From an uncultured Alphaproteobacteria bacterium (GTDB lineage Bacteria > Pseudomonadota > Alphaproteobacteria > HIMB59 > GCA-002718135), in assembly GCA_902590695.1 (NCBI GenBank), contig CACIXR010000002.1:132336-196335 (forward strand): a stretch of DNA of 64,000 bases, in the 5' to 3' direction. Shown here piece after piece: positions 1 to 64,000 of the stretch; position 1 is the stretch's first letter, and each line of letters begins with the position of its first letter. A model generated the notes under the pieces. The model was not told the DNA's origin, did not search any database, and saw nothing but the letters and a program-made list of their open reading frames with translations. Made by a program: the position numbers and the translations under genes.

Positions 1-155
1 AACCAGGTATAAGAAAGTATTCTAAAATTAGTGAACTTAACAAACCTTTTGGAGGTTTAGGTATTTCAATCCTTTCAACTCCTAAAGGTGTAATGTCTGA
101 TCATCAAGCAAAGAAAAATAATGTTGGTGGTGAAATTTTATGTGAGGTTTTTTAA
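1..155 (+). CDS. rpsH: 30S ribosomal protein S8, C-terminal fragment (5' end outside window)
   Basis: Frame 3 reads [50 protein letters not shown]. The TAA stop at 153-155 overlaps the rplF ATG by 1 nt. Matches the conserved S8 C-terminus and the S8-L6-L18-S5 order. Confidence 0.85.
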
Positions 156-685
156 TGTCTAGAATAGCAAAAAATCCAATTAAAATTTCAAAAGAAATAG
201 AGTGTAGTTTCAAGGAAGGTATTTTTTCTGCAAAAGGTAAATTAGGTCAAATGCAAATATCAGTAAATTCTAATTATAAAATAAACATTGATGAAAATGA
301 GATTAAAGTTATTCCGATAGGTGAAATTAATAATGATCCAAATTGGGGTACTACTAGATCTATTATAGCCAATATAATAAATGGCGTATCAAATGGTTTT
401 ACAAAAACTTTAGAATTAAATGGCACTGGATATAGAGCCAGTGTTTCAGGTTCAAAATTAAAGTTAGAACTAGGGTATAGTCATGATATTTACTTTGATA
501 TTCCAAATGATGTAAAAATTGAGTGCCCAAAGCAGAATATAATTAAATTAACTAGTTTCAATAAAGAAAAACTAGGTGCTGCTGCTGCCAAAATAAGATC
601 TTATCGAAAGCCAGAACCTTTTAAAGGTAAAGGTATTAAATATTCTGATGAATATATATATAGAAAAGAAGGAAAAAAGAAATAA
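155..685 (+). CDS. rplF: 50S ribosomal protein L6
   Basis: 176 aa with N-terminus [11 protein letters not shown]. Length and position between S8 and L18 are typical of L6. Confidence 0.95.
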   Translation: MSRIAKNPIKISKEIECSFKEGIFSAKGKLGQMQISVNSNYKINIDENEIKVIPIGEINNDPNWGTTRSIIANIINGVSNGFTKTLELNGTGYRASVSGSKLKLELGYSHDIYFDIPNDVKIECPKQNIIKLTSFNKEKLGAAAAKIRSYRKPEPFKGKGIKYSDEYIYRKEGKKK

Positions 686-687
686 TC

Positions 688-1020
688 ATGAAAGACAGAC
701 AACAGAGAGTAAGATACAAAGCTAAAAGTGTGTCTAATAGGAAGAGACTTACTGTATTTAGATCCAATAATCATATTTATGCACAATTAATTGATGATTT
801 AAATGGGACAACCATAGCAAGCTCATCTTCCGTTGAAAAATCTATTAAAGATATGAAACTTTCTAGAAAAGAAACTGCAGAATTAATTGGAAAAAATATA
901 GCAAAAAAAATAATTTCTAAAGGAATTGATAAAGTTGCATTTGACAGAGGAAAGTACAAATTTCATGGTTTAATCAAAATACTGGCTGATGCCGCAAGAG
1001 TAGAAGGTCTTAATTTTTAG
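688..1020 (+). CDS. rplR: 50S ribosomal protein L18
   Basis: 110 aa. [18 protein letters not shown] and the C-terminal [26 protein letters not shown] are typical of L18. Confidence 0.95.
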
Positions 1021-1027
1021 AGGTAAT

Positions 1028-1537
1028 ATGTTTGAAAATGAAAAAAATGAACTTAATGAGCATTTAGTTACTATTAATAGAGTTGCAAAAGTAGTTAAAG
1101 GTGGAAGAAGATTTGGTTTTGCTGCAATAATGATAGTTGGTGATAACAAAGGTAGAGTTGGAATTGGAACAGGTAAAGCAAAAGAAGTTCCAGAAGCCGT
1201 TAGAAAAGCAACTGAAAATGCTAAAAGTAAAATGATAAGAGTTCATTTAAAAGATAATAGGACTATTCATCATGATACAGTTGGTCGTTTTGGAGCTGGA
1301 AAAGTTATACTACGAACTGCCGCACCAGGTACTGGAATTATAGCAGGTGGTCCTATGAGAGCATTATTTGAGTCTCTAGGAATAAAAGATGTTGTTGCTA
1401 AATCTACAGGCACATCAAATCCTCACAATATGTTGAAAGCAACAATAAATGCTTTTAAAATGTCAGAATCTCCAAAATCAGTTGCAGCTAAAAGATCAAA
1501 AAAAATAAATGAAATCAATAATAGTAAGAATAGTTAA
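1028..1537 (+). CDS. rpsE: 30S ribosomal protein S5
   Basis: 169 aa. [24 protein letters not shown] is the S5 dsRBD motif; spc operon order. Confidence 0.95.
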
Positions 1538-1539
1538 TT

Positions 1540-1998
1540 ATGAAAATCAATGAAATAAAATCTACACTCACTTCAAGTAAAAAAAACAAGAGAAAAGGTA
1601 GGGGTTCAGGATCTGGTCTTGGAAAAACTGCTGGAAGAGGAGTAAAGGGGCAGAAATCTAGATCTGGTGTTTCAATTAATGGGTTTGAAGGTGGGCAAAT
1701 GCCACTTTATCGCCGTCTACCTAAAAGAGGATTTAAAAATCCTTTCAGAACAAAAATACAAAAAATTAGCTTTAGTATGATTAATAACATTATAGATAAA
1801 TATAAAATTAACCCTGAGCAAATTACCGAAGAAGATCTTTTTAGTAGAAAAATATTTAAAAAATCCAAAGGAAGTTTAAAACTTTTGAATGTTGGAGAGC
1901 CAAAAAACAACACTAATTTAGAAATTTCGTATGCTTCAAAAAAAGCTATTGAAATTTTAGAAAAAAGTGGTGGCAAAATTAAATTAACAAAGAAATAA
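1540..1998 (+). CDS. rplO: 50S ribosomal protein L15
   Basis: 152 aa with a G/R/K-rich N-terminus ([24 protein letters not shown]). Starts 2 nt after the rpsE stop, so no L30 gene lies between them. Confidence 0.9.
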
Positions 1999-3339
1999 AT
2001 GGCTACAGCTGCAGACAGATTGGCAAATAACTTAAATTTTGGTGCTTTAGGAAAAGCCACTGAATTAAGACAAAGACTTTTATTTACTTTAGGTGCTTTA
2101 ATTATCTTTCGCTTAGGAACTTTTTTACCTATTCCAGGAATAAATCCACTAGCACTTCAACAATTTTTTGAACAACAATCTTCTGGAATTCTTGGAATTT
2201 TTGATACATTTTCTGGCGGTGCTCTGGGTAGAATGGGTATATTTGCTTTAGGTGTAATGCCCTATATTTCATCTTCAATTATAATGACCTTGATGCAGTC
2301 TGCAATTCCATTTCTTAAATCTTTAAAGGAGCAGGGATCAAAAGGAAGAAGGCAATTATTACAATATACAAGATATGTTACTGTACTGATTGCAGCAATA
2401 CAAGGATATGGTGTTTCTATTGGACTAGAATCCATGCAGACAACTTATGGAAATATTGTATTCGAACCAGGTATATTTTTTAGATTAACAACGGTAATTA
2501 CTCTTGTAGGTGGAACAATATTTTTGATGTGGTTAGGTGAACAGATTACATCTAGAGGTGTTGGAAATGGTATATCCCTTATTATTACTGCAGGAATTAT
2601 AGCCAATTTGCCAAGCGCTTTTGTAAGTACTTTACAGTTAGGCAGAACTGGCGAATTAAGCATTGCATTTATATTAGGAATATTAATCTTAATATTACTT
2701 CTAATAATTTTTATTGTATTTGTTGAAAAAGCTCAAAGAAGGTTGCCAGTACAATATCCAAAAAGACAAGTTGGAAATAAAATTTATGGCGGTCAAAGCT
2801 CACATCTACCTTTAAAAATCAATACTGCAGGTGTTATTCCAGTTATATTTGCATCTTCTATTCTACTTTTACCTAATACGATGTCTGGATTTGGAGCTGG
2901 ATCCTCAAGTGATATATTTATTTTAATCTCTAGTTACTTAGGAAGAGGACAACCATTATATCTGGGCTTATATGCTGCGATGATAATATTTTTTGGCTTC
3001 TTTTATACATCAATAGTTTTTAATCCTGATGAACAGGCAGAGAACTTAAGAAAGTATGGCGGATTTATTCCTGGAATTAGACCAGGAGAAAATACAGCAA
3101 AATTTATTGAGTTTGTGCTAATAAGATTAACAACAATTGGGACAATTTATTTAACATTTGTTGCGCTTCTTCCAGAATTTCTATTATCAAGAACATCAAT
3201 TCCATTTTATCTTGGAGGAACAGCATTATTAATAGTTGTTGTAGTGATGATTGATTTTATAACACAAGTCCAATCACATTTATTTCAGCATCAATATGAG
3301 GGGCTTCTTAAAAAAACCAAGTTAAAAGGCAGGAGATAA
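1999..3339 (+). CDS. secY: Preprotein translocase subunit SecY
   Basis: 446 aa, multi-TM. Contains LGALIIFRLGTFLPIPGI and GNGISLII motifs. Sits after rplO. Confidence 0.97.
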   Translation: MATAADRLANNLNFGALGKATELRQRLLFTLGALIIFRLGTFLPIPGINPLALQQFFEQQSSGILGIFDTFSGGALGRMGIFALGVMPYISSSIIMTLMQSAIPFLKSLKEQGSKGRRQLLQYTRYVTVLIAAIQGYGVSIGLESMQTTYGNIVFEPGIFFRLTTVITLVGGTIFLMWLGEQITSRGVGNGISLIITAGIIANLPSAFVSTLQLGRTGELSIAFILGILILILLLIIFIVFVEKAQRRLPVQYPKRQVGNKIYGGQSSHLPLKINTAGVIPVIFASSILLLPNTMSGFGAGSSSDIFILISSYLGRGQPLYLGLYAAMIIFFGFFYTSIVFNPDEQAENLRKYGGFIPGIRPGENTAKFIEFVLIRLTTIGTIYLTFVALLPEFLLSRTSIPFYLGGTALLIVVVVMIDFITQVQSHLFQHQYEGLLKKTKLKGRR

Positions 3340-3340
3340 A

Positions 3341-3913
3341 TTGAGTAAAATAATATTTTTTGGTCCACCAGGAGCAGGAAAAGGTACTCAAGCTAAAATA
3401 ATATCTGAATATTTAAAAATACCACATCTATCCACTGGGGATATATTAAGAAAAAAATTATTAGATAAAGATAATCTTGCGATTGAACTTAAAAAAGTTA
3501 TGTCATCAGGTAATTTAGTTTCTGATGATATATTAAATTCGATTGTATCTTCAAGATTACAAAACGAACAATCTAGTGGATTTATATTAGATGGCTATCC
3601 TAGAACGTTAAAGCAATCAGAATTTTTAAACAATTTTCTTTCCAATACATCATATTCTATAAATTTTATTTTTAATATTCAAATAGACTTCAATACTTTG
3701 AAACATCGTATACTACTTAGATCTTCAGAAGAAAATAGAGATGACGATAATATTGATGTTATTGAGACCAGATACAATGAATATCTTAATTCAACTCAAC
3801 AAGTATCTGATTTTTATAAAAACAAATTTAAAGAAATTTTTCATGAGATAGATGGATCATTACAAATCGAAGAAATAACTAAAAAAATCAAACAAATTTT
3901 AAAAAAATCATGA
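3341..3913 (+). CDS. adk: Adenylate kinase (short-lid type)
   Basis: 190 aa with a TTG start and P-loop GPPGAGKGTQA. The secY-adk-rpsM order is typical of alphaproteobacteria. Confidence 0.95.
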   Translation: MSKIIFFGPPGAGKGTQAKIISEYLKIPHLSTGDILRKKLLDKDNLAIELKKVMSSGNLVSDDILNSIVSSRLQNEQSSGFILDGYPRTLKQSEFLNNFLSNTSYSINFIFNIQIDFNTLKHRILLRSSEENRDDDNIDVIETRYNEYLNSTQQVSDFYKNKFKEIFHEIDGSLQIEEITKKIKQILKKS

Positions 3914-3950
3914 AAAACAGCCAATTTTTAGAACATCTCTTCTTGACTAG

Positions 3951-3969
3951 ATACATGATTATCATGTAT
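3951..3969. promoter_or_regulatory. Perfect 19-bp palindrome ATACATGAT-T-ATCATGTAT in the adk-rpsM spacer, next to a TTGACT hexamer (3943-3948)
   Basis: Read directly: the reverse complement of ATACATGAT is ATCATGTAT. Lies in the 87-nt spacer heading rpsM-rpsK-rpoA-rplQ. Function not established. Confidence 0.25.
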
Positions 3970-4000
3970 TCACCCTCATTCATTTTTTTTGGATCTCATT

Positions 4001-4381
4001 ATGGCTAGAATCTCAGGTGTTAACATTCCTACTAATAAGAAAGTAAATATAGCTTTGACGTATATATTTGGAATTGGAAATAAGATTGCCAATGAAATTT
4101 GTAACAATGCATCTATAGATATAACGAAAAGAGTTAGTGAACTTAATGAGGAAGAAATTAATAAAATTAGAGATTTAATTGACAAAGATTACTCCGTAGA
4201 AGGAGATTTAAGAAGAAAAATATCTTTGGACATAAAAAGATTAAATGATTTAGGTTGTTATAGAGGGCTAAGACATCGTAAAAAATTACCAGTTAGAGGA
4301 CAACGAACTCATACCAATGCTAGAACAAGAAAAGGTAAGGCTGTTGCTATTGCTGGTAAGAAGAAAGTAACAAAAGGTTAG
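4001..4381 (+). CDS. rpsM: 30S ribosomal protein S13
   Basis: Start placed at ATG 4001 ([15 protein letters not shown]). The ORF-track start at 3989 is an in-frame TTG extension. Confidence 0.95.
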
Positions 4382-4382
4382 A

Positions 4383-4763
4383 ATGGTTGAAAAGAAAAAA
4401 TCTAAACTTAAGAAAAAAGTATCATCTGGTGTAGCACATATTACTTCATCTTTTAATAATACTATCATAACTATAACAGATGAGAAAGGTAATGCTTTAG
4501 CCTGGTCATCTTCTGGCCACAAGGGTTTTAAGGGCTCTAGAAAATCAACACCATATGCTGCACAAATAGCAGCCGAGGATGTTGGAAATAAAGCTAAGGA
4601 TTTTGGTTTGAAAAATCTAAAAGTTGAAGTATCTGGACCAGGTTCTGGAAGGGAATCTGCTCTAAGATCATTGCAATCTATAGGCTACATTATAACATCT
4701 ATTAAAGATGTTACACCAATCCCTCATAATGGTTGCAGGCCAAGAAAAAGAAGAAGAGTTTAA
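4383..4763 (+). CDS. rpsK: 30S ribosomal protein S11
   Basis: 126 aa. [18 protein letters not shown] and the C-terminal [13 protein letters not shown] are typical of S11. Confidence 0.95.
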
Positions 4764-4779
4764 AAGAAGGAGCATTTAA

Positions 4780-5802
4780 GTGTTACAAAAAAACTGGAGT
4801 GAATTAATAAAACCTACTAAAATGGAAGTTAATGTAGAAGAAAGCAATGGTAAAATTGGTAAGCTTACAGCTGAACCACTAGAGAGAGGATTTGGCCTAA
4901 CATTAGGAAACGCCATAAGAAGAATTTTATTATCTTCACTTCAAGGTGCAGCAATTACTTCAATTAAAATAAAAGGTGTTGTTCATGAATTTTCAACTAT
5001 TCCCGGAGTTAAAGAAGATCTAACAGATATTCTTTTAAATTTAAAATCTGTTGCTGTAAAAGTCCACTCTCCAGGGTTAAAAAAAATGTATCTTAAATCT
5101 AATGGTTCTGGAGAAATCAGAGCAGGAAACTTTGAAACTGATTCTGAAACAGAGATAATGAATCCAGATCAATTGATCATGACTCTTGATTCGAATGCAG
5201 ATGTTGAATTAGAGGCTAACGTTGAAACTGGTAAAGGTTATGTTTCAGCTGAAATAGCAGAAGATGAAAACAAAGTAATAGGAGAAATTAAACTAGATGC
5301 AATGTTTAGTCCAGTTGTAAAGGCTTCATATAAAATAGAAAATAGTAGAGTAGGACAGGTTACTGACTTTGACAAATTAGTATTTGATGTTGAAACCAAT
5401 GGCTCAATGTCTCCTGATGACGCTATTGCTTTGGCAGCTAGAATTCTTCAAGATCAATTACAACCATTCATTAACTTTGACGAACCAGAGTCTATACCTG
5501 ATCAATCTCAAGTAGAAGCACTATCATTTAATTCCAATTTACTAAAAAAAGTTGAAGAATTAGAACTTTCCGTAAGATCTGCAAATTGCCTTAAAAATGA
5601 TAATATTATTTATATTGGTGACCTTGTACAAAAATCTGAATCTGAAATGTTAAGAACGCCAAATTTTGGAAGAAAGTCATTAAATGAAATTAAAGAAGTT
5701 CTTCAACAAATGGAGCTTAATTTAGGAATGTCAGTACCTGACTGGCCGCCTGAAAATATTGACGAACTAGCAAAAAAATATGAGGATCCGTTTAATAAGT
5801 AA
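4780..5802 (+). CDS. rpoA: DNA-directed RNA polymerase subunit alpha
   Basis: 340 aa with a GTG start. N-terminal assembly domain plus a C-terminal domain ([23 protein letters not shown]). Confidence 0.97.
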
Positions 5803-5807
5803 TTTTT

Positions 5808-6245
5808 ATGAAGCATAATATTAAAAATAAAAAACTAAACAAAACTACTTCTCATAGGAAGGCAATGTTTATGAATATGTCAAACGCTCTTATTAAACAT
5901 GAACAAATAACAACAACGTTAACAAAGGCTAAGGAACTTAGAAGATTTGTAGAAAAAATAGTAACTTTAGGTAAAAAGGGTGATTTGTTATCAAGAAGAA
6001 AAACTGTTTCGATTTTACAAGATCAAAAAATGTATAAAAAAGTTTTTGATATACTCGCTGATAGATATAAAAATAGAAATGGTGGATACACTCGTATCAT
6101 AAAACTTGGAAATAGATTTGGAGATAACGCTCCAACAGCTGTTATCGAATTTGTTGATAGAGATGAAAACGCTAAAGGACTAGATAGTGGTCCAATCATT
6201 GAAAAAAAATCTACTGAAGAAGTAGAAGATCAACCTACAGTTTAA
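5808..6245 (+). CDS. rplQ: 50S ribosomal protein L17
   Basis: 145 aa. [35 protein letters not shown]. Sits after rpoA. Confidence 0.93.
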
Positions 6246-6262
6246 ATATATTGTTTAACATA

Positions 6263-6619
6263 ATGTTAGTCGCCACTGGTGGTGCATTAGGAGCTGTACT
6301 AAGATATCTTTTAACAAACGTTAGTAAATTATTGTTTGTATCTAGTATATATGGAACTATTTCAGTTAATATATTAGGCTCTTTTTTAATAGGCTATTTT
6401 ATAACATCTAATTTTGGAAATAATTTACCTGAAAACTTTATAAAATTTTTTTTAATTATCGGTTTTTTAGGATCTTTCACTACTTTTTCTGCATTTTCTT
6501 ATGAAGTTCTAGATCTAATTAATTCCAAAAAATATTTTACTTCTTTTACTTACATTTTTATTTCTATCTTTATATGTATATTGTCTGCATATTTTGGAAC
6601 TTTATTAAATAAGATTTGA
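6263..6619 (+). CDS. crcB: Fluoride channel CrcB/FluC
   Basis: Small 4-TM protein with GGALGAVLRY and GFLGSFTTFS motifs. ATG 6263 is preferred over the TTG at 6251. There is no room upstream for a fluoride riboswitch. Confidence 0.85.
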   Translation: MLVATGGALGAVLRYLLTNVSKLLFVSSIYGTISVNILGSFLIGYFITSNFGNNLPENFIKFFLIIGFLGSFTTFSAFSYEVLDLINSKKYFTSFTYIFISIFICILSAYFGTLLNKI

Positions 6620-6620
6620 T

Positions 6621-7535
6621 TTGATTAAGATCATTAAAATCCAAAATAATTGCAACCAAAGACTAGATAAGTACCTTAAATATAAATATACATCTTTAAC
6701 ACAAGGTTTTATTGAGAAAAATATTAGAAAAAAAAATATTCTAATTAATAACTCAAGCACAAAAGCAAACTATCTAGTTAAACTTAATGACGAACTCAAA
6801 ATATTAAATTTTCATGAAACACTCTATAAAAATAAGATAATTTTTAAAAAAAACATAAAAATATCAAAAGAAATTTTAAGTAAATTTAAAAGATCAATAA
6901 TATTTGAAAATAATGATTTTATTGTTTTAAAAAAATGGCCGCAAATAGCTACTCAAGGAGGTAGTAAAATAAAAATTTCAATAGATCATATAATTAAAAA
7001 AATAAGCTCTCAATATAGATTGGTACATAGGCTTGATAAGGAAACATCAGGATTACTTTTAATTGCTAAAAATCTTAATTCTGCAAAAAAATTATCTTCT
7101 CTTTTCAAACAAAAAGAAATTACTAAATATTATATTGCTTTATGTGAAGGTAGTCCTAAAAACAACTCTTCCCAAGTAAAATTAGAAATTAAAAATAAAA
7201 AACTTAAAACTGAAAATACTTTAACTAACTACAAGGTGGTAAATAAAAATAAAAGTATTTCTTCAATATTATTTAGTCCACAAACAGGTAAAACTCATCA
7301 ACTTAGAATAGTATCTAAAAATCTTGGATGCCCAATAGTTGGTGATAATAAATACAATATTCATTCAAAGTATCCAAAAGAGAGCTTAATGTTACATGCA
7401 TTTGCTTTAAAATTTACAATAAACAAAAAGAAATTTGAGTTCATATCAAATTTACCAGATTATTTTCTTAACTTTATAAAAATAAATAATTTAAAAATTA
7501 ATAAAGATTTAAAAAATTATTTAAATATTTTTTAA
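6621..7535 (+). CDS. RluA-family 23S rRNA pseudouridine synthase (RluC/RluD-like)
   Basis: 304 aa with a TTG start. Catalytic motif HRLDKETSGLLLIAK and an S4-like N-terminus. Confidence 0.8.
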   Translation: MIKIIKIQNNCNQRLDKYLKYKYTSLTQGFIEKNIRKKNILINNSSTKANYLVKLNDELKILNFHETLYKNKIIFKKNIKISKEILSKFKRSIIFENNDFIVLKKWPQIATQGGSKIKISIDHIIKKISSQYRLVHRLDKETSGLLLIAKNLNSAKKLSSLFKQKEITKYYIALCEGSPKNNSSQVKLEIKNKKLKTENTLTNYKVVNKNKSISSILFSPQTGKTHQLRIVSKNLGCPIVGDNKYNIHSKYPKESLMLHAFALKFTINKKKFEFISNLPDYFLNFIKINNLKINKDLKNYLNIF

Positions 7536-8168
7536 ATTTTCAATAAAAATTTTTTTAAATATTTTATCAAATTCAGATTGCTCTAATTTAATACCTAATT
7601 CTTCCATTGAAGTATTTTGATATTCTTTTAAACCACATGAGTGAATGTAATTGTAATATTTTAGATCAGGATTAATATTAAAGCTTAATCCATGGTATGT
7701 AATCCATTTTTTTATTCGTAATCCGATTGCACCAATTTTTTTTTCTTTATCAAATGTAATATTATTACTTTTAGTTACCCAAATACCAACTCTATCTTTA
7801 AAAGCCTGTGCTTCAACATTATAATTCGATAAAAAAGATATAAGAGAATTTTCAATTATAGTAATAAACTTTCTTATATCTTTGTTTTTATTATTTAAAT
7901 TCAACATAAAATAAACAATTCTTTGGCCAGGACCATGGTATGTTGTTTTTCCTCCACGATTGGATTTTATAACATCAATAACATTTGAATTTAATATTTC
8001 TTCTTTTGAGGCACTTGTTCCTTGAGTAAAAATATGATTATGACTTAGAAACCACAATAATTCTGAAGATTTATTTTTACTTATATCATCAATTCTAGAC
8101 TCCATATACATTACTGCTTTTTCATAATCTATTTCATGATTAGATATTTTTATTTCGATTTGTTTCAT
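7521..8168 (-). CDS. lipB: Octanoyltransferase (lipoate-protein ligase B)
   Basis: 215 aa with RGGKTTYHGPGQRIVY and KIGAIGLRI motifs. Its 3' end overlaps the convergent pseudouridine synthase gene by 15 nt. Confidence 0.9.
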   Translation of the reverse strand: MKQIEIKISNHEIDYEKAVMYMESRIDDISKNKSSELLWFLSHNHIFTQGTSASKEEILNSNVIDVIKSNRGGKTTYHGPGQRIVYFMLNLNNKNKDIRKFITIIENSLISFLSNYNVEAQAFKDRVGIWVTKSNNITFDKEKKIGAIGLRIKKWITYHGLSFNINPDLKYYNYIHSCGLKEYQNTSMEELGIKLEQSEFDKIFKKIFIENLKNI

Positions 8169-8227
8169 ATTATTTTTAACTTTATTGATAGTTAATATCC
8201 TATCTGATATTTAATTCTACTATATAT

Positions 8228-8314
8228 GCGGCTGTGGCGGAATTGGTATACGCGCAGCGTTGAGGTCGCTGTGGGATTTATCCTGTGGAAGTTCAAGTCT
8301 TCTCAGCCGCACCA
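8228..8314 (+). tRNA. tRNA-Leu (anticodon GAG), class II with long variable arm, CCA encoded
   Basis: Hand-folded. Acceptor stem GCGGCTG/CAGCCGC. 3-bp D stem GCG/CGC. Anticodon stem CAGCG/CGCTG with loop TTGAGGT. 15-nt variable arm. T arm GGAAG-TTCAAGT-CTTCT. Discriminator A followed by CCA. Confidence 0.9.
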
Positions 8315-8320
8315 ATTTAT

Positions 8321-9688
8321 ATGGAAGAAATTATTATTAAAAAAGATCAGGATTCCTCAATTAAACCTGTTGAATTAATTACTGATTATTTAGAAAATTA
8401 TAAATATGGTAAAATTCTATCTTATTTAAAAGATATTCATAATGCAGATATTGCATACATTCTTCAAAATTTAGATCCAGTTTTAAGATTAAGCCTTTTA
8501 AATATAATTGATAAAAATTTTGATCCTGAAATACTTACTTATTTAAATGATAGTGTTAGAGAAGAAATAATAGAAACTTTGGATATAAAACAATTAGCAA
8601 ATAATGCTAAAAGTTTAGATATTGATGATGCGGTAGACTTAGCTGAGGATTTAGAAGAAAAAGATCAAAATATATTTTTAAAAAATTTAGATAAAGAAGA
8701 AAGAACCTTAGTTGAAGAAGGTTTGAATTATCCAGAATACTCTGCTGGTAGATTAATGCAAAGACAATTTGTGGCTATTAATCAAACATGGACTGTTGGT
8801 CAAGCAATTGATTATTTACGAAATAATAAATTGAATTTACCAGAAGATTTCTATGATATTTATTTAATAAATAATAACGAAGAAGCAAAAGGTGTAGTCC
8901 CATTAGGAAGATTGATGGGCTCAAAAAGAGAAATAAAATTAAATTCAATATCAAATAAAGAATTACGATTAATTGATGTAAATGCTGATCAAGAAGATGT
9001 AGCTTTATTATTTAGTAAATATGGATTAGTTAGCGCTCCTGTAATCAATAATCATAAAAGAATCATTGGATCCATTACAGTTGATGATGTTGTAGAAGTT
9101 ATTGAAGAAGAAAGGGAAGAAGATATTTTAAAACTTGGAGGTGTAGACCATACAGATTTATATGAGTCAGTTATTAGCACAACAAAATCTAGAATTTCTT
9201 GGTTAATTGTAAATTTAATGACAGCAGTCGTAGCCTCAATAGTAATAGGTTTGTTTGAAGCTGCGATAGAAAAAGTAGTGGCCTTAGCTATTTTAATGCC
9301 AATAGTAGCTTCTATGGGTGCTAATGCTGGCACTCAAACTTTAACAGTTGCAGTCCGTGCTATTGCTGTGAAAGAACTAACAACAAGCAATGCATTAAAA
9401 ATAATAACCAAAGAAACTCTAATTGGTGGTATAAATGGTATCATATTTGCTATTATAATATCTTTAATTTCTATTTATTGGTTTGATAATTTTTTATTAG
9501 GAATAATAATAGGGCTTGCCATGATACTAAATTTACTAATCGCTGGTTTTTCAGGAATTGTAATTCCACTAGTTTTAGATAAACTAAAAATTGATCCTGC
9601 TTTAGCATCTGCTGTAATTTTGACTACAATAACAGATGTATTTGGTTTTCTATCTTTTCTGGGATTAGCAACTTTATTTTTAATATAA
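8321..9688 (+). CDS. mgtE: Magnesium transporter MgtE
   Basis: MgtE N-domain, CBS pair and C-terminal TM domain with GANAGTQT. Start moved to ATG 8321 (MEEIIIKKD) because the ORF-track start at 8285 lies inside the tRNA. Confidence 0.9.
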   Translation: MEEIIIKKDQDSSIKPVELITDYLENYKYGKILSYLKDIHNADIAYILQNLDPVLRLSLLNIIDKNFDPEILTYLNDSVREEIIETLDIKQLANNAKSLDIDDAVDLAEDLEEKDQNIFLKNLDKEERTLVEEGLNYPEYSAGRLMQRQFVAINQTWTVGQAIDYLRNNKLNLPEDFYDIYLINNNEEAKGVVPLGRLMGSKREIKLNSISNKELRLIDVNADQEDVALLFSKYGLVSAPVINNHKRIIGSITVDDVVEVIEEEREEDILKLGGVDHTDLYESVISTTKSRISWLIVNLMTAVVASIVIGLFEAAIEKVVALAILMPIVASMGANAGTQTLTVAVRAIAVKELTTSNALKIITKETLIGGINGIIFAIIISLISIYWFDNFLLGIIIGLAMILNLLIAGFSGIVIPLVLDKLKIDPALASAVILTTITDVFGFLSFLGLATLFLI

Positions 9689-9711
9689 TCTAGTCTATTT
9701 AAAATAAAGCA

Positions 9712-11052
9712 ATGATAAAAAAAAACGATCTAATAGATTACTTTTATAAAGGAATTAAAGAAAAGAATGATTTACGCATAGGAGTAGAACACGAGAAATT
9801 TATTCTAAAAAAAGACAGTTTACGTCAATTATCTTATGAAGAGTCAAATGGTATAAAAGATATTCTTTTAAAATTTGTAAATAAAGGATGGAAGCCAAAG
9901 TATGATGATAAAGATACTACTATAATTGCTCTAGAAAGATTTGGTGAAAGTATAACCTTAGAACCAGGTGGTCAGATCGAATTATCTGGAGCGCAATTAA
10001 AAAATATCCATCAAACCTGTACTGAAACTAATAGACATTTAAAAGAGTTAAAAGAAATTGGTGAAGAATTCGGCTTTATATTATTAGGATTAGGTGTGGA
10101 GCCAAGTTTATCTCTTGATGATTTTCCTTGGATGCCAAAACAAAGATATTCCATAATGAAAAAATATATGCCTAAAGTTGGTACTCTGGGACATCATATG
10201 ATGAAACGCACATGTACAAACCAAGTAAATTTGGATTATCATTCTGAAGAAGATATGATTACTAAGTATAAATTAATGTTAAATCTTGAAGGTATAGCAA
10301 CTGCAATATTTGCTAATTCACCTTTCGATCAAAAAGAAGTATCCAAATATAAGAGTTTAAGATCTCATTTTTGGCATCACACAGACAAAGATAGAACAGG
10401 TTTATTGCCATTTGTTTTTGATAAAGATTTTAATTTTGAAAAATATGCGGAGTATGCTCTTGATGTGAAAATGTATTTTGTAATTAGAAATCATAATTAT
10501 ATAGATATGACAGATTATACTTTTAGAGATTTTATGAAAAATAATATTTCTAAAGATTTAAATATTGAACCTACTATTGAAGATTGGATAAACCACTTAT
10601 CAACTTTATTTCCTCAAGTTAGATTAAAGCAATTCTTAGAAATTCGTTCTATGGACGCATGTTCATGGGATTTAATATGTTCTCAGCCTGCTTTTTGGAT
10701 TGGTATTTTATATAATGATGAAGCTATTGATAAAACAAATGAAATTGTTGAGGGCTGGACTCAAAATGATAGAAATTTAATAAATAACTTAGCTCCAGTA
10801 GAAGGTTTACAAACAAAATTCAAAGATGGTGATCTGTTAGATATTGCACACAAATTATTTGAAATTTCAAAATCAGGTTTAGAGAAAAGAAATATTCTAG
10901 TAAAAAATGAAAAATATAATGAAACTTTTTATCTCAAAGATTTAGAACAAAATCTAACAAATGGTCATTCACCAGCTGATTTATTAATCAGCAAGTATAA
11001 TAGTGAATGGAAAAAAAATATTAAAAAAATTTATGAGGAAGAAATTTTCTAA
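9712..11052 (+). CDS. gshA: Glutamate-cysteine ligase, plant/alphaproteobacterial GCS2 type
   Basis: 446 aa. RIGVEHEKF and the overall GCS2-like sequence. Translationally coupled (TAATG) to gshB. Confidence 0.85.
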   Translation: MIKKNDLIDYFYKGIKEKNDLRIGVEHEKFILKKDSLRQLSYEESNGIKDILLKFVNKGWKPKYDDKDTTIIALERFGESITLEPGGQIELSGAQLKNIHQTCTETNRHLKELKEIGEEFGFILLGLGVEPSLSLDDFPWMPKQRYSIMKKYMPKVGTLGHHMMKRTCTNQVNLDYHSEEDMITKYKLMLNLEGIATAIFANSPFDQKEVSKYKSLRSHFWHHTDKDRTGLLPFVFDKDFNFEKYAEYALDVKMYFVIRNHNYIDMTDYTFRDFMKNNISKDLNIEPTIEDWINHLSTLFPQVRLKQFLEIRSMDACSWDLICSQPAFWIGILYNDEAIDKTNEIVEGWTQNDRNLINNLAPVEGLQTKFKDGDLLDIAHKLFEISKSGLEKRNILVKNEKYNETFYLKDLEQNLTNGHSPADLLISKYNSEWKKNIKKIYEEEIF

Positions 11053-11996
11053 TGAAAAAAAGTATAGCAATTCAAATGGATAATATCGAAAAAATTGATT
11101 ATGAATTCGATACATCTTTTTTAATAGGTTATGAGGCACAAGAAAGAGATTATGATATTTTTTATTACAATCCAAAAGATTTATTCATAAAAGAGAATAC
11201 TATTCAAGCATCTGGATATTATTTAGAGTTATTGCTAGATGAAAAAAATTATTTCAATTTTAAATCTAATAAAATAATTGTCAAATTAGAAGATTTTCAA
11301 TTTGTTTTTTTAAGACAAGATCCTCCTTTTGATATGAATTATATCACATCAACTTATATTTTGGACTTACTTCCATCTTCAACAATTGTTGTGAATGATC
11401 CAACAGCAGTTAGAAATTCAACTGAAAAATTATTTACATTTAATTTTAAAGAATTTATGCCACCTACTTTAGTAACAAAAGATTTAAAAATTATTGAAGA
11501 ATTTTTAAATAAAGAAGAGGATATTGTAACTAAACCACTTTATGGTAATGGAGGAGAGGGTATACATAGATTTGATAAAAGTAATTTCAATTCTAAAATA
11601 TTAGAGGAATATTTACACTTGCCTATAATGGTCCAAAAATTTATCAATGAGATAGAGCATGGTGACAGGAGGATCGTTTTTTTTGATGGAGAATATTTTG
11701 GTTCAGTTGCGAGAATACCACAAGAAGGTAATTTAAAGGCAAATTTTCATGCTGGTGGTAAGGCAAGTAAAACTGACCTAGTTTATAGAGACAAAGAAAT
11801 TATCGAAAATTTGGGACCAAAACTAAAAGAGCACAATCTTTTTTTTGTTGGAATTGATATAATTGGAAATTATCTAACAGAAGTAAATGTGACTTCACCT
11901 ACAGGATTGAAGCAAATTAATGCATTAAACAACGTAAAATTAGAGAAAGATTTTTGGGATAAGCTTGAAGCAAAATATAATTTAGTTTATTTATAA
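11052..11996 (+). CDS. gshB: Glutathione synthetase (ATP-grasp)
   Basis: 314 aa. FLRQDPPFD, KPLYGNGGEGI, RRIVFFDGEY and EVNVTSPTG are typical of GshB. Confidence 0.9.
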   Translation: MKKSIAIQMDNIEKIDYEFDTSFLIGYEAQERDYDIFYYNPKDLFIKENTIQASGYYLELLLDEKNYFNFKSNKIIVKLEDFQFVFLRQDPPFDMNYITSTYILDLLPSSTIVVNDPTAVRNSTEKLFTFNFKEFMPPTLVTKDLKIIEEFLNKEEDIVTKPLYGNGGEGIHRFDKSNFNSKILEEYLHLPIMVQKFINEIEHGDRRIVFFDGEYFGSVARIPQEGNLKANFHAGGKASKTDLVYRDKEIIENLGPKLKEHNLFFVGIDIIGNYLTEVNVTSPTGLKQINALNNVKLEKDFWDKLEAKYNLVYL

Positions 11997-12013
11997 TATT
12001 TAAAGGAAAACAT

Positions 12014-12580
12014 ATGCACGAAAATAGAATTTTAATACACAAACTAAGAAATTTTCAAAATATAAATTCAAATTTTCTTATAATAACACTGATGTTATTT
12101 GGTTCAATTTTACTAGCGATTTCCGCTAAAGTTCAAGTACCATTTTGGCCAGTGCCAATGACAATGCAGACGTTTGTCATATTCTTAATAGGAATGACAT
12201 ATAGTGTAAGATTATCTTTTGCCACAGTTGCATTTTACCTTTTTCAAGGAGCTATAGGACTTCCTGTTTTTGCGACCGGTGGTGGAGTTGCTTATTTAGT
12301 TGGACCAACAGCAGGATATCTTTATGGCATGTTATTTGCATCAATCGTTATAAGTTATTTAGCAAATTTAGGTTTTAGTAAAACATATTTTAAAGCTACA
12401 GTATCTCTATTAATTGGTTCTGCTATTATTTTTTCATTTGGTATCATCTATCTTGGTTATATTATTGGTTTCGAAAAGGCAGTAGCCGCTGGTCTTTTAC
12501 CATTTATTCCAAGTGAATTGTTTAAAATTGCATTAGCAGTTGCTTTGATCCCAACTTTACACAAAATTATTACAAAATAA
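12014..12580 (+). CDS. bioY: Biotin transporter BioY (solitary S component)
   Basis: 188 aa, 5-6 TM. VPMTMQTFVIFL and GPTAGYLYG motifs. No bioMN adjacent. Confidence 0.85.
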   Translation: MHENRILIHKLRNFQNINSNFLIITLMLFGSILLAISAKVQVPFWPVPMTMQTFVIFLIGMTYSVRLSFATVAFYLFQGAIGLPVFATGGGVAYLVGPTAGYLYGMLFASIVISYLANLGFSKTYFKATVSLLIGSAIIFSFGIIYLGYIIGFEKAVAAGLLPFIPSELFKIALAVALIPTLHKIITK

Positions 12581-12586
12581 TAATTA

Positions 12587-13477
12587 ATGAAAATCGGTAT
12601 TGATGTAGGCGGTACCAAAACTGAGGGTATTCTTCTAGATCCAAATGGAACTGAAATAGATAGAAAAAGAATTAATACTGAAAAAAGTTATGATGGAACA
12701 ATTAAGGGAATACTATCCATTATAAATCATTTTGAAGATAAACACGGCAAAGCAGAAACTGTTGGTATGGGAATGCCAGGAGCTATATCAAATGATACAG
12801 CTTTAATTAAAAATGCAAATTCTATATGGTTAAATGGCAAACCTTTTAAGCAAGATTTAGATAAAATTTTAAATAGAAATGTTAATTTGGAAAATGATGC
12901 TAATTGTTTTACTCTTTCTGAAGCGGTAGATGGAGCTGGTAAAGGGTTTGAAGTTGTTTTTGGAGTCATTATAGGAACTGGTGTAGGCGGAGGTATCAGT
13001 ATCAATCAAAAAGTAATTAGAGGTCGTAATAGTATAAGCGGAGAGTGGGGACACATAGTTTTGCCAAGTAGAACAGAAGATGAAAAAAAATATGTTAAAA
13101 AATGTTACTGTGGAAAAGATGGGTGCTTAGAGACCTATATATCTGGACCAGGCTTTTCATCTGTCTATAATTTACGTTGCAATAAAAATTATAATTCACA
13201 TCAAATTTTAGATGGTTTTAATAATAAAGAAAAAGATAGTATCTTTGCACTAAATCAATATGTAGATCATTTAGCAAGAGGCTTATCTCTAGTTTGTAAT
13301 ATTCTTGATCCAGATGTGATTGTTTTGGGTGGGGGTATGTCAAACATCGATTTTATTTACGAAAATATAAATGATGCTCTAAAAAAATATGTTTTTACAG
13401 ATACGCTTCACACTAAAGTTGTAAAAAATATTCATGGTGATTCAAGTGGAGTAAGGGGAGCAGCTTGGCTTTCCTAA
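12587..13477 (+). CDS. ROK-family sugar kinase (NagK/Mak-like)
   Basis: 296 aa. DVGGTK, ENDANCF, GEWGH and the zinc motif CYCGKDGCLETYISG. Confidence 0.8.
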   Translation: MKIGIDVGGTKTEGILLDPNGTEIDRKRINTEKSYDGTIKGILSIINHFEDKHGKAETVGMGMPGAISNDTALIKNANSIWLNGKPFKQDLDKILNRNVNLENDANCFTLSEAVDGAGKGFEVVFGVIIGTGVGGGISINQKVIRGRNSISGEWGHIVLPSRTEDEKKYVKKCYCGKDGCLETYISGPGFSSVYNLRCNKNYNSHQILDGFNNKEKDSIFALNQYVDHLARGLSLVCNILDPDVIVLGGGMSNIDFIYENINDALKKYVFTDTLHTKVVKNIHGDSSGVRGAAWLS

Positions 13478-14925
13478 ATACCACCCATAGATATATATTT
13501 AATAGTTAAATAATCATCAAGGCCATATCGAGAACCTTCTCTTCCCATTCCTGATTCTTTAACTCCACCAAAAGGAACTTCTGCAATTGTTGGTAGCCCA
13601 TTATTGATAGATACAATTCCATATTCAAGTGCTTCAGCAACTCTCCAAATTCTTCCTATGTCTCTTGAATAGAAATATGAAGCTAATCCATATGGTGTAT
13701 CATTAGCCATTTTAATCACCTCATCATCACTAGAAAATTTATAAAGAGGAGCAACGGGCCCAAATGTTTCTTCAAAAGTAATTTTTGCCTTTGTAGATAC
13801 ATTTGAGAGAACAGTTGGTTGATAGAAATTCCCACCAAGTGAATGAACATCTCCACCAATTGCTATTTTAGCTCCTGTATTTACTGCATCTTGTACATGA
13901 TCAATTACTTTTTCTAAAGAGGATTGATCAATTAAAGGACCAGACGCAATTCCATCTTCAAGTCCATTACCCACTGTTATTTTACTGACTTCATTTGTAA
14001 ATTTCTCTAGGAATTCATCATATATGTTTTTATGCACAAATATTCTATTTGAACAAATACATGTTTGACCACTATTTCTAAATTTACTTTGAAGTGCGCC
14101 TGCAACGGCTTCATCCATATCTGCATCATCGAAAACAATAAAGGGTGCATGACCACCAAGTTCCATAGAAACTTTTTTTACTGTTGAGGCACTTTGCTCT
14201 AAAAGTATTTTTCCAACCTCCGTAGATCCTGTAAAAGAAATTTTTCTTACAATTGGGTTACTTGTTAGCTCTTTACCAATCTCACTTGCCGATCCAGTGA
14301 TTACATTAAATACACCATCTGGAAAACCCGCTTCTTTAGCAAGTACTGCTACAGCTAGTGCTGAATAGGGTGTTTGGCTAGCTGGTTTAACAACAGTAGT
14401 ACAACCAACTGCTAGAGCAGCTGCACATTTTCTTGTAATCATTGAATTTGGAAAATTCCATGGAGTTATTGCTCCAACAACACCAACAGGTTGTTTAATT
14501 ATTACAATTCTTTTTCCAGGTCTTGGATCAGGAACTATATCACCATACACTCTTTTTGCTTCTTCAGCATAGAATTCAATGTATGAAGCACCCATTAGTA
14601 TTTCACCCTTTGCTTCAGCTAGAGGTTTACCTTGCTCAATAGTCATGATTTTAGCTAAATCATCTGCATTTTCTGTAATTAGCTCACCCCATTTTTTAAG
14701 AATAACAGATCTTTCTTTCGCAGTAGTTTCTTTCCAAGTTTGGAAAGCAGTATTGGCATCATCTACAGCTTTTTTAGTTTCTGAAACTGAGCATTTTGGG
14801 ACTTTGCCAATAATTTCAAGAGAGGCTGGATTATTTACCTCAAGAGTTTCACCTGAAGAACTGTCAACCCATTCTCCATTTATAAAACATTTTTGTTTAA
14901 AGAGTGATTTGTTATTTAATTCCAT
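13474..14925 (-). CDS. gabD: NAD(P)-dependent succinate-semialdehyde dehydrogenase (GabD-like ALDH)
   Basis: 483 aa. N-terminus FINGEWVDSSSGETLEVNNPA, ELGGHAP and catalytic GQTCICSNR. Overlaps the convergent ROK gene by 4 nt. Confidence 0.85.
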   Translation of the reverse strand: MELNNKSLFKQKCFINGEWVDSSSGETLEVNNPASLEIIGKVPKCSVSETKKAVDDANTAFQTWKETTAKERSVILKKWGELITENADDLAKIMTIEQGKPLAEAKGEILMGASYIEFYAEEAKRVYGDIVPDPRPGKRIVIIKQPVGVVGAITPWNFPNSMITRKCAAALAVGCTTVVKPASQTPYSALAVAVLAKEAGFPDGVFNVITGSASEIGKELTSNPIVRKISFTGSTEVGKILLEQSASTVKKVSMELGGHAPFIVFDDADMDEAVAGALQSKFRNSGQTCICSNRIFVHKNIYDEFLEKFTNEVSKITVGNGLEDGIASGPLIDQSSLEKVIDHVQDAVNTGAKIAIGGDVHSLGGNFYQPTVLSNVSTKAKITFEETFGPVAPLYKFSSDDEVIKMANDTPYGLASYFYSRDIGRIWRVAEALEYGIVSINNGLPTIAEVPFGGVKESGMGREGSRYGLDDYLTIKYISMGGI

Positions 14926-14968
14926 ATGTTTTAATTATAATGCATAGTTTTAAATTAAGGAAAATATA

Positions 14969-16072
14969 ATGACAATAGTTAATTCTTGGAATGAATGGGA
15001 TCCATTAAAACATGTTATAGTTGGAGCAGTTGAAAACGCCAACATACCTCCAATGGAACCAGCGCTTGAACCAAAAATAAGTAAAGATAGTGGTATGGCA
15101 GGATCTCACGGACCACGTTCACAGGAGTCAATTGATAAAGCAAATATACAATTAGAAAACTTTGTTAAAATATTAAATTCCTTAAATATAAAAGTTGATA
15201 GACCAACACCTATTGACTTTTCTCAGAGTATCGAGACACCCGATTGGTCTAATGATGGTATGTTTGGTTGTATGCCTCCAAGAGATGTTATTCTTACTGT
15301 AGGAAATGAAATGCTTGAGGCGCCCATGTCTTACAGATGTAGATGGTTTGAGTACCTTGCTTATAGACCACTACTTGAAAAATATTATTCAGAAGATAAA
15401 AATATGAGATGGGAGTCGGCACCTAAACCAAGATTAACAAATCAATCGTATAAGTCTAATTATCTTCCTGAAGGTATAACGGAAGAAGAACGATATAAAA
15501 AAATCGAAAATAGAGACATGATATTGACAGAAAAAGAACCACTTTTTGATGCAGCAGAAATTTTACGTTTTGGAAAAGACCTTTTTTATCATAACAATTT
15601 TACATCAAATTTAAGTGGTTTAGATTGGTTAAGAAGACATTATCCAAATCATCGTGTTCATCAAATTAATTTACCAGGTGATTTAATTCCAACTCACATT
15701 GATGCATGTTTTACTCCTATTAAACCAGGAGTTATAATTATTAATCCGAATAGAAAAATATCATCAGAGCAAAGAAAAATTTTCGATGATAATAAATGGG
15801 AAATTCATGAGGCAGCACCTTCCATTCATAATAGTCCACCACCTATGTGTTATTCATCAATCTGGTTATCAATGAACGTTTTGATAATTGATCCTAAAAC
15901 TATATGCGTCGAGGCAACTGAAGAAAAAATGATCAAACAAATGGAAAGTTTTGGATTGGATGTTATTCCAGTTCCTTTTAGAGACGTTTATGCATTTGGA
16001 GGTAGTCTACATTGTGCCACTACTGATGTTCATAGAGAGGGTGAGTGTGAGGATTATTTTCCAAATCAATAA
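14969..16072 (+). CDS. Amidinotransferase (glycine/inosamine amidinotransferase family)
   Basis: 367 aa. N-terminus VNSWNEWDPLKHVIVG and the C-terminal catalytic-Cys motif GGSLHCATTDVHREG resemble AGAT/StrB-type enzymes. Confidence 0.8.
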   Translation: MTIVNSWNEWDPLKHVIVGAVENANIPPMEPALEPKISKDSGMAGSHGPRSQESIDKANIQLENFVKILNSLNIKVDRPTPIDFSQSIETPDWSNDGMFGCMPPRDVILTVGNEMLEAPMSYRCRWFEYLAYRPLLEKYYSEDKNMRWESAPKPRLTNQSYKSNYLPEGITEEERYKKIENRDMILTEKEPLFDAAEILRFGKDLFYHNNFTSNLSGLDWLRRHYPNHRVHQINLPGDLIPTHIDACFTPIKPGVIIINPNRKISSEQRKIFDDNKWEIHEAAPSIHNSPPPMCYSSIWLSMNVLIIDPKTICVEATEEKMIKQMESFGLDVIPVPFRDVYAFGGSLHCATTDVHREGECEDYFPNQ

Positions 16073-16827
16073 TGTATAGTTTTAATCAAAATAATTTTAA
16101 AGCCAATTTACATAATACAAACTTTTCTAGAATTGGTATAATTACACTATCAACTGATTTTACCATTGAGCAAGATTTTAGAAAAATTTGCCATAATTTA
16201 CCAGTAGATCTATTTTTTAATAGGATACCTTTTTTAAATCCTCTAACTCATGAAAATTATATGAGGATGGCTGATCATCTTACAGAAACAACAAACCAAA
16301 TACTACCCAATGAAAAAATACAAGTTGTAGCGTATGGATGTACTTCAGGTACTATTGAAATTGGTGAAAAAAGAATAAGATCTGAAATCTTCAAGGCTAA
16401 ACCTGATGCTTTAATTACTACACCTATTACAGCAGCTGTCAAAGCACTTAAATTGTTAAACCATAAAAAAATTGCTGTTCTTACTCCTTATCCAAAAGAT
16501 GTTAATGTTAAAGTTTACAAATATTTAATTGATAGTGGATTTGAAATTAAATCATTTAGTTCGTTTAATTTACATTATGACTCGGAAATTGCCAAAGTTA
16601 CTCATGATAGTTTAAAGCAAACAATTTCCTCAATTGATTTAACAGATGTTGATAGTATTTTTGTTTCTTGTACTGCATTAAAAGTAATTGATATTATCGA
16701 AACATTAGAGTTAAAATTAAGCACAGATATCATTTCAAGTAATCAAGCTATTATTTGGGATTCATTAAGGTTATCTAATATTAATCAAAAAATTGATGGT
16801 TTTGGTAACCTATTTAAATTACATTAA
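16072..16827 (+). CDS. Asp/Glu-racemase superfamily protein (maleate isomerase / arylmalonate decarboxylase / EutA-like)
   Basis: 251 aa. Both Cys motifs are present (AYGCTSGT and VSCTAL), and the C-terminal SSNQAIIWDSLR is typical of this family. Confidence 0.7.
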   Translation: MYSFNQNNFKANLHNTNFSRIGIITLSTDFTIEQDFRKICHNLPVDLFFNRIPFLNPLTHENYMRMADHLTETTNQILPNEKIQVVAYGCTSGTIEIGEKRIRSEIFKAKPDALITTPITAAVKALKLLNHKKIAVLTPYPKDVNVKVYKYLIDSGFEIKSFSSFNLHYDSEIAKVTHDSLKQTISSIDLTDVDSIFVSCTALKVIDIIETLELKLSTDIISSNQAIIWDSLRLSNINQKIDGFGNLFKLH

Positions 16828-16839
16828 ATAGGGTTTAAA

Positions 16840-17802
16840 TTGATTACACTTCAACAAATACAAGGTGCACATAAGAAAATTTTACCTTATGTTAATTATA
16901 CACCATTAATTAATTCTAATTTCTTATCAAAAAATACTACAGTAAAACTAAAGTTAGAAAATTTTCAAATCACTGGTTCATTTAAGTTAAGAGGTGCTGT
17001 TAATAAACTTCTTTCTTTAAGTGAAGATGACAAAAGCAAAGGAGTCATCGCAGTCTCTACAGGCAATCATGGTAAAGGCGTTGCTTATGCTTCAAAAGTA
17101 TTGGGTATTCAATCAACAATATACATGTCTTCAATGGTTCCAGAATACAGAAAAGAGGCTATTGAAAAATTAGGAGCTAAAGTAGAAATTATTGGAAAGA
17201 ATAGTGATGAAGCTGATTTGTATGCTAAACAAATTGCGAAAGAAAAAAATATCCCATTAATTCATCCTTTTGATGATGAAGATATTATAATAGGCCAAGG
17301 TACAGTTGGACTTGAAATGCTTAATGAATTTCCTGAAGTTGATACAGTAATTATCCCAACATCTGGTGGCGGTCTTATATCTGGAATAGCACAAGCTATT
17401 AAACTTCAAAAACCTGACACAAAAATTATTGCCGTATCTATGGAAAGAGGTCCTTCAATGTATGAAAGTTTAAAAGAAGGTAAGCCTGTTGATGTAGAGG
17501 AAACTGAAACTTTAGCTGATTGTTTAGGGGGTAGTATTGGTTTAGATAATAAATTTACATTTAATATTGTACAACAATACGTTGATGACTTTGTTTTAGT
17601 AAGTGAAGAAAAAATAGCTGAAGGAATTAGAATAAATTTTTTAGAACATAAAATTGTATCAGAAGGTGCTGCAGCAACAAGTGTAATGGTTGTTAAAGAA
17701 AAATTAACATCGCACTTAGGAAAAAATATAATTTGTTTAATTTGTGGTGGAAATATTGACTCTGAACTATTTAACAAAGTTTTAAGCCATGCTCATCCTT
17801 AA
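16840..17802 (+). CDS. PLP-dependent threonine/serine dehydratase-like enzyme (EutB-like)
   Basis: 320 aa with a TTG start. PLP-Lys motif TGSFKLRGA, then STGNHG and a SGGGLISG loop. Confidence 0.8.
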   Translation: MITLQQIQGAHKKILPYVNYTPLINSNFLSKNTTVKLKLENFQITGSFKLRGAVNKLLSLSEDDKSKGVIAVSTGNHGKGVAYASKVLGIQSTIYMSSMVPEYRKEAIEKLGAKVEIIGKNSDEADLYAKQIAKEKNIPLIHPFDDEDIIIGQGTVGLEMLNEFPEVDTVIIPTSGGGLISGIAQAIKLQKPDTKIIAVSMERGPSMYESLKEGKPVDVEETETLADCLGGSIGLDNKFTFNIVQQYVDDFVLVSEEKIAEGIRINFLEHKIVSEGAAATSVMVVKEKLTSHLGKNIICLICGGNIDSELFNKVLSHAHP

Positions 17803-18763
17803 TAAAAATGATATTATTCAACATGTAGATTTAAATAAAAATCTCATCCCAATAATAGAAGACGCATTTAATAGTTTATCAAAGGGATTGGTAATGATGC
17901 CACCTATAATGAGAATTGATATTGAAAAATATCATGGTGAATCAGATGTTAAAGCTGCATACGTTGAGGGTCTTGATAGTTTTGCAATAAAAATCGCTTC
18001 AGGTTTTTTTGATAATCCAAAACTTGGTTTACCATCTAGTAATGGACTGATGGTTTTATTAGACTCAAAGACTGGAGTTGTAAAATCTGTTTTATTGGAT
18101 GAAGGTTATCTTACAGATACTAGAACAGCTATAGCAGGAGCAATAGCTACAAAATATTTATCAAATCAAAATGCTAATTCTGTTGGTATTATTGGGGCTG
18201 GAATTCAAGCCAAATTACAACTTCAAGCAATAATGTTAGTTAGAAAAATTAATAAAATAATAGTCTGGTCAAGAGATCAAATAAAAGCAAATCAATTTAT
18301 AAAAAGTTTTAAAGATTTAGATTTAGATTTGCATGTAGCTTCTTCTTGCAAAGAATTGGCAAGCTTATCAGAAATAATCGTTACAACGACTCCTAGTAAA
18401 AAACCACTTTTAGAATTTGATTGGATAAATAAAGGAACTCACATAACAGCAATGGGATCAGATGCTGAACAAAAAAATGAATTAGATCCTCATATGTTAA
18501 AATATTGTGATCAATATGTGCCTGACAATCAATTACAAACAAGTGTTTTGGGTGAATTACATCATGCATTAAAACAGAATATAATTTCTTCCAAAGAAAA
18601 ATTTAATGAACTTGGCGATATTATTAGTGATCCAAGCTTAGGAAGAAAAAATAATGAAGATATAACGATATGTGATTTGACAGGAACTGGCGTACAAGAT
18701 ACTGCAATAGCAAGGTTTGCCTATAATCTTTGTAAAACAAATAATTTAGGCATCAATATTTAA
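17789..18763 (+). CDS. Ornithine cyclodeaminase / mu-crystallin family protein (EutC / pyrroline-2-carboxylate reductase-like)
   Basis: 324 aa. LTDTRTAIAGA and the Rossmann motif GIIGAGIQAK. Overlaps the upstream gene by 14 nt. Confidence 0.85.
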   Translation: MLILNKNDIIQHVDLNKNLIPIIEDAFNSLSKGLVMMPPIMRIDIEKYHGESDVKAAYVEGLDSFAIKIASGFFDNPKLGLPSSNGLMVLLDSKTGVVKSVLLDEGYLTDTRTAIAGAIATKYLSNQNANSVGIIGAGIQAKLQLQAIMLVRKINKIIVWSRDQIKANQFIKSFKDLDLDLHVASSCKELASLSEIIVTTTPSKKPLLEFDWINKGTHITAMGSDAEQKNELDPHMLKYCDQYVPDNQLQTSVLGELHHALKQNIISSKEKFNELGDIISDPSLGRKNNEDITICDLTGTGVQDTAIARFAYNLCKTNNLGINI

Positions 18764-18766
18764 TTT

Positions 18767-20209
18767 ATGAGTCAAGCAATAATAAAAAAAACGTCTGATT
18801 ACTTCAAATCAAAAGGAGTTGTCTTACCTAGTATAAGTGAACTTCAAGATCCTCAAATTATTAATGATGATATTAAAAATTCTCTAAAAAAAATAAATAA
18901 TAATGATATCAATCCTCTTAACCTTTTTAGAGTTCATTGGTTTAATAAAAGAGATCAATCAGGTTTTGGAAATGAGCCTGAATATATTGTTCTTCCAACA
19001 GAATTTACAGGTGTTAAGGCAAAGATAATTGTAAATATGGGACGATATTTTCCCTTAATAACAGCTCATAAAGTTTTGGCAGCTTATGGTTGTTTGCTTC
19101 CAAGAATATTGAATGGCACTTTTGATTATGAAAAACATAAAGCAGTTTGGCCTTCAACAGGAAATTATTGCAGGGGTGGAGTGGCAATATCTCGGATAAT
19201 GGGTCTTAATAGTATTGCAATACTTCCTGAAGGAATGAGTAATGAGAGGTTTGAATGGTTGAATAATTGGGTTGAAGATAAAAAAAATATTATAAAGACA
19301 AAAGGCACAGAAAGTAATGTTAAAGAAATCTATGATGCTTGCAATGAATTAAAAAAAGATAATCAAAATGATATCATAAATCAATTTGATGAGTATTATA
19401 ATTACGGTATTCATCGTTCTGTAACCGGTCCATCGTTTGAAAAATCATTTCTTAAAGTTAAAGGTAACAGTAATTTGACTCCTAGGTTTTACGTAAGTGC
19501 TTCAGGATCAAGCGGTACTCTAGCAGCAGGAGATTATCTTAAAGACAAATTACAGACGAAGATTGCAGTTGTTGAAGCTTTGGAGTGTCCAACATTGCTT
19601 CATGGAGGTTATGGAGAACATAATATACAAGGTATTGGTGACAAACATGTTCCCCTTATTCATAATGTAATGAATACAGATTTTGTCGTAGATGTTTCTG
19701 ATCAAGCTACCAATAATCTAAATATGATTTTTAATACTGAAATAGGAAAAAAGTTTTTAATTGAGAAAAAAAATTTTGAGCCTGATTTTGTTTCTCGACT
19801 TCCCGAATTTGGCTTTTCAGCAATAGCAAATATATTGGCATCAATAAAATTAGCTAAATATATGGATTTAAATAGTGATGATGCAATTATAACGGTTGCT
19901 ACAGATGGTGCAGATTTATATATGTCAGAATTAAATAAGACCATTGCTCATTTTAAAAATAATTATGATGAAATAGTTTGTGCTGAACTATTTGGAAAGC
20001 ACTTATCAGGAATATCTACTGATAATATGCTAGAACTTTCTTACATGGACAAGAAAAGAATATTTAATTTAGGGTACTTTACTTGGGTAGAGCAACAAGG
20101 TGTAAGTCTTGAAGAATTTGAAAAAAGAAAAGATCAAAAATTTTGGAATTCACATTATGATTATATGCTTTCTCTAGACAATAAGATTAAAGAATTTAAT
20201 AATATGTAG
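18767..20209 (+). CDS. Fold-type-II (Trp-synthase-beta-like) PLP-dependent enzyme, unusually long, reaction unknown
   Basis: 480 aa. Candidate PLP-Lys in ITAHKVLAAYG, WPSTGNYCRGG and the Gly-rich loop SASGSSGTLAAG. The roughly 80-aa N-terminal and roughly 100-aa C-terminal extensions are unassigned. Confidence 0.6.
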   Translation: MSQAIIKKTSDYFKSKGVVLPSISELQDPQIINDDIKNSLKKINNNDINPLNLFRVHWFNKRDQSGFGNEPEYIVLPTEFTGVKAKIIVNMGRYFPLITAHKVLAAYGCLLPRILNGTFDYEKHKAVWPSTGNYCRGGVAISRIMGLNSIAILPEGMSNERFEWLNNWVEDKKNIIKTKGTESNVKEIYDACNELKKDNQNDIINQFDEYYNYGIHRSVTGPSFEKSFLKVKGNSNLTPRFYVSASGSSGTLAAGDYLKDKLQTKIAVVEALECPTLLHGGYGEHNIQGIGDKHVPLIHNVMNTDFVVDVSDQATNNLNMIFNTEIGKKFLIEKKNFEPDFVSRLPEFGFSAIANILASIKLAKYMDLNSDDAIITVATDGADLYMSELNKTIAHFKNNYDEIVCAELFGKHLSGISTDNMLELSYMDKKRIFNLGYFTWVEQQGVSLEEFEKRKDQKFWNSHYDYMLSLDNKIKEFNNM

Positions 20210-20212
20210 GTT

Positions 20213-21367
20213 ATGAAAACTCAGTCATTACATAACCAATTAGTAGAATGGCGTCATGATCTTCATATGCATCCACAATTAAGTTTTGAAGAAGAGTATG
20301 CTTCAGCAAAAGTGTCAACACTTCTAAAAGAGTTTGGAATAGAAGTTCATTCTGGTATTGCCAGAACTGGAGTAGTTGGAATTTTAAAAAAAGGAAATAG
20401 TTCAAAATCAATAGGTATAAGAGCTGACATGGATGCTCTTCCTATACAAGAAACTAATAAGTTTAGTTATAAGTCCAAGTTTGATAACAGAATGCATGCA
20501 TGTGGACATGACGGTCACACCACTATGTTATTAGGTGCAGCAAAATATTTATCAGAAAAAGGTAACTTTAACGGTACGGTATATTTTATTTTTCAACCTG
20601 ATGAAGAAAATACATTTGGTGCAAGAACAATGATAGATGAAGGATTGTTTGATAAATTTAACATTGATGAAGTTTACGCTATGCACAATATTCCTAACAT
20701 GGAAATTGGAACATTTGGTACAAGAAATGGAGCTATTACAGCCAGCGAAAATTTATTTGAAATTGAAATAAAAACTAAAGGTGGGCACGCTGCATTACCT
20801 CATATGGGGGTAGATGCAATAACTGTTGGTTCTCAAATAGCTGTAGCACTTCAATCGATAGTGTCTAGGAAATTAAATCCAGCAGACAATGGTATAGTGT
20901 CTATTACCGAATTTATAACCGATGGTAAGAAAAATGTTCTGCCAGGTATGGTAAAAATGACTGGTGACGCGAGAGCTTTATCAAAAGAAACAAATGAAAA
21001 AATTGCTTCAAAAATGTTACAAATTGTCGAAGGGATTTGCAATGCACATGGTGTTAATGGTAGTGTTAAATATGAAACAGCCTGTCCTGTAACTTTTAAT
21101 TCAAAAATTCAAACTGAGTCTGCAACAAAAGCTGCAGTTTCTTTACTCGGTATTGATAAATGTAATGGTAATATAGAACCACGTTTATTCTCAGAAGATT
21201 TTTCTGTTATGGCAAATGAAAAACCTGGCTGCTTTGTTTTAATGGGTAACGGAACATCAGAGCAGCATTCCAGACCTTTACATGCTGATAGTTATGATTT
21301 TAATGACGAATTATTAGTCATAGGTTCTTCATATTGGACTGAATTGGTAGAACAACAATTAAAATAA
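20213..21367 (+). CDS. M20D amidohydrolase (hippurate hydrolase / N-acyl-L-amino-acid amidohydrolase-like)
   Basis: 384 aa. LVEWRHDLHMHPQLSFEE, ADMDALP, HACGHDGH and QPDEE metal motifs. Confidence 0.85.
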   Translation: MKTQSLHNQLVEWRHDLHMHPQLSFEEEYASAKVSTLLKEFGIEVHSGIARTGVVGILKKGNSSKSIGIRADMDALPIQETNKFSYKSKFDNRMHACGHDGHTTMLLGAAKYLSEKGNFNGTVYFIFQPDEENTFGARTMIDEGLFDKFNIDEVYAMHNIPNMEIGTFGTRNGAITASENLFEIEIKTKGGHAALPHMGVDAITVGSQIAVALQSIVSRKLNPADNGIVSITEFITDGKKNVLPGMVKMTGDARALSKETNEKIASKMLQIVEGICNAHGVNGSVKYETACPVTFNSKIQTESATKAAVSLLGIDKCNGNIEPRLFSEDFSVMANEKPGCFVLMGNGTSEQHSRPLHADSYDFNDELLVIGSSYWTELVEQQLK

Positions 21368-22525
21368 ATGTTTTCTGAAAACTTAAATAAACTAAAGAAA
21401 AAAATGTCTGAGAACAATATTGATCTCTCAATTATAACTGATGATGACTCGATATATTATTTCACAGGATACCATGACTTCCTTCATATGGATTTTTATC
21501 GACCAACATTATTAGTTGTTTCAAATGATCATAAAACTTATTTAATTACACCTCTTCTTGATGTTTTATTAGTACCAGAATCTTGTCCTGTAGATATGGT
21601 TGAAACATGGAATGATGGTATTGGAAATGAATGGAGAGAATTATTACCTCAAATCATCAATCAGCATAAAAATATTTTTATTGAAAAATTTAAAATTAAC
21701 CCAATGGTTAAGAGTTATTTAGACGAATTACTTCAAGAGCATCCTGGGGATTTAACCAAATTAATAGATAATATAAGAATGATTAAATCTAATCATGAAT
21801 TGAATATAGCTCGTCATGCTGGCGAAGTTGGTATGGCTATGATGGAGGCAGCAAAAAAAACAATTGGCCATAATGTTCCTGAGTATGAGGTTGCACTTGC
21901 ACAATCACAAGCTGGAACAAGAAAAGCTGCAGATCTTTTAAAAGAATTTTATCCTGATAATATCAATATGTCTCCAAATATTCACTTTTTACCTGTTATG
22001 ACATCGGGTCATGATTTACCTAAAACTCACCATCGTGCTTCAACCAAAATTATAAAAAAAGGTGATCCCGTATTCGTATGTTATTGTGGTTCTACAAATT
22101 TCCATAGGTTTAAATTAGGTTTTGACAGAATATTTTGGGTAGAAGAAATTCAATCCGATGAACAAATAAAAGCTTTTGAGACTGCAGTTAAATCTCAAAA
22201 AGCTGCTCTTGAAATTCTTGGCCCTGGAGTAACAGCTGAAGAAGTTCATGCTGCTTATGCAGATACTATACAGTCTGAGGGATACCCTTATCCTACATTT
22301 CGATGTGGAAGAGGTACAGGCTTTAGCTTTTTAGAGGAACCACAATTAGTAGTTGGTAATAAAACAGTACTGGAGCCTGGAATGGTATTTGCCGTTGATG
22401 GCGGGGCAAGTGCAAATAATTTTAGATCACAAGTTGGTGATAGTTTTATTATAACAAAAGATGGATACGAACAAATTACACATCATTCTAAAAATATTGA
22501 TGACTTAATAATTCCACATGGATGA
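21368..22525 (+). CDS. M24 pita-bread-fold protein with creatinase-like N-domain (creatinase / ectoine hydrolase DoeA(EutD)-like rather than a metallopeptidase)
   Basis: 385 aa with two-domain architecture. By eye, the canonical M24B metal-ligand positions are mostly substituted (VFVCYCG; CGRGTGFSFLEEP; AVDGG; VGDSF). Confidence 0.7.
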   Translation: MFSENLNKLKKKMSENNIDLSIITDDDSIYYFTGYHDFLHMDFYRPTLLVVSNDHKTYLITPLLDVLLVPESCPVDMVETWNDGIGNEWRELLPQIINQHKNIFIEKFKINPMVKSYLDELLQEHPGDLTKLIDNIRMIKSNHELNIARHAGEVGMAMMEAAKKTIGHNVPEYEVALAQSQAGTRKAADLLKEFYPDNINMSPNIHFLPVMTSGHDLPKTHHRASTKIIKKGDPVFVCYCGSTNFHRFKLGFDRIFWVEEIQSDEQIKAFETAVKSQKAALEILGPGVTAEEVHAAYADTIQSEGYPYPTFRCGRGTGFSFLEEPQLVVGNKTVLEPGMVFAVDGGASANNFRSQVGDSFIITKDGYEQITHHSKNIDDLIIPHG

Positions 22526-23543
22526 AATCACAGTATTTAACACACATTGCTGCGGTGAAATTGGGGATGTCGTAACTGGAATTAAAGGCTTGAAGTTTAA
22601 TTCACCTGAGGAAGCTTCTAAAAAACTTTTTTTAGATAAAAAATGGAGAAATTTTTTTTTAAATGAACCTCGGGGAGGGGTCTTTAAACATTGTAATATT
22701 ATTTTAGAGCCTTCAAATAAAAATGCAGATGCTGGATTTGTAATCATGGAACCAGAAGATAATCCTCCAATGAGCGGATCAAATGCAATTTGTGTAACGA
22801 CAGTCTTATTAGAAAAAAATATTGTTCAAATGAAATATCCTAAAACCATGCTTACACTTGAAGCTCCCGGTGGTTTAATAAAAGTTGTTGCTGATTGTGA
22901 AAATAAGAAAGTTAAAAGTGTCACTTTAACTAATCTTGCCTGCTTTGCAGATAAAATAGATGTAGATTTAAAGACTAAAAATTATGGTACAATTAAAGTA
23001 AGTACTGCTTTTGGTGGTGACAGTTTTTTAATTTGTAATGCTAGTGATTTTAATCTTAAAATTGAACCAAAGAATGCAAATAAATTTGTAAATGTTGCTA
23101 AAGAATTATTGAAAGAAGCAAACGCATCTATAGGATTTGCACATCCTACTATTAAAGGATTAGACTATCTTTCTTTTTGCCAATTTATTGAACCCTTAAA
23201 AAAAAATAATCAATCATTACTTACAGGATTAAATACAGTTGTTATACGACCTGGAAAACTTGATCGTTCACCATGTGGTACAGGCACTTCAGCAAGATTA
23301 GCAGTAATGAAAGAAAAAAATGAAATACAAATAAATGAAGAATTTATATCAAAGTCTATTATAGGATCTTCATTTAAAGCAAGTATTGAAAAGGAAATTA
23401 AAATTAATAACAAAAATTGTATTATTCCAAAAATAACAGGTAGTGCATTTATTACTGGAAAACAAAGTTTATATATAGATAAGCACGATCCTTTTCCAGA
23501 AGGTTATAGATTAAATGACACATGGCCAGATTCATCAAGTTAA
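22518..23543 (+). CDS. Proline racemase superfamily protein (Ser/Cys variant; hydroxyproline epimerase/dehydratase-like)
   Basis: 341 aa. Contains DRSPCGTGTSARLA, the second catalytic Cys motif. The first catalytic position reads PMSGSNAI, with Ser where Cys is expected. Confidence 0.85.
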   Translation: MDEITVFNTHCCGEIGDVVTGIKGLKFNSPEEASKKLFLDKKWRNFFLNEPRGGVFKHCNIILEPSNKNADAGFVIMEPEDNPPMSGSNAICVTTVLLEKNIVQMKYPKTMLTLEAPGGLIKVVADCENKKVKSVTLTNLACFADKIDVDLKTKNYGTIKVSTAFGGDSFLICNASDFNLKIEPKNANKFVNVAKELLKEANASIGFAHPTIKGLDYLSFCQFIEPLKKNNQSLLTGLNTVVIRPGKLDRSPCGTGTSARLAVMKEKNEIQINEEFISKSIIGSSFKASIEKEIKINNKNCIIPKITGSAFITGKQSLYIDKHDPFPEGYRLNDTWPDSSS

Positions 23544-23619
23544 CTGTGATTAAATAACACTGGCATGGCAAGTTAATTCATTTTACTTTCATCAACTATT
23601 CTAATAATTAATAAAACAA

Positions 23620-24885
23620 ATGACAAAATTTAATGCCTGGAATGTAATTAAAAACGGTTTAAATGGTCAGTCTTATTGGACTAGACAATGGCGTGATCCA
23701 GAACCAAAAAGTAGTTATGACGTTGTAATAATTGGAGGAGGTTTACACGGTCTTGCCACGGCATATTATTTAGCAAAGAATCATAATATAAAAAATGTAG
23801 CTGTTTTAGAAAAAGGCTGGATTGGTGGAGGAAACGCTGGACGTAATACAACTATTGTAAGATCAAATTATATGATGCCAGGCAACCACGAATTTTATGA
23901 ACATTCTTTAAAGTTATGGGAAAATTTAAGTCACGAATTAAATTATAATGTAATGTTTAGCCAACGAGCTCATGTCTCGTTATTTCATAGCCCTGGTGCT
24001 AAAGATTCAGTTTCACGGATTTATAATATTATGCGACTCCATGGAACTGATGCAGAACTTTGGGATTTAAAAACTTTAAAGAAAAAAATTCCGCATTTAA
24101 ATTATCATAATTCTAGATTTCCAATACTTGGAGCTGCAGTTCAAAAAAGAGCAGGTAATGCAAGACACGATGCAGTTGCATGGGGTTATGCAAGGGCTGC
24201 AGATACATTAGGTGTAGACATTCTTCAAAATTGTGAAGTTACAGGTTTTACAAGAAAGAATGGAAATATTGAAAGTATTCAAACTTCAAGAGGAATTATA
24301 AAAGGAAAGAAAATAGGATTTGCTGTTGCAGGCAATACTTCAGTATTATGGCAAATGGCAGAATTAGGCAACCTGCCAATTGAATCCCATAAACTACAAG
24401 CATTTGTATCTGAGGCTGTTAAACCACTTCTAGACCAGGTTGTTGTTTATGGTGTAGGTGGTGCGCATTTCTATATATCGCAGTCAGATAAAGGAAGCAT
24501 GGTGTTTGGTGGTGATCTTGACTGGTATAAATCATATGCTCAAAGAGGAAATCTTCCTATGGTTCAAGATGTTGCCGAAGCGGCCATGGCAATATTCCCT
24601 TCACTTGGAAGAATAAGATTACTTCGTCATTGGGCAGGTGTTATGGACATGACAATGGACGGATCATTTTTTATTTGTAAAACGCCAATATCTAATCTCT
24701 ATTTAAATGCTGGTTGGAACTATGGTGGTTTCAAAGCTAGTCCTGCATCAGGTTGGTATTTTGCTGACTTAATTGCAAATGAAAGCCCCCATAACTACGT
24801 GCAAAATCATAATTTAGAAAGATTTGAAAAAGGTATCAATATTGATGAACGTGGCGCAGGACCTGATCCAAAATTGCACGGTTAA
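23620..24885 (+). CDS. soxB: Heterotetrameric sarcosine oxidase subunit beta
   Basis: 421 aa. FAD motif VVIIGGGLHGLATAYYLA. Followed by the delta, alpha and gamma subunits in canonical order. Confidence 0.9.
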   Translation: MTKFNAWNVIKNGLNGQSYWTRQWRDPEPKSSYDVVIIGGGLHGLATAYYLAKNHNIKNVAVLEKGWIGGGNAGRNTTIVRSNYMMPGNHEFYEHSLKLWENLSHELNYNVMFSQRAHVSLFHSPGAKDSVSRIYNIMRLHGTDAELWDLKTLKKKIPHLNYHNSRFPILGAAVQKRAGNARHDAVAWGYARAADTLGVDILQNCEVTGFTRKNGNIESIQTSRGIIKGKKIGFAVAGNTSVLWQMAELGNLPIESHKLQAFVSEAVKPLLDQVVVYGVGGAHFYISQSDKGSMVFGGDLDWYKSYAQRGNLPMVQDVAEAAMAIFPSLGRIRLLRHWAGVMDMTMDGSFFICKTPISNLYLNAGWNYGGFKASPASGWYFADLIANESPHNYVQNHNLERFEKGINIDERGAGPDPKLHG

Positions 24886-25170
24886 ATGATTAGAATCAAT
24901 TGTCCTTATTGTGGTGAAAGAGATCATAGTGAATTTAGTTACGGAGGAGATGCAACAATCAATTATCCTTCGTTAGATGCATCAGAGAAAGATTGGACTG
25001 AAGCTATATTTTTCAGAAAAAATATAAAAGGTTTTCAATTTGAAACATGGCATCATTCTAATGGATGTAGAATGTGGTTGGTAGTTGAACGTTCTACTGT
25101 CACTCATGAAATAAAAAGTGTCAAACCATGCCATCCAGATTTACAGAAGGTTGTAGAAAATAATAAATGA
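24886..25170 (+). CDS. soxD: Sarcosine oxidase subunit delta
   Basis: 94 aa. INCPYCGERDHSEFSYGGD and HSNGCRMW form a zinc-ribbon-like motif typical of SoxD. Confidence 0.9.
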   Translation: MIRINCPYCGERDHSEFSYGGDATINYPSLDASEKDWTEAIFFRKNIKGFQFETWHHSNGCRMWLVVERSTVTHEIKSVKPCHPDLQKVVENNK

Positions 25171-28124
25171 AGACAAGAAGAATAGATAACTATGGAAAAA
25201 TTAATAGAGATAAAATTTTATCCTTTAGTTGGGATAAAAAAAATTACAAAGGTTTTGAAGGAGATACTCTAGCATCAGCATTACTTGCAAATAATATTGG
25301 TATAGTTGGTAGAAGTTTTAAATATCATAGACCAAGGGGAATATTTTCTAGTGGAGTCGAGGAATCTGGTGCTTTAGTTACTATTGGTTCAAAAGATAGA
25401 AGAGATCCAAATGTAAGAGCAACAACACAAGAATTATATAATGGTTTAGAAGCAAGTGGTCAAAATGCATTTCCAAATGTAAATTTTGATCTAGCTGGAA
25501 TAAATAATTACTTAGGTAGGTTTTTTGCAGCTGGTTTTTATTATAAAACTTTTATGGGAATACCTCCACTTGAATGGGGTAAAGGAACAGCCATATGGAT
25601 GTTTTTTGAAAAATTTATTAGAAAAGCTGCGGGAATGGGAAGTTCTTCTGGGTTACCTGATCCAGATACTTATGAGCACGCTCATGATTTTTGTGATTTA
25701 ATTGTTGTAGGATCAGGACCTGCTGGTGTTGCAGCTGCAATAGAGGCAGCAGAAAAAAAATTAGATGTTATTTTAGTTGAGCAAGATAGTCTTATTGGAG
25801 GAAATCAACTTGCAGAAAATGATTTTGATAACTCACAAATTAAAAATCAACTTGAAAATCTAGGCATAAAAATAATGACTAGAACTACTGCATTCGGATT
25901 ATATGATAATTGCGTTGTTGGTTTATTAGAGAGAGTAACAGACCATATATCAGCACCAAATGTAAACTTTCCACGCCAAAGATTTTGGACCATTAGAGCA
26001 AAGCATATAATTGTTGGTGCTGGAGCAATTGAAAGACACATTGCATTTAATAATAATGATATTCCTGGTGTAATGACCGTAAATGCATCAAAGCATTATT
26101 TGAATAGATATGGTGTACTCACTGGAAAAAGTATTGTGATAGCTACAAATAATGACTCTGTTTATGAAACAGCACATCAATTATCAGAAGCTGGGGCTAA
26201 TGTAACTGTTCTTGATTCACGAACTAATTTTGAAATTGAGACAAATAAAAGTTTTGAAATTAGAAAAGGGTATGTGCCTTATAATATTAATGGTTCAAAA
26301 AAAATTGATAGTTTAGATATATCAAAAAGTGAAACTATTAATAAATCTGAAACTATAAATTGTGATCAGGTTCTATTATCAGGTGGCTGGTCACCTGCTG
26401 TACATTTGTTATCTCACAGAGGCGTAAAGCCTAAATGGGATTATAAAAATGCTTGTTTTTTACCAAGTGACACAAAAGAAAATATTACAATGGTAGGTTC
26501 TTCTAGAGGTTTATGGAATAAAAATGATTGTATTGCTTCTGGGATAGCTGGAACTACTAGTGCGTTGAACCGTTTAGGTATTTCTAAAACAAATTATTTT
26601 TTCCCAAAACCTGGTGGATGGAAAAATCCAATACAACCACTTTATGAAGTAAAATATAAAAAATCTAGATCAAAAAGTTTTGTAGATTATCAACATGATG
26701 TAACGACAGATGACGTAAGACTCGCACATCGTGAAGGTTTCATTTCAGTAGAGCATCTTAAAAGATACACAACTTTAGGTATGGCAAACGATCAAGGAAA
26801 AATGGGAAATATCATTGGATTATCTTTAATGGCTGAACTTTTAAATAAAGAAATTCCAGAAGTTGGAACTACTGTTTTTAGACCTCCTTATACTCCTGTA
26901 TCTATAGGTGCCTTAAGCGGAAGAAATGTTGGAAAACATTTTAGGCCGTTAAGAGTAACACCAATGCATCAATGGAATATTGATCATGGTGCAAAAATGA
27001 TTGAAGTTGGATTGTATCAAAGACCTTGGTATTATCCAAAAGAAAATGAAACTTTAAGTGACTCTTATATAAGAGAAGCATCAACAGTAAGAAAAACAGT
27101 TGGAATTTGTGATGTAACATCACTAGGCAAAATTGCTATTCAAGGACCAGACTCTAACGAATTTTTAAATAGAATTTATTCGAATGGTTTTTCAAAACTA
27201 CAAGTTGGAAAAGCTAGATATGGTATCATGTTGCGTGATGACGGTATTGTAATGGATGATGGCACATCTTGGAGATTAGCAGAAAATGAATATTTTATGA
27301 CGACGTCTACAGGTGAAGCTGCAAAAGTGATGTCATGGTTAGAAGAATTACTTCAAACTAGATGGACAGATCTTAATGTTAATGTGACTAGTGTTTCTGA
27401 ACAATGGGCAGGCGTATCAGTTGCAGGACCTAAATCTAGAGAAGTTCTCAATAATTGTGTCGATGATTCTTTTGTTATAACTAATAATAACTTGCCTTTT
27501 ATGGGTGTTACTTCAACATTTCTTAAAGGTAATATTCCTTGTAGAATTGCAAGAATTAGTTTCTCAGGTGAATTAGCTTTTGAAGTTTATGTCAAATCAG
27601 ATTTTGCTAATACAATGATGGACTTACTTTGGGAAAATGCAAAAAAATATGATGGATGTTTATATGGATTAGAAGCTTTAGGTGCACTTAGAGTTGAAAA
27701 AGGTCATGTAACAGCTGCTGAGCTTGATGGAAGAGTAACTATTGATGATGCAGGTTTAAGCAAAATGGCATCTACAAAAAAATCATATATTGGAAGCGCA
27801 ATGAGAAAACGAGGAGTGTTAAAAAATAATGATCGAGAAATTCTTGTAGGTTTCTTTCCTGTAAACTTAAAGGAAACTTTTAATGCTGGAACTATTGTCT
27901 GTGAAAAAAATAATATTAAAGGACAGGGTATCGGAAGAATTACCTCAGTTACTTATTCTCCAGAACTTGGACATTGGATTGGATTAGGATTTGTCAAAGG
28001 TGGTTTAGATAAATGGAAAGATACCAATTTAGTTGGGGCAGATCCTGTAAGAAATAAACAAATGAATTTAAAAGTTGTTTCACCACATATGATTGATCCT
28101 AAAGGAGAACGAATGTATGCATAG
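25167..28124 (+). CDS. soxA: Sarcosine oxidase subunit alpha
   Basis: 985 aa. Dinucleotide motif IVVGSGPAGVAAAIEAA and a C-terminal GcvT-like folate-binding domain. Overlaps soxD by 4 nt. Confidence 0.9.
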   Translation: MKTRRIDNYGKINRDKILSFSWDKKNYKGFEGDTLASALLANNIGIVGRSFKYHRPRGIFSSGVEESGALVTIGSKDRRDPNVRATTQELYNGLEASGQNAFPNVNFDLAGINNYLGRFFAAGFYYKTFMGIPPLEWGKGTAIWMFFEKFIRKAAGMGSSSGLPDPDTYEHAHDFCDLIVVGSGPAGVAAAIEAAEKKLDVILVEQDSLIGGNQLAENDFDNSQIKNQLENLGIKIMTRTTAFGLYDNCVVGLLERVTDHISAPNVNFPRQRFWTIRAKHIIVGAGAIERHIAFNNNDIPGVMTVNASKHYLNRYGVLTGKSIVIATNNDSVYETAHQLSEAGANVTVLDSRTNFEIETNKSFEIRKGYVPYNINGSKKIDSLDISKSETINKSETINCDQVLLSGGWSPAVHLLSHRGVKPKWDYKNACFLPSDTKENITMVGSSRGLWNKNDCIASGIAGTTSALNRLGISKTNYFFPKPGGWKNPIQPLYEVKYKKSRSKSFVDYQHDVTTDDVRLAHREGFISVEHLKRYTTLGMANDQGKMGNIIGLSLMAELLNKEIPEVGTTVFRPPYTPVSIGALSGRNVGKHFRPLRVTPMHQWNIDHGAKMIEVGLYQRPWYYPKENETLSDSYIREASTVRKTVGICDVTSLGKIAIQGPDSNEFLNRIYSNGFSKLQVGKARYGIMLRDDGIVMDDGTSWRLAENEYFMTTSTGEAAKVMSWLEELLQTRWTDLNVNVTSVSEQWAGVSVAGPKSREVLNNCVDDSFVITNNNLPFMGVTSTFLKGNIPCRIARISFSGELAFEVYVKSDFANTMMDLLWENAKKYDGCLYGLEALGALRVEKGHVTAAELDGRVTIDDAGLSKMASTKKSYIGSAMRKRGVLKNNDREILVGFFPVNLKETFNAGTIVCEKNNIKGQGIGRITSVTYSPELGHWIGLGFVKGGLDKWKDTNLVGADPVRNKQMNLKVVSPHMIDPKGERMYA

Positions 28125-28680
28125 ACATTCTGCACTAGAAACAATTTATAAGGTTGGAAAATATTCATCAAGTGAGAAACAATCCCTAACATTTAAAGAA
28201 TTAAAAAGTTTAGAAATTTTGCAAATTGCTTGTTGGCCTGACAAAATTGATGAAATGAATAATTTACTATCAAAAGAACTAAAAATTAAAAATATTCCTA
28301 GTTTTAATAAAGGGATAATTTTTGAAAATAAATCATTATGGAGAATGGAACCTTTGAAATGGTGGCTATTTAATAAAGAAATTGAAATAAGTGAGCAAAT
28401 CGCAACAATTTTAGATATGTCTCATGCATTCACAGGTATTGAAATTACAGGAGATAATTCATCATTATTTTTAAATAGACATCTTCCAATTGATTTAAGA
28501 GCTAGGAATTTTCCAGATTTATCTTCTGCTAGCTCAGCTATTCATCATGTCAGTGTTAAGCTATTTAAAATAACTTCCAATAACTACTGTCTATATATAC
28601 CAAGAGGTTTTGCTTTATCAATTTGGGAGATCCTTCTTGAAACAGCGTATCAGTTCGGATACGAAGTATTAGAGAGATAG
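28117..28680 (+). CDS. soxG: Sarcosine oxidase subunit gamma
   Basis: About 187 aa from ATG 28117 (MHRHSALE), overlapping the soxA stop (ATGCATAG). Position and size fit SoxG. The ORF-track start at 28093 is probably an extension. Confidence 0.8.
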   Translation: MHRHSALETIYKVGKYSSSEKQSLTFKELKSLEILQIACWPDKIDEMNNLLSKELKIKNIPSFNKGIIFENKSLWRMEPLKWWLFNKEIEISEQIATILDMSHAFTGIEITGDNSSLFLNRHLPIDLRARNFPDLSSASSAIHHVSVKLFKITSNNYCLYIPRGFALSIWEILLETAYQFGYEVLER

Positions 28681-28754
28681 ATAGATTATCTTAGGGTAAC
28701 GGAAACTGGTTATAAACTAATTACCAATGTATTTAGTGATTTGCATATAGCAAA

Positions 28755-29471
28755 TTAATCATTTGCATCGCCACCTCCGGCACCTTTTGCCCTAGATTCC
28801 TGTGACTCAGGAACAAAAGTTCTAAAAGCTATTTTAGATATTAGATCCCAAGATTTTTTATCAGGATTGATACCCCTGAAGAGCATATTATTTATTTTTG
28901 ATGATGGAATATTAATATCTAATTTTTGTTCATTAAAATTTTTCTTTGTGAGTAAGAGATCAAAATTTCTTTGATAATTTATAGAGATAATTTCTCTATT
29001 AACCCTAATATTTTCATTTGTTATTTGTACATAAATTTTTTGATCTAACAAAAACTGTGAATAGATATTTTTTTTGGCATACTTATAAAGCAAAGGTATT
29101 AGGAATATGGGGTCACTACAATTTTTTAAAGTTAATTTAAAATTATCCCTTTTATTTATTTTTGATACTAAATAATCAATCAATCCTGGACCTATCACCA
29201 AAAAAGATTTATTTTTACAATCAAACTCATCATTTATTTTTGACGGATCTATACTGGCATTAAAAGTGTTGTCTAATTCTTCAATTTTTAATTTTAATAA
29301 TTTGATCCCATCCAAACCAAATACTTCAAGCCATGTTGTAATAAATGCAGCATCCTCATCTGATCCATAAGTGAATCCTAATCCGGAAAAAGCTCGTTGG
29401 GTATTAGTGTAGACTTCATAGTAAGAATAACTCACAGATATTAATATGTACTCATTGTTGCAAAACCCCAT
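28755..29471 (-). CDS. Hypothetical protein, 238 aa (from memory resembles Pfam DUF3726; unverified)
   Basis: Intact ORF. GLGFTYGSDEDAAFITTWLEVFGLDG near the N-terminus and a Gly-rich acidic tail SRAKGAGGGDAND. The ATG start overlaps the upstream 554-aa gene by 31 nt; an alternative GTG start lies just after that gene's stop. Confidence 0.65.
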   Translation of the reverse strand: MGFCNNEYILISVSYSYYEVYTNTQRAFSGLGFTYGSDEDAAFITTWLEVFGLDGIKLLKLKIEELDNTFNASIDPSKINDEFDCKNKSFLVIGPGLIDYLVSKINKRDNFKLTLKNCSDPIFLIPLLYKYAKKNIYSQFLLDQKIYVQITNENIRVNREIISINYQRNFDLLLTKKNFNEQKLDINIPSSKINNMLFRGINPDKKSWDLISKIAFRTFVPESQESRAKGAGGGDAND

Positions 29472-31105
29472 TCATCAACATTTTTATTATTCAGATCTGA
29501 TAAATAAGGGGCTCCAGAAAAAAAACTTACTCTTAACCATCTATCTGACTTAGGGTCATAACGATTAGCTCCAAAAAAAGATAATTTAAATCTTAACATA
29601 TCAATTGGCATTGTTTTTTTATCAAGAACATTATCTTGAACTTCTGAAAAAGGATAATTTTTTAAAGATTGAATTCTCTTAACAATCCCTCTGTATTTTG
29701 GGTGCATTAACAAAAATTCACAAATTAATTGATTTTCATCTACATTTTTTATTTGCTTAAATAAATCATTAACCATTTTTGCAATTCCTAGATTTTGCTC
29801 CAATTCACTTCCTTTTTCGTTATATCTTTCACCTAATCTAGGTTCTAACTTAGCTGCTGAAACATACCAAAATAAATAATTGCTATCTTTATTATTAAAA
29901 TCAATATTTTTTATCCAAGAATATTTATCATTGATTATTTTTTTCAAATCTCCAATAGATTGATTTCCATCAATATCCATTATCTCCTCATCTGACATAT
30001 CTTCTGCTAACTCTTCTGATATTTGAGGATACAATTCAATTAGTTGTACTCTTGCAATTTCCTTAGTATCATTATTAAAATTCGAATCACAATAATCTAA
30101 AATATCTAACCATTTAAATTTTTGAGAAAGATCTATGTCATTAATGTAGGAAATATATTTTTTTAAATCTTCAGTAGTTAATTTATTTTTATTAATTTGG
30201 AATTCATCACTTGTGTTAACTTCTTCAAGATAATTTAGAGCTTTATTCAAAAGTTTTTTATATTTTTCGAAAACTATATTATCTAACTGAATTTGAGAAA
30301 TTTCTTCTAATGTCTTTGTGTACTGTTTCATCCACTTATGTATCAACTTTGGATGTTTTATAATAAAAGGTGCCATACCTAAACCTGTTGAATTACCAAT
30401 ACCTAAATGTTGTTTAATTTTTCTATTTAACTTTACTGCTTTTTTTGGGTTTATTTGCCTTGCTACATGTTCAACTAATTCAATACTAAATTCTCTAATT
30501 AAATAAACTGATAACATTTCTGCTCTAAAGGGTTGATTGAAAACAGTTTTATTTTTTGTGTTAGTAAAATCTGATAATCCAAATTTACCACTACCATAAA
30601 CAGCAGTAGTTCTTAGTAAATACCCAACTTTATTAATTTCGTAAATATCTGGCTGATTACCATTTGAAAGGCAATCGACAACATACTGAAACAGTCTTAC
30701 ACTTTTATTGGCTCTACTAAGAATTAACTCATCTGGAGAATTTCGACCTGATTCTTGAAGGGGAATTGTTTTTTTTAATCTATTAAGATCTTCATTAGAT
30801 AATTTACCAACATGTAATGTGTAGGCTGTATCCCATTTACTAGCGATGACTCTATCACTTCTATCTTTATCATCTAGAAAAGCAGAGAAACATACAAGTG
30901 AATAAGTTTGTTTATTAATAATTATTTCATAAACAACCGTACCGTAACCATCTTTATCTAAATCAAATTTTGATTTATGTATTTTCCAGTTGTCGTTGAT
31001 CAATCTTCTTAACATACTTCTAGAAAAACTAAGGCGAGAAGGATAGCGTGAACCCATTCTTGATAGTTTCATGTAGTTATCGTTTTCTCTTACTTTTTGT
31101 AACAT
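29441..31105 (-). CDS. Hypothetical protein, 554 aa, no recognisable family motif
   Basis: Long uninterrupted ORF in a dense genome. No TM segments or signal peptide are evident. Notable conserved-looking stretches are LSRANKSVRLF, YLLRTTAVYGSGKFGLSDF and HLGIGNSTGLGMAPF. Divergent from the M19 dipeptidase gene across a 54-nt spacer. Confidence 0.75.
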   Translation of the reverse strand: MLQKVRENDNYMKLSRMGSRYPSRLSFSRSMLRRLINDNWKIHKSKFDLDKDGYGTVVYEIIINKQTYSLVCFSAFLDDKDRSDRVIASKWDTAYTLHVGKLSNEDLNRLKKTIPLQESGRNSPDELILSRANKSVRLFQYVVDCLSNGNQPDIYEINKVGYLLRTTAVYGSGKFGLSDFTNTKNKTVFNQPFRAEMLSVYLIREFSIELVEHVARQINPKKAVKLNRKIKQHLGIGNSTGLGMAPFIIKHPKLIHKWMKQYTKTLEEISQIQLDNIVFEKYKKLLNKALNYLEEVNTSDEFQINKNKLTTEDLKKYISYINDIDLSQKFKWLDILDYCDSNFNNDTKEIARVQLIELYPQISEELAEDMSDEEIMDIDGNQSIGDLKKIINDKYSWIKNIDFNNKDSNYLFWYVSAAKLEPRLGERYNEKGSELEQNLGIAKMVNDLFKQIKNVDENQLICEFLLMHPKYRGIVKRIQSLKNYPFSEVQDNVLDKKTMPIDMLRFKLSFFGANRYDPKSDRWLRVSFFSGAPYLSDLNNKNVDEWGFATMSTY

Positions 31106-31159
31106 TTATTAAATATGTATAGTTAATTTTGGTTTTTTCATTAATAGAAGTATTAATCT

Positions 31160-32146
31160 ATGTCAAAAATAAGTGAAGATATACTTCTAATTGATGGATT
31201 GGAATATTGTAACTGGAATAGGGAATTATTTGAAAATGCCCACCAAGCTGGATTAACTGCAATCCATGTGACATTAGTGTATTGGGAAAATACTGACGAG
31301 TCTTTCAAAAAAATAAATGATTGGCACCGTCTTTTTAAAGAGCATCATGACATTATTGCTCACGCAAAAACTACAGAGGATATTTTGGATGCTAAAAAAA
31401 ATAATAAAGTTGCAATTATTTTTGGTTTTCAAAATTCTGCTCCTATTGCCAATGATATATTTTTAATTGAAAAATTTTTTGAAGCAGGTGTGAGATTTAT
31501 GCAACTCACCTATAACAATCAAACTCCGCTTGCTGGAGGATGCTTTGAACCTAAAGACTCAGGTGTATCACGATTTGGAAAAGCTGTTATTGAAGAAATG
31601 AATAGACTTGGAATGATTGTAGATTTAAGTCATGCAGGAAAGCAAACTTGTCTTGATGCTATTGAAGTCTCAAATAAACCTGTGGCAATTTCTCATGCTA
31701 ACCCAAATTTTTTTCATAAATCTAAAAGAAACATTGATACTGATATTTTACAAAAACTTGTTAAAAAAAATGGTTTTATTGGGTTAAGTTTATATCCTTA
31801 CCATCTTAAAAATTTAAGTGATTGTACTATAGAAGATTTTTGTGAAATGATTAAGGAGCTTGTAAACCTTATTGGTGAAGACAATATTGGAATAGGGTCT
31901 GATCTTTGTTTAAATTGGTCTGATGATGTAGTTATGTGGATGAGAAATGGAAAGTGGACCAAAAATATCGACTATGGAGAATCTAAAGATAAAAATCCAA
32001 AATGGCCTAAGTTACCAAGTTGGTATAAGCAACCAAGTGACTTAAATAATTTATTTTATCTAATGTGTGAAAATAATATTCCAGAAAAAGTTTCTACAAA
32101 AATAATAGGTCAGAATTGGTTTAACTTCATGAAAAATCAATTTTAG
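31160..32146 (+). CDS. M19 (renal/membrane-type) dipeptidase family protein
   Basis: 328 aa. AIHVTLV, FMQLTYNNQTPLAGGC, DLSHAG and GIGSD are typical of M19. Confidence 0.85.
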   Translation: MSKISEDILLIDGLEYCNWNRELFENAHQAGLTAIHVTLVYWENTDESFKKINDWHRLFKEHHDIIAHAKTTEDILDAKKNNKVAIIFGFQNSAPIANDIFLIEKFFEAGVRFMQLTYNNQTPLAGGCFEPKDSGVSRFGKAVIEEMNRLGMIVDLSHAGKQTCLDAIEVSNKPVAISHANPNFFHKSKRNIDTDILQKLVKKNGFIGLSLYPYHLKNLSDCTIEDFCEMIKELVNLIGEDNIGIGSDLCLNWSDDVVMWMRNGKWTKNIDYGESKDKNPKWPKLPSWYKQPSDLNNLFYLMCENNIPEKVSTKIIGQNWFNFMKNQF

Positions 32147-33006
32147 TTTCTACGACTAATAAAAGAAGCTGATAGTAAACTTATTATTACAATCGAAGCA
32201 CCAATAATTTGATAAGTTTCTAAATTTTCTTTTAATAAAAAAACAGCACCAAGAACACCTACCACTGGTTCTAAATACAAAAATAAAGCAGTATATGATT
32301 GTCCAATCTTTGGGATAGCAATTAATTGTGACAAAAGTGCAAAGCTATAACATACCGAAGGAATTAAAATTAATAGATAAATATTGATATCAAAATTAAA
32401 ATTTAAAGAAAAAAATATTTTTAATATTACAAAGAAGAAAATAGTATTAAAAACATTTATAAAGATATTAATTGGTATTGGTGAAATACCTTTAATAGAC
32501 ATTTTTTGATTTACTATAATCATACTAGTTGAACCAAGTGATGCAAGAAAAGCTAAAAGAATACCTATTATATTTATGACTTTAAAAGATGGTCCTATAA
32601 CTAAAACAATTCCTAAAAATGTTACAAAAAATAAAATTTTTACAGTTAGTGAAATTTTTTCTTTATCGACAACAATAGAAAATAAAAGCACATATATTGG
32701 ATAGAGGCAAAAAATAAGAATTGTTAAACTAACTTCAATAAATATAACTGAAGTCAATAACCCAAGTGTTAATAATATAGAACCAGCTGATATAGATAAA
32801 AAGTATTTAAGGTTCTTTTTAAAAATTTCTAATAGATTGCTTTGATAAGGGATAAAAGGTAATATAATGATTGAGGCAACTGCGTAACGTAAAAAAATAG
32901 TTAATGCTACAGAGGCGCCTGAATTATATGCTATTTTTGTAGTAGGGCCAATTAAGCCAAACAAAATTCCAGCAACTAAAGCAAAAATAACTCCAAATAT
33001 GAACAT
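32143..33006 (-). CDS. EamA/DMT-family transporter
   Basis: 287 aa, about 10 TM segments with two EamA-like halves. Overlaps the convergent dipeptidase gene by 4 nt. Confidence 0.8.
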   Translation of the reverse strand: MFIFGVIFALVAGILFGLIGPTTKIAYNSGASVALTIFLRYAVASIIILPFIPYQSNLLEIFKKNLKYFLSISAGSILLTLGLLTSVIFIEVSLTILIFCLYPIYVLLFSIVVDKEKISLTVKILFFVTFLGIVLVIGPSFKVINIIGILLAFLASLGSTSMIIVNQKMSIKGISPIPINIFINVFNTIFFFVILKIFFSLNFNFDINIYLLILIPSVCYSFALLSQLIAIPKIGQSYTALFLYLEPVVGVLGAVFLLKENLETYQIIGASIVIISLLSASFISRRN

Positions 33007-33071
33007 TTTTTAAATTAAGTTTTGACTATTTGTTTTCATGCAGTTATTCAAGCTTCATTACAAAATATATT

Positions 33072-34160
33072 ATGAATGACACCTCTCAAAGTTTTGTTAA
33101 ATTTGAAAAGATCGATAAAAGTTATGATGGAGAAGTACTAGTAGTAAAAAACTTAAACTTGGATATTGCTAAAGGTGAGTTTGTAACAATGTTGGGTCCA
33201 TCAGGATCAGGTAAAACAACAACTTTGATGATGTTAGCTGGTTTTGAAACACCTACAAATGGTGAAATATTTTTAGATACTAAACCAATTAGTAAAATAC
33301 CGCCCTATGAAAGAGAAATAGGAATGGTATTTCAAAACTATGCTTTATTTCCTCACATGACTGTTGCGGAAAATTTGTCATTTCCGCTAGAAGTGAGAAA
33401 AATTTCAAAACCAGACATTAAAGAAAAAGTGCAGAAAGCACTTGATATGGTTGAGTTAGGTAATTTTGGTACAAGATTTCCAGCTCAATTATCTGGTGGA
33501 CAACAGCAAAGAGTCGCTTTGGCCAGAGCACTTGTATTTGAACCACGCCTAGTATTAATGGATGAGCCTTTAGGTGCACTCGATAAGAATTTACGTGAAC
33601 AGATGCAATACGAAATAAAACATATTCATGATAGGATTGGCATAACAGTTGTCTATGTTACTCATGATCAAAGTGAAGCATTAACAATGTCCAATAGAAT
33701 TGCTGTATTCAATGATGGAGTTGTACAACAATTATCTACACCTGATATCTTGTATGAAAAACCTGAAAATTCTTTTGTTGCAAAATTTATAGGGGAAAAT
33801 AATACACTTAATGGTGTTGTTAGGGAAGTGAATGGATCCTCATGTACTGTTGAATTGGATGGTGGTTTTGGAATGGTGAAAGCATTAAAAATTAATGTGA
33901 ATGAAGTTGGAGAAAAAACCCAACTATCCATAAGACCAGAACGTGTTTCAATTGATAACACAACATCTGACTCCAACAATTTTTCAGGTAAAATTGAAGA
34001 ACTAATTTACCTAGGAGATCACATCAGAGCTAGGCTTGATGTGTGTGGTAATAATGAGTTTATAGTTAAGGTTCCAAATGAAGGAAGTTTTAATCATAAA
34101 GAGGGTGATGAACTTAAATTAAGCTGGAATTCTGAAGATGTTCGAGCATTAGATCTATAA
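33072..34160 (+). CDS. ABC transporter ATP-binding protein (PotA-like, with C-terminal TOBE-like domain)
   Basis: Walker A GPSGSGKTT, signature LSGGQQQRVALARAL and Walker B LVLMDEPLGALD. Start placed at ATG 33072; the ORF-track start at 33030 is an extension. Confidence 0.9.
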   Translation: MNDTSQSFVKFEKIDKSYDGEVLVVKNLNLDIAKGEFVTMLGPSGSGKTTTLMMLAGFETPTNGEIFLDTKPISKIPPYEREIGMVFQNYALFPHMTVAENLSFPLEVRKISKPDIKEKVQKALDMVELGNFGTRFPAQLSGGQQQRVALARALVFEPRLVLMDEPLGALDKNLREQMQYEIKHIHDRIGITVVYVTHDQSEALTMSNRIAVFNDGVVQQLSTPDILYEKPENSFVAKFIGENNTLNGVVREVNGSSCTVELDGGFGMVKALKINVNEVGEKTQLSIRPERVSIDNTTSDSNNFSGKIEELIYLGDHIRARLDVCGNNEFIVKVPNEGSFNHKEGDELKLSWNSEDVRALDL

Positions 34161-34291
34161 TTATACTTTTTTCTTTATATTTAGCCAAAATTTTTTACTT
34201 TTACCCCTTTTTTTTCATTTCACGACATGTTATTACACAATCATTACGGACATAATCTTAAGATTAATTAATAAAAAATAGGAGGATATAT

Positions 34292-35395
34292 ATGTCTAAA
34301 TTTTTAAAAGCCTTCTTATTTGTGTCACTTGTCTTTGCTCCTTTTGCAGCTAGCGCTGTAACGGTTGCATCATGGGGTGGTGCTTATACAGAAAGTCAAC
34401 AAAAAGCTTATGCTGATACATATTCTGATCCTAGCTCAATTGTCTTTGAAAACTACAACGGAGGTTTAGGTGAAGTAAGAGCTCAAGTAGAAAGTGGAAG
34501 TGTTACTTGGGATTTAGTAGATGTATTACCATCTGATGCAATCACAGGTTGTGATGAAGGTTTATTTGAGGATATTTCTTCGGAAATTGCAGCTAATGCA
34601 GCTCCTGGACCAAACGGAGAGTCAATGGCAGAAGATATGGAAAACAATGGTCTTGAATACCACTCTGGTTGGGATTGTTGCGTACCACAAATTTTTTGGA
34701 CTTACGTTGTATTCTATGACCCAGATGCTTTCCCTGGTGAAAAACCAGACAGTATGGCAGACTTTTTTGATACAGAAAAATTTCCTGGAAAAAGAGGTAT
34801 CCACACTTGGGCTGATGGAATTATTCAAAAAGCTTTAGTTGCTGATGGAGTTGCTCCAAACGCAGTACCAACAGTTTTTGCAAAACAAACTGGTGCTATT
34901 GATAGAGCATTTGAAGTTATGGACAGAATCAAGGACGATGTTGTTTTTTGGTCTGCTGGTTCACAACCACTTGAATTAGTTAAAAGTGGTGAAGTTATCA
35001 TGGCAGTTGCATATAACGGTCGTGTTGGTGCAGCAAACTTAGCTGAAGGTGAAAACTTTGAGTATATTTGGGAAGGTCAGGTTCTAGATCAAGAGTATCT
35101 TTGTCTAACTGCTGGTGCTCCTAATAGAGAAGCAGCTCTTGATTTCATGTGGCATGCTTCAACTCCTGAAGCGCAAGCTGAACAAGCTAAATATATTACA
35201 TATGGACCAATGAGAGCTTCTGGTATTCCAATTATTGAAGCAAATGAGCCTTGGGGTCCTGGTGGTGTAGATATTATGCCTCATATGCCTAATACACCAG
35301 AGCGTTTAAAAGTTTCTATCGTTAATGATCCACAGTGGTGGTCAGACTACGGTGCAGAAATTAATGAGCGTTATGCTGCATGGATGGGCAACTAA
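34292..35395 (+). CDS. Periplasmic substrate-binding protein (PotD/PotF-like family)
   Basis: 367 aa. Signal peptide MSKFLKAFLFVSLVFAPFAASA and a strong AGGAGG Shine-Dalgarno upstream. Visibly GC-richer and K/N-poorer than its neighbours. Confidence 0.8.
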   Translation: MSKFLKAFLFVSLVFAPFAASAVTVASWGGAYTESQQKAYADTYSDPSSIVFENYNGGLGEVRAQVESGSVTWDLVDVLPSDAITGCDEGLFEDISSEIAANAAPGPNGESMAEDMENNGLEYHSGWDCCVPQIFWTYVVFYDPDAFPGEKPDSMADFFDTEKFPGKRGIHTWADGIIQKALVADGVAPNAVPTVFAKQTGAIDRAFEVMDRIKDDVVFWSAGSQPLELVKSGEVIMAVAYNGRVGAANLAEGENFEYIWEGQVLDQEYLCLTAGAPNREAALDFMWHASTPEAQAEQAKYITYGPMRASGIPIIEANEPWGPGGVDIMPHMPNTPERLKVSIVNDPQWWSDYGAEINERYAAWMGN

Positions 35396-35428
35396 GCTTG
35401 ATAAAATAAATTTTGTAATTTAATCTAA

Positions 35429-35456
35429 AGGCGAGAATTATCTCGCCTTTTTATTT
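35429..35456 (+). terminator. Intrinsic terminator/attenuator hairpin after the SBP gene
   Basis: AGGCGAGA-ATTA-TCTCGCCT stem-loop followed by TTTTATTT, read directly from the sequence. Confidence 0.65.
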
Positions 35457-36732
35457 GGAGGTTACTATTTCTACAGCTGAATTATTAACTACAGACGGAA
35501 TCCCGCTTAGACAAAGTCTACGCAAAGCTGAAAGAAGAAATAAAATTCGAGCTTTTCTTCTAGTTTTTCCCTTACTTCTTTTTATTATAGTTACTTTTGT
35601 AATGCCAATTGGAGATATGCTTCTTAGAAGTGTTGATGATAGTCAAATTAATTCAGTTTTTCCAAATACTTTTGATGAATACAAAAACTGGGATAAAGGA
35701 GCCGATGAACTACCTCCAGAAGAAGTTTACAAAAGTCTTTTTTTTGAATTAGCGAATGGAGATAAGAGACAGATAGGTAAAGCCTTAACAAGAATGAATT
35801 ATGCTAAATCTGGTTGGAAGAGTTTGATAAAAAAAACCACTAGAGAAATAAAAAAAATCGTAAAAAAAGGGGAAGAACCAGTTTCGTATAAAGAAACATT
35901 TATCAAAATCAATAAGTTTTGGGGAGATCCAACTTATTGGTACTCATTTAATCAAATGGTAAATGATAGATCATCGATTTATTATTGGAATGCTCTGGAT
36001 AGAACATTTGATGAAGATGGAGAAGTTGTTCTTCAAGATGAAAAAAGAAGAATGTATGTTAAAACATGGCTTAGAACTTTTAAGGTAAGTGTCTATGTTA
36101 CAATTTTTTGTTTAATACTTGGTTTTCCAGTTGCTCATCTATTAGCTAATTTACCTCTTAGATACAGTAATCTTTTAATGATTTTTGTATTATTACCCTT
36201 TTGGACTTCCTTACTCGTGAGAACAACCGCATGGATTGTAATGCTTCAACAAAATGGAGTTATAAATGGAATTTTAGTTTGGTTAGGTGTCATAAGTGAT
36301 GATGGCCGAATTCAAATGGTTTATAATGAGACTGGAACTTTAATTGCTATGACTCAGATTTTATTACCATTTATGATTTTACCTTTGTATAGTGTAATGA
36401 GAGTAATTCCAAAAAGTCATATGAGAGCTGCTCAAAACTTAGGTGCTAAACCTGCTACGGCATTTATCCGTGTTTACTTGCCGCAAACTATTCCTGGTAT
36501 AAGTGCTGGTGGTTTATTAGTATTTGTACTTGCTATTGGATATTTTATAACACCTGAATTAGTTGGTGGAAAAGATGGTAAATTAATTGGAAGCTGGATA
36601 GCATATCATTTAAAAACTACACTCAATTGGGGGCTATGCGCTGCCTTGGGAGGTATACTTCTTGGTATAATGCTAATCTTCTATTGGCTTTACAATAAAA
36701 TTGTCGGCATAGACAACATAAAGTTAGGATAA
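35455..36732 (+). CDS. ABC transporter permease (PotB-like) with a roughly 150-aa insertion after TM1
   Basis: 425 aa with EAA-type loop MRAAQNLGAKPATAFIRVYLPQTIPG. The start is uncertain: TTG 35455 overlaps the terminator, and an in-frame ATT at 35467 sits 5 nt after GGAGG. Confidence 0.8.
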   Translation: MEVTISTAELLTTDGIPLRQSLRKAERRNKIRAFLLVFPLLLFIIVTFVMPIGDMLLRSVDDSQINSVFPNTFDEYKNWDKGADELPPEEVYKSLFFELANGDKRQIGKALTRMNYAKSGWKSLIKKTTREIKKIVKKGEEPVSYKETFIKINKFWGDPTYWYSFNQMVNDRSSIYYWNALDRTFDEDGEVVLQDEKRRMYVKTWLRTFKVSVYVTIFCLILGFPVAHLLANLPLRYSNLLMIFVLLPFWTSLLVRTTAWIVMLQQNGVINGILVWLGVISDDGRIQMVYNETGTLIAMTQILLPFMILPLYSVMRVIPKSHMRAAQNLGAKPATAFIRVYLPQTIPGISAGGLLVFVLAIGYFITPELVGGKDGKLIGSWIAYHLKTTLNWGLCAALGGILLGIMLIFYWLYNKIVGIDNIKLG

Positions 36733-36735
36733 CAA

Positions 36736-37632
36736 ATGGCTTTACCAAGTTACGCAACTCCAGTCCAAAGAACATACTATTACTTTTATTTATTTTTTTG
36801 TGCTGTAGTTTTCTTCTTTTTAATAGCACCATTATTTGCAATTATTCCAATATCTTTCAGTGTTTCTCCTTTTATGGTTTTTACAGAAGGAATGCTGGCG
36901 TGGCCTCCTGATCCTGAAGCTTGGTCGATAAGATGGTATAAAAATATGATTGGTGATTGTAGTGCTGATGTTGTTTCTTCTACAGTTCCATGTTCTACAA
37001 AGTGGATGGTTGGTACAGTAAATAGTTTTTATATTGGTATTATCGCAACTGTTATTGCTACAGCTTTAGGAACACTGGCAGCTCTTGGTTTAAGTAGACC
37101 ACATATGCCATATAAAGGTTTGATAATGGCAATATTAATTTCACCAATGATTGTTCCACTAATTATAACAGCTGCAGGAATGTTCTTCTTCTATGCAAGA
37201 ATAAATCTTGTTTATACTTTCACAGGTGTAATTTTTGCACACGTTGCACTTGCTACACCCTTTGTAGTAATTACAGTAACGGCAACATTAGTTGGTTTTG
37301 ATATGAATATGGTAAAAGCAGCACAGAGCTTAGGCGCTAAACCAATGAGAACATTTTTTAAAGTCATCATGCCTTTGATTTTACCAGGTATTATATCAGG
37401 AGCTTTATTTGCTTTTATTACATCTTTTGATGAAGTTGTTATAGTTATGTTTATGGCAAGTATTGATCAACTAACAATTCCAAAACAAATGTGGGCCGGA
37501 ATACGACAAGAAATTAGCCCTGTTATTTTATGTATGGCTACTTGTTTAGTACTTCTTTCTATATTCTTATTAACTACAGTTGAGCTACTTAGAAGAAGGT
37601 CTGAAAAACTTAGAGGTATTAAAGCTCGATAG
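36736..37632 (+). CDS. ABC transporter permease (PotC-like)
   Basis: 298 aa with EAA loop VKAAQSLGAKPMRTFFKVIMPLILPG. Confidence 0.85.
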   Translation: MALPSYATPVQRTYYYFYLFFCAVVFFFLIAPLFAIIPISFSVSPFMVFTEGMLAWPPDPEAWSIRWYKNMIGDCSADVVSSTVPCSTKWMVGTVNSFYIGIIATVIATALGTLAALGLSRPHMPYKGLIMAILISPMIVPLIITAAGMFFFYARINLVYTFTGVIFAHVALATPFVVITVTATLVGFDMNMVKAAQSLGAKPMRTFFKVIMPLILPGIISGALFAFITSFDEVVIVMFMASIDQLTIPKQMWAGIRQEISPVILCMATCLVLLSIFLLTTVELLRRRSEKLRGIKAR

Positions 37633-37636
37633 AATA

Positions 37637-38866
37637 GTGAAGAACATTGCTGTTATAGGTGCTGGTATAGTTGGTATATGTAGTGCATATTTTTTAAAAA
37701 AATCTGGATTTAATGTAACTTTAATTGACAGGGAAAAGCCTGGCTCAATGACAAGTTTTGGGCATGCTTGTACTTTTGCAGACTATGCAAATGTTCCTGT
37801 AAATTATCCTGGATTGATTTGGGATATACCATCAATGCTCTTAAGAAAAGATGGACCTTTGGCAGTTGATTTTTTTTATATTTTAAAGAACTTGCCTTGG
37901 GCAATAAGTTTTTTAAAAAACTGTAAAAAAGAAAAAGTTAATGAAATAGCAAACTCTCTCACCAACCTATTAAAACACTCACAAATATCTTACGATGAAA
38001 TCTTTCAAGATGTAAATGTAAAAGAATATATTAGCTATGAAGAAAATCTTTATCTTTTTGATTCAAAAAAATCTTATGAAAATTATGAATATGCAAACAT
38101 TATTAGAAAAAATAATAACGTTAGAGTAAGAAATTTAAATAAAGATGAAGTTAAAGAATTAGAACCAAATTTAGCTGATGTTTATTATTCTGGTCAAGTC
38201 TTTACTGGATCGAGACACACAACAAACCCATTAGCAATAAGTAATAAAATTTTTAAAAAGTTTTTAGAATTAGGTGGTATTTATGTAAATCAAAATATAA
38301 AAAATTTAACGCAGAAAGAAAAAAATATTGAATTATTTTTAGAAAATAAAAAACTTTATTTTGATAAAATAATCGTAAGTGCTGGTGCTTGGTCCAATCA
38401 AATTGCAAATAAACTTGGAGATAAATTCCCTCTTGATACCGAAAGAGGATATCACCTTTTATTTGAAACTGATGAGAAATTAATAAATCGTCCTGTTGCT
38501 TGGTCTGAATCTGGATTTTACTTAATACAAATTCATGATGGTATAAGAGCTGCGGGCACAGTTGAAATAGCAGGTTTAAATAAACCACCTAATAAAAAAC
38601 GTCTTGAAATGATAGAAAGACAATCAAGAAAGGTTTTGCCCCAATTGAAAGAAGTAAGATCAACATGGATGGGTAGAAGACCTACTTTACCAGACTCATT
38701 ACCAGTTATTGGAAAGTCTCGCAAAAATAATAATGTTATTTATGCATTTGGACATCAACATATTGGCTGGACTTTAGGAGCTGTTACGGGAAAAATTATT
38801 GATAGTTTATCAAAAGATCAACTGCCAAATATAGACATTAGTGATTATTCTCCTAGTCGATTTTAA
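37637..38866 (+). CDS. FAD-dependent oxidoreductase (D-amino-acid dehydrogenase DadA-like)
   Basis: N-terminal KNIAVIGAGIVGICSAYFL. Start moved to GTG 37637, just after the potC-like stop; the ORF-track start at 37580 overlaps the permease gene. Confidence 0.8.
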   Translation: MKNIAVIGAGIVGICSAYFLKKSGFNVTLIDREKPGSMTSFGHACTFADYANVPVNYPGLIWDIPSMLLRKDGPLAVDFFYILKNLPWAISFLKNCKKEKVNEIANSLTNLLKHSQISYDEIFQDVNVKEYISYEENLYLFDSKKSYENYEYANIIRKNNNVRVRNLNKDEVKELEPNLADVYYSGQVFTGSRHTTNPLAISNKIFKKFLELGGIYVNQNIKNLTQKEKNIELFLENKKLYFDKIIVSAGAWSNQIANKLGDKFPLDTERGYHLLFETDEKLINRPVAWSESGFYLIQIHDGIRAAGTVEIAGLNKPPNKKRLEMIERQSRKVLPQLKEVRSTWMGRRPTLPDSLPVIGKSRKNNNVIYAFGHQHIGWTLGAVTGKIIDSLSKDQLPNIDISDYSPSRF

Positions 38867-40296
38867 CCTAAACTAATACCAACATTTTTGACTTGAAGAT
38901 AAGATTTAAGCCCATCTACTCCTTTTTCACGGCTATATCCTGATTGTTTGTAACCTCCAAAAGGAGTTGCATGATTTCCGGTAAACCATTTATTTACATA
39001 TACTTGACCAGCTTCTAATTTGCTTGCAGTCCAAGATGCTTTTTTAAGATCTTTTGTAAATACACCAGCACCTAAACCATACTCAGTATCATTAGCAATA
39101 TCAATTGCTTCTTCTTGATCTTCATATTCAAGAACTGAGAGTACCGGACCAAAAATTTCTTCTCTGGCTACAGTCATACTTTGTTTAACATTGTTTAGAA
39201 CTGTTGGTTCCATAAAATATCCATCACGTTCTAATCTTTTTCCTCCATATGCCGCTTCTGCTCCTTCTTGGATTCCTGATCTTGCATAACCTTCAACTTT
39301 TTGAAGCTGATTTTCTGATATAACTGGAGTTAGGTCTGTATCTTTTTCTATACCAGGTCCAATTTTTAACGACTTACTCATATCAACAAGCTTATCTACT
39401 AATTCATCTTTGATTGATTTATGAACTACCAATCTAGACATCGCTGTACAAATTTGTCCTGCAACACTAAATATTCCTGAACGTGCACTCTCTAAAACTT
39501 CATTTAGATCTGCGTCAGGGTATACTATACCAGCTGACTTACCACCTAATTCAACTACAGCAGGTATAGCTTTGTCAGCACAAGCATGAAGTATCTTTTT
39601 TCCAGTTGCAACTGAGCCTGTAAATACTACGTGATTTACATCTTCATGAGATACAAGATAAGATCCTGCTTCATTCCCATATCCACAAATTATGTTTATT
39701 AATCCTTCAGGTACTCCAGCATTTTGTATTGCTTTAGCAAAAACTGTTGCTGACAAGGGGGTTAATTCTGCAGTTTTTATTATTGTTGAATTTCCTGTAG
39801 CAAAAGAACATGACAGTGATCTTCCAATCATTGATAATGGAAAATTCCATGGCACAACATGTGCTGATACACCAAATGGTTCTAAAACTGTGTAATCAAA
39901 AACATTTTTTGCAACAGGTATTGTTTTACCCTCAAGTTTATCTGTTAAGCCTGCATAATAATCAAACATATCTGCTACATCATTGAATTCTTTAATTGCT
40001 GAAGCAATATTTTTTCCATTTTCATAACAAAGAAGTTCTCCTCCTTCTTTTGCAACTTTTCTTGTCTCTTCCGCAATTTTTCTCATTAATTTTGCTCTTG
40101 TAAGCAATGGCATATCTACAAGTACTCTATTGTTATAAGAATTCTTTGCTGCTTCTACAGCAAGATCAACATCATTTTTTTTTGCACATGAAATTTCACC
40201 AATGACTTTACCATTTGAAGGATCATCAACTTTTATTGTTTCTTTTGATTCGCTACTAATCCATTTTCCGTCAATAAAATTTTTATACTGTTGCAT
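38863..40296 (-). CDS. NAD(P)-dependent aldehyde dehydrogenase
   Basis: 477 aa. FIDGKW, VVPWNFP, ELGGKSA and catalytic GQICTAMSR. Overlaps the convergent gene by 4 nt. Confidence 0.9.
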   Translation of the reverse strand: MQQYKNFIDGKWISSESKETIKVDDPSNGKVIGEISCAKKNDVDLAVEAAKNSYNNRVLVDMPLLTRAKLMRKIAEETRKVAKEGGELLCYENGKNIASAIKEFNDVADMFDYYAGLTDKLEGKTIPVAKNVFDYTVLEPFGVSAHVVPWNFPLSMIGRSLSCSFATGNSTIIKTAELTPLSATVFAKAIQNAGVPEGLINIICGYGNEAGSYLVSHEDVNHVVFTGSVATGKKILHACADKAIPAVVELGGKSAGIVYPDADLNEVLESARSGIFSVAGQICTAMSRLVVHKSIKDELVDKLVDMSKSLKIGPGIEKDTDLTPVISENQLQKVEGYARSGIQEGAEAAYGGKRLERDGYFMEPTVLNNVKQSMTVAREEIFGPVLSVLEYEDQEEAIDIANDTEYGLGAGVFTKDLKKASWTASKLEAGQVYVNKWFTGNHATPFGGYKQSGYSREKGVDGLKSYLQVKNVGISLG

Positions 40297-40356
40297 GATT
40301 GTCTCTTTAAATTTTTTCCTTTATTCTATAATTATCTATAGTAACATAAATTATAA

Positions 40357-40866
40357 ATGCCAAGTATAATAAAATATTATGTAAAAACGATAGATTTCAT
40401 CAGTTTGAAAACTGGACGAGCAACTATGTATCTAGTTTTTGTAATGATGTTTATTTTAATTTTATCTTTTGTAACCAGAAATATTATTAACATTCCACTT
40501 ATATGGATTATTGAAATGGCTCAGTTTGTTATGACAGGTTATTATTTATTAGGTGGAGGATATTCAATGCTTACAGACGATCATGTAAGAATGGATCTTA
40601 TTTATAGTAAACTTAAAGATAAAACTAAGGCATTATTGGATTCTTTAACAAGTGTGTTTTTAATTTTTTATCTTGTTGTTCTTTTAATTGGTTCAATTTC
40701 TAGTTTAACTTATACTTTAGAAACTAATCAAAGATTATTTACAGCGTGGGCACCTTATGTTTGGCCTATCAAATCTATAATGACTTTTGGTATTTTATTA
40801 ATGCTTCTTCAATCAATTGCAATTTTTTTCAAGGATATTGCAAAAGTATTAAATAGAGAAATTTGA
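40357..40866 (+). CDS. TRAP transporter small permease (DctQ-like)
   Basis: 169 aa, 4 TM, immediately upstream of the DctM-like gene. Confidence 0.8.
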   Translation: MPSIIKYYVKTIDFISLKTGRATMYLVFVMMFILILSFVTRNIINIPLIWIIEMAQFVMTGYYLLGGGYSMLTDDHVRMDLIYSKLKDKTKALLDSLTSVFLIFYLVVLLIGSISSLTYTLETNQRLFTAWAPYVWPIKSIMTFGILLMLLQSIAIFFKDIAKVLNREI

Positions 40867-42203
40867 TGATTGCAGATCTAGTAAGCTATGAAACAATTGC
40901 AATAACTATGTTTGCAACAATGTTGCTGATGTTATTGACTGGGCAAAGAGTATTCGGAGCAATAGGTTTCGTTGCAGCAATGGCTGCATTATTATTATGG
41001 GGTGATGGCGCAGTTGAAATGCCTTACACTGCAGCATGGAAATTATTCAAATGGTATCCAATGCTTACATTACCATTATTCATTTACATGGGATATATGA
41101 TATCTGAATCTGGTATTGCCGATGATCTTTATAGAATGTTTCATGTTTATTTTGGCGGTATAAAAGGTGGTTTAGCAATTGGCACAATGGGAATGATGGT
41201 TGCTATATCTGCAATGAATGGTCTGAGTGTTGCAGGAATGGCAATTGGAGCCACCATTGCTTTACCAGCAATGTTAAAACTTGGTTATGATAAAAGAATG
41301 ATAACTGGTGTTGTCCAAGCAGGAAGCTCTTTAGGAATTTTAGTTCCACCTAGTGTTGTTCTTGTTTTATATGGAATGATTGCTAGGCAACCTGTTAGTA
41401 AATTATGGCTTGCTGGCATTATTCCTGGAATAATGATGGCAACATTATTTATTTTATACATTTACATAAGATGTAAGCTCCAACCTGAACTAGGTCCAGC
41501 TCTTCCAAAGGAAGAAAGACAAATTTCAAAAACTGAAAAAATGAAATTGTTACAGGCAGGCTTAATACCTTTTGCAATTTTCTTTTCAATGACTGGATTA
41601 TTTTTAATGGGTATCGCAAGTCTAGTGGAATGTTCTGCAGTAGGTGCATTTGGTGCAACTCTGGCAGCATTAGTTAAAGGTAAATTAAATTGGCCTGTGA
41701 TTGAAAATACTTTGAAAAAAACTTTAGGTGTTTCGTGTATGTTTATGTGGATAATCTTAGCTGCTTTAAGCTTTGGAGCAGTATTTGATGGTATAGGGGC
41801 AGTGAGAGCTATTGAAACTCTATTCATAGAAAGATGGAACCTAAGTCCTTGGGGTGTTTTAATAATGATGCAGCTGTCTTACATTTTAATGGGAATGTTT
41901 TTAGATGATACAGCAATGTTAGTAATCGTTGCACCTTTATATGTTCCCTTAATAATTGCATTGGGTTTTAATCCAATTTGGTATGGGGTTTTGTATACAA
42001 TTACATGTCAAATTGCATATATGACTCCACCATTTGGATATAATTTATTTTTAATGCGAGCAATGGCTCCTAAAGAAATTGATCTCATAGATATCTACAG
42101 ATCAATTATTCCATTTGTTTTAGTTATGTGTTTAGGTTTAGCTATAGTTATGATTTTTCCTGAAATTGCAACTTGGCTTCCTGATTATGTGTCTAGAAGA
42201 TAA
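40866..42203 (+). CDS. TRAP transporter large permease (DctM-like)
   Basis: About 445 aa, polytopic. The ATG at 40866 overlaps the dctQ TGA stop (TGATG). Confidence 0.9.
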   Translation: MIADLVSYETIAITMFATMLLMLLTGQRVFGAIGFVAAMAALLLWGDGAVEMPYTAAWKLFKWYPMLTLPLFIYMGYMISESGIADDLYRMFHVYFGGIKGGLAIGTMGMMVAISAMNGLSVAGMAIGATIALPAMLKLGYDKRMITGVVQAGSSLGILVPPSVVLVLYGMIARQPVSKLWLAGIIPGIMMATLFILYIYIRCKLQPELGPALPKEERQISKTEKMKLLQAGLIPFAIFFSMTGLFLMGIASLVECSAVGAFGATLAALVKGKLNWPVIENTLKKTLGVSCMFMWIILAALSFGAVFDGIGAVRAIETLFIERWNLSPWGVLIMMQLSYILMGMFLDDTAMLVIVAPLYVPLIIALGFNPIWYGVLYTITCQIAYMTPPFGYNLFLMRAMAPKEIDLIDIYRSIIPFVLVMCLGLAIVMIFPEIATWLPDYVSRR

Positions 42204-42300
42204 TTAATTTGTTTATAAAGTATCGCTAATTTTCTTGATTTATATTTTTTAAAATAGTTAAATCACTTATTATTTCAATTTACTTTTGAAAGGAGGTATT

Positions 42301-43371
42301 ATGAAAAATAAAAAAAATCTCACTAAAAGACGTGAGTTTTTAAAAAAAGCTGGATTAATATCTGCTGGCGCAATTGGGGCTTCAACTTTAGCAGCTCCGT
42401 ATGGTTATGCAGCAACTAATCCTATTAAATGGAGACTACAAACATATTCAGGTGCACCATTAGGAGCACATGTAGTTCTTCCTCAAATTGAAGCATTTAA
42501 TAAAGCTGCCCATGGTGAAATGGAAATCGAACTTTTTTATGCTGATCAATTAGTACCTACAGATGAGCTATTTAGAGCTATGCAAGCTGGAACCATTGAT
42601 GCTGTTCAGAGTGATGATGCTACAATGGGATCGCCAGTAGATATATCTGTTTTTGGAGGATATTTTCCATTTGCAACAAGGTATAGCTTGGATGTGCCAG
42701 CAATGTTTAAATATTATGGTCTAGATGAAATTTGGGCAGAGGCATATGGAGAAGTAAGAGATGTGACATGGTTAAGTACTTCTGCTTGGGATCCATGTCA
42801 TTTATTTACAGTAGATAAAAAAATTACCTCACTTGCTGATATGAAAGGTTTACGAGTTTTTGGTGTTCCGACAGCTGGTCGTTTCTTAGCACAGTATGGC
42901 TTAATTCCTGTAATTGTCCCTTGGGATGATGTTGAAGTTGCAATGCAAACAGGCGAGCTTGATGGTGTATGTTGGTGTGGATTTACTGAAGCTTATGAGG
43001 TTGGTTGGGCTGATATTTGTAATTATGCGTTAACTAATTCTGTAACAGGTGCTTGGTTTGGTTCATACTTTGCCAATTCTAAAAGTTGGGAAAAACTGTC
43101 ACCCAAACTTCAAGAATTATTTAAGATGTCTATTGATCAATCTCATTACTATAGACAAGTTTGGTATTGGGGTGGAGAAGCAGACTTAAGGGTAAATGGT
43201 AAAAAAATGGAACTTACTAGTCTACCAGCAAATGAATGGTCAGGAGTTGTAAAAGATGCTGAAAAATTCTGGGATGATGTAGCTAGTTCAAGCCCTAGAA
43301 GTGGTAAAGTTGTAGATGCATTCAAATTATATGCATCAACAATGGATAAAGCAGGATATCCTTATAGATAA
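42301..43371 (+). CDS. TRAP transporter periplasmic substrate-binding protein with Tat-type signal
   Basis: The ATG at 42301 is preceded by AGGAGG. Twin-arginine signal KRREFLKKAGLISAGAIGASTLAAPYGYA. Composition is GC-richer than its neighbours. Confidence 0.8.
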   Translation: MKNKKNLTKRREFLKKAGLISAGAIGASTLAAPYGYAATNPIKWRLQTYSGAPLGAHVVLPQIEAFNKAAHGEMEIELFYADQLVPTDELFRAMQAGTIDAVQSDDATMGSPVDISVFGGYFPFATRYSLDVPAMFKYYGLDEIWAEAYGEVRDVTWLSTSAWDPCHLFTVDKKITSLADMKGLRVFGVPTAGRFLAQYGLIPVIVPWDDVEVAMQTGELDGVCWCGFTEAYEVGWADICNYALTNSVTGAWFGSYFANSKSWEKLSPKLQELFKMSIDQSHYYRQVWYWGGEADLRVNGKKMELTSLPANEWSGVVKDAEKFWDDVASSSPRSGKVVDAFKLYASTMDKAGYPYR

Positions 43372-43380
43372 TAATTTTAA

Positions 43381-43409
43381 TCCAGCACTTTAAAAGTGCT
43401 GGATTTTTT
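43381..43409 (+). terminator. Rho-independent terminator after the TRAP SBP gene
   Basis: TCCAGCAC-TTTAAAA-GTGCTGGA followed by TTTTTT, read directly from the sequence. Confidence 0.75.
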
Positions 43410-43422
43410 CGAGGCTAACTTA

Positions 43423-44781
43423 ATGACAATTACTTTTAACGATCTAAAAAAAGCTATCAAAAATGATGAAATTGATACGGTTTTAGTTTGTGTGTCAGAT
43501 ATGCAGGGAAGATTAAATGGTAAAAGAGTTACTGGCAAAGCATTTATAGATTACGTACATAAAGAAACACATATGTGTGATTATCTTTATACAGTTGATA
43601 TGGATATGTTTACTGTTCCTGGATATAAATCTTCTTCATGGGAAACTGGGTATGGCGACATGACTGTAATCCCCGACTTGAAATCAATAAAAATTGCAAC
43701 TTGGTTAGAAAAAACAGCTATTGTAATTTGTGATTGCCTTGACCATCATGGAAAAAAACCGCTTGTTCATTCAACTAGACAAATTTTAAAAGATGTTATT
43801 GCTAAGGCAAATAAAATGGGGTTTGATCCTATGATTGGATCAGAATTAGAATTTTTTTTATTTGACCAAACCTATGATGAAATTCACAATAATAATTATA
43901 AAAATTTAAAAGAGTCATCTTGGTACATACAAGATTATATGATTTTCCAAACAACTAAGGAAGAAGATGTTATGAGAGAGTTAAGAAATTCTCTCCTCAA
44001 ATCTGGAATTTATGTTGAATGTTCAAAGGGTGAGGCAGCTCCTGGACAAGAAGAAATAAATGTTGTCTTCACAGACGCATTAAATATGGCAGATAATCAC
44101 ATTTTGATTAAAAATGCTGCTAAAGAAATTGCTTATAAGAAAAATAAAGCAGTCACATTTATGGCAAAATATAAAGAGAATGTAGGTGGCAGTTCTTGTC
44201 ATGTTCATAATTCACTCTTTGATAAGAAAACAAAAAAAAATATTTTTTATAATTCAAAGGATAAATTTGGAATGTCAGATATATTCAAAAGTTATGTTGC
44301 TGGTCAGATAAAATTTTTATCTGATATTTCTATTTTTTTAGCACCAAACATAAATTCTTATAAAAGATTCCAAGAGGGGTCTTTCGCTCCAACAAAGTCA
44401 GTTTGGGGTATAGATAATAGAACTGCTGGTTTTAGATTAGCGGGTCATGGTTCTTCAATAAGAATAGAGTGTAGAGTACCAGGAGCAGATGTAAATCCTT
44501 ATTTAGCTTTTGCTGCACTTGTCGGTGCTGGATTGTATGGAATAAAAAATAAACTTAAACTGGAGGAACCTTACAGTGGGAATATCTATGAAAAAAAAGT
44601 AAGAGAAGTTCCAAAGACATTAAATGCAGCAATTCAATTAGCAAAAAAATCAAAATTATTACCAGAAATTTTCCATTCTGATGTTTTAGAACATTATATC
44701 CATGCAGCTGAGTGGGAGCAAAAAGATTATGATATATCAGTTAACGACTGGCAGCTTAGAAGATATTTTGAAAGAGGATAA
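43423..44781 (+). CDS. Glutamine synthetase family protein (gamma-glutamyl-amine ligase, PuuA/GmaS-like)
   Basis: GSELEFFLF, NSYKRF and GADVNPYLAFAA motifs. Start moved to ATG 43423, because the ORF-track GTG at 43396 lies inside the terminator stem. Confidence 0.85.
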   Translation: MTITFNDLKKAIKNDEIDTVLVCVSDMQGRLNGKRVTGKAFIDYVHKETHMCDYLYTVDMDMFTVPGYKSSSWETGYGDMTVIPDLKSIKIATWLEKTAIVICDCLDHHGKKPLVHSTRQILKDVIAKANKMGFDPMIGSELEFFLFDQTYDEIHNNNYKNLKESSWYIQDYMIFQTTKEEDVMRELRNSLLKSGIYVECSKGEAAPGQEEINVVFTDALNMADNHILIKNAAKEIAYKKNKAVTFMAKYKENVGGSSCHVHNSLFDKKTKKNIFYNSKDKFGMSDIFKSYVAGQIKFLSDISIFLAPNINSYKRFQEGSFAPTKSVWGIDNRTAGFRLAGHGSSIRIECRVPGADVNPYLAFAALVGAGLYGIKNKLKLEEPYSGNIYEKKVREVPKTLNAAIQLAKKSKLLPEIFHSDVLEHYIHAAEWEQKDYDISVNDWQLRRYFERG

Positions 44782-44783
44782 AA

Positions 44784-45542
44784 TTAAGGTTTAGCCCTAA
44801 GACCCCCGTCGACAATTAATTCAGTACCGGTAACAAAGCTGCTTTCATCGCTTAAAAGAAACATTGTTGAGTTTGCTATATCACTAGGTTGACCAACTCT
44901 TCTAAGTGGTATAACCTTAGATAGATTTTTTTTCGATTCTGGATTTTTTTTCCATCTTTCCTGCATTGGAGTCTCTATTGGTCCTGGCAATATAGAATTT
45001 GATCTTATATTTTTGCTTGCAAACTGAATAGATATTGATTTAGAAAGGCGCAATAAAGCCGCCTTAGATGATCCATAAGCATCTTGAGGTTTATTGTCTC
45101 CAGATAAAGCATCAATAGATGAAATGTGAACTATAGATCCAAATTTATTTTTTTTCATTTGAGGAAGTATACTTTGTAAAATAATTACTATTGAATTAAG
45201 GTTTATAGAAAAAACTTTATTCCATGTGTTTATTTCAATTTTTTCTAAACTTACGTCTTTATCAAACCACAAAACACCTGCTGCATTAATTACATATTCA
45301 ATTTTTTTATATTTTTTCTTTAGTTCTGTTAAACATAAATGTAAATTTGTATAGTCTGATAAATCTATTTTTATAAATTCAACAAATTTATTTAATAGTA
45401 TTTTTTTACTTGGTGTATTTATGTCTAAAATTATGACTTTAATTTTATTTTTGATTAATTTTTCTACTATTGATAATCCAATTCCACCAGAGCCACCAGT
45501 AATAAGAGCTGTTCTTCCTGAGAAATTTAATTTCATAAACAA
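44784..45542 (-). CDS. Short-chain dehydrogenase/reductase
   Basis: 252 aa. TGGSGGIGLS, NAAG and YGSSKAA motifs. Confidence 0.85.
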   Translation of the reverse strand: MFMKLNFSGRTALITGGSGGIGLSIVEKLIKNKIKVIILDINTPSKKILLNKFVEFIKIDLSDYTNLHLCLTELKKKYKKIEYVINAAGVLWFDKDVSLEKIEINTWNKVFSINLNSIVIILQSILPQMKKNKFGSIVHISSIDALSGDNKPQDAYGSSKAALLRLSKSISIQFASKNIRSNSILPGPIETPMQERWKKNPESKKNLSKVIPLRRVGQPSDIANSTMFLLSDESSFVTGTELIVDGGLRAKP

Positions 45543-45606
45543 ACTATATATATAATTTAAAAAAATTTAATTGATTTAATTAATTAAAATAACTAAACAA
45601 ATTAAA

Positions 45607-46986
45607 ATGCTTAAAACTGTTAGTCCAATTGATAATTCTATACTTGTAGAAAGAAATTTTGCGACAGATAGTGAAATAGAAACTGTTCTTCAAAATGCTT
45701 ACGAGGCTAGGAAAGAGTGGAAAGAAACTTCTTTACGTGAAAGAAAAGAAATAATTAATAATTTTGTAAAATCATTCCTTTTAAATGATGAAGAAATCAT
45801 TGAAAATTTATGCAAACAAATTGGAAGACCAATTATTCAATGTCCTGGTGAAATGAGAGGTTTTGAAGAAAGAGCAAATTATATGATTGATAACGCTGAT
45901 AGAGCTTTAGAGGATTTGGTATCTAGAAAAGACTCAGAGTTTGATAATTATATAAAAAAGGAACCACTTGGTACAATTTTTGTAATTGCACCTTGGAATT
46001 ATCCGTTTAATACATCTGTTAACTCTATTGTTCCAAGTCTGTTATCAGGTAATACTGTTATTCTAAAACATTCATCTCAAACACCATTATGTGCTGAACA
46101 ATTGTTTGATGCTGCTACCAAAGCATCATTGCCAAAGAATATATTTCAATTTCTTCATTTAAATCATTCATCTACTTCAAAAGTAATTTCTGACTATCGA
46201 ATAAATCATGTTTTATTTACTGGTTCAGTAAGTGGAGGAAGAGAAATAAAAAAATCTATTGGCACAAGATTTATAGGTGCAGGATTAGAACTTGGAGGAA
46301 AAGATCCAGCATATGTGAGAAGTGATTGTAATCTTGAACATGCAATCGAAAATTTAGTTGATGGTTCCTATTTCAATTCAGGTCAATCATGTTGTGGTAT
46401 TGAAAGAATATATATTGATGAAAATATATATGATAAATTTGTAGATGGTTTTAAATCAATTACAGAAAAATATATTTTGGGAAATCCACTAGAAGAAAAT
46501 ACCAATTTAGGACCTGTTGTTAGAATGAATGCAGCAAAATATATTAGAACACAAGTTTCCCAAGCTTTAAACAAAGGTGCTAAAAATATAATTGACTCAA
46601 ATAAATTTAAGGCTGATGATGGAACTAATTGCTATGTTAGTCCTTCAGCTCTTATAAATGTAGATCATTCAATGGAATTTATGAAAGAGGAAACTTTTGG
46701 ACCAACCGTTGGAATAATGAAAGTTAAAAATGAAGAAGATGCTATTAACCTTATGAATGATAGTGTTTATGGATTAACTGCTAGTATTTGGACTTCTGAT
46801 AAAGAGTTTGCACAAAGTATGGGATCTCAAGTAGAGACAGGTACTTTTTTTATGAATAGATGTGATTATCTCGATCCAGGTCTTGCTTGGACAGGAGTAA
46901 AAGATACTGGCATTGGTGTTACTCTTTCAGTTTTAGGTTTTGATCATCTTACTCGAGCAAAAAGTTATCACATAAGGACAATTTAA
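45607..46986 (+). CDS. Aldehyde dehydrogenase (short, YneI/Sad-like size class)
   Basis: 459 aa. APWNYPF, ELGGKDP and catalytic GQSCCGIERIY. Confidence 0.85.
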   Translation: MLKTVSPIDNSILVERNFATDSEIETVLQNAYEARKEWKETSLRERKEIINNFVKSFLLNDEEIIENLCKQIGRPIIQCPGEMRGFEERANYMIDNADRALEDLVSRKDSEFDNYIKKEPLGTIFVIAPWNYPFNTSVNSIVPSLLSGNTVILKHSSQTPLCAEQLFDAATKASLPKNIFQFLHLNHSSTSKVISDYRINHVLFTGSVSGGREIKKSIGTRFIGAGLELGGKDPAYVRSDCNLEHAIENLVDGSYFNSGQSCCGIERIYIDENIYDKFVDGFKSITEKYILGNPLEENTNLGPVVRMNAAKYIRTQVSQALNKGAKNIIDSNKFKADDGTNCYVSPSALINVDHSMEFMKEETFGPTVGIMKVKNEEDAINLMNDSVYGLTASIWTSDKEFAQSMGSQVETGTFFMNRCDYLDPGLAWTGVKDTGIGVTLSVLGFDHLTRAKSYHIRTI

Positions 46987-48140
46987 TGGAAATACAAAAT
47001 ATAAATTGGAATTATCCAACAAATATGTGGTTTGGTTTGAATAGAATTAAAGAAATTCAAAAAGCATGTGATAATTTAAATATTAAAAATCCTTTGATAG
47101 TTACTGACCCAGGCATTCTTCAAACTGATATAATTAATAAAATTAATAGCTCCCTTAATCAAAAAGCAAATATATTTAGTAAAGTAAAATCAAATCCTAC
47201 AAGTCAAAATGTAGAGGAGGGAGTTAAACAATTTAACCACAATAATCACGATGGAGTAATAGCTGTAGGGGGTGGCTCTGGTATGGATACAGGAAAAGGT
47301 ATCGCTTTTATGTCTAAACAAGAAAGACCATTATGGGATTTTGAAGATATTGGTGATTGGTGGACAAGAGCAATTAGTGATGCGATATTTCCTATTATTG
47401 CTGTTCCGACAACAGCAGGAACAGGCTCAGAGACTGGAAGAGCATCAGTTTTTACTAATGAAAAAACAAAAGAAAAAAAAATAATTTTCCATCCAAAAAT
47501 GCTGCCTTCTATAGTTATACTTGATCCTGATTTAACAATACCATTACCTTCATCATTAACAGCATATACTGGTATGGATGCTTTGGCCCATTGTTTTGAA
47601 GCTTATTCATCTAATAATTTTCATCCTCTTTCTCAAGGAATAGCTTTAGAAGGGATAAAGATGATCAAGGATAATTTAATTCTAGCCTATAAAGATGGAA
47701 AAAATATAAAAGCTCGAGCTAATATGCTTGCAACATCTTCTATGGGCTCAATAGCTTTTCAAAAGGGTTTAGGTGCTATCCATTCTTTAAGTCATCCTGT
47801 TGGTGCAATTTATAATACACATCATGGATTAACCAATGCAGTATTTATGCCTTATGTTTTACAATATAATAAAAAAGGAATTGAAGAAAAAATTATTGAT
47901 ATTTCAAGATATATAAATTTAAAATCAGCAACATTTAACAATTTTATGGATTGGATTCTAGAGCTTAGATCTAATTTAAATATTCCTCATACTTTAAGTG
48001 AAATAATTGATGATGACAAAAATTTAGAAAAAATGAGTTTAATGGCTTTTAATGATCCATCAACAAGTACAAATCCTATACCAGTTAACGCAGAAGATTT
48101 TTTAAAAATGTATATTAACGCCTTTAAAGGTGATTTATAA
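46986..48140 (+). CDS. Iron-containing (group III) alcohol dehydrogenase
   Basis: 384 aa. GGGSGMDTGKGIAF, VPTTAGTGSE and HSLSHPVGAIYNTHHG. Coupled (TAATG) to the upstream ALDH. Confidence 0.9.
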   Translation: MEIQNINWNYPTNMWFGLNRIKEIQKACDNLNIKNPLIVTDPGILQTDIINKINSSLNQKANIFSKVKSNPTSQNVEEGVKQFNHNNHDGVIAVGGGSGMDTGKGIAFMSKQERPLWDFEDIGDWWTRAISDAIFPIIAVPTTAGTGSETGRASVFTNEKTKEKKIIFHPKMLPSIVILDPDLTIPLPSSLTAYTGMDALAHCFEAYSSNNFHPLSQGIALEGIKMIKDNLILAYKDGKNIKARANMLATSSMGSIAFQKGLGAIHSLSHPVGAIYNTHHGLTNAVFMPYVLQYNKKGIEEKIIDISRYINLKSATFNNFMDWILELRSNLNIPHTLSEIIDDDKNLEKMSLMAFNDPSTSTNPIPVNAEDFLKMYINAFKGDL

Positions 48141-48142
48141 AT

Positions 48143-49645
48143 TTATAGCGTTGCTCCAATTATCCAAGGATTAAATTCATCATCACCATAATCATTTATT
48201 TCACTCTTTGATTTTTCACCAGATGCAACTGAAATTATTTTTTCAAATATTTCTTTGCCAACTTCATTAACGCTTGCAACGTTATCCATAATAGTACCAG
48301 CATTGATGTCCATATCTTCACTAAGTTTATTATACATATTTGTATTTGTTGCTATTTTAATACTTGGAGTGGGTTTAAATCCAAAGCACGAACCTCGACC
48401 AGTAGTAAAACAAATAACATTAGCGCCAGAAGCAACTTGACCAGTTACTGAAACAGGATCATAACCTGGAGAATTCATAAAGTTAAAACCTTTGGTTTTA
48501 ACCTGTTCAGCATAATCGAGAACATCAACCATCTTTCTATTTCCAGCTTTCGATACTGCGCCTAATGATTTTTCCAGAATTGTAGTTAAACCTCCTTTTT
48601 TATTACCAGGACTTGGATTATTATCTAATGTGCTATCGTTGCTAGCAACATATTTTTTCCACCATTCAATTTGTTTATTTAGTTTTTCTATATTTTTTTC
48701 GTTTGATGATTTTTCAAATAATAAATGTTCTGCTCCATATATTTCTGGAGTCTCTGATAGTAATGTTGTTCCACCATGATCAATAATTATATCTGAAGCA
48801 AAGCCTAGCGCAGGATTTGCAGTTATCCCAGAATACGAATCTGAACCACCACATTGCAAAGCAACTGTTAGTTCTGAAATGGGTATATTTGTTCTAGAAA
48901 TACTATTAATTTCATTTAGTTGATTAATAATTTTTGAAGTTACTTTCGTTATTATTTCATTTGTTCCACCTTCATCTTGAATATTCAAATATTCAATATT
49001 TCTTTTTTCCTGATCATTATTATACAAACTTATTTGGGCACATTCGCATCCAAGTCCAATAACAAAAACTTTTCCAAAATTAGGATGAATTTTAAAACCT
49101 TCAATAGTTCTGTTAAATACATTCATGGCATATCCAGAAGTATTCATCCCACAACCTGATGAATGTTTTAAACAAACTGCCCCATCAATGTTATTAAAAT
49201 TATTATTTTTTAAATAATTATTTACTTTATCAGATATTTTTTTAACAACTGTTGCTGAACAATTAACTGTACTAATTAAACCTATATAATTCCTAGTACC
49301 TGATGATCCATTATTCCTTTTAAAGCCTTTAAAGTATTCTGTTTTTTCACTTTTATTAATATCATTTCTAATATCTTTACGGACATATTCTCTTTTGAAT
49401 TCACTATATCCCATATTATGGGAATGTACATGTTCACCAGGTTCTATATTTTTATTAGAGATTCCTATTATCTGACCATACTTAAAAATAAAATCACCAC
49501 TTTTAATTTTTTTTAAAGAAATTTTATGGCCATAAGGAATATTATTTATAGATTTAATTCCATAATTTATATTAATATTCTGAGGAATATCCATTGGGGC
49601 AATTCCAATATTATCTTTTTCATTTAATTTGATTATGTTAAACAT
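48143..49645 (-). CDS. UxaA-family hydro-lyase (altronate/galactarate dehydratase-like)
   Basis: 500 aa. N-terminal SAF-like domain with GHKISLKKIKSGD and EHVHSHNM, plus a large C-terminal UxaA-type domain. Confidence 0.85.
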   Translation of the reverse strand: MFNIIKLNEKDNIGIAPMDIPQNININYGIKSINNIPYGHKISLKKIKSGDFIFKYGQIIGISNKNIEPGEHVHSHNMGYSEFKREYVRKDIRNDINKSEKTEYFKGFKRNNGSSGTRNYIGLISTVNCSATVVKKISDKVNNYLKNNNFNNIDGAVCLKHSSGCGMNTSGYAMNVFNRTIEGFKIHPNFGKVFVIGLGCECAQISLYNNDQEKRNIEYLNIQDEGGTNEIITKVTSKIINQLNEINSISRTNIPISELTVALQCGGSDSYSGITANPALGFASDIIIDHGGTTLLSETPEIYGAEHLLFEKSSNEKNIEKLNKQIEWWKKYVASNDSTLDNNPSPGNKKGGLTTILEKSLGAVSKAGNRKMVDVLDYAEQVKTKGFNFMNSPGYDPVSVTGQVASGANVICFTTGRGSCFGFKPTPSIKIATNTNMYNKLSEDMDINAGTIMDNVASVNEVGKEIFEKIISVASGEKSKSEINDYGDDEFNPWIIGATL

Positions 49646-49673
49646 AACTTAGATTAATATATCATAAATAATC

Positions 49674-50444
49674 ATGAACGAAATCGCAACTTATCCATCA
49701 CTAAAAGATAGAGTAGTGCTTATTACAGGGGGCGCCTCAGGAATTGGGGAAAGTATTGTCGAACAATTTGCTTCTCAAAAATCAAAAGTTGCATTTTTAG
49801 ATATAAATGATGAGTTAGGTAACGAGTTATCAAAAAAAATTAAAAACAAATATGATATTGATAGTCTATTTGTAAAATGTGATTTAAAAAATATAGAACA
49901 ACTTAAAAGTTCATTAGAACAAGTAAAAAAAGAAATTGGGCCAATTTCAATTCTGGTAAATAATGCAGCAAATGATGAGAGACATGATCTAGATAGTGTC
50001 ACCCCTGAATATTGGGATGATAGAATGAATATTAATTTAAGACATTATTTTTTTGCAACTCAAGCTGTCTATAAAGACATGAAGGATTTAGGCAAAGGTT
50101 CTGTTGTAAATATAGGTAGTTTTTCATGGATGATTTCTCAAGGCGGTATGCCTGGATATACCACTGCAAAATCTGCGATTATGGGTTTAACAAGAACTTT
50201 AGCAAGAGATTTAGGTGTCTATAACATCAGAGTAAATTGTATTGTTCCTGGCTGGATCATTACGGAGAGGCAAAAAAAATTATGGCTTACTCCAGAAATT
50301 AAAAAAACTCAACTTGAGAGACAATGTATTAAGAGAATGCTTATGCCTGAAGATATATCAAAGCCAGTTTTGTTTTTTGCATCAGATCAAAGTTCTGGTT
50401 GTACCGCACAAAATTATGTAATTGATGGTGGCATAGTTAATTAA
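49674..50444 (+). CDS. Short-chain dehydrogenase/reductase
   Basis: 256 aa. ITGGASGIGES, NNAA and YTTAKSA motifs. Confidence 0.85.
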   Translation: MNEIATYPSLKDRVVLITGGASGIGESIVEQFASQKSKVAFLDINDELGNELSKKIKNKYDIDSLFVKCDLKNIEQLKSSLEQVKKEIGPISILVNNAANDERHDLDSVTPEYWDDRMNINLRHYFFATQAVYKDMKDLGKGSVVNIGSFSWMISQGGMPGYTTAKSAIMGLTRTLARDLGVYNIRVNCIVPGWIITERQKKLWLTPEIKKTQLERQCIKRMLMPEDISKPVLFFASDQSSGCTAQNYVIDGGIVN

Positions 50445-51631
50445 TGAAAAAAAAATCCAAAATTGCTTTTGGTAGATTAGACTTACTTAGAAATGATACT
50501 TTAAATAATAAAAATAAAATTAGAATTGGTTTTATTGGTGGAGGTCCTAATTCATTTATTGGATACACACATAGGTTATCAGCAAGATTTGATAATAAAT
50601 TTGAATTTGTTGCTGGAATATTTTCAAAGGATAAAAAAAAATCTAAATCTTTTGGTTCTTCATTAGGATTAGCTGATGATCGTTGTTACAGTGATTATAA
50701 GTCTATGGCATCCGCTGAGTCAAAAAGAAACGATGGTATTCAAGCGCTTGGAATAATGACTCCATCGGGTGATCATTATAAGATAGCAAAAGCATTTGTT
50801 GAAAAAGGAATACATATTATTTGTGACAAGCCATTAACGGCAACAGTTGAGGATGCTGTTAAATTAAAAAAAGTAATTTTAAAAAATAAAATTGTATTTG
50901 CATTAACACACAATTACTCAAGCTATCCAATGCTACGAGAGGCAAAAAATATTGTTTCAAATCATAAATTAGGAAAAATCAATTTAATAAATGTTGAGTA
51001 CCCCCAAGGTTATACAGTTGGAGTAAAAAAGAAAGATGAAAAAAGAACATTAAAATGGAGACTAGATAAAAAACAATCTGGGCCCTCAATGATTTTATCT
51101 GAAATTGGAACTCACGCGTATCATTTGTTGAGATATGTGACTGGATTAGAAGCAAATGAAATATCGGCAGAAGTAAATTCATTATCCTCAGAAATTTCTG
51201 TTGATGATAATGCTTTTGTATTATTAAGAATGCGAAATAAGGCAAGAGGTATAATCTGGGTATCGTCTGCTGCTACTGGTGGAGAAAATGGTCTAAAAAT
51301 TAGAGTGTATGGAACAAAAGGTTCAATAGAATGGTTACAGGATGATCCAAATAATCTAAAGTTTACAGAACTAGATAAACCAATGAAAGTTATAACAAGA
51401 GCAAGTAAATTAGTATCTAAATTTTCACTATCATCTTCAAGAATTGCTGCCGGTCACCCAGAAGGTTTTTTTGAAGCTTTTGCAAATATTTATTCAGAAT
51501 TTGCTGATCAGATTCATAATAAAAATAAAAAATATTCATTTCCAACAATTGATGATGGTGTAGCTGGTATTAAATTTATTTATGCAGCAAAAAAATCTTC
51601 TAGTTTAAATTCAAAGTGGATAAAAATCTAA
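50444..51631 (+). CDS. Gfo/Idh/MocA-family oxidoreductase
   Basis: 395 aa. IGFIGGGPNSFIG Rossmann motif and CDKPL. Overlaps the upstream stop by 1 nt. Confidence 0.8.
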   Translation: MKKKSKIAFGRLDLLRNDTLNNKNKIRIGFIGGGPNSFIGYTHRLSARFDNKFEFVAGIFSKDKKKSKSFGSSLGLADDRCYSDYKSMASAESKRNDGIQALGIMTPSGDHYKIAKAFVEKGIHIICDKPLTATVEDAVKLKKVILKNKIVFALTHNYSSYPMLREAKNIVSNHKLGKINLINVEYPQGYTVGVKKKDEKRTLKWRLDKKQSGPSMILSEIGTHAYHLLRYVTGLEANEISAEVNSLSSEISVDDNAFVLLRMRNKARGIIWVSSAATGGENGLKIRVYGTKGSIEWLQDDPNNLKFTELDKPMKVITRASKLVSKFSLSSSRIAAGHPEGFFEAFANIYSEFADQIHNKNKKYSFPTIDDGVAGIKFIYAAKKSSSLNSKWIKI

Positions 51632-51632
51632 A

Positions 51633-52634
51633 ATGATTAATTTTAGCTTATTAGGAACAGGAAGAATTGGGAAATTACATGCTTCAATCATAAATAATCA
51701 TCCAGAAGCGAGTCTCAAATATGTTTATGACATTGATACAAGCTCTGCTAAAAAAATTGCAAAAAAATATAGTTGTGAAGTTGCAAAGACTGCAAAGGAA
51801 GCAATTTCTTCAGATCAAATAAATGCTATTTTAATTGCTTCTGCCACCCCGACTCATACAGATTATATTTCTCTAGGAGCAGAATGTAATAAAGCTATAT
51901 TATGTGAAAAGCCAATTGATTTAGATATAAATAAAGTAAATAAATGTTGGCAAAAAATTAAAAAATATAAACCAACTATTCAAATTGGTTTTAATCGTAG
52001 ATTTGATCCTAATCATAATAAAGTACAAAGTGAGGTTCTATCAGGAAAGATTGGTAAAATTGAAATGATTGTAATCACAAGTAGAGACTCTTCTCCACCT
52101 GGTATTGATTATTTAAAACAATCGGGTGGAATTTTTAGAGATTGTTCAATACATGATTTTGATTTGGCACAATTTATTCTTAATAATGATCCAATTGTAG
52201 ATGTTTTTGCACAAGGTTCTGTAAATGTCTCAAATGATTTTAAGGTTACAAATGATTATGACACAACTATGTGTTTTATGAAATCAAAAAAAGGGGTTTT
52301 AGTTCATATAAATAATTCAAGAAGAGCCGTCTATGGTTATGATCAAAGACTCGAAGTATTTGGAAGTAATGGAATGTTAATTTCTGATAATGTTCCAAAT
52401 AATGATATTAATTACTATAATCAAAATTTATCATTTGCAAAAAAACCTATTAAAAATTTTTTTATCGAAAGATACAAAGATGCTTATCAAATACAATTAG
52501 ATCAATTTATTAAATCAATAAAAAATAAAAAAAATACATTAGTCACTTTTGAGGATGGAAAGAATGCTTTAATTCTTGCGAATTCAGCTACTAAATCAGT
52601 AAAATTAAATAAAGTTGTAAAACCAAAATTTTAG
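51633..52634 (+). CDS. Inositol 2-dehydrogenase-like Gfo/Idh/MocA oxidoreductase
   Basis: 333 aa. LLGTGRIGKLHA, CEKPI and GFNRRFDPNH resemble IolG/IdhA. Confidence 0.75.
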   Translation: MINFSLLGTGRIGKLHASIINNHPEASLKYVYDIDTSSAKKIAKKYSCEVAKTAKEAISSDQINAILIASATPTHTDYISLGAECNKAILCEKPIDLDINKVNKCWQKIKKYKPTIQIGFNRRFDPNHNKVQSEVLSGKIGKIEMIVITSRDSSPPGIDYLKQSGGIFRDCSIHDFDLAQFILNNDPIVDVFAQGSVNVSNDFKVTNDYDTTMCFMKSKKGVLVHINNSRRAVYGYDQRLEVFGSNGMLISDNVPNNDINYYNQNLSFAKKPIKNFFIERYKDAYQIQLDQFIKSIKNKKNTLVTFEDGKNALILANSATKSVKLNKVVKPKF

Positions 52635-52649
52635 TTATAGATAAATTCT

Positions 52650-53480
52650 ATGAATGAACAATTTAAAGATAAGGTCATTATAGTTACAGGTAGTACACAA
52701 GGTAGTGGTGCTGAAACAGCGAGATTATTAGCTAGCAGAGGTGCTAAAGCAATTACAATTTGTGGGAGACAAGAAAATAAAGGTTTTGAAGTTAAAAATC
52801 AGATTGAAAAATTAGGCACTGAGTGTTTGTATATAAAAGCAGACCTTAAAAATGTTGATGATTGCAAAAAAATTGTTTTGAAGACTGATAAAAAATTTGG
52901 AACAATAAATTCTTTAATTAATGTTGCAGGATACACAGAAAGAGGAACAATTCTAAGTGCTACTCTAGAAAATTATGAAAATAATTATAATATTAATACC
53001 CGTGCACCTTTCATATTAATGCAAGAGACAATTAAAATAATGATTAGAGATAAGAACAAAGGAACAATTGCAAATGTATTATCTATGGCAATGTATAGTG
53101 GTATGCCATTTATTGTTGCTTATAGTGGATCAAAAGCTGCTTTAGCTACAATGACAAAAAATATTGCAAATTCTGTCGCTAGTTATCAAATAAGAGTAAA
53201 CGCCTTAAATATTGGATGGACGGATACTCCTGCTGAACATGATATTCAAACAAGAGTTCATAAAAAAAATCCTAATTGGTTGCAAGATGAAGAAAAAAAA
53301 GTTCCTTTTAACAGATTGATTAAACCTATTGATGTAGCAAAGGGATTAGCTTTTATGTGCTCAGAAGAATCTGGATTAATGACAGGTAGTGTAATTGATT
53401 TTGATCAAACAGTACATGGCTGGCATTCTTATTCAGCATATGAAACTAGAGTTTTGGATGATTCTCTACTAGGAGAATAA
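52650..53480 (+). CDS. Short-chain dehydrogenase/reductase
   Basis: 276 aa. VTGSTQGSGAE and YSGSKAA motifs. Confidence 0.8.
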   Translation: MNEQFKDKVIIVTGSTQGSGAETARLLASRGAKAITICGRQENKGFEVKNQIEKLGTECLYIKADLKNVDDCKKIVLKTDKKFGTINSLINVAGYTERGTILSATLENYENNYNINTRAPFILMQETIKIMIRDKNKGTIANVLSMAMYSGMPFIVAYSGSKAALATMTKNIANSVASYQIRVNALNIGWTDTPAEHDIQTRVHKKNPNWLQDEEKKVPFNRLIKPIDVAKGLAFMCSEESGLMTGSVIDFDQTVHGWHSYSAYETRVLDDSLLGE

Positions 53481-53566
53481 TTAATCATTTATTTCTCAAC
53501 CATTTTTTAATTTTTAACTATATTTTATAATTTACACAAATTTAAATATTAATTAATAAATTAAAA

Positions 53567-54646
53567 ATGGGAAAAAAAATAATTTCTATTAATGAAGGAA
53601 AATTATCAGAGTTTAAACTTCATAGTATTTGGCTTCGTGAAAGATTAAATGGGAGTGAATTCGTAGACCAAAATAATCTACAACGTTTATATGAACCAAG
53701 CCTCTTAGATGATAATCTATTTATAAATTCTCATAATGTTAACGAAAATATATTAAATGTTGAATTTAGTGATGGAGTAAAAGGATCTTTTAATATCGAT
53801 GATCTTTATAATGAAATAAATAATATTGATGTCATACCTGAAAAAATAATATGGAATGTCAGTGAACAAAATTTAGAAATTTTTGATAATAATAAAATCT
53901 TTGAGAATAAAAAGGAACTTATCAATATGCTTAAAGTATTTTATCAATACGGTTATGTAATAATCGAAAATACAAAAGCAGAAGAAAATGAAGTTATAAA
54001 TTTTGCTGAAAAATTAGGCCCAGTTCGAGCAACAAATTTTGGAAAATTATTTAACGTTGTCTCTAAGCCAAATCCAAATGATCTTGCCTATACTGCATTA
54101 GAGTTAACTTCGCATTCAGATAACCCATATAGAAAGCCTGTTCCTGGAATTCAATTACTTCATTGTATTGCTAATGAATCTACAGGAGGAGACTCAAGTT
54201 TAGTTGATGGTTTTAGTGTTGCAAATTTTTTAAAACATAACCAACCTGAATTTTATAAAGTATTAACTGAAACTAATGTTACTTTTAAATTTACAGATAT
54301 TGATACTATTTTAATCGATGAAGCAAAATTAATTGAACTAGATCATAATAATAACTTTAGACAAATACGCTTTAGTGGAAGACTTGATTATGTTCCATTA
54401 TTAGAGGAAAATAATCTTGATCTCTTTTATAAGGCTAGAAAATATATGTTCAAACTTTGTAATTCTGATAATTTCAAAATTAAATTTAGATTATCTAAAG
54501 GAATGATTGCAATGTTTGATAACCTGAGATTATTACATGGAAGAACTAAATTTGATCCAAATTCTGGTTTTAGACATCTACAAGGATGTTATATTGATCA
54601 TGATGTCACTGAGGGTAAGCTTAGAAGGTTATTAAACCCTAATTGA
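53567..54646 (+). CDS. Fe(II)/2-oxoglutarate dioxygenase, gamma-butyrobetaine hydroxylase / TauD-TfdA-like
   Basis: 359 aa. Small N-terminal domain followed by the HxD motif SHSDNPY and the distal NLRLLHGRTKF. Confidence 0.7.
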   Translation: MGKKIISINEGKLSEFKLHSIWLRERLNGSEFVDQNNLQRLYEPSLLDDNLFINSHNVNENILNVEFSDGVKGSFNIDDLYNEINNIDVIPEKIIWNVSEQNLEIFDNNKIFENKKELINMLKVFYQYGYVIIENTKAEENEVINFAEKLGPVRATNFGKLFNVVSKPNPNDLAYTALELTSHSDNPYRKPVPGIQLLHCIANESTGGDSSLVDGFSVANFLKHNQPEFYKVLTETNVTFKFTDIDTILIDEAKLIELDHNNNFRQIRFSGRLDYVPLLEENNLDLFYKARKYMFKLCNSDNFKIKFRLSKGMIAMFDNLRLLHGRTKFDPNSGFRHLQGCYIDHDVTEGKLRRLLNPN

Positions 54647-55706
54647 CTTCGAAGATCTTTTCAGCAGGATAAAAATTTAATATTTTACTATACCAATTAC
54701 TAAAATTATTTCCTTCAATTAATGAAACTGTAAAACCACCAAATCCACCACCAGTCAATCTGGCGCCTAGAGCACCACATTCAACTGATCTCTGAACAAT
54801 TAAATCAACATCTAAAGTAGATGCTTCAAAATCTTTAGAATATGATACGTGACTTTCATTCATTAATTTTCCAAACTCCTGAATATTATTTTCTATTAAA
54901 TTTTTTTTCGCATTAATCACTCTATCATTTTCAAAAACTACGTGCTTTGCTCTTTTTGCTATAGTATTATTGTCAAATTTATTTGTTTGAAAATTTTCTT
55001 TTTTAACTTCACCTAAATATTCTACACCAAGTTTTTTCTCAGCCTCTTGGAGTTCAACAAATCTTTCATTATAAGAGCTATCTCTTAAATTACGTTGTAC
55101 TTCAGAGTCAATCAAACAAAATTTCCAATTTTCTGGAAAATTAATAAGTTCGTATTCTAAATTCTTACAATTCATAAAAAATGCTTTGCCATGAATACCA
55201 ATAGAAGAAACCATTTGATCCATTATTCCACCAGAAACACCTATATAGTTGAATTCTACTTTCTTTGCTAATTTTGCAATTTCTGGATCTTTGATTTTTG
55301 TTCCAAAAAAAGTATTAAGTGCTTTTAGTGTAGCAACACACAATGCTGAAGATGATGAAATACCTCTTTCTAAAGGTATATCAGATGAAATAAAAATGTT
55401 CAAAAATTTAGATGAAATCTTATTTTCATTAAAAAAAATATGTAAACAACCTTTTATATAATCAACCCACTCATTGCTGGTTGATTTCTTGAAATCATTG
55501 AATGTTTTTTTTTCTTCAAAATGTTGAGAATAAACTGTGAATTCATTAGAAATATTTTGAGATATCTCAATGTTATTTTTAAAATATAGAAGTGTAGGCA
55601 TGACATATCCACCAGTATAATCGGTATGTTCACCAATTAAATTTACTCTTGCATGAGCACTTTCCTTTACTTCTGCGTCTATATTAAATATATCTTTAAA
55701 ACTCAT
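54639..55706 (-). CDS. galK: Galactokinase-type GHMP kinase
   Basis: 355 aa. NLIGEHTDYTGG, GISSSSAL and RLTGGGFGG motifs. Overlaps the convergent gene by 8 nt. Confidence 0.8.
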   Translation of the reverse strand: MSFKDIFNIDAEVKESAHARVNLIGEHTDYTGGYVMPTLLYFKNNIEISQNISNEFTVYSQHFEEKKTFNDFKKSTSNEWVDYIKGCLHIFFNENKISSKFLNIFISSDIPLERGISSSSALCVATLKALNTFFGTKIKDPEIAKLAKKVEFNYIGVSGGIMDQMVSSIGIHGKAFFMNCKNLEYELINFPENWKFCLIDSEVQRNLRDSSYNERFVELQEAEKKLGVEYLGEVKKENFQTNKFDNNTIAKRAKHVVFENDRVINAKKNLIENNIQEFGKLMNESHVSYSKDFEASTLDVDLIVQRSVECGALGARLTGGGFGGFTVSLIEGNNFSNWYSKILNFYPAEKIFEVN

Positions 55707-55719
55707 ATAATTTCTAGTT

Positions 55720-57582
55720 ATGACTAATCAAATTAATATATCTTTTACAAATGAAAATAAATTAAAAATTGTTCTTGATAATAAATTAGTAGATTCAAAT
55801 TTGAAACTGTGTTTCTCATTAGTTTATTCAATAAAATCTATATCAGGAGGCGAAATAACTAAGCAAATTGGACGTTATTATGAGTTATCTATAAAAAAAA
55901 ATACAATTTTATTAGATTTACAAATTCCTAAAATTGGTAACTTCAACCTTTCGTGTGGTCCGGAAGGTGTTTTCATTATTGATACATTAAACAATAGTAA
56001 ATTAAATATAAATGTTTCAGATTTGATATTTGAAAAACCAATTAAAAAGAAAACTTATGAAGATTTAAAAACAAAAAATTTTATACCTATTATTCCTGAG
56101 CCAGAAAAAATTCATTTACAAAATAAATTTATAAATATTGAAAATAAAACATTTAATCTAAATACGGAAATTGAAATTATTTCTAATTTGCAAAATATTA
56201 TTTCCAAATTGGATATTAATTTTACTTCTGAAAAAGGATTTCCAATTTTCTTTAAAAAAGATGATCAGTTATTAAACGATCAATATTTTATGCAGATAAC
56301 AAAAGATAATATTGAGATTAAATATAAATCTTATGGTGGAAAGCTATATGGTCTTATATCTTTAGTTCATTTAATTGATTTCTATCAAACAAAGCTTCCA
56401 ATTTGTACAATACACGATAATCCAAAATATCAATGGAGAGGAATGCATCTTGATTGTGCAAGACAATTTTATACTATTGATGAAATCAAACGTTTATTTA
56501 ATTACATGGCATTATTTAAGCTTAATAGATTTCACTGGCATTTAACAGATAACGAAGCGTGGAGAATTGAAATTAAAAAATATCCAGATCTAGCATTAAA
56601 TGGAGGATACAGAGGATATAATTTTAAAATACCACCATTGTATGGAAGTGGTTATGATAAATATGGCGGATATTACTCACAGGAAGATATTAAAGATTTA
56701 ATTATATATGCAAAAAAATTAAATATCGAGATTATGCCTGAAATTGATTTACCAGCACATTCTTGGGCATTACTAGAAATCATGCCAGAACTTAGAGAAC
56801 AGTCTTCAAATATAGTTAGTGAAGATGTTGGTTCGTATAAGAATAATACAATAAATCCTTCCTTAGAAAAAACTGTAACTTTTTTAAAAGATATGTTGAA
56901 TGAAGTAAGTGATATTTTCTCATATGATGTAATTCATGTTGGCGTTGATGAAAGACCAAGTAATGCCTGGGAAGGTTCTCCAGCAATTATCGAGTTTATG
57001 AAAAAAAATAATATTAAATCACAAGAGGAATATCAAGATTACTATATGAATTTTTTAATAGATTTTCTAAAATTAAAAAATAAAAGAACAGCTGCATGGA
57101 ACGAGGCGGCAGTGTCTCCTCATATCGATCACGGGGTGGGTGGAAGTGCAGGAAAAATTGATAAATCATGTTTGATCTTTTCATGGGAGCATTCAGATGT
57201 TGCAAAAGAAACTACAAATAAGGGATTTGAAACAATACTTTGTCCTGGTCAAAAAACATATTTTGATATGGCTTATAACAATTCAACTGAAGAAAGAGGT
57301 ATTTGTTGGGCTGCAACTATAGAAGTAAAAGATATTCATGAATGGGACCCAATAAAAGATATAAATAAATCAGAATTGATAAAAGGGTTACAAGGTCAAC
57401 TGTGGTCAGAGACAATTACAGATAAAAAATTTTTTGATCAAATGATCAACCCAAGATTAGCAACTTTATCAGAAGTTGCATGGAAAGGAAAAATTTCAAG
57501 AAAATGGATAGAATTTCGTTCAGCACTTCTAAATTCTATGGATTTTTTAAAAAAATTAGGCTGGCGATATCACAATTTTTAA
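55720..57582 (+). CDS. GH20 beta-N-acetylhexosaminidase (no obvious signal peptide)
   Basis: 620 aa. HLDCARQF, RFHWHLTDNEAWR and the catalytic pair in HVGVDE. Confidence 0.85.
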   Translation: MTNQINISFTNENKLKIVLDNKLVDSNLKLCFSLVYSIKSISGGEITKQIGRYYELSIKKNTILLDLQIPKIGNFNLSCGPEGVFIIDTLNNSKLNINVSDLIFEKPIKKKTYEDLKTKNFIPIIPEPEKIHLQNKFINIENKTFNLNTEIEIISNLQNIISKLDINFTSEKGFPIFFKKDDQLLNDQYFMQITKDNIEIKYKSYGGKLYGLISLVHLIDFYQTKLPICTIHDNPKYQWRGMHLDCARQFYTIDEIKRLFNYMALFKLNRFHWHLTDNEAWRIEIKKYPDLALNGGYRGYNFKIPPLYGSGYDKYGGYYSQEDIKDLIIYAKKLNIEIMPEIDLPAHSWALLEIMPELREQSSNIVSEDVGSYKNNTINPSLEKTVTFLKDMLNEVSDIFSYDVIHVGVDERPSNAWEGSPAIIEFMKKNNIKSQEEYQDYYMNFLIDFLKLKNKRTAAWNEAAVSPHIDHGVGGSAGKIDKSCLIFSWEHSDVAKETTNKGFETILCPGQKTYFDMAYNNSTEERGICWAATIEVKDIHEWDPIKDINKSELIKGLQGQLWSETITDKKFFDQMINPRLATLSEVAWKGKISRKWIEFRSALLNSMDFLKKLGWRYHNF

Positions 57583-57600
57583 TGTTAAAGTAAAATAAAT

Positions 57601-58746
57601 ATGAAAATAGGCGCAGTAGGTTTTGGGAGTAGAACAGCTAGTGTTTATAATGAATTTTCAAAAGTTAATCCAAATTTTGAAATGATTGCCTATGTAGATC
57701 CTCAGCCAATAGGTAAAGATTTTGCTGAGAAAAATAATTTTTTTCCAAATAAATCATATTCAAGTTTAAACGAAATGTTGAATCGAGAGAAACTAGATAT
57801 GTTAATGATTGGTTCTCCTAATCATTTACATTTAGATCATATCAAGCTTGGATTAAAAGCTGGATTACAAATTTTTGCCGAAAAACCAATAGTAATAAAT
57901 GAACAAGAAACTTTTGAGTTAGCTAAATTAATAAAAGAATATGGCAAAGAAAGAATTATAGTTGGCTTAGTTCTAAGATATTCGCAACAAGCAAGATCTG
58001 TAAGAAAATTATTAGATCAAAATGCTATTGGAAATATAATATCAATTGAAGCTTCAGAACATATTGTACCCTCGCATGGTGCTTTTTTTATGCGAAATTG
58101 GAGAAGAAAACAAAAATATTCAGGAGGCTTTATGCTGGAAAAATGTTGCCATGATATTGACTTCTATTCAATGATTACGAAGAGTAGACCTATTAAAGTT
58201 GCTAGTTTTGGTTCAAGAAGATCTTTTATACCAGATAATCTTCCAGAGGGTTCTCATGAACAATATACAAAAGATAGACTGAAAGGTTGGGAGTCAAAAT
58301 CAAATGTCTTTGATAGTGATGCTGATATCGTCGATCATCAAGTAGCAATAATAGAATATGAAAATAAAGCAGTATTATCTTTTCACACTAATATGAAGGT
58401 TCCAGACGAATTTAGAAGATTTGCAGTTATAGGATCTACAGGAATGATTGAAGGGGATTTTGTTAGAGGATTTATGAAAGCTCATGATGAAAATAATAAT
58501 GTACTTATTGACGAAGATTATGGAGCAGCCTTTGGAAAAGAAATAAAAGGTCATTATGGTGCAGACAGTTTAATGGCTAAAGACATTAATAATTATTTGT
58601 TAAAAAATAATAAAGAATTACCAGTTGGTGTAATAGAGTGTATGGAAGCAGGAATTGTAGCAATGAAAATTGATGAGTCTAGAAATACAGGTAAAGTAAT
58701 TGACTTAAAAAGTACTTGGGATAAATTTGACTCTTTATTAAACTAG
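57601..58746 (+). CDS. Gfo/Idh/MocA-family oxidoreductase
   Basis: 381 aa. IGAVGFGSR, AEKPI and LEKCCHDIDF motifs. Confidence 0.8.
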   Translation: MKIGAVGFGSRTASVYNEFSKVNPNFEMIAYVDPQPIGKDFAEKNNFFPNKSYSSLNEMLNREKLDMLMIGSPNHLHLDHIKLGLKAGLQIFAEKPIVINEQETFELAKLIKEYGKERIIVGLVLRYSQQARSVRKLLDQNAIGNIISIEASEHIVPSHGAFFMRNWRRKQKYSGGFMLEKCCHDIDFYSMITKSRPIKVASFGSRRSFIPDNLPEGSHEQYTKDRLKGWESKSNVFDSDADIVDHQVAIIEYENKAVLSFHTNMKVPDEFRRFAVIGSTGMIEGDFVRGFMKAHDENNNVLIDEDYGAAFGKEIKGHYGADSLMAKDINNYLLKNNKELPVGVIECMEAGIVAMKIDESRNTGKVIDLKSTWDKFDSLLN

Positions 58747-58749
58747 CAT

Positions 58750-59649
58750 ATGAAACAAAAATTAAAATCATATAATGCCCAGACTTATTTAGCATATGCT
58801 TTGATTGCTCCAGCTGCCCTTTATATAGTTCTCATTGTTGCCTGGCCGTTATTGGAAACAATCAGACTTTCATTCACAAATTCAAGTTTAGCTGGAGAAG
58901 ATTATGTTGGATTTGAAAATTATCAAAAAATGCTTTCAAGTAAAAAATTTAATGGGATAGTAACTAGAACTTTTGTTTGGATGTTTTTTTCAGTGTCTTT
59001 AAAACTTATTATTGGTTTAATTGGAGCTGTTTTACTAAATGCTAATTTAAAAGGAAGATCAATATTTAGAGTTCTTGTAATGCCTCCCTGGGTAGTGCCG
59101 ATTGCAATTGGAATGTTGGGTTGGTTATGGTTATACAATGGATATTTTGGAATAATTGCTGGTGTTGGAATGAGAACTGGCATTTTAGATGGTCCATTTG
59201 GTTTTCTTGCATACAAGCAAAGTGCTTTTATTTCTACAATAATAGCGGATGTTTGGGTTGGAACGCCAATGGTAACAGTTTTTTTTCTCGCCGCAATGCA
59301 AGGTGTTCCAAGAGATTTATACGAGGCAGCTTATTGCGATGGTGCTTCAAGATGGGATAGATTTTTTAAAATTACCCTTCCTCAAATAACTCCAGTAATA
59401 ATTACAATGTCATTACTGTCTGCGATTTGGACTTTCAATTCATTTGAAATAATTTGGATATTGACTGAGGGTGGGCCAAGGGGTGCAACAACAACATTAA
59501 TAATAGATACATACAAACAAGCTTTAGGAAATTATAAATTTGGAAGAGGAGCAGCAAGAGCTGTAGTTGTCATGATTTTATTAACTTTATTTGCTGGTTT
59601 CTACCTAGCTCTTCTTGCAAGAATAAATAAGAAAATTTCTCATGAATAA
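58750..59649 (+). CDS. Carbohydrate ABC transporter permease (MalF/UgpA-like)
   Basis: 299 aa, 6 TM. EAA loop YEAAYCDGASRWDRFFKITLPQITP. Confidence 0.85.
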   Translation: MKQKLKSYNAQTYLAYALIAPAALYIVLIVAWPLLETIRLSFTNSSLAGEDYVGFENYQKMLSSKKFNGIVTRTFVWMFFSVSLKLIIGLIGAVLLNANLKGRSIFRVLVMPPWVVPIAIGMLGWLWLYNGYFGIIAGVGMRTGILDGPFGFLAYKQSAFISTIIADVWVGTPMVTVFFLAAMQGVPRDLYEAAYCDGASRWDRFFKITLPQITPVIITMSLLSAIWTFNSFEIIWILTEGGPRGATTTLIIDTYKQALGNYKFGRGAARAVVVMILLTLFAGFYLALLARINKKISHE

Positions 59650-60481
59650 ATATAATACTTTTGAAAAAATACTTATCTATTCAGGTATTTTAGTCTTTAT
59701 GACTTTTATACTTCTACCATTTGTAGAAATGTTCTATGCATCTCTTCGTCCTTTGGATCATTTATTTCGTTCACCATATCAATTTTATTCTGATGATTTA
59801 TCTTTTTGGGCATATAGAGAAATGTGGAATACAGTTCCAATGCTTGGAAGATATATATTTAATAGTTTTTTTTTAGCAACTTCAGTTGCAGTAATAACAC
59901 TTATTTTTGTAATCCCAGCAGCATATTCTTATGCTCGTTTCAAATTTCCAGCAAAGAATACAAGTCTATATGTATTGCTTGCAATAAATATGTTCTCAGG
60001 GGCAGTTCTTTTAATTCCTTTATATAAAGTTTTAAGAACTTTTGGTTTGTTGAATAGTTATCAAGCAATGATTGTACCTGGAGTAGCATTTTTAATACCT
60101 ACATCTATTTGGTTATTAAAATCATACTTTGAAAAAATACCAATTGATTTAGAAGAAGCTGCTTTTGTAGATGGGGCTTCAAGAGTACAGATCCTACGTC
60201 ATATAATAGCTCCACTTAGTACTCCTGGATTGGTTGTAGTTGGAATATATGCATTTATTGGCGCTTATGCACAACAGTTCTTATTTGCAATAACGTTTAA
60301 TCAAAAAAAAGAATATATGCCTATTCCTTCAGGATTATATGAATTTATAGGATATCAAAGTGTTAAATGGAATGAAATGATGGCTGCTTCTCTTGTTGGG
60401 ATAGCACCTGTTTTATTAGTTTTTATTTTTTTACAAAAATATATTGTTGAAGGACTAACTGCAGGAGCAGTTAAAAACTAA
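59642..60481 (+). CDS. Carbohydrate ABC transporter permease (MalG/UgpE-like), paralog 1
   Basis: 279 aa. EAA loop EEAAFVDGASRVQILRHIIAPLSTPG. Confidence 0.85.
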   Translation: MNKYNTFEKILIYSGILVFMTFILLPFVEMFYASLRPLDHLFRSPYQFYSDDLSFWAYREMWNTVPMLGRYIFNSFFLATSVAVITLIFVIPAAYSYARFKFPAKNTSLYVLLAINMFSGAVLLIPLYKVLRTFGLLNSYQAMIVPGVAFLIPTSIWLLKSYFEKIPIDLEEAAFVDGASRVQILRHIIAPLSTPGLVVVGIYAFIGAYAQQFLFAITFNQKKEYMPIPSGLYEFIGYQSVKWNEMMAASLVGIAPVLLVFIFLQKYIVEGLTAGAVKN

Positions 60482-60482
60482 A

Positions 60483-61322
60483 TTGGATAAATATAATTTA
60501 TACGAAAAGATAATCTTATATTTAGGTATACTAGTTTTCATGACTTTTATACTTCTACCATTTGTAGAAATGTTCTATGCATCTCTTCGTCCTTTGGATC
60601 ATTTATTTCGTTCACCATATCAATTTTATTCTGATGATTTATCTTTTTGGGCATATAGAGAAATGTGGAAAACCGTTCCAATGTTGCCACGATATATTTT
60701 TAATAGTTTTTTTCTTGCTAGTGTTACATCTTTAATTACTTTGTTATTTGTTATTCCTGCCGCTTATTCTTATGCTCGTTTCAAATTTCCTTTTAAGAAT
60801 TCATCTTTATATATTTTACTAGCAATAAATATGTTTTCAGGTGCTGTACTTTTAATTCCTTTATATAAAGTTTTAAGAACTTTTGGTCTTCTTAATACAT
60901 ACCAAGCAATGATAGTACCAGGTGTCGCCTTCTTAATACCTACCGCAATATGGTTATTAAAATCATACTTTGAAAAAATCCCGATTGATTTGGAAGAGGC
61001 TGCATTTGTTGATGGAGCTTCAAGGGTTCAAATTTTAAGACACATTATAGCACCACTTAGTACTCCTGGCTTAGTAGTTGTTGGGATATATGCTTTTATA
61101 GGATCATATGCACAACAGTTCTTATTTGCGATAACTTTTAATCAGAAAAAAGAGTACATGCCTATTCCCTCAGGACTCTATGAATTTATTGGTTACACGA
61201 CAGTTAAATGGAATGAAATGATGGCGGCTTCTCTTGTTGGGATAGCACCTGTATTAATCATTTTTCTTTTTCTACAGAAATATATTGTTGCTGGTTTGAC
61301 TTCTGGAGCTGTAAAAAACTAG
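60483..61322 (+). CDS. Carbohydrate ABC transporter permease (MalG/UgpE-like), paralog 2
   Basis: 279 aa, collinear with paralog 1. By my hand count there are about 27 aa differences out of 279. The EAA loop is identical. Confidence 0.85.
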   Translation: MDKYNLYEKIILYLGILVFMTFILLPFVEMFYASLRPLDHLFRSPYQFYSDDLSFWAYREMWKTVPMLPRYIFNSFFLASVTSLITLLFVIPAAYSYARFKFPFKNSSLYILLAINMFSGAVLLIPLYKVLRTFGLLNTYQAMIVPGVAFLIPTAIWLLKSYFEKIPIDLEEAAFVDGASRVQILRHIIAPLSTPGLVVVGIYAFIGSYAQQFLFAITFNQKKEYMPIPSGLYEFIGYTTVKWNEMMAASLVGIAPVLIIFLFLQKYIVAGLTSGAVKN

Positions 61323-61398
61323 AGAAATACTTAAAATCTAACTTGCTTCATAGAGCCAGATAATGTTATCTCTTATTTATAATTTAAATGGAGGAAAT

Positions 61399-62610
61399 AT
61401 GAATTTCAAAAAACTATCTTCATTTCTTACAATTGCTATACTTTCACTTGTTGGCTTTAAGGCATATGCTGCTGACGTACACGGTGTATTCTGTGGTAGT
61501 GATCTTCGACCTAATTATGTTGAAATAGCTGATAAGTACATGGAAGACAATCCTGGAGTGAACGTAACTCTAGAGGCTGTTCCTTGGGGAACATGTCAGG
61601 ATAAAGTAATTAATCTTGCTATCGCGGGTGATCCTGTTGCATTTTCATATGTTGGATCAAGAACTCTAAAAGGTCTTGCAGAAAATGGACATATTTTAGA
61701 AACAAATATTCCTGCTTCACAACAAGCAATGTATCAACCAGGTATCTTAAACACAGTAACACACATGGGTAAAACTTGGGGTTTCCCTCATGCGTTTTCT
61801 ACTAAAGCACTTTTCATGAATTGTGGTCTTTTAGAAAAAGCTGGCGTTGCATGTGAAGGCCCTCAAACTTGGGACGAACTATATTCAATGGCTGAAGCTG
61901 TAACAAAAAATGTTGATGGAGCAGCAGGAATTGGACTAGCTGGTAAAGATTTTGATAATACTATGCACCAATTCTTAAACTACCTATACAGTAATGGAGG
62001 ACAAGTTATTGATCCAATGTCAAACGAAATAACTTTGAATTCATCTAATACTGTTGAAACATTAGAATTTTATGGAAAGTTAGCAAACGTTGCTCAGGAA
62101 GGTCCTTTAGCTTGGGAGAGATCTCAGTTAACAGAACTATTTAATGATGAAAAAATTGCTATGTATATTAATGGACCTTGGGGTAGAGGTCAGCATAAGG
62201 AAGGTCTAGATGTTAAAACAGTTAGAATTCCTGCTGGACCACAAGGAAATCAAGGTACTCTTTTAATCACTGATAGTGTTGCAGTTTTCTCAAACACAGG
62301 TGTTGAAAAAGAAGCAATGGAATTAGCTAGCATAATCACATCAGGTGACTCTCAATACAGTCTCGATACTGATTGGGGTCTAACACCAATTATGCAATAT
62401 CCTCAAATTGGAAATGAAGCTCCATACAATGAAGATTATTGGATGATGTTTATTGATGCGATTGGCGATGGTGGACCAGAGCCACTATTTGTAGACTACA
62501 AAGCTTTTCAAACTGTTATGAACTCTATGATCCAAGGGGCAATTCTTGGTGAAGGAGATGCTGCGGATTTAGTAGCTGAAGCAGCTGAAGAGTTAGAAGA
62601 ATACAAATAA
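61399..62610 (+). CDS. Carbohydrate ABC transporter substrate-binding protein (family 1 SBP)
   Basis: The ATG at 61399 follows GGAGG. Signal peptide MNFKKLSSFLTIAILSLVGFKAYA. Composition is GC-richer than its neighbours. The ORF-track start at 61363 is an extension. Confidence 0.85.
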   Translation: MNFKKLSSFLTIAILSLVGFKAYAADVHGVFCGSDLRPNYVEIADKYMEDNPGVNVTLEAVPWGTCQDKVINLAIAGDPVAFSYVGSRTLKGLAENGHILETNIPASQQAMYQPGILNTVTHMGKTWGFPHAFSTKALFMNCGLLEKAGVACEGPQTWDELYSMAEAVTKNVDGAAGIGLAGKDFDNTMHQFLNYLYSNGGQVIDPMSNEITLNSSNTVETLEFYGKLANVAQEGPLAWERSQLTELFNDEKIAMYINGPWGRGQHKEGLDVKTVRIPAGPQGNQGTLLITDSVAVFSNTGVEKEAMELASIITSGDSQYSLDTDWGLTPIMQYPQIGNEAPYNEDYWMMFIDAIGDGGPEPLFVDYKAFQTVMNSMIQGAILGEGDAADLVAEAAEELEEYK

Positions 62611-62621
62611 TTACATTATTT

Positions 62622-62646
62622 TGCTAGGGCAATATTTGCCCTAGCA
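62622..62646 (+). terminator. 11-bp perfect stem-loop after the sugar SBP gene (no U-tract; terminator or mRNA-stabilising hairpin)
   Basis: TGCTAGGGCAA-TAT-TTGCCCTAGCA, read directly from the sequence. Confidence 0.4.
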
Positions 62647-62663
62647 TCTAATATAAAATCTAA

Positions 62664-63392
62664 ATGAGTAAATTAACAAGATCTTATTCCTCAAAAATTA
62701 ATTCAATTTTAAAGAAGATATTAAAAGAAGAAGAAAAAAAATTTTTACAGTGTGCTAAGTTAATTAGTAAATCATATAAAAAGGGTGGGCAGTTATATAT
62801 TTTTGGAACTGGACACTCTAGATTACTCGGAGAAGAATCATTTCATAGAGCAGGTGGTTTTGCTGCTGCATGTCCAATAAGAGATGATGATCTCAGTTTT
62901 AAAAAAGGAGCAAGAAAGGCCACTGCTTTAGAAAGAACTCCAAATATTGCAAAAAAAGCTCTAGCTAAATATAAAATTACTAGCAAAGATATATTGATGA
63001 TTGTATCTAATTCAGGTGTCAATCACGCTCCAGTTGAAGCAGCTTTGATTGCTAAGAAAAAGAAAATAAAAACTATTTCACTAACATCTGTAAAATACTC
63101 AAAACAAGCTCCTCTATCTAAATTGAATAAAAGATTATTTGAAATAACGGATATATTCATCGATAATAAGATTCCACCTGGTGATGCAATTATAAATATT
63201 AAAGATAACATGGTTGGACCAGCTTCAACAATTACAGGATCTTTTATTTTAAATTCAATTTTAATTGAAGTTGCAAATATCTTAAAAAATGAAAAATTGT
63301 TTCCATTCTATATCAGTGTAAATATGCCAAATGCTAAAAGAAATAATGACAAATTAGAGAAAAAATTTAGTAAGATTAATCCTCATTTATAA
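62664..63392 (+). CDS. Single-SIS-domain phosphosugar-binding protein (UPF0309-like)
   Basis: 242 aa. FGTGHSRLLGEESFHRAGG and VSNSGVNHAPVE are typical of the small SIS family. Confidence 0.7.
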   Translation: MSKLTRSYSSKINSILKKILKEEEKKFLQCAKLISKSYKKGGQLYIFGTGHSRLLGEESFHRAGGFAAACPIRDDDLSFKKGARKATALERTPNIAKKALAKYKITSKDILMIVSNSGVNHAPVEAALIAKKKKIKTISLTSVKYSKQAPLSKLNKRLFEITDIFIDNKIPPGDAIINIKDNMVGPASTITGSFILNSILIEVANILKNEKLFPFYISVNMPNAKRNNDKLEKKFSKINPHL

Positions 63393-63447
63393 GTTTTTTT
63401 AATTTTTTTAAAAACCAACAAATTACTATATAAGATAATAAGTTTAG

Positions 63448-64000
63448 ATGACTGATCAAAATAAAGTTAGTGGAAAAATTATTAATTATAATTCTTCCTA
63501 TATTGGTGATGTATATTTTAGTGAAAAAATTAGTGACTTAAAAATAAAGGACTCTGATGATTATAATAATATTATAATTCCTGGTTTTATTGATCTCCAT
63601 TGTCATGGTGGTAATGGTTTTGATGTAATGGAGGGCTCACAATCAATTATTGAAATGTCTAAGTATCATTTACGACATGGAACCACTTCAATAATGCCAA
63701 CTACTTGGACCAATACCTTAGAAAATACTATTTCAGCGTTAAAAGGATTTAATGAAATAAAGAAAGATAATGGTAATAATATCCTTGGAGTTCATTTAGA
63801 AGGACCTTTTATTAATCCTAATAAACTTGGCGCTCAACCAAATTTAACTGAGAAACCATCTTTAGAGTTTATAAAAAAAATTCTTGAAATTGCCGATGTA
63901 AAAATCATTACCTTAGCCCCAGAAATTGATGGAATGCAAGAATTTATAAATGATTTAGTGGAGCTAAATATTAAGATTCAATTTGGCCACACTTTGGCAG
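63448..64000 (+). CDS. nagA: N-acetylglucosamine-6-phosphate deacetylase, N-terminal part (3' end outside window)
   Basis: My own translation gives MTDQNKVSGKI..PGFIDLHCHGGNGFDVMEG..GVHLEGPFINP..LAPE. These match the NagA metal and active-site motifs. Confidence 0.85.
   Translation, partial: MTDQNKVSGKIINYNSSYIGDVYFSEKISDLKIKDSDDYNNIIIPGFIDLHCHGGNGFDVMEGSQSIIEMSKYHLRHGTTSIMPTTWTNTLENTISALKGFNEIKKDNGNNILGVHLEGPFINPNKLGAQPNLTEKPSLEFIKKILEIADVKIITLAPEIDGMQEFINDLVELNIKIQFGHTLA

Follow-up and report, generated by a model that had tools for sequence, protein, structure and literature searches.

A conserved gene pair beside sarcosine oxidase-family genes of a SAR11 window, very probably homBA of the homarine catabolism operon

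Gene organization of the locus

The window is the whole stretch of DNA that was analyzed (64,000 nucleotides). The following features were placed in it by ORF calling and domain searches:

23620..28680, forward strand: heterotetrameric sarcosine oxidase-family genes (beta, delta, alpha and gamma; ORF calls), convergent with homA
28755..29471, reverse strand: small subunit gene, assigned homA, DUF3726 (ORF call, 238 aa from ATG, 717 nt)
29441..31105, reverse strand: large subunit gene, assigned homB (ORF call, 554 aa, ATG start, 1,665 nt)
31106..31159, no strand: divergent intergenic spacer between homB and homC, 54 nt, presumed to be a shared promoter region
31160..32146, forward strand: M19-family amidohydrolase gene, divergent, 328 aa, assigned homC (Pfam Peptidase_M19)
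33030..37632, forward strand: PotABCD-like ABC transporter genes (ATPase, SBP_bac_8 binding protein at 34292..35395 and two permeases; PotA subfamily, 376 bits)
38863..40296, reverse strand: aldehyde dehydrogenase gene, 477 aa, BADH-like (NCBIfam)

Two intact, co-oriented ORFs had been described in the original prediction, and the ORF calls of 554 and 238 aa agree with it; the 54-nt divergent spacer to the M19 gene was likewise confirmed from the ORF coordinates. The coding regions overlap by 31 nt if the ATG of the small gene is used and nearly abut if a GTG is used, as had been proposed: an in-frame GTG (residue 13, position 29435) starts 5 nt past the TAA stop of the large gene and would give a protein of 226 aa. 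Both codons are kept in 41 of 41 gap-free copies from SAR11 single-cell genomes. Since only a GTG-type start ('VSYSYYEV') is present in more distant SAR11-like lineages, and homology of the small protein to fusions, Pfam and Ldh_2 starts at residues 12–16, the GTG start is at least as likely as the ATG. A consensus promoter scan of the 31106..31159 spacer gave nothing above chance in AT-rich DNA, and the promoter and terminator scan was uninformative.

Both genes are under purifying selection (dN/dS of 0.06–0.10 for the large gene and 0.19–0.23 for the small one), as had been expected. Homologues were collected in 1,275 representative clusters at E ≤ 1e-3. The pair had also been taken for the only two sizeable unrecognized genes in 64 kb; this did not hold, as a 367-aa ORF at 14969..16072 is likewise without a Pfam match.

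Conservation of the gene pair

Direct homologue searches were dominated by near-identical SAR11 sequences, and a genome scan matched SAR11 single-cell genomes alone; diverse homologues and loci were obtained from a representative-library search and a metagenome scan. Among the 85 diverse loci, the small gene lies directly after the large gene in 67 of the 68 evaluable cases, with gaps of -4 to +9 nt. Many homologues are single fused proteins of about 800 aa that carry DUF3726, one example being an 804-aa protein of Arcobacter, and the whole of the small protein can be aligned with the C-terminal part of such fusions. Modeled as one chain, the large and small proteins form a single compact unit (pTM 0.86).

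HomB and HomA are obligate partners. The functional pair of the original prediction is borne out by the natural fusions, the near-universal adjacency, the translational coupling and the chained model. The description "orphan two-gene module" was too narrow, the conserved unit comprising at least three genes (M19, large and small) that form the core of a bigger operon.

Correspondence with the homarine operon

An operon for homarine catabolism, homABCDER, was described by Ferrer-Gonzalez et al. in March 2026 (Nat Microbiol; PMC13236597). The published loci are SPO3188–3192 of R. pomeroyi, in which SPO3188 is annotated as hypothetical, and ACFLL8_11490–11520 of Cobetia, with the gene order homE, A, B, T, C, D, R; homA is about 700 nt and homB about 1,700 nt long, with 97.7% adjacency (PMC13236597). 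The homA genes are SPO3188 and ACFLL8_11495, and the homB genes SPO3189 and ACFLL8_11500. Growth of Cobetia and Ruegeria on homarine needs homB, homC, homD and homR (PMC13236597). The organisms used in these experiments are only distant relatives of SAR11. The operon was reported in 120 of 120 Pelagibacter genomes, with homE absent from all 120, and in-situ homB transcripts tracking the homarine concentration were attributed to Pelagibacter among other taxa (PMC13236597). Carbon and nitrogen of homarine reach N-methylglutamate, the N-methyl group still in place, and a sox-like N-methylglutamate dehydrogenase then yields glutamate, the homarine-induced sox-like genes being mgd; the formulae reported are C7H9NO5, C6H9NO4 and C6H9NO3 (PMC13236597).

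In the loci collected here, the arrangement RidA, small, large, BCCT, M19, aldehyde dehydrogenase, LysR was found in Caballeronia (L053), Vibrio (L137), Pseudomonas (L138), Arcobacter (L051) and Phaeobacter (L135), and homologues at L053, L082, L137, L138 and L051 follow the published order homE-A-B-T-C-D-R. RidA adjoins either the small gene or the aldehyde dehydrogenase gene, both being positions published for homE. The window genes fit in size (717 nt against about 700 nt for homA, 1,665 nt against about 1,700 nt for homB), and the spread seen here is as published, covering SAR11, SAR116, Rhodobacterales, Vibrionales and non-marine genomes. On the grounds of architecture, sizes, distribution and annotation, on which the equivalence to the published proteins rests, the large protein is very probably HomB, the small protein HomA and the M19 protein HomC, together the core of the homarine (N-methylpicolinate) operon.

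The role of the pair had been called unknown in the original prediction, which named a known pathway role as the finding that would overturn it; such a pathway is in print (March 2026, PMC13236597). The placement of the pair in small-N-compound metabolism, and not in a mobile or defence role, stood. The suggested N-methyl or guanidino osmolytes and dipeptides did not, being close in spirit only: the reported substrate, homarine, is an N-methylpyridinium betaine.

Other routes were considered and dropped, as each left the whole seven-gene operon unexplained. These were a creatinine/creatine route (from the M24 and sox context), a Puu-like gamma-glutamyl-polyamine route with M19 in place of PuuD (from the PotABCD, DAO, ALDH and GS-like genes in the window), an ectoine-like route (from the DoeA-like M24, aminotransferase and ALDH), (hydroxy)proline betaine catabolism (from a Pseudomonas island) and a new DMSP or quaternary-amine lyase.

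Sequence and fold of HomA and HomB

The small protein belongs to DUF3726 (PF12525; residues 16–78, E = 1.2e-10, 41.6 bits against a cutoff of 22.1), the family that had been named in the original prediction. The same family was matched by 27 of 27 diverse HomA homologues; even at E ≤ 1 they gave DUF3726 only, and no flavin, FAD or reductase family. Literature searches on DUF3726, PF12525 and 2I5G found nothing, and the small protein had no match among PDB sequences in single-sequence and profile searches. By Foldseek, the ten best matches of the HomA part were all Ldh_2 structures (prob 0.91–1.0), and HomA was aligned to Ldh_2 by hhalign with E = 1.3e-4 over 64 columns. A C-terminal tail, SRxxGAGAGxxDND, is conserved. 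HomA is a shortened Ldh_2-like domain, and no flavin domain was detected in it.

The large protein had no match in Pfam, NCBIfam or PDB sequences in single-sequence and profile searches, and its AlphaFold2 model (pLDDT 94.7, pTM 0.94) had no neighbor in the PDB by Foldseek (best E = 0.25, TM ≤ 0.13). The window protein is only about 28–45% identical to its non-SAR11 homologues. About 25 polar or aromatic residues are invariant in HomB across 23–60% identity; invariant columns in 43–62 diverse homologues include R131, N133, S135, R137, Y162, R165, T167, G235, G237 and N238. R204, W413, R423 and R505 of HomB are invariant too. The conserved-looking blocks noted earlier are present and coincide with such columns. 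HomB carries a GxGNxxGxG loop and many invariant Arg, Trp and Tyr residues, and those that look catalytic are kept from SAR11 to the most distant fusions.

It was proposed by the published authors that HomA and HomB form a two-component flavin system like TgnA/TgnB, with a flavin-supplying and an oxygen-activating subunit that open the ring oxidatively (PMC13236597). The proposal draws on FAD-binding motifs found in HomA by InterProScan and on the analogy with trigonelline (PMC13236597); the reported C7H9NO5 intermediate is more oxygenated than homarine, so that some oxidation or oxygenation is needed, and the GxGNxxGxG loop and invariant arginines of HomB could bind a nucleotide or a flavin phosphate. 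However, the FAD-binding motif was not reproduced here, and no flavin reductase or flavin-dependent oxygenase domain was detected by Pfam or NCBIfam in the two window proteins, the 27 HomA homologues, which match DUF3726 only, or the 62 HomB homologues, which match no Pfam family consistently. No flavoenzyme was returned by Foldseek, the HomA part leading to the NAD(P)H-dependent Ldh_2 enzymes and HomB to nothing, and single-chain fusions are unlike two-component systems in which free reduced flavin passes between separate proteins. The domain and fold searches made here lend no support to the flavin hypothesis for HomA and HomB, and a TgnAB-like system is considered rather unlikely.

HomC and its metal site

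The M19 gene is a clear member of its family (Pfam Peptidase_M19, E = 4.9e-73, 246.5 bits), and the closest solved relative of its product is 2I5G (E = 2.5e-60). An M19 gene is present in 68 of the 71 loci that have the large gene, confirming the predicted link, and in 46 of these 68 it is directly upstream in the same orientation. In DPEP1 and Sco3058, an N-terminal H-x-D motif supplies ligands to the binuclear zinc site; 64 members of the M19 family have IDGL(E/Q)YxNW in its place, and canonical dipeptidases align to the window protein only from residue ~50. Judged by its sequence, HomC is without the canonical H-x-D motif and appears to have lost half of the binuclear metal site.

The PA5396-type M19 proteins of dgc operons are always paired with a small V4R partner of non-enzymatic appearance. 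A relationship of this partner to HomA or HomB was rejected (hhalign probabilities of 0.1% and 2%).

That precedent could be taken to mean that HomB and HomA are themselves non-catalytic, serving as accessory, scaffolding or substrate-delivery subunits of an M19 enzyme that does the chemistry. In its favor, neither HomA nor HomB shows a recognizable cofactor or catalytic motif, HomA has lost the His loop that serves catalysis in its Ldh_2 ancestors, translation of the genes is coupled to that of M19, and the phenotype of the homB knockout is just as well explained by an essential accessory subunit. On the other hand, a HomB of 554 aa with about 25 invariant residues and dN/dS below 0.1 resembles an active site and not a scaffold, an amidohydrolase alone cannot open an aromatic pyridinium ring, and the M19 protein itself is without half of the canonical binuclear metal site. 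A purely accessory role is judged highly improbable, and HomB is treated below as the catalytic subunit.

Neighborhood of the core in the SAR11 window

Of the four genes at 23620..28680, beta and alpha scored above the cutoff of the NCBIfam sox "subfamily" models and delta and gamma below it, so that sox and mgd are not told apart by these models. The four genes are candidates for an N-methylglutamate dehydrogenase (mgdABCD) that would take the product of the pathway as its substrate. Sox-type genes adjoin the hom module in several lineages, in line with the link drawn in the original prediction.

About 20 of the 85 loci, and also S. meliloti pSymB, have a PotABCD-like transporter next to the module; the one at 33030..37632 is a candidate importer of the pathway substrate where the BCCT transporter HomT is absent. 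The aldehyde dehydrogenase at 38863..40296, about 7.8 kb from the module, is the closest HomD match within the window but is only 33–35% identical to the HomD-type group, whose members share 58–90% identity among themselves. A copy 68–80% identical to it is syntenic with the module in two loci (L061 and L098). It is possibly a functional stand-in for HomD, and not an ortholog.

No orthologs of HomD, RidA (HomE), BCCT (HomT) or LysR (HomR) were found within the 64-kb window. Since true orthologs of these four are missing in SAR11 and the core is paired with a PotABCD-like transporter, the substrate range could differ there. The SAR11 homA-B-C core might then act on a related compound (another N-methylpyridinium or N-heterocyclic betaine, or a polyamine-derived compound) and not on homarine, a reading with which several further features agree: the linkage of the core to a DAO-type oxidase and a BADH-like aldehyde dehydrogenase as well as to the transporter, the DoeA-like M24 hydrolase added in sister lineages, the coupling of the core to an aminotransferase in S. 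meliloti, and the low sequence identity to the tested organisms. It is nevertheless improbable, given that Pelagibacter-attributed homB transcripts track homarine and all 120 Pelagibacter genomes have the operon (PMC13236597), that the invariant, catalytic-looking residues of HomB are kept from SAR11 to the most distant fusions, and that the adjacent sox/mgd-type genes fit an N-methylglutamate product. Homarine is retained as the substrate in what follows.

Proposed pathway

No biochemical activity of HomA, HomB or HomC was found reported in the literature searched, and the steps below were assigned from the reported formulae C7H9NO5, C6H9NO4 and C6H9NO3. In the first step, a HomB-HomA heterodimer would open the pyridinium ring. 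HomB, for which the PDB holds no structural relative and which has many invariant Arg, Trp and Tyr residues and the GxGNxxGxG loop, would be the catalytic subunit. HomA, which derives from the Ldh_2 fold of NAD(P)H-dependent imine/2-oxoacid reductases but has no catalytic His loop, would bind a cofactor or play a structural part. In the second step, HomC would hydrolyze an N-acyl (probably N-formyl) dehydroamino-acid intermediate and release the carbon by which seven-carbon homarine exceeds six-carbon N-methylglutamate. An aldehyde dehydrogenase, in SAR11 an enzyme that is not orthologous to HomD, would then oxidize the semialdehyde, and the adjacent sox/mgd-type enzyme would demethylate N-methylglutamate to glutamate.

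A bolder version of this scheme is put forward tentatively, at less than an even chance: HomB would be an undescribed enzyme fold that, with a degenerate Ldh_2-derived HomA, opens the N-methylpyridinium ring without a canonical flavin oxygenase, possibly through hydride chemistry of the NAD(P)H type on the pyridinium and then cleavage by hydrolysis or oxidation; the M19 protein with half a metal site would be a deformylase; and SAR11 would have a minimal three-gene version with a non-orthologous ALDH and an ABC importer.

Significance and comparison with known systems

Among the small nitrogen metabolites that marine phytoplankton release, homarine is one of the most abundant, and no marine heterotroph is more abundant than SAR11; identity of the pair with homB/homA puts the window in a known and ecologically important flux of carbon and nitrogen. 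The homarine-pathway role of the pair is already known, and the present points extend the published discovery: they are the Ldh_2 likeness of HomA, the lack of a PDB relative for HomB, the lack of H-x-D in HomC and the reduced operon variant of SAR11. A ring-opening pair without structural or sequence relatives of known chemistry offers leads for biochemists.

The window resembles the hom operon in having a small gene of ~700 nt beside a large one of ~1,700 nt, both annotated as hypothetical, with a peptidase gene nearby and associated sox/mgd-type genes; the aldehyde dehydrogenase gene in its vicinity is a possible stand-in for homD only. It differs in that homC is divergent in the SAR11 window but co-directional in the published operon, and in the genes on either side of the SAR11 core, which are those of a PotABCD-like ABC transporter and one of EamA exporter type.

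TgnAB of Acinetobacter baylyi acts on trigonelline, an isomeric N-methylpyridinium betaine, and provides a parallel in which ring opening by two proteins, with the N-methyl group retained, is followed by a hydrolase and an aldehyde dehydrogenase. HomA and HomB, in contrast, have no likeness in sequence, domain or fold to flavin reductases or monooxygenases, and are found as natural fusions.

The PA5396/2I5G-type M19 proteins of dimethylglycine (dgc) operons belong to the same subfamily as HomC (E = 2.5e-60) and share with it an IDGL..WNRELFE N-terminus without the canonical H-x-D ligands; both occur in N-methyl-amine catabolic clusters, always with a partner protein. In dgc operons, however, the partner is a V4R-domain protein of ~177 aa and the neighbors are dgcAB and etf genes, not homAB.

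HomA was also compared with Ldh_2 (PF02615), a family that includes DpkA (PDB 1WTJ), the delta1-piperideine-2-carboxylate/N-methyl-L-amino-acid dehydrogenase. HomA is about 100 residues shorter (238 aa against ~340 aa), contains a disordered insert, has no Pfam Ldh_2 match and ends in the family-specific GAGAGxxDND tail; the loop with the catalytic S-H-G motif falls within a 5-residue deletion in HomA (hhalign), and HomA is always partnered with or fused to HomB, whereas Ldh_2 enzymes are stand-alone dehydrogenases. The well-predicted core of HomA nevertheless superposes on Ldh_2 structures, its N-terminal helices align in register (hhalign), and full-length Ldh_2 enzymes neighbor the hom module in 8 loci. 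The imine-reductase chemistry of the Ldh_2 family would suit the formation of N-methylglutamate.

The two genes and their conservation

Both open reading frames of the predicted pair were found exactly at their predicted positions, with an M19 gene divergent from the large gene:

28755..29471, (-), small gene (probable homA), 238 aa from its ATG
29441..31105, (-), large gene (probable homB), 554 aa, intact ORF
31160..32146, (+), M19 gene (probable homC), 328 aa

The coding regions of homB and homA overlap by 31 nt if homA begins at the ATG; an in-frame GTG lies 12 codons downstream of this ATG, 5 nt past the homB stop. Both codons were kept in 41/41 gap-free copies from SAR11 single-cell genomes. 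Since the GTG-type start alone is retained in more distant SAR11-like lineages, and all detectable homology of the small protein starts at residues 12-16, the homA start was taken as ambiguous, the GTG appearing at least as likely as the ATG.

Measured against copies of 84-93% identity, dN/dS was 0.06-0.10 for homB and 0.19-0.23 for homA, and the large protein was represented by 1,275 clusters (E ≤ 1e-3) in a library of 1.8 billion proteins. These values agree with the predicted selection on both genes and indicate that they are real and constrained. The sequence blocks that had looked conserved fall on invariant columns of the homolog alignments, and the suggested resemblance of the small protein to DUF3726 was correct by Pfam. 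The claim that these were the only unassignable genes of the window did not quite hold, as the ORF at 14969..16072 is likewise without any Pfam match.

Structure of the large protein, the probable HomB

The large protein gave zero matches in Pfam and NCBIfam, and among 62 diverse homologs no Pfam family recurred with any consistency, even at E ≤ 1. Searches of PDB chains with its sequence and with the 62-sequence profile returned none. The AlphaFold2 model was very confident (pLDDT 94.7, pTM 0.94), and Foldseek found no PDB neighbour for it (best E=0.25, TM ≤ 0.13). About 25 residues are invariant among 43 sequences of 22-35% identity; Arg, Trp, Tyr and Asn are frequent among them, and a GxGNxxGxG loop belongs to the set.

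Structure and probable origin of the small protein, the probable HomA

The small protein was modelled head-to-tail with the large protein in one chain, copying the arrangement of natural fusions (pTM 0.86; block-mean pLDDT of the small-protein core ~76-93, with one disordered insert). The ten best Foldseek matches of the small-protein part were all Ldh_2 (type-2 malate/lactate dehydrogenase) structures (prob 0.91-1.0), among them the DpkA-type imine reductase 1WTJ. By hhalign, its N-terminal 64 residues are in register with module-adjacent Ldh_2 enzymes of other loci (E=1.3e-4), but the catalytic S-H-G loop carried by those enzymes is deleted. The modelled fold and the profile alignment point to descent of HomA from NAD(P)H-dependent Ldh_2 enzymes. 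In 8 loci of the neighbourhood survey (L074, L084, L094, L097, L098, L102, L122 and L126) the module has dehydrogenases of the Ldh_2 family at full length (332-360 aa) as neighbours, and these might supply the imine-reductase activity lost by the truncated HomA.

The C-terminus of the small-protein family is conserved as VPxSxxSRxxGAGAGxxD(N/T)D-COOH. Its SRxxGAGAGxxD(N/T)D-COOH tail (window 28755..28790) is common to very divergent small proteins and to fusions of ~800 aa, and is predicted to be disordered. Such a tail could reach into the active site of a partner protein.

Fusions and gene neighbourhood

The large protein has many longer homologs, of 760-960 aa. DUF3726 forms the C-terminal part of those close to 800 aa, and the small protein of the window aligns over its full length to this part. 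A second fusion class (840-960 aa; representative homologs P0298, P0310 and ~30 others) has a longer C-terminal extension with no DUF3726 match in Pfam and a different conserved tail, LVPxxxExxLRPxxxDPLKxF; at locus L052 a gene of this class is still found beside M19, ABC transporter and ALDH genes.

For the neighbourhood survey, ORFs were called and all neighbours clustered at 85 loci (80 metagenome contigs, four further contigs and the window). The small gene lies directly 3' of the large gene in 67/68 loci that could be evaluated, the distance between them usually being -4 to +9 nt. The M19 gene was found in 68/71 loci: in 46 it directly precedes the pair on the same strand, and in 12 it has the divergent, SAR11-type arrangement. 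HomB and HomA form an obligate, sometimes fused pair, together with HomC. The pairing proposed originally is borne out by the fusions and the adjacency; the two-gene orphan unit is instead a trio with M19 and part of a larger operon.

Recurrent neighbours were genes for aldehyde dehydrogenase, RidA, sox-type proteins, a DoeA-like M24 hydrolase, full-length Ldh_2 enzymes, a BCCT or PotABCD-like ABC transporter, and a LysR, IclR or GntR regulator. Caballeronia, Vibrio, Pseudomonas, Arcobacter and Phaeobacter share the operon order LysR / (RidA) aldehyde dehydrogenase, M19, BCCT, large, small (RidA); on pSymB of S. meliloti the order is IclR, large, small, M19, ABC transporter, aminotransferase.

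In L057-L063 and L072-L083 (sister SAR11-like and other marine lineages) the DoeA-like M24 hydrolase is the direct neighbour of the module on its homA side; it is ectoine-hydrolase-like (467 bits vs a cutoff of 613) and is not at this position in the window. In Pseudomonas sp. MPC6 (L138) the hom-type operon lies inside an island of the conjugative plasmid pMPC6-328K. The further content of this island gives it the look of a catabolic island for several betaines: it holds a Rieske oxygenase and FAD oxidoreductases, a second BCCT accompanies two MR/MLE-family enzymes, and RidA accompanies a three-component FAD/2Fe-2S oxidase. On the 262-kb plasmid pP10_a of Phaeobacter inhibens (L135), the DMSP demethylation genes dmdA, dmdB-like, dmdD and dmdC-like immediately adjoin the operon.

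The M19 partner

The closest solved relative of the window M19 protein was 2I5G (E=2.5e-60), which we take to be a P. aeruginosa PA5396-type protein. Canonical renal-type dipeptidases can be aligned to it only from residue ~50. An IDGL(E/Q)YxNW motif replaces the N-terminal H-x-D metal-ligand motif in 64/64 family members examined; preserved motifs are DLSH, SHxxP and GxD. By these motifs the M19 partner is atypical.

Clusters of the dgc type, for dimethylglycine catabolism, hold proteins ~70% identical to the 2I5G sequence beside a V4R-domain protein, as in Ralstonia; the V4R protein recurs in Paracoccus. For the same position in the dgc clusters of P. aeruginosa and V. natriegens, the literature describes a hypothetical gene and a gene for a dipeptidase, PA5396. 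The V4R protein was considered as a relative of the large or small protein and rejected, being unrelated on comparison. The 2I5G-related subfamily (window 31160..32146; L139, L140) is without canonical H-x-D ligands and V4R-paired in dgc clusters.

The SAR11 variant and other genes of the window

Further genes of the window are:

13474..23543, run resembling an ectoine/hydroxyectoine-type catabolic cluster: first SSADH, an unassigned 367-aa ORF, arylmalonate-decarboxylase-like (EutA-like) and PLP threonine-dehydratase-like; further on ornithine-cyclodeaminase-like, a second PALP protein, M20 peptidase, creatinase/M24 and proline-racemase-family
23620..28680, 'soxBDAG' genes: beta, delta, alpha and gamma subunits
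37580..40296, D-amino-acid-dehydrogenase-like FAD oxidase gene and, overlapping it convergently, the BADH-like ALDH gene of the next entry
38863..40296, nearest ALDH (BADH-like)
43396..44781, beyond a TRAP transporter, gene of the glutamine-synthetase family (below cutoff as GlnA, as type III and as gamma-glutamylputrescine-synthetase-like)

As a set, the FAD oxidase, ALDH and glutamine-synthetase-family genes and the PotABCD-like system resemble a Puu-type gamma-glutamyl-amine route.

No orthologs of HomD (the aldehyde dehydrogenase), RidA, BCCT or LysR were found in the 64-kb window by tblastn. The M19-adjacent aldehyde dehydrogenases of other loci form a tight group (58-90% identity), to which the window ALDH is 33-35% identical, no higher than an unrelated SSADH. 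In two loci from other oligotrophic lineages, L061 and L098, a BADH-like ALDH of 68-80% identity to that of the window has kept its synteny with the module. With the low identity to the M19-adjacent group, this suggests a non-orthologous replacement of HomD. The PotABCD-like ABC transporter adjoins the core in the window and in ~20 other loci, and is a candidate importer where the transporter HomT is absent.

Among the sox-type genes, beta and alpha scored above the NCBIfam sox-family cutoffs and delta (104 vs 116.5 bits) and gamma (49 vs 144 bits) below. NCBIfam cannot separate sox from mgd; following the homarine paper (PMC13236597), these genes may encode N-methylglutamate dehydrogenase (mgdABCD), not sarcosine oxidase.

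Proposed pathway

The homABCDER(+homT) genes were defined for homarine catabolism by Ferrer-Gonzalez et al. (Nat Microbiol 2026; PMC13236597). In that study the genes proved necessary and the N-methyl group was retained when the ring opened; transposon or deletion mutants of homB, homC, homD and homR did not grow on homarine, labelled homarine passed to N-methylglutamate and then to glutamate via a sox-like N-methylglutamate dehydrogenase, and the intermediates C7H9NO5, C6H9NO4 and C6H9NO3 were observed (PMC13236597).

HomB-HomA would open the homarine ring. The reported formulae would fit an N-formyl-N-methyl-dehydroglutamate series, in which ring carbon 6 would be lost as formate through an amidohydrolase; the family of HomC is that of the classical "dehydropeptidase". 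The semialdehyde would be oxidised by an aldehyde dehydrogenase, and an imine or enamine would undergo either reduction to N-methylglutamate or RidA-assisted hydrolysis.

The authors of the homarine study proposed HomA/HomB as a TgnAB-like flavin pair and reported an FAD motif in HomA (PMC13236597). A flavin domain was, however, found in 0/27 HomA and 0/62 HomB homologs, Foldseek matched no flavoenzyme fold for HomB or the HomA part, and HomA appears to originate instead in Ldh_2 enzymes, which depend on NAD(P)H. A flavin mechanism is possible but doubtful, as the domain and fold searches lent it no support.

Comparison with the published homarine operon

The large, small and M19 proteins are very probably HomB, HomA and HomC, because the operon order is mirrored and the gene sizes, the adjacency and the homE/RidA pattern agree with the published operon and its distribution. 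As its role was published in 2026, the module is already known. The original prediction made a real finding and showed good functional intuition in pointing to small N-compound or peptide metabolism; what stays of interest is the enzymology of a protein that lacks structural relatives, and the reduced form of the operon in SAR11.

The Cobetia order is homE, homA, homB, homT (glycine-betaine-type transporter), homC (peptidase), homD (aldehyde dehydrogenase) and homR, and the hom genes of R. pomeroyi are SPO3188-3192 (PMC13236597). Gene for gene, the Cobetia operon matches the one reconstructed independently from the loci here. Published sizes are ~700 nt for homA and ~1,700 nt for homB, and 97.7% of 11,755 genomes have the two genes side by side; homE, an optional member, lies beside homA or beside homD (PMC13236597), exactly the two positions of RidA in the surveyed loci. 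In Pelagibacter the operon is present in 120/120 genomes, without homE (PMC13236597), and RidA is likewise absent from the window.
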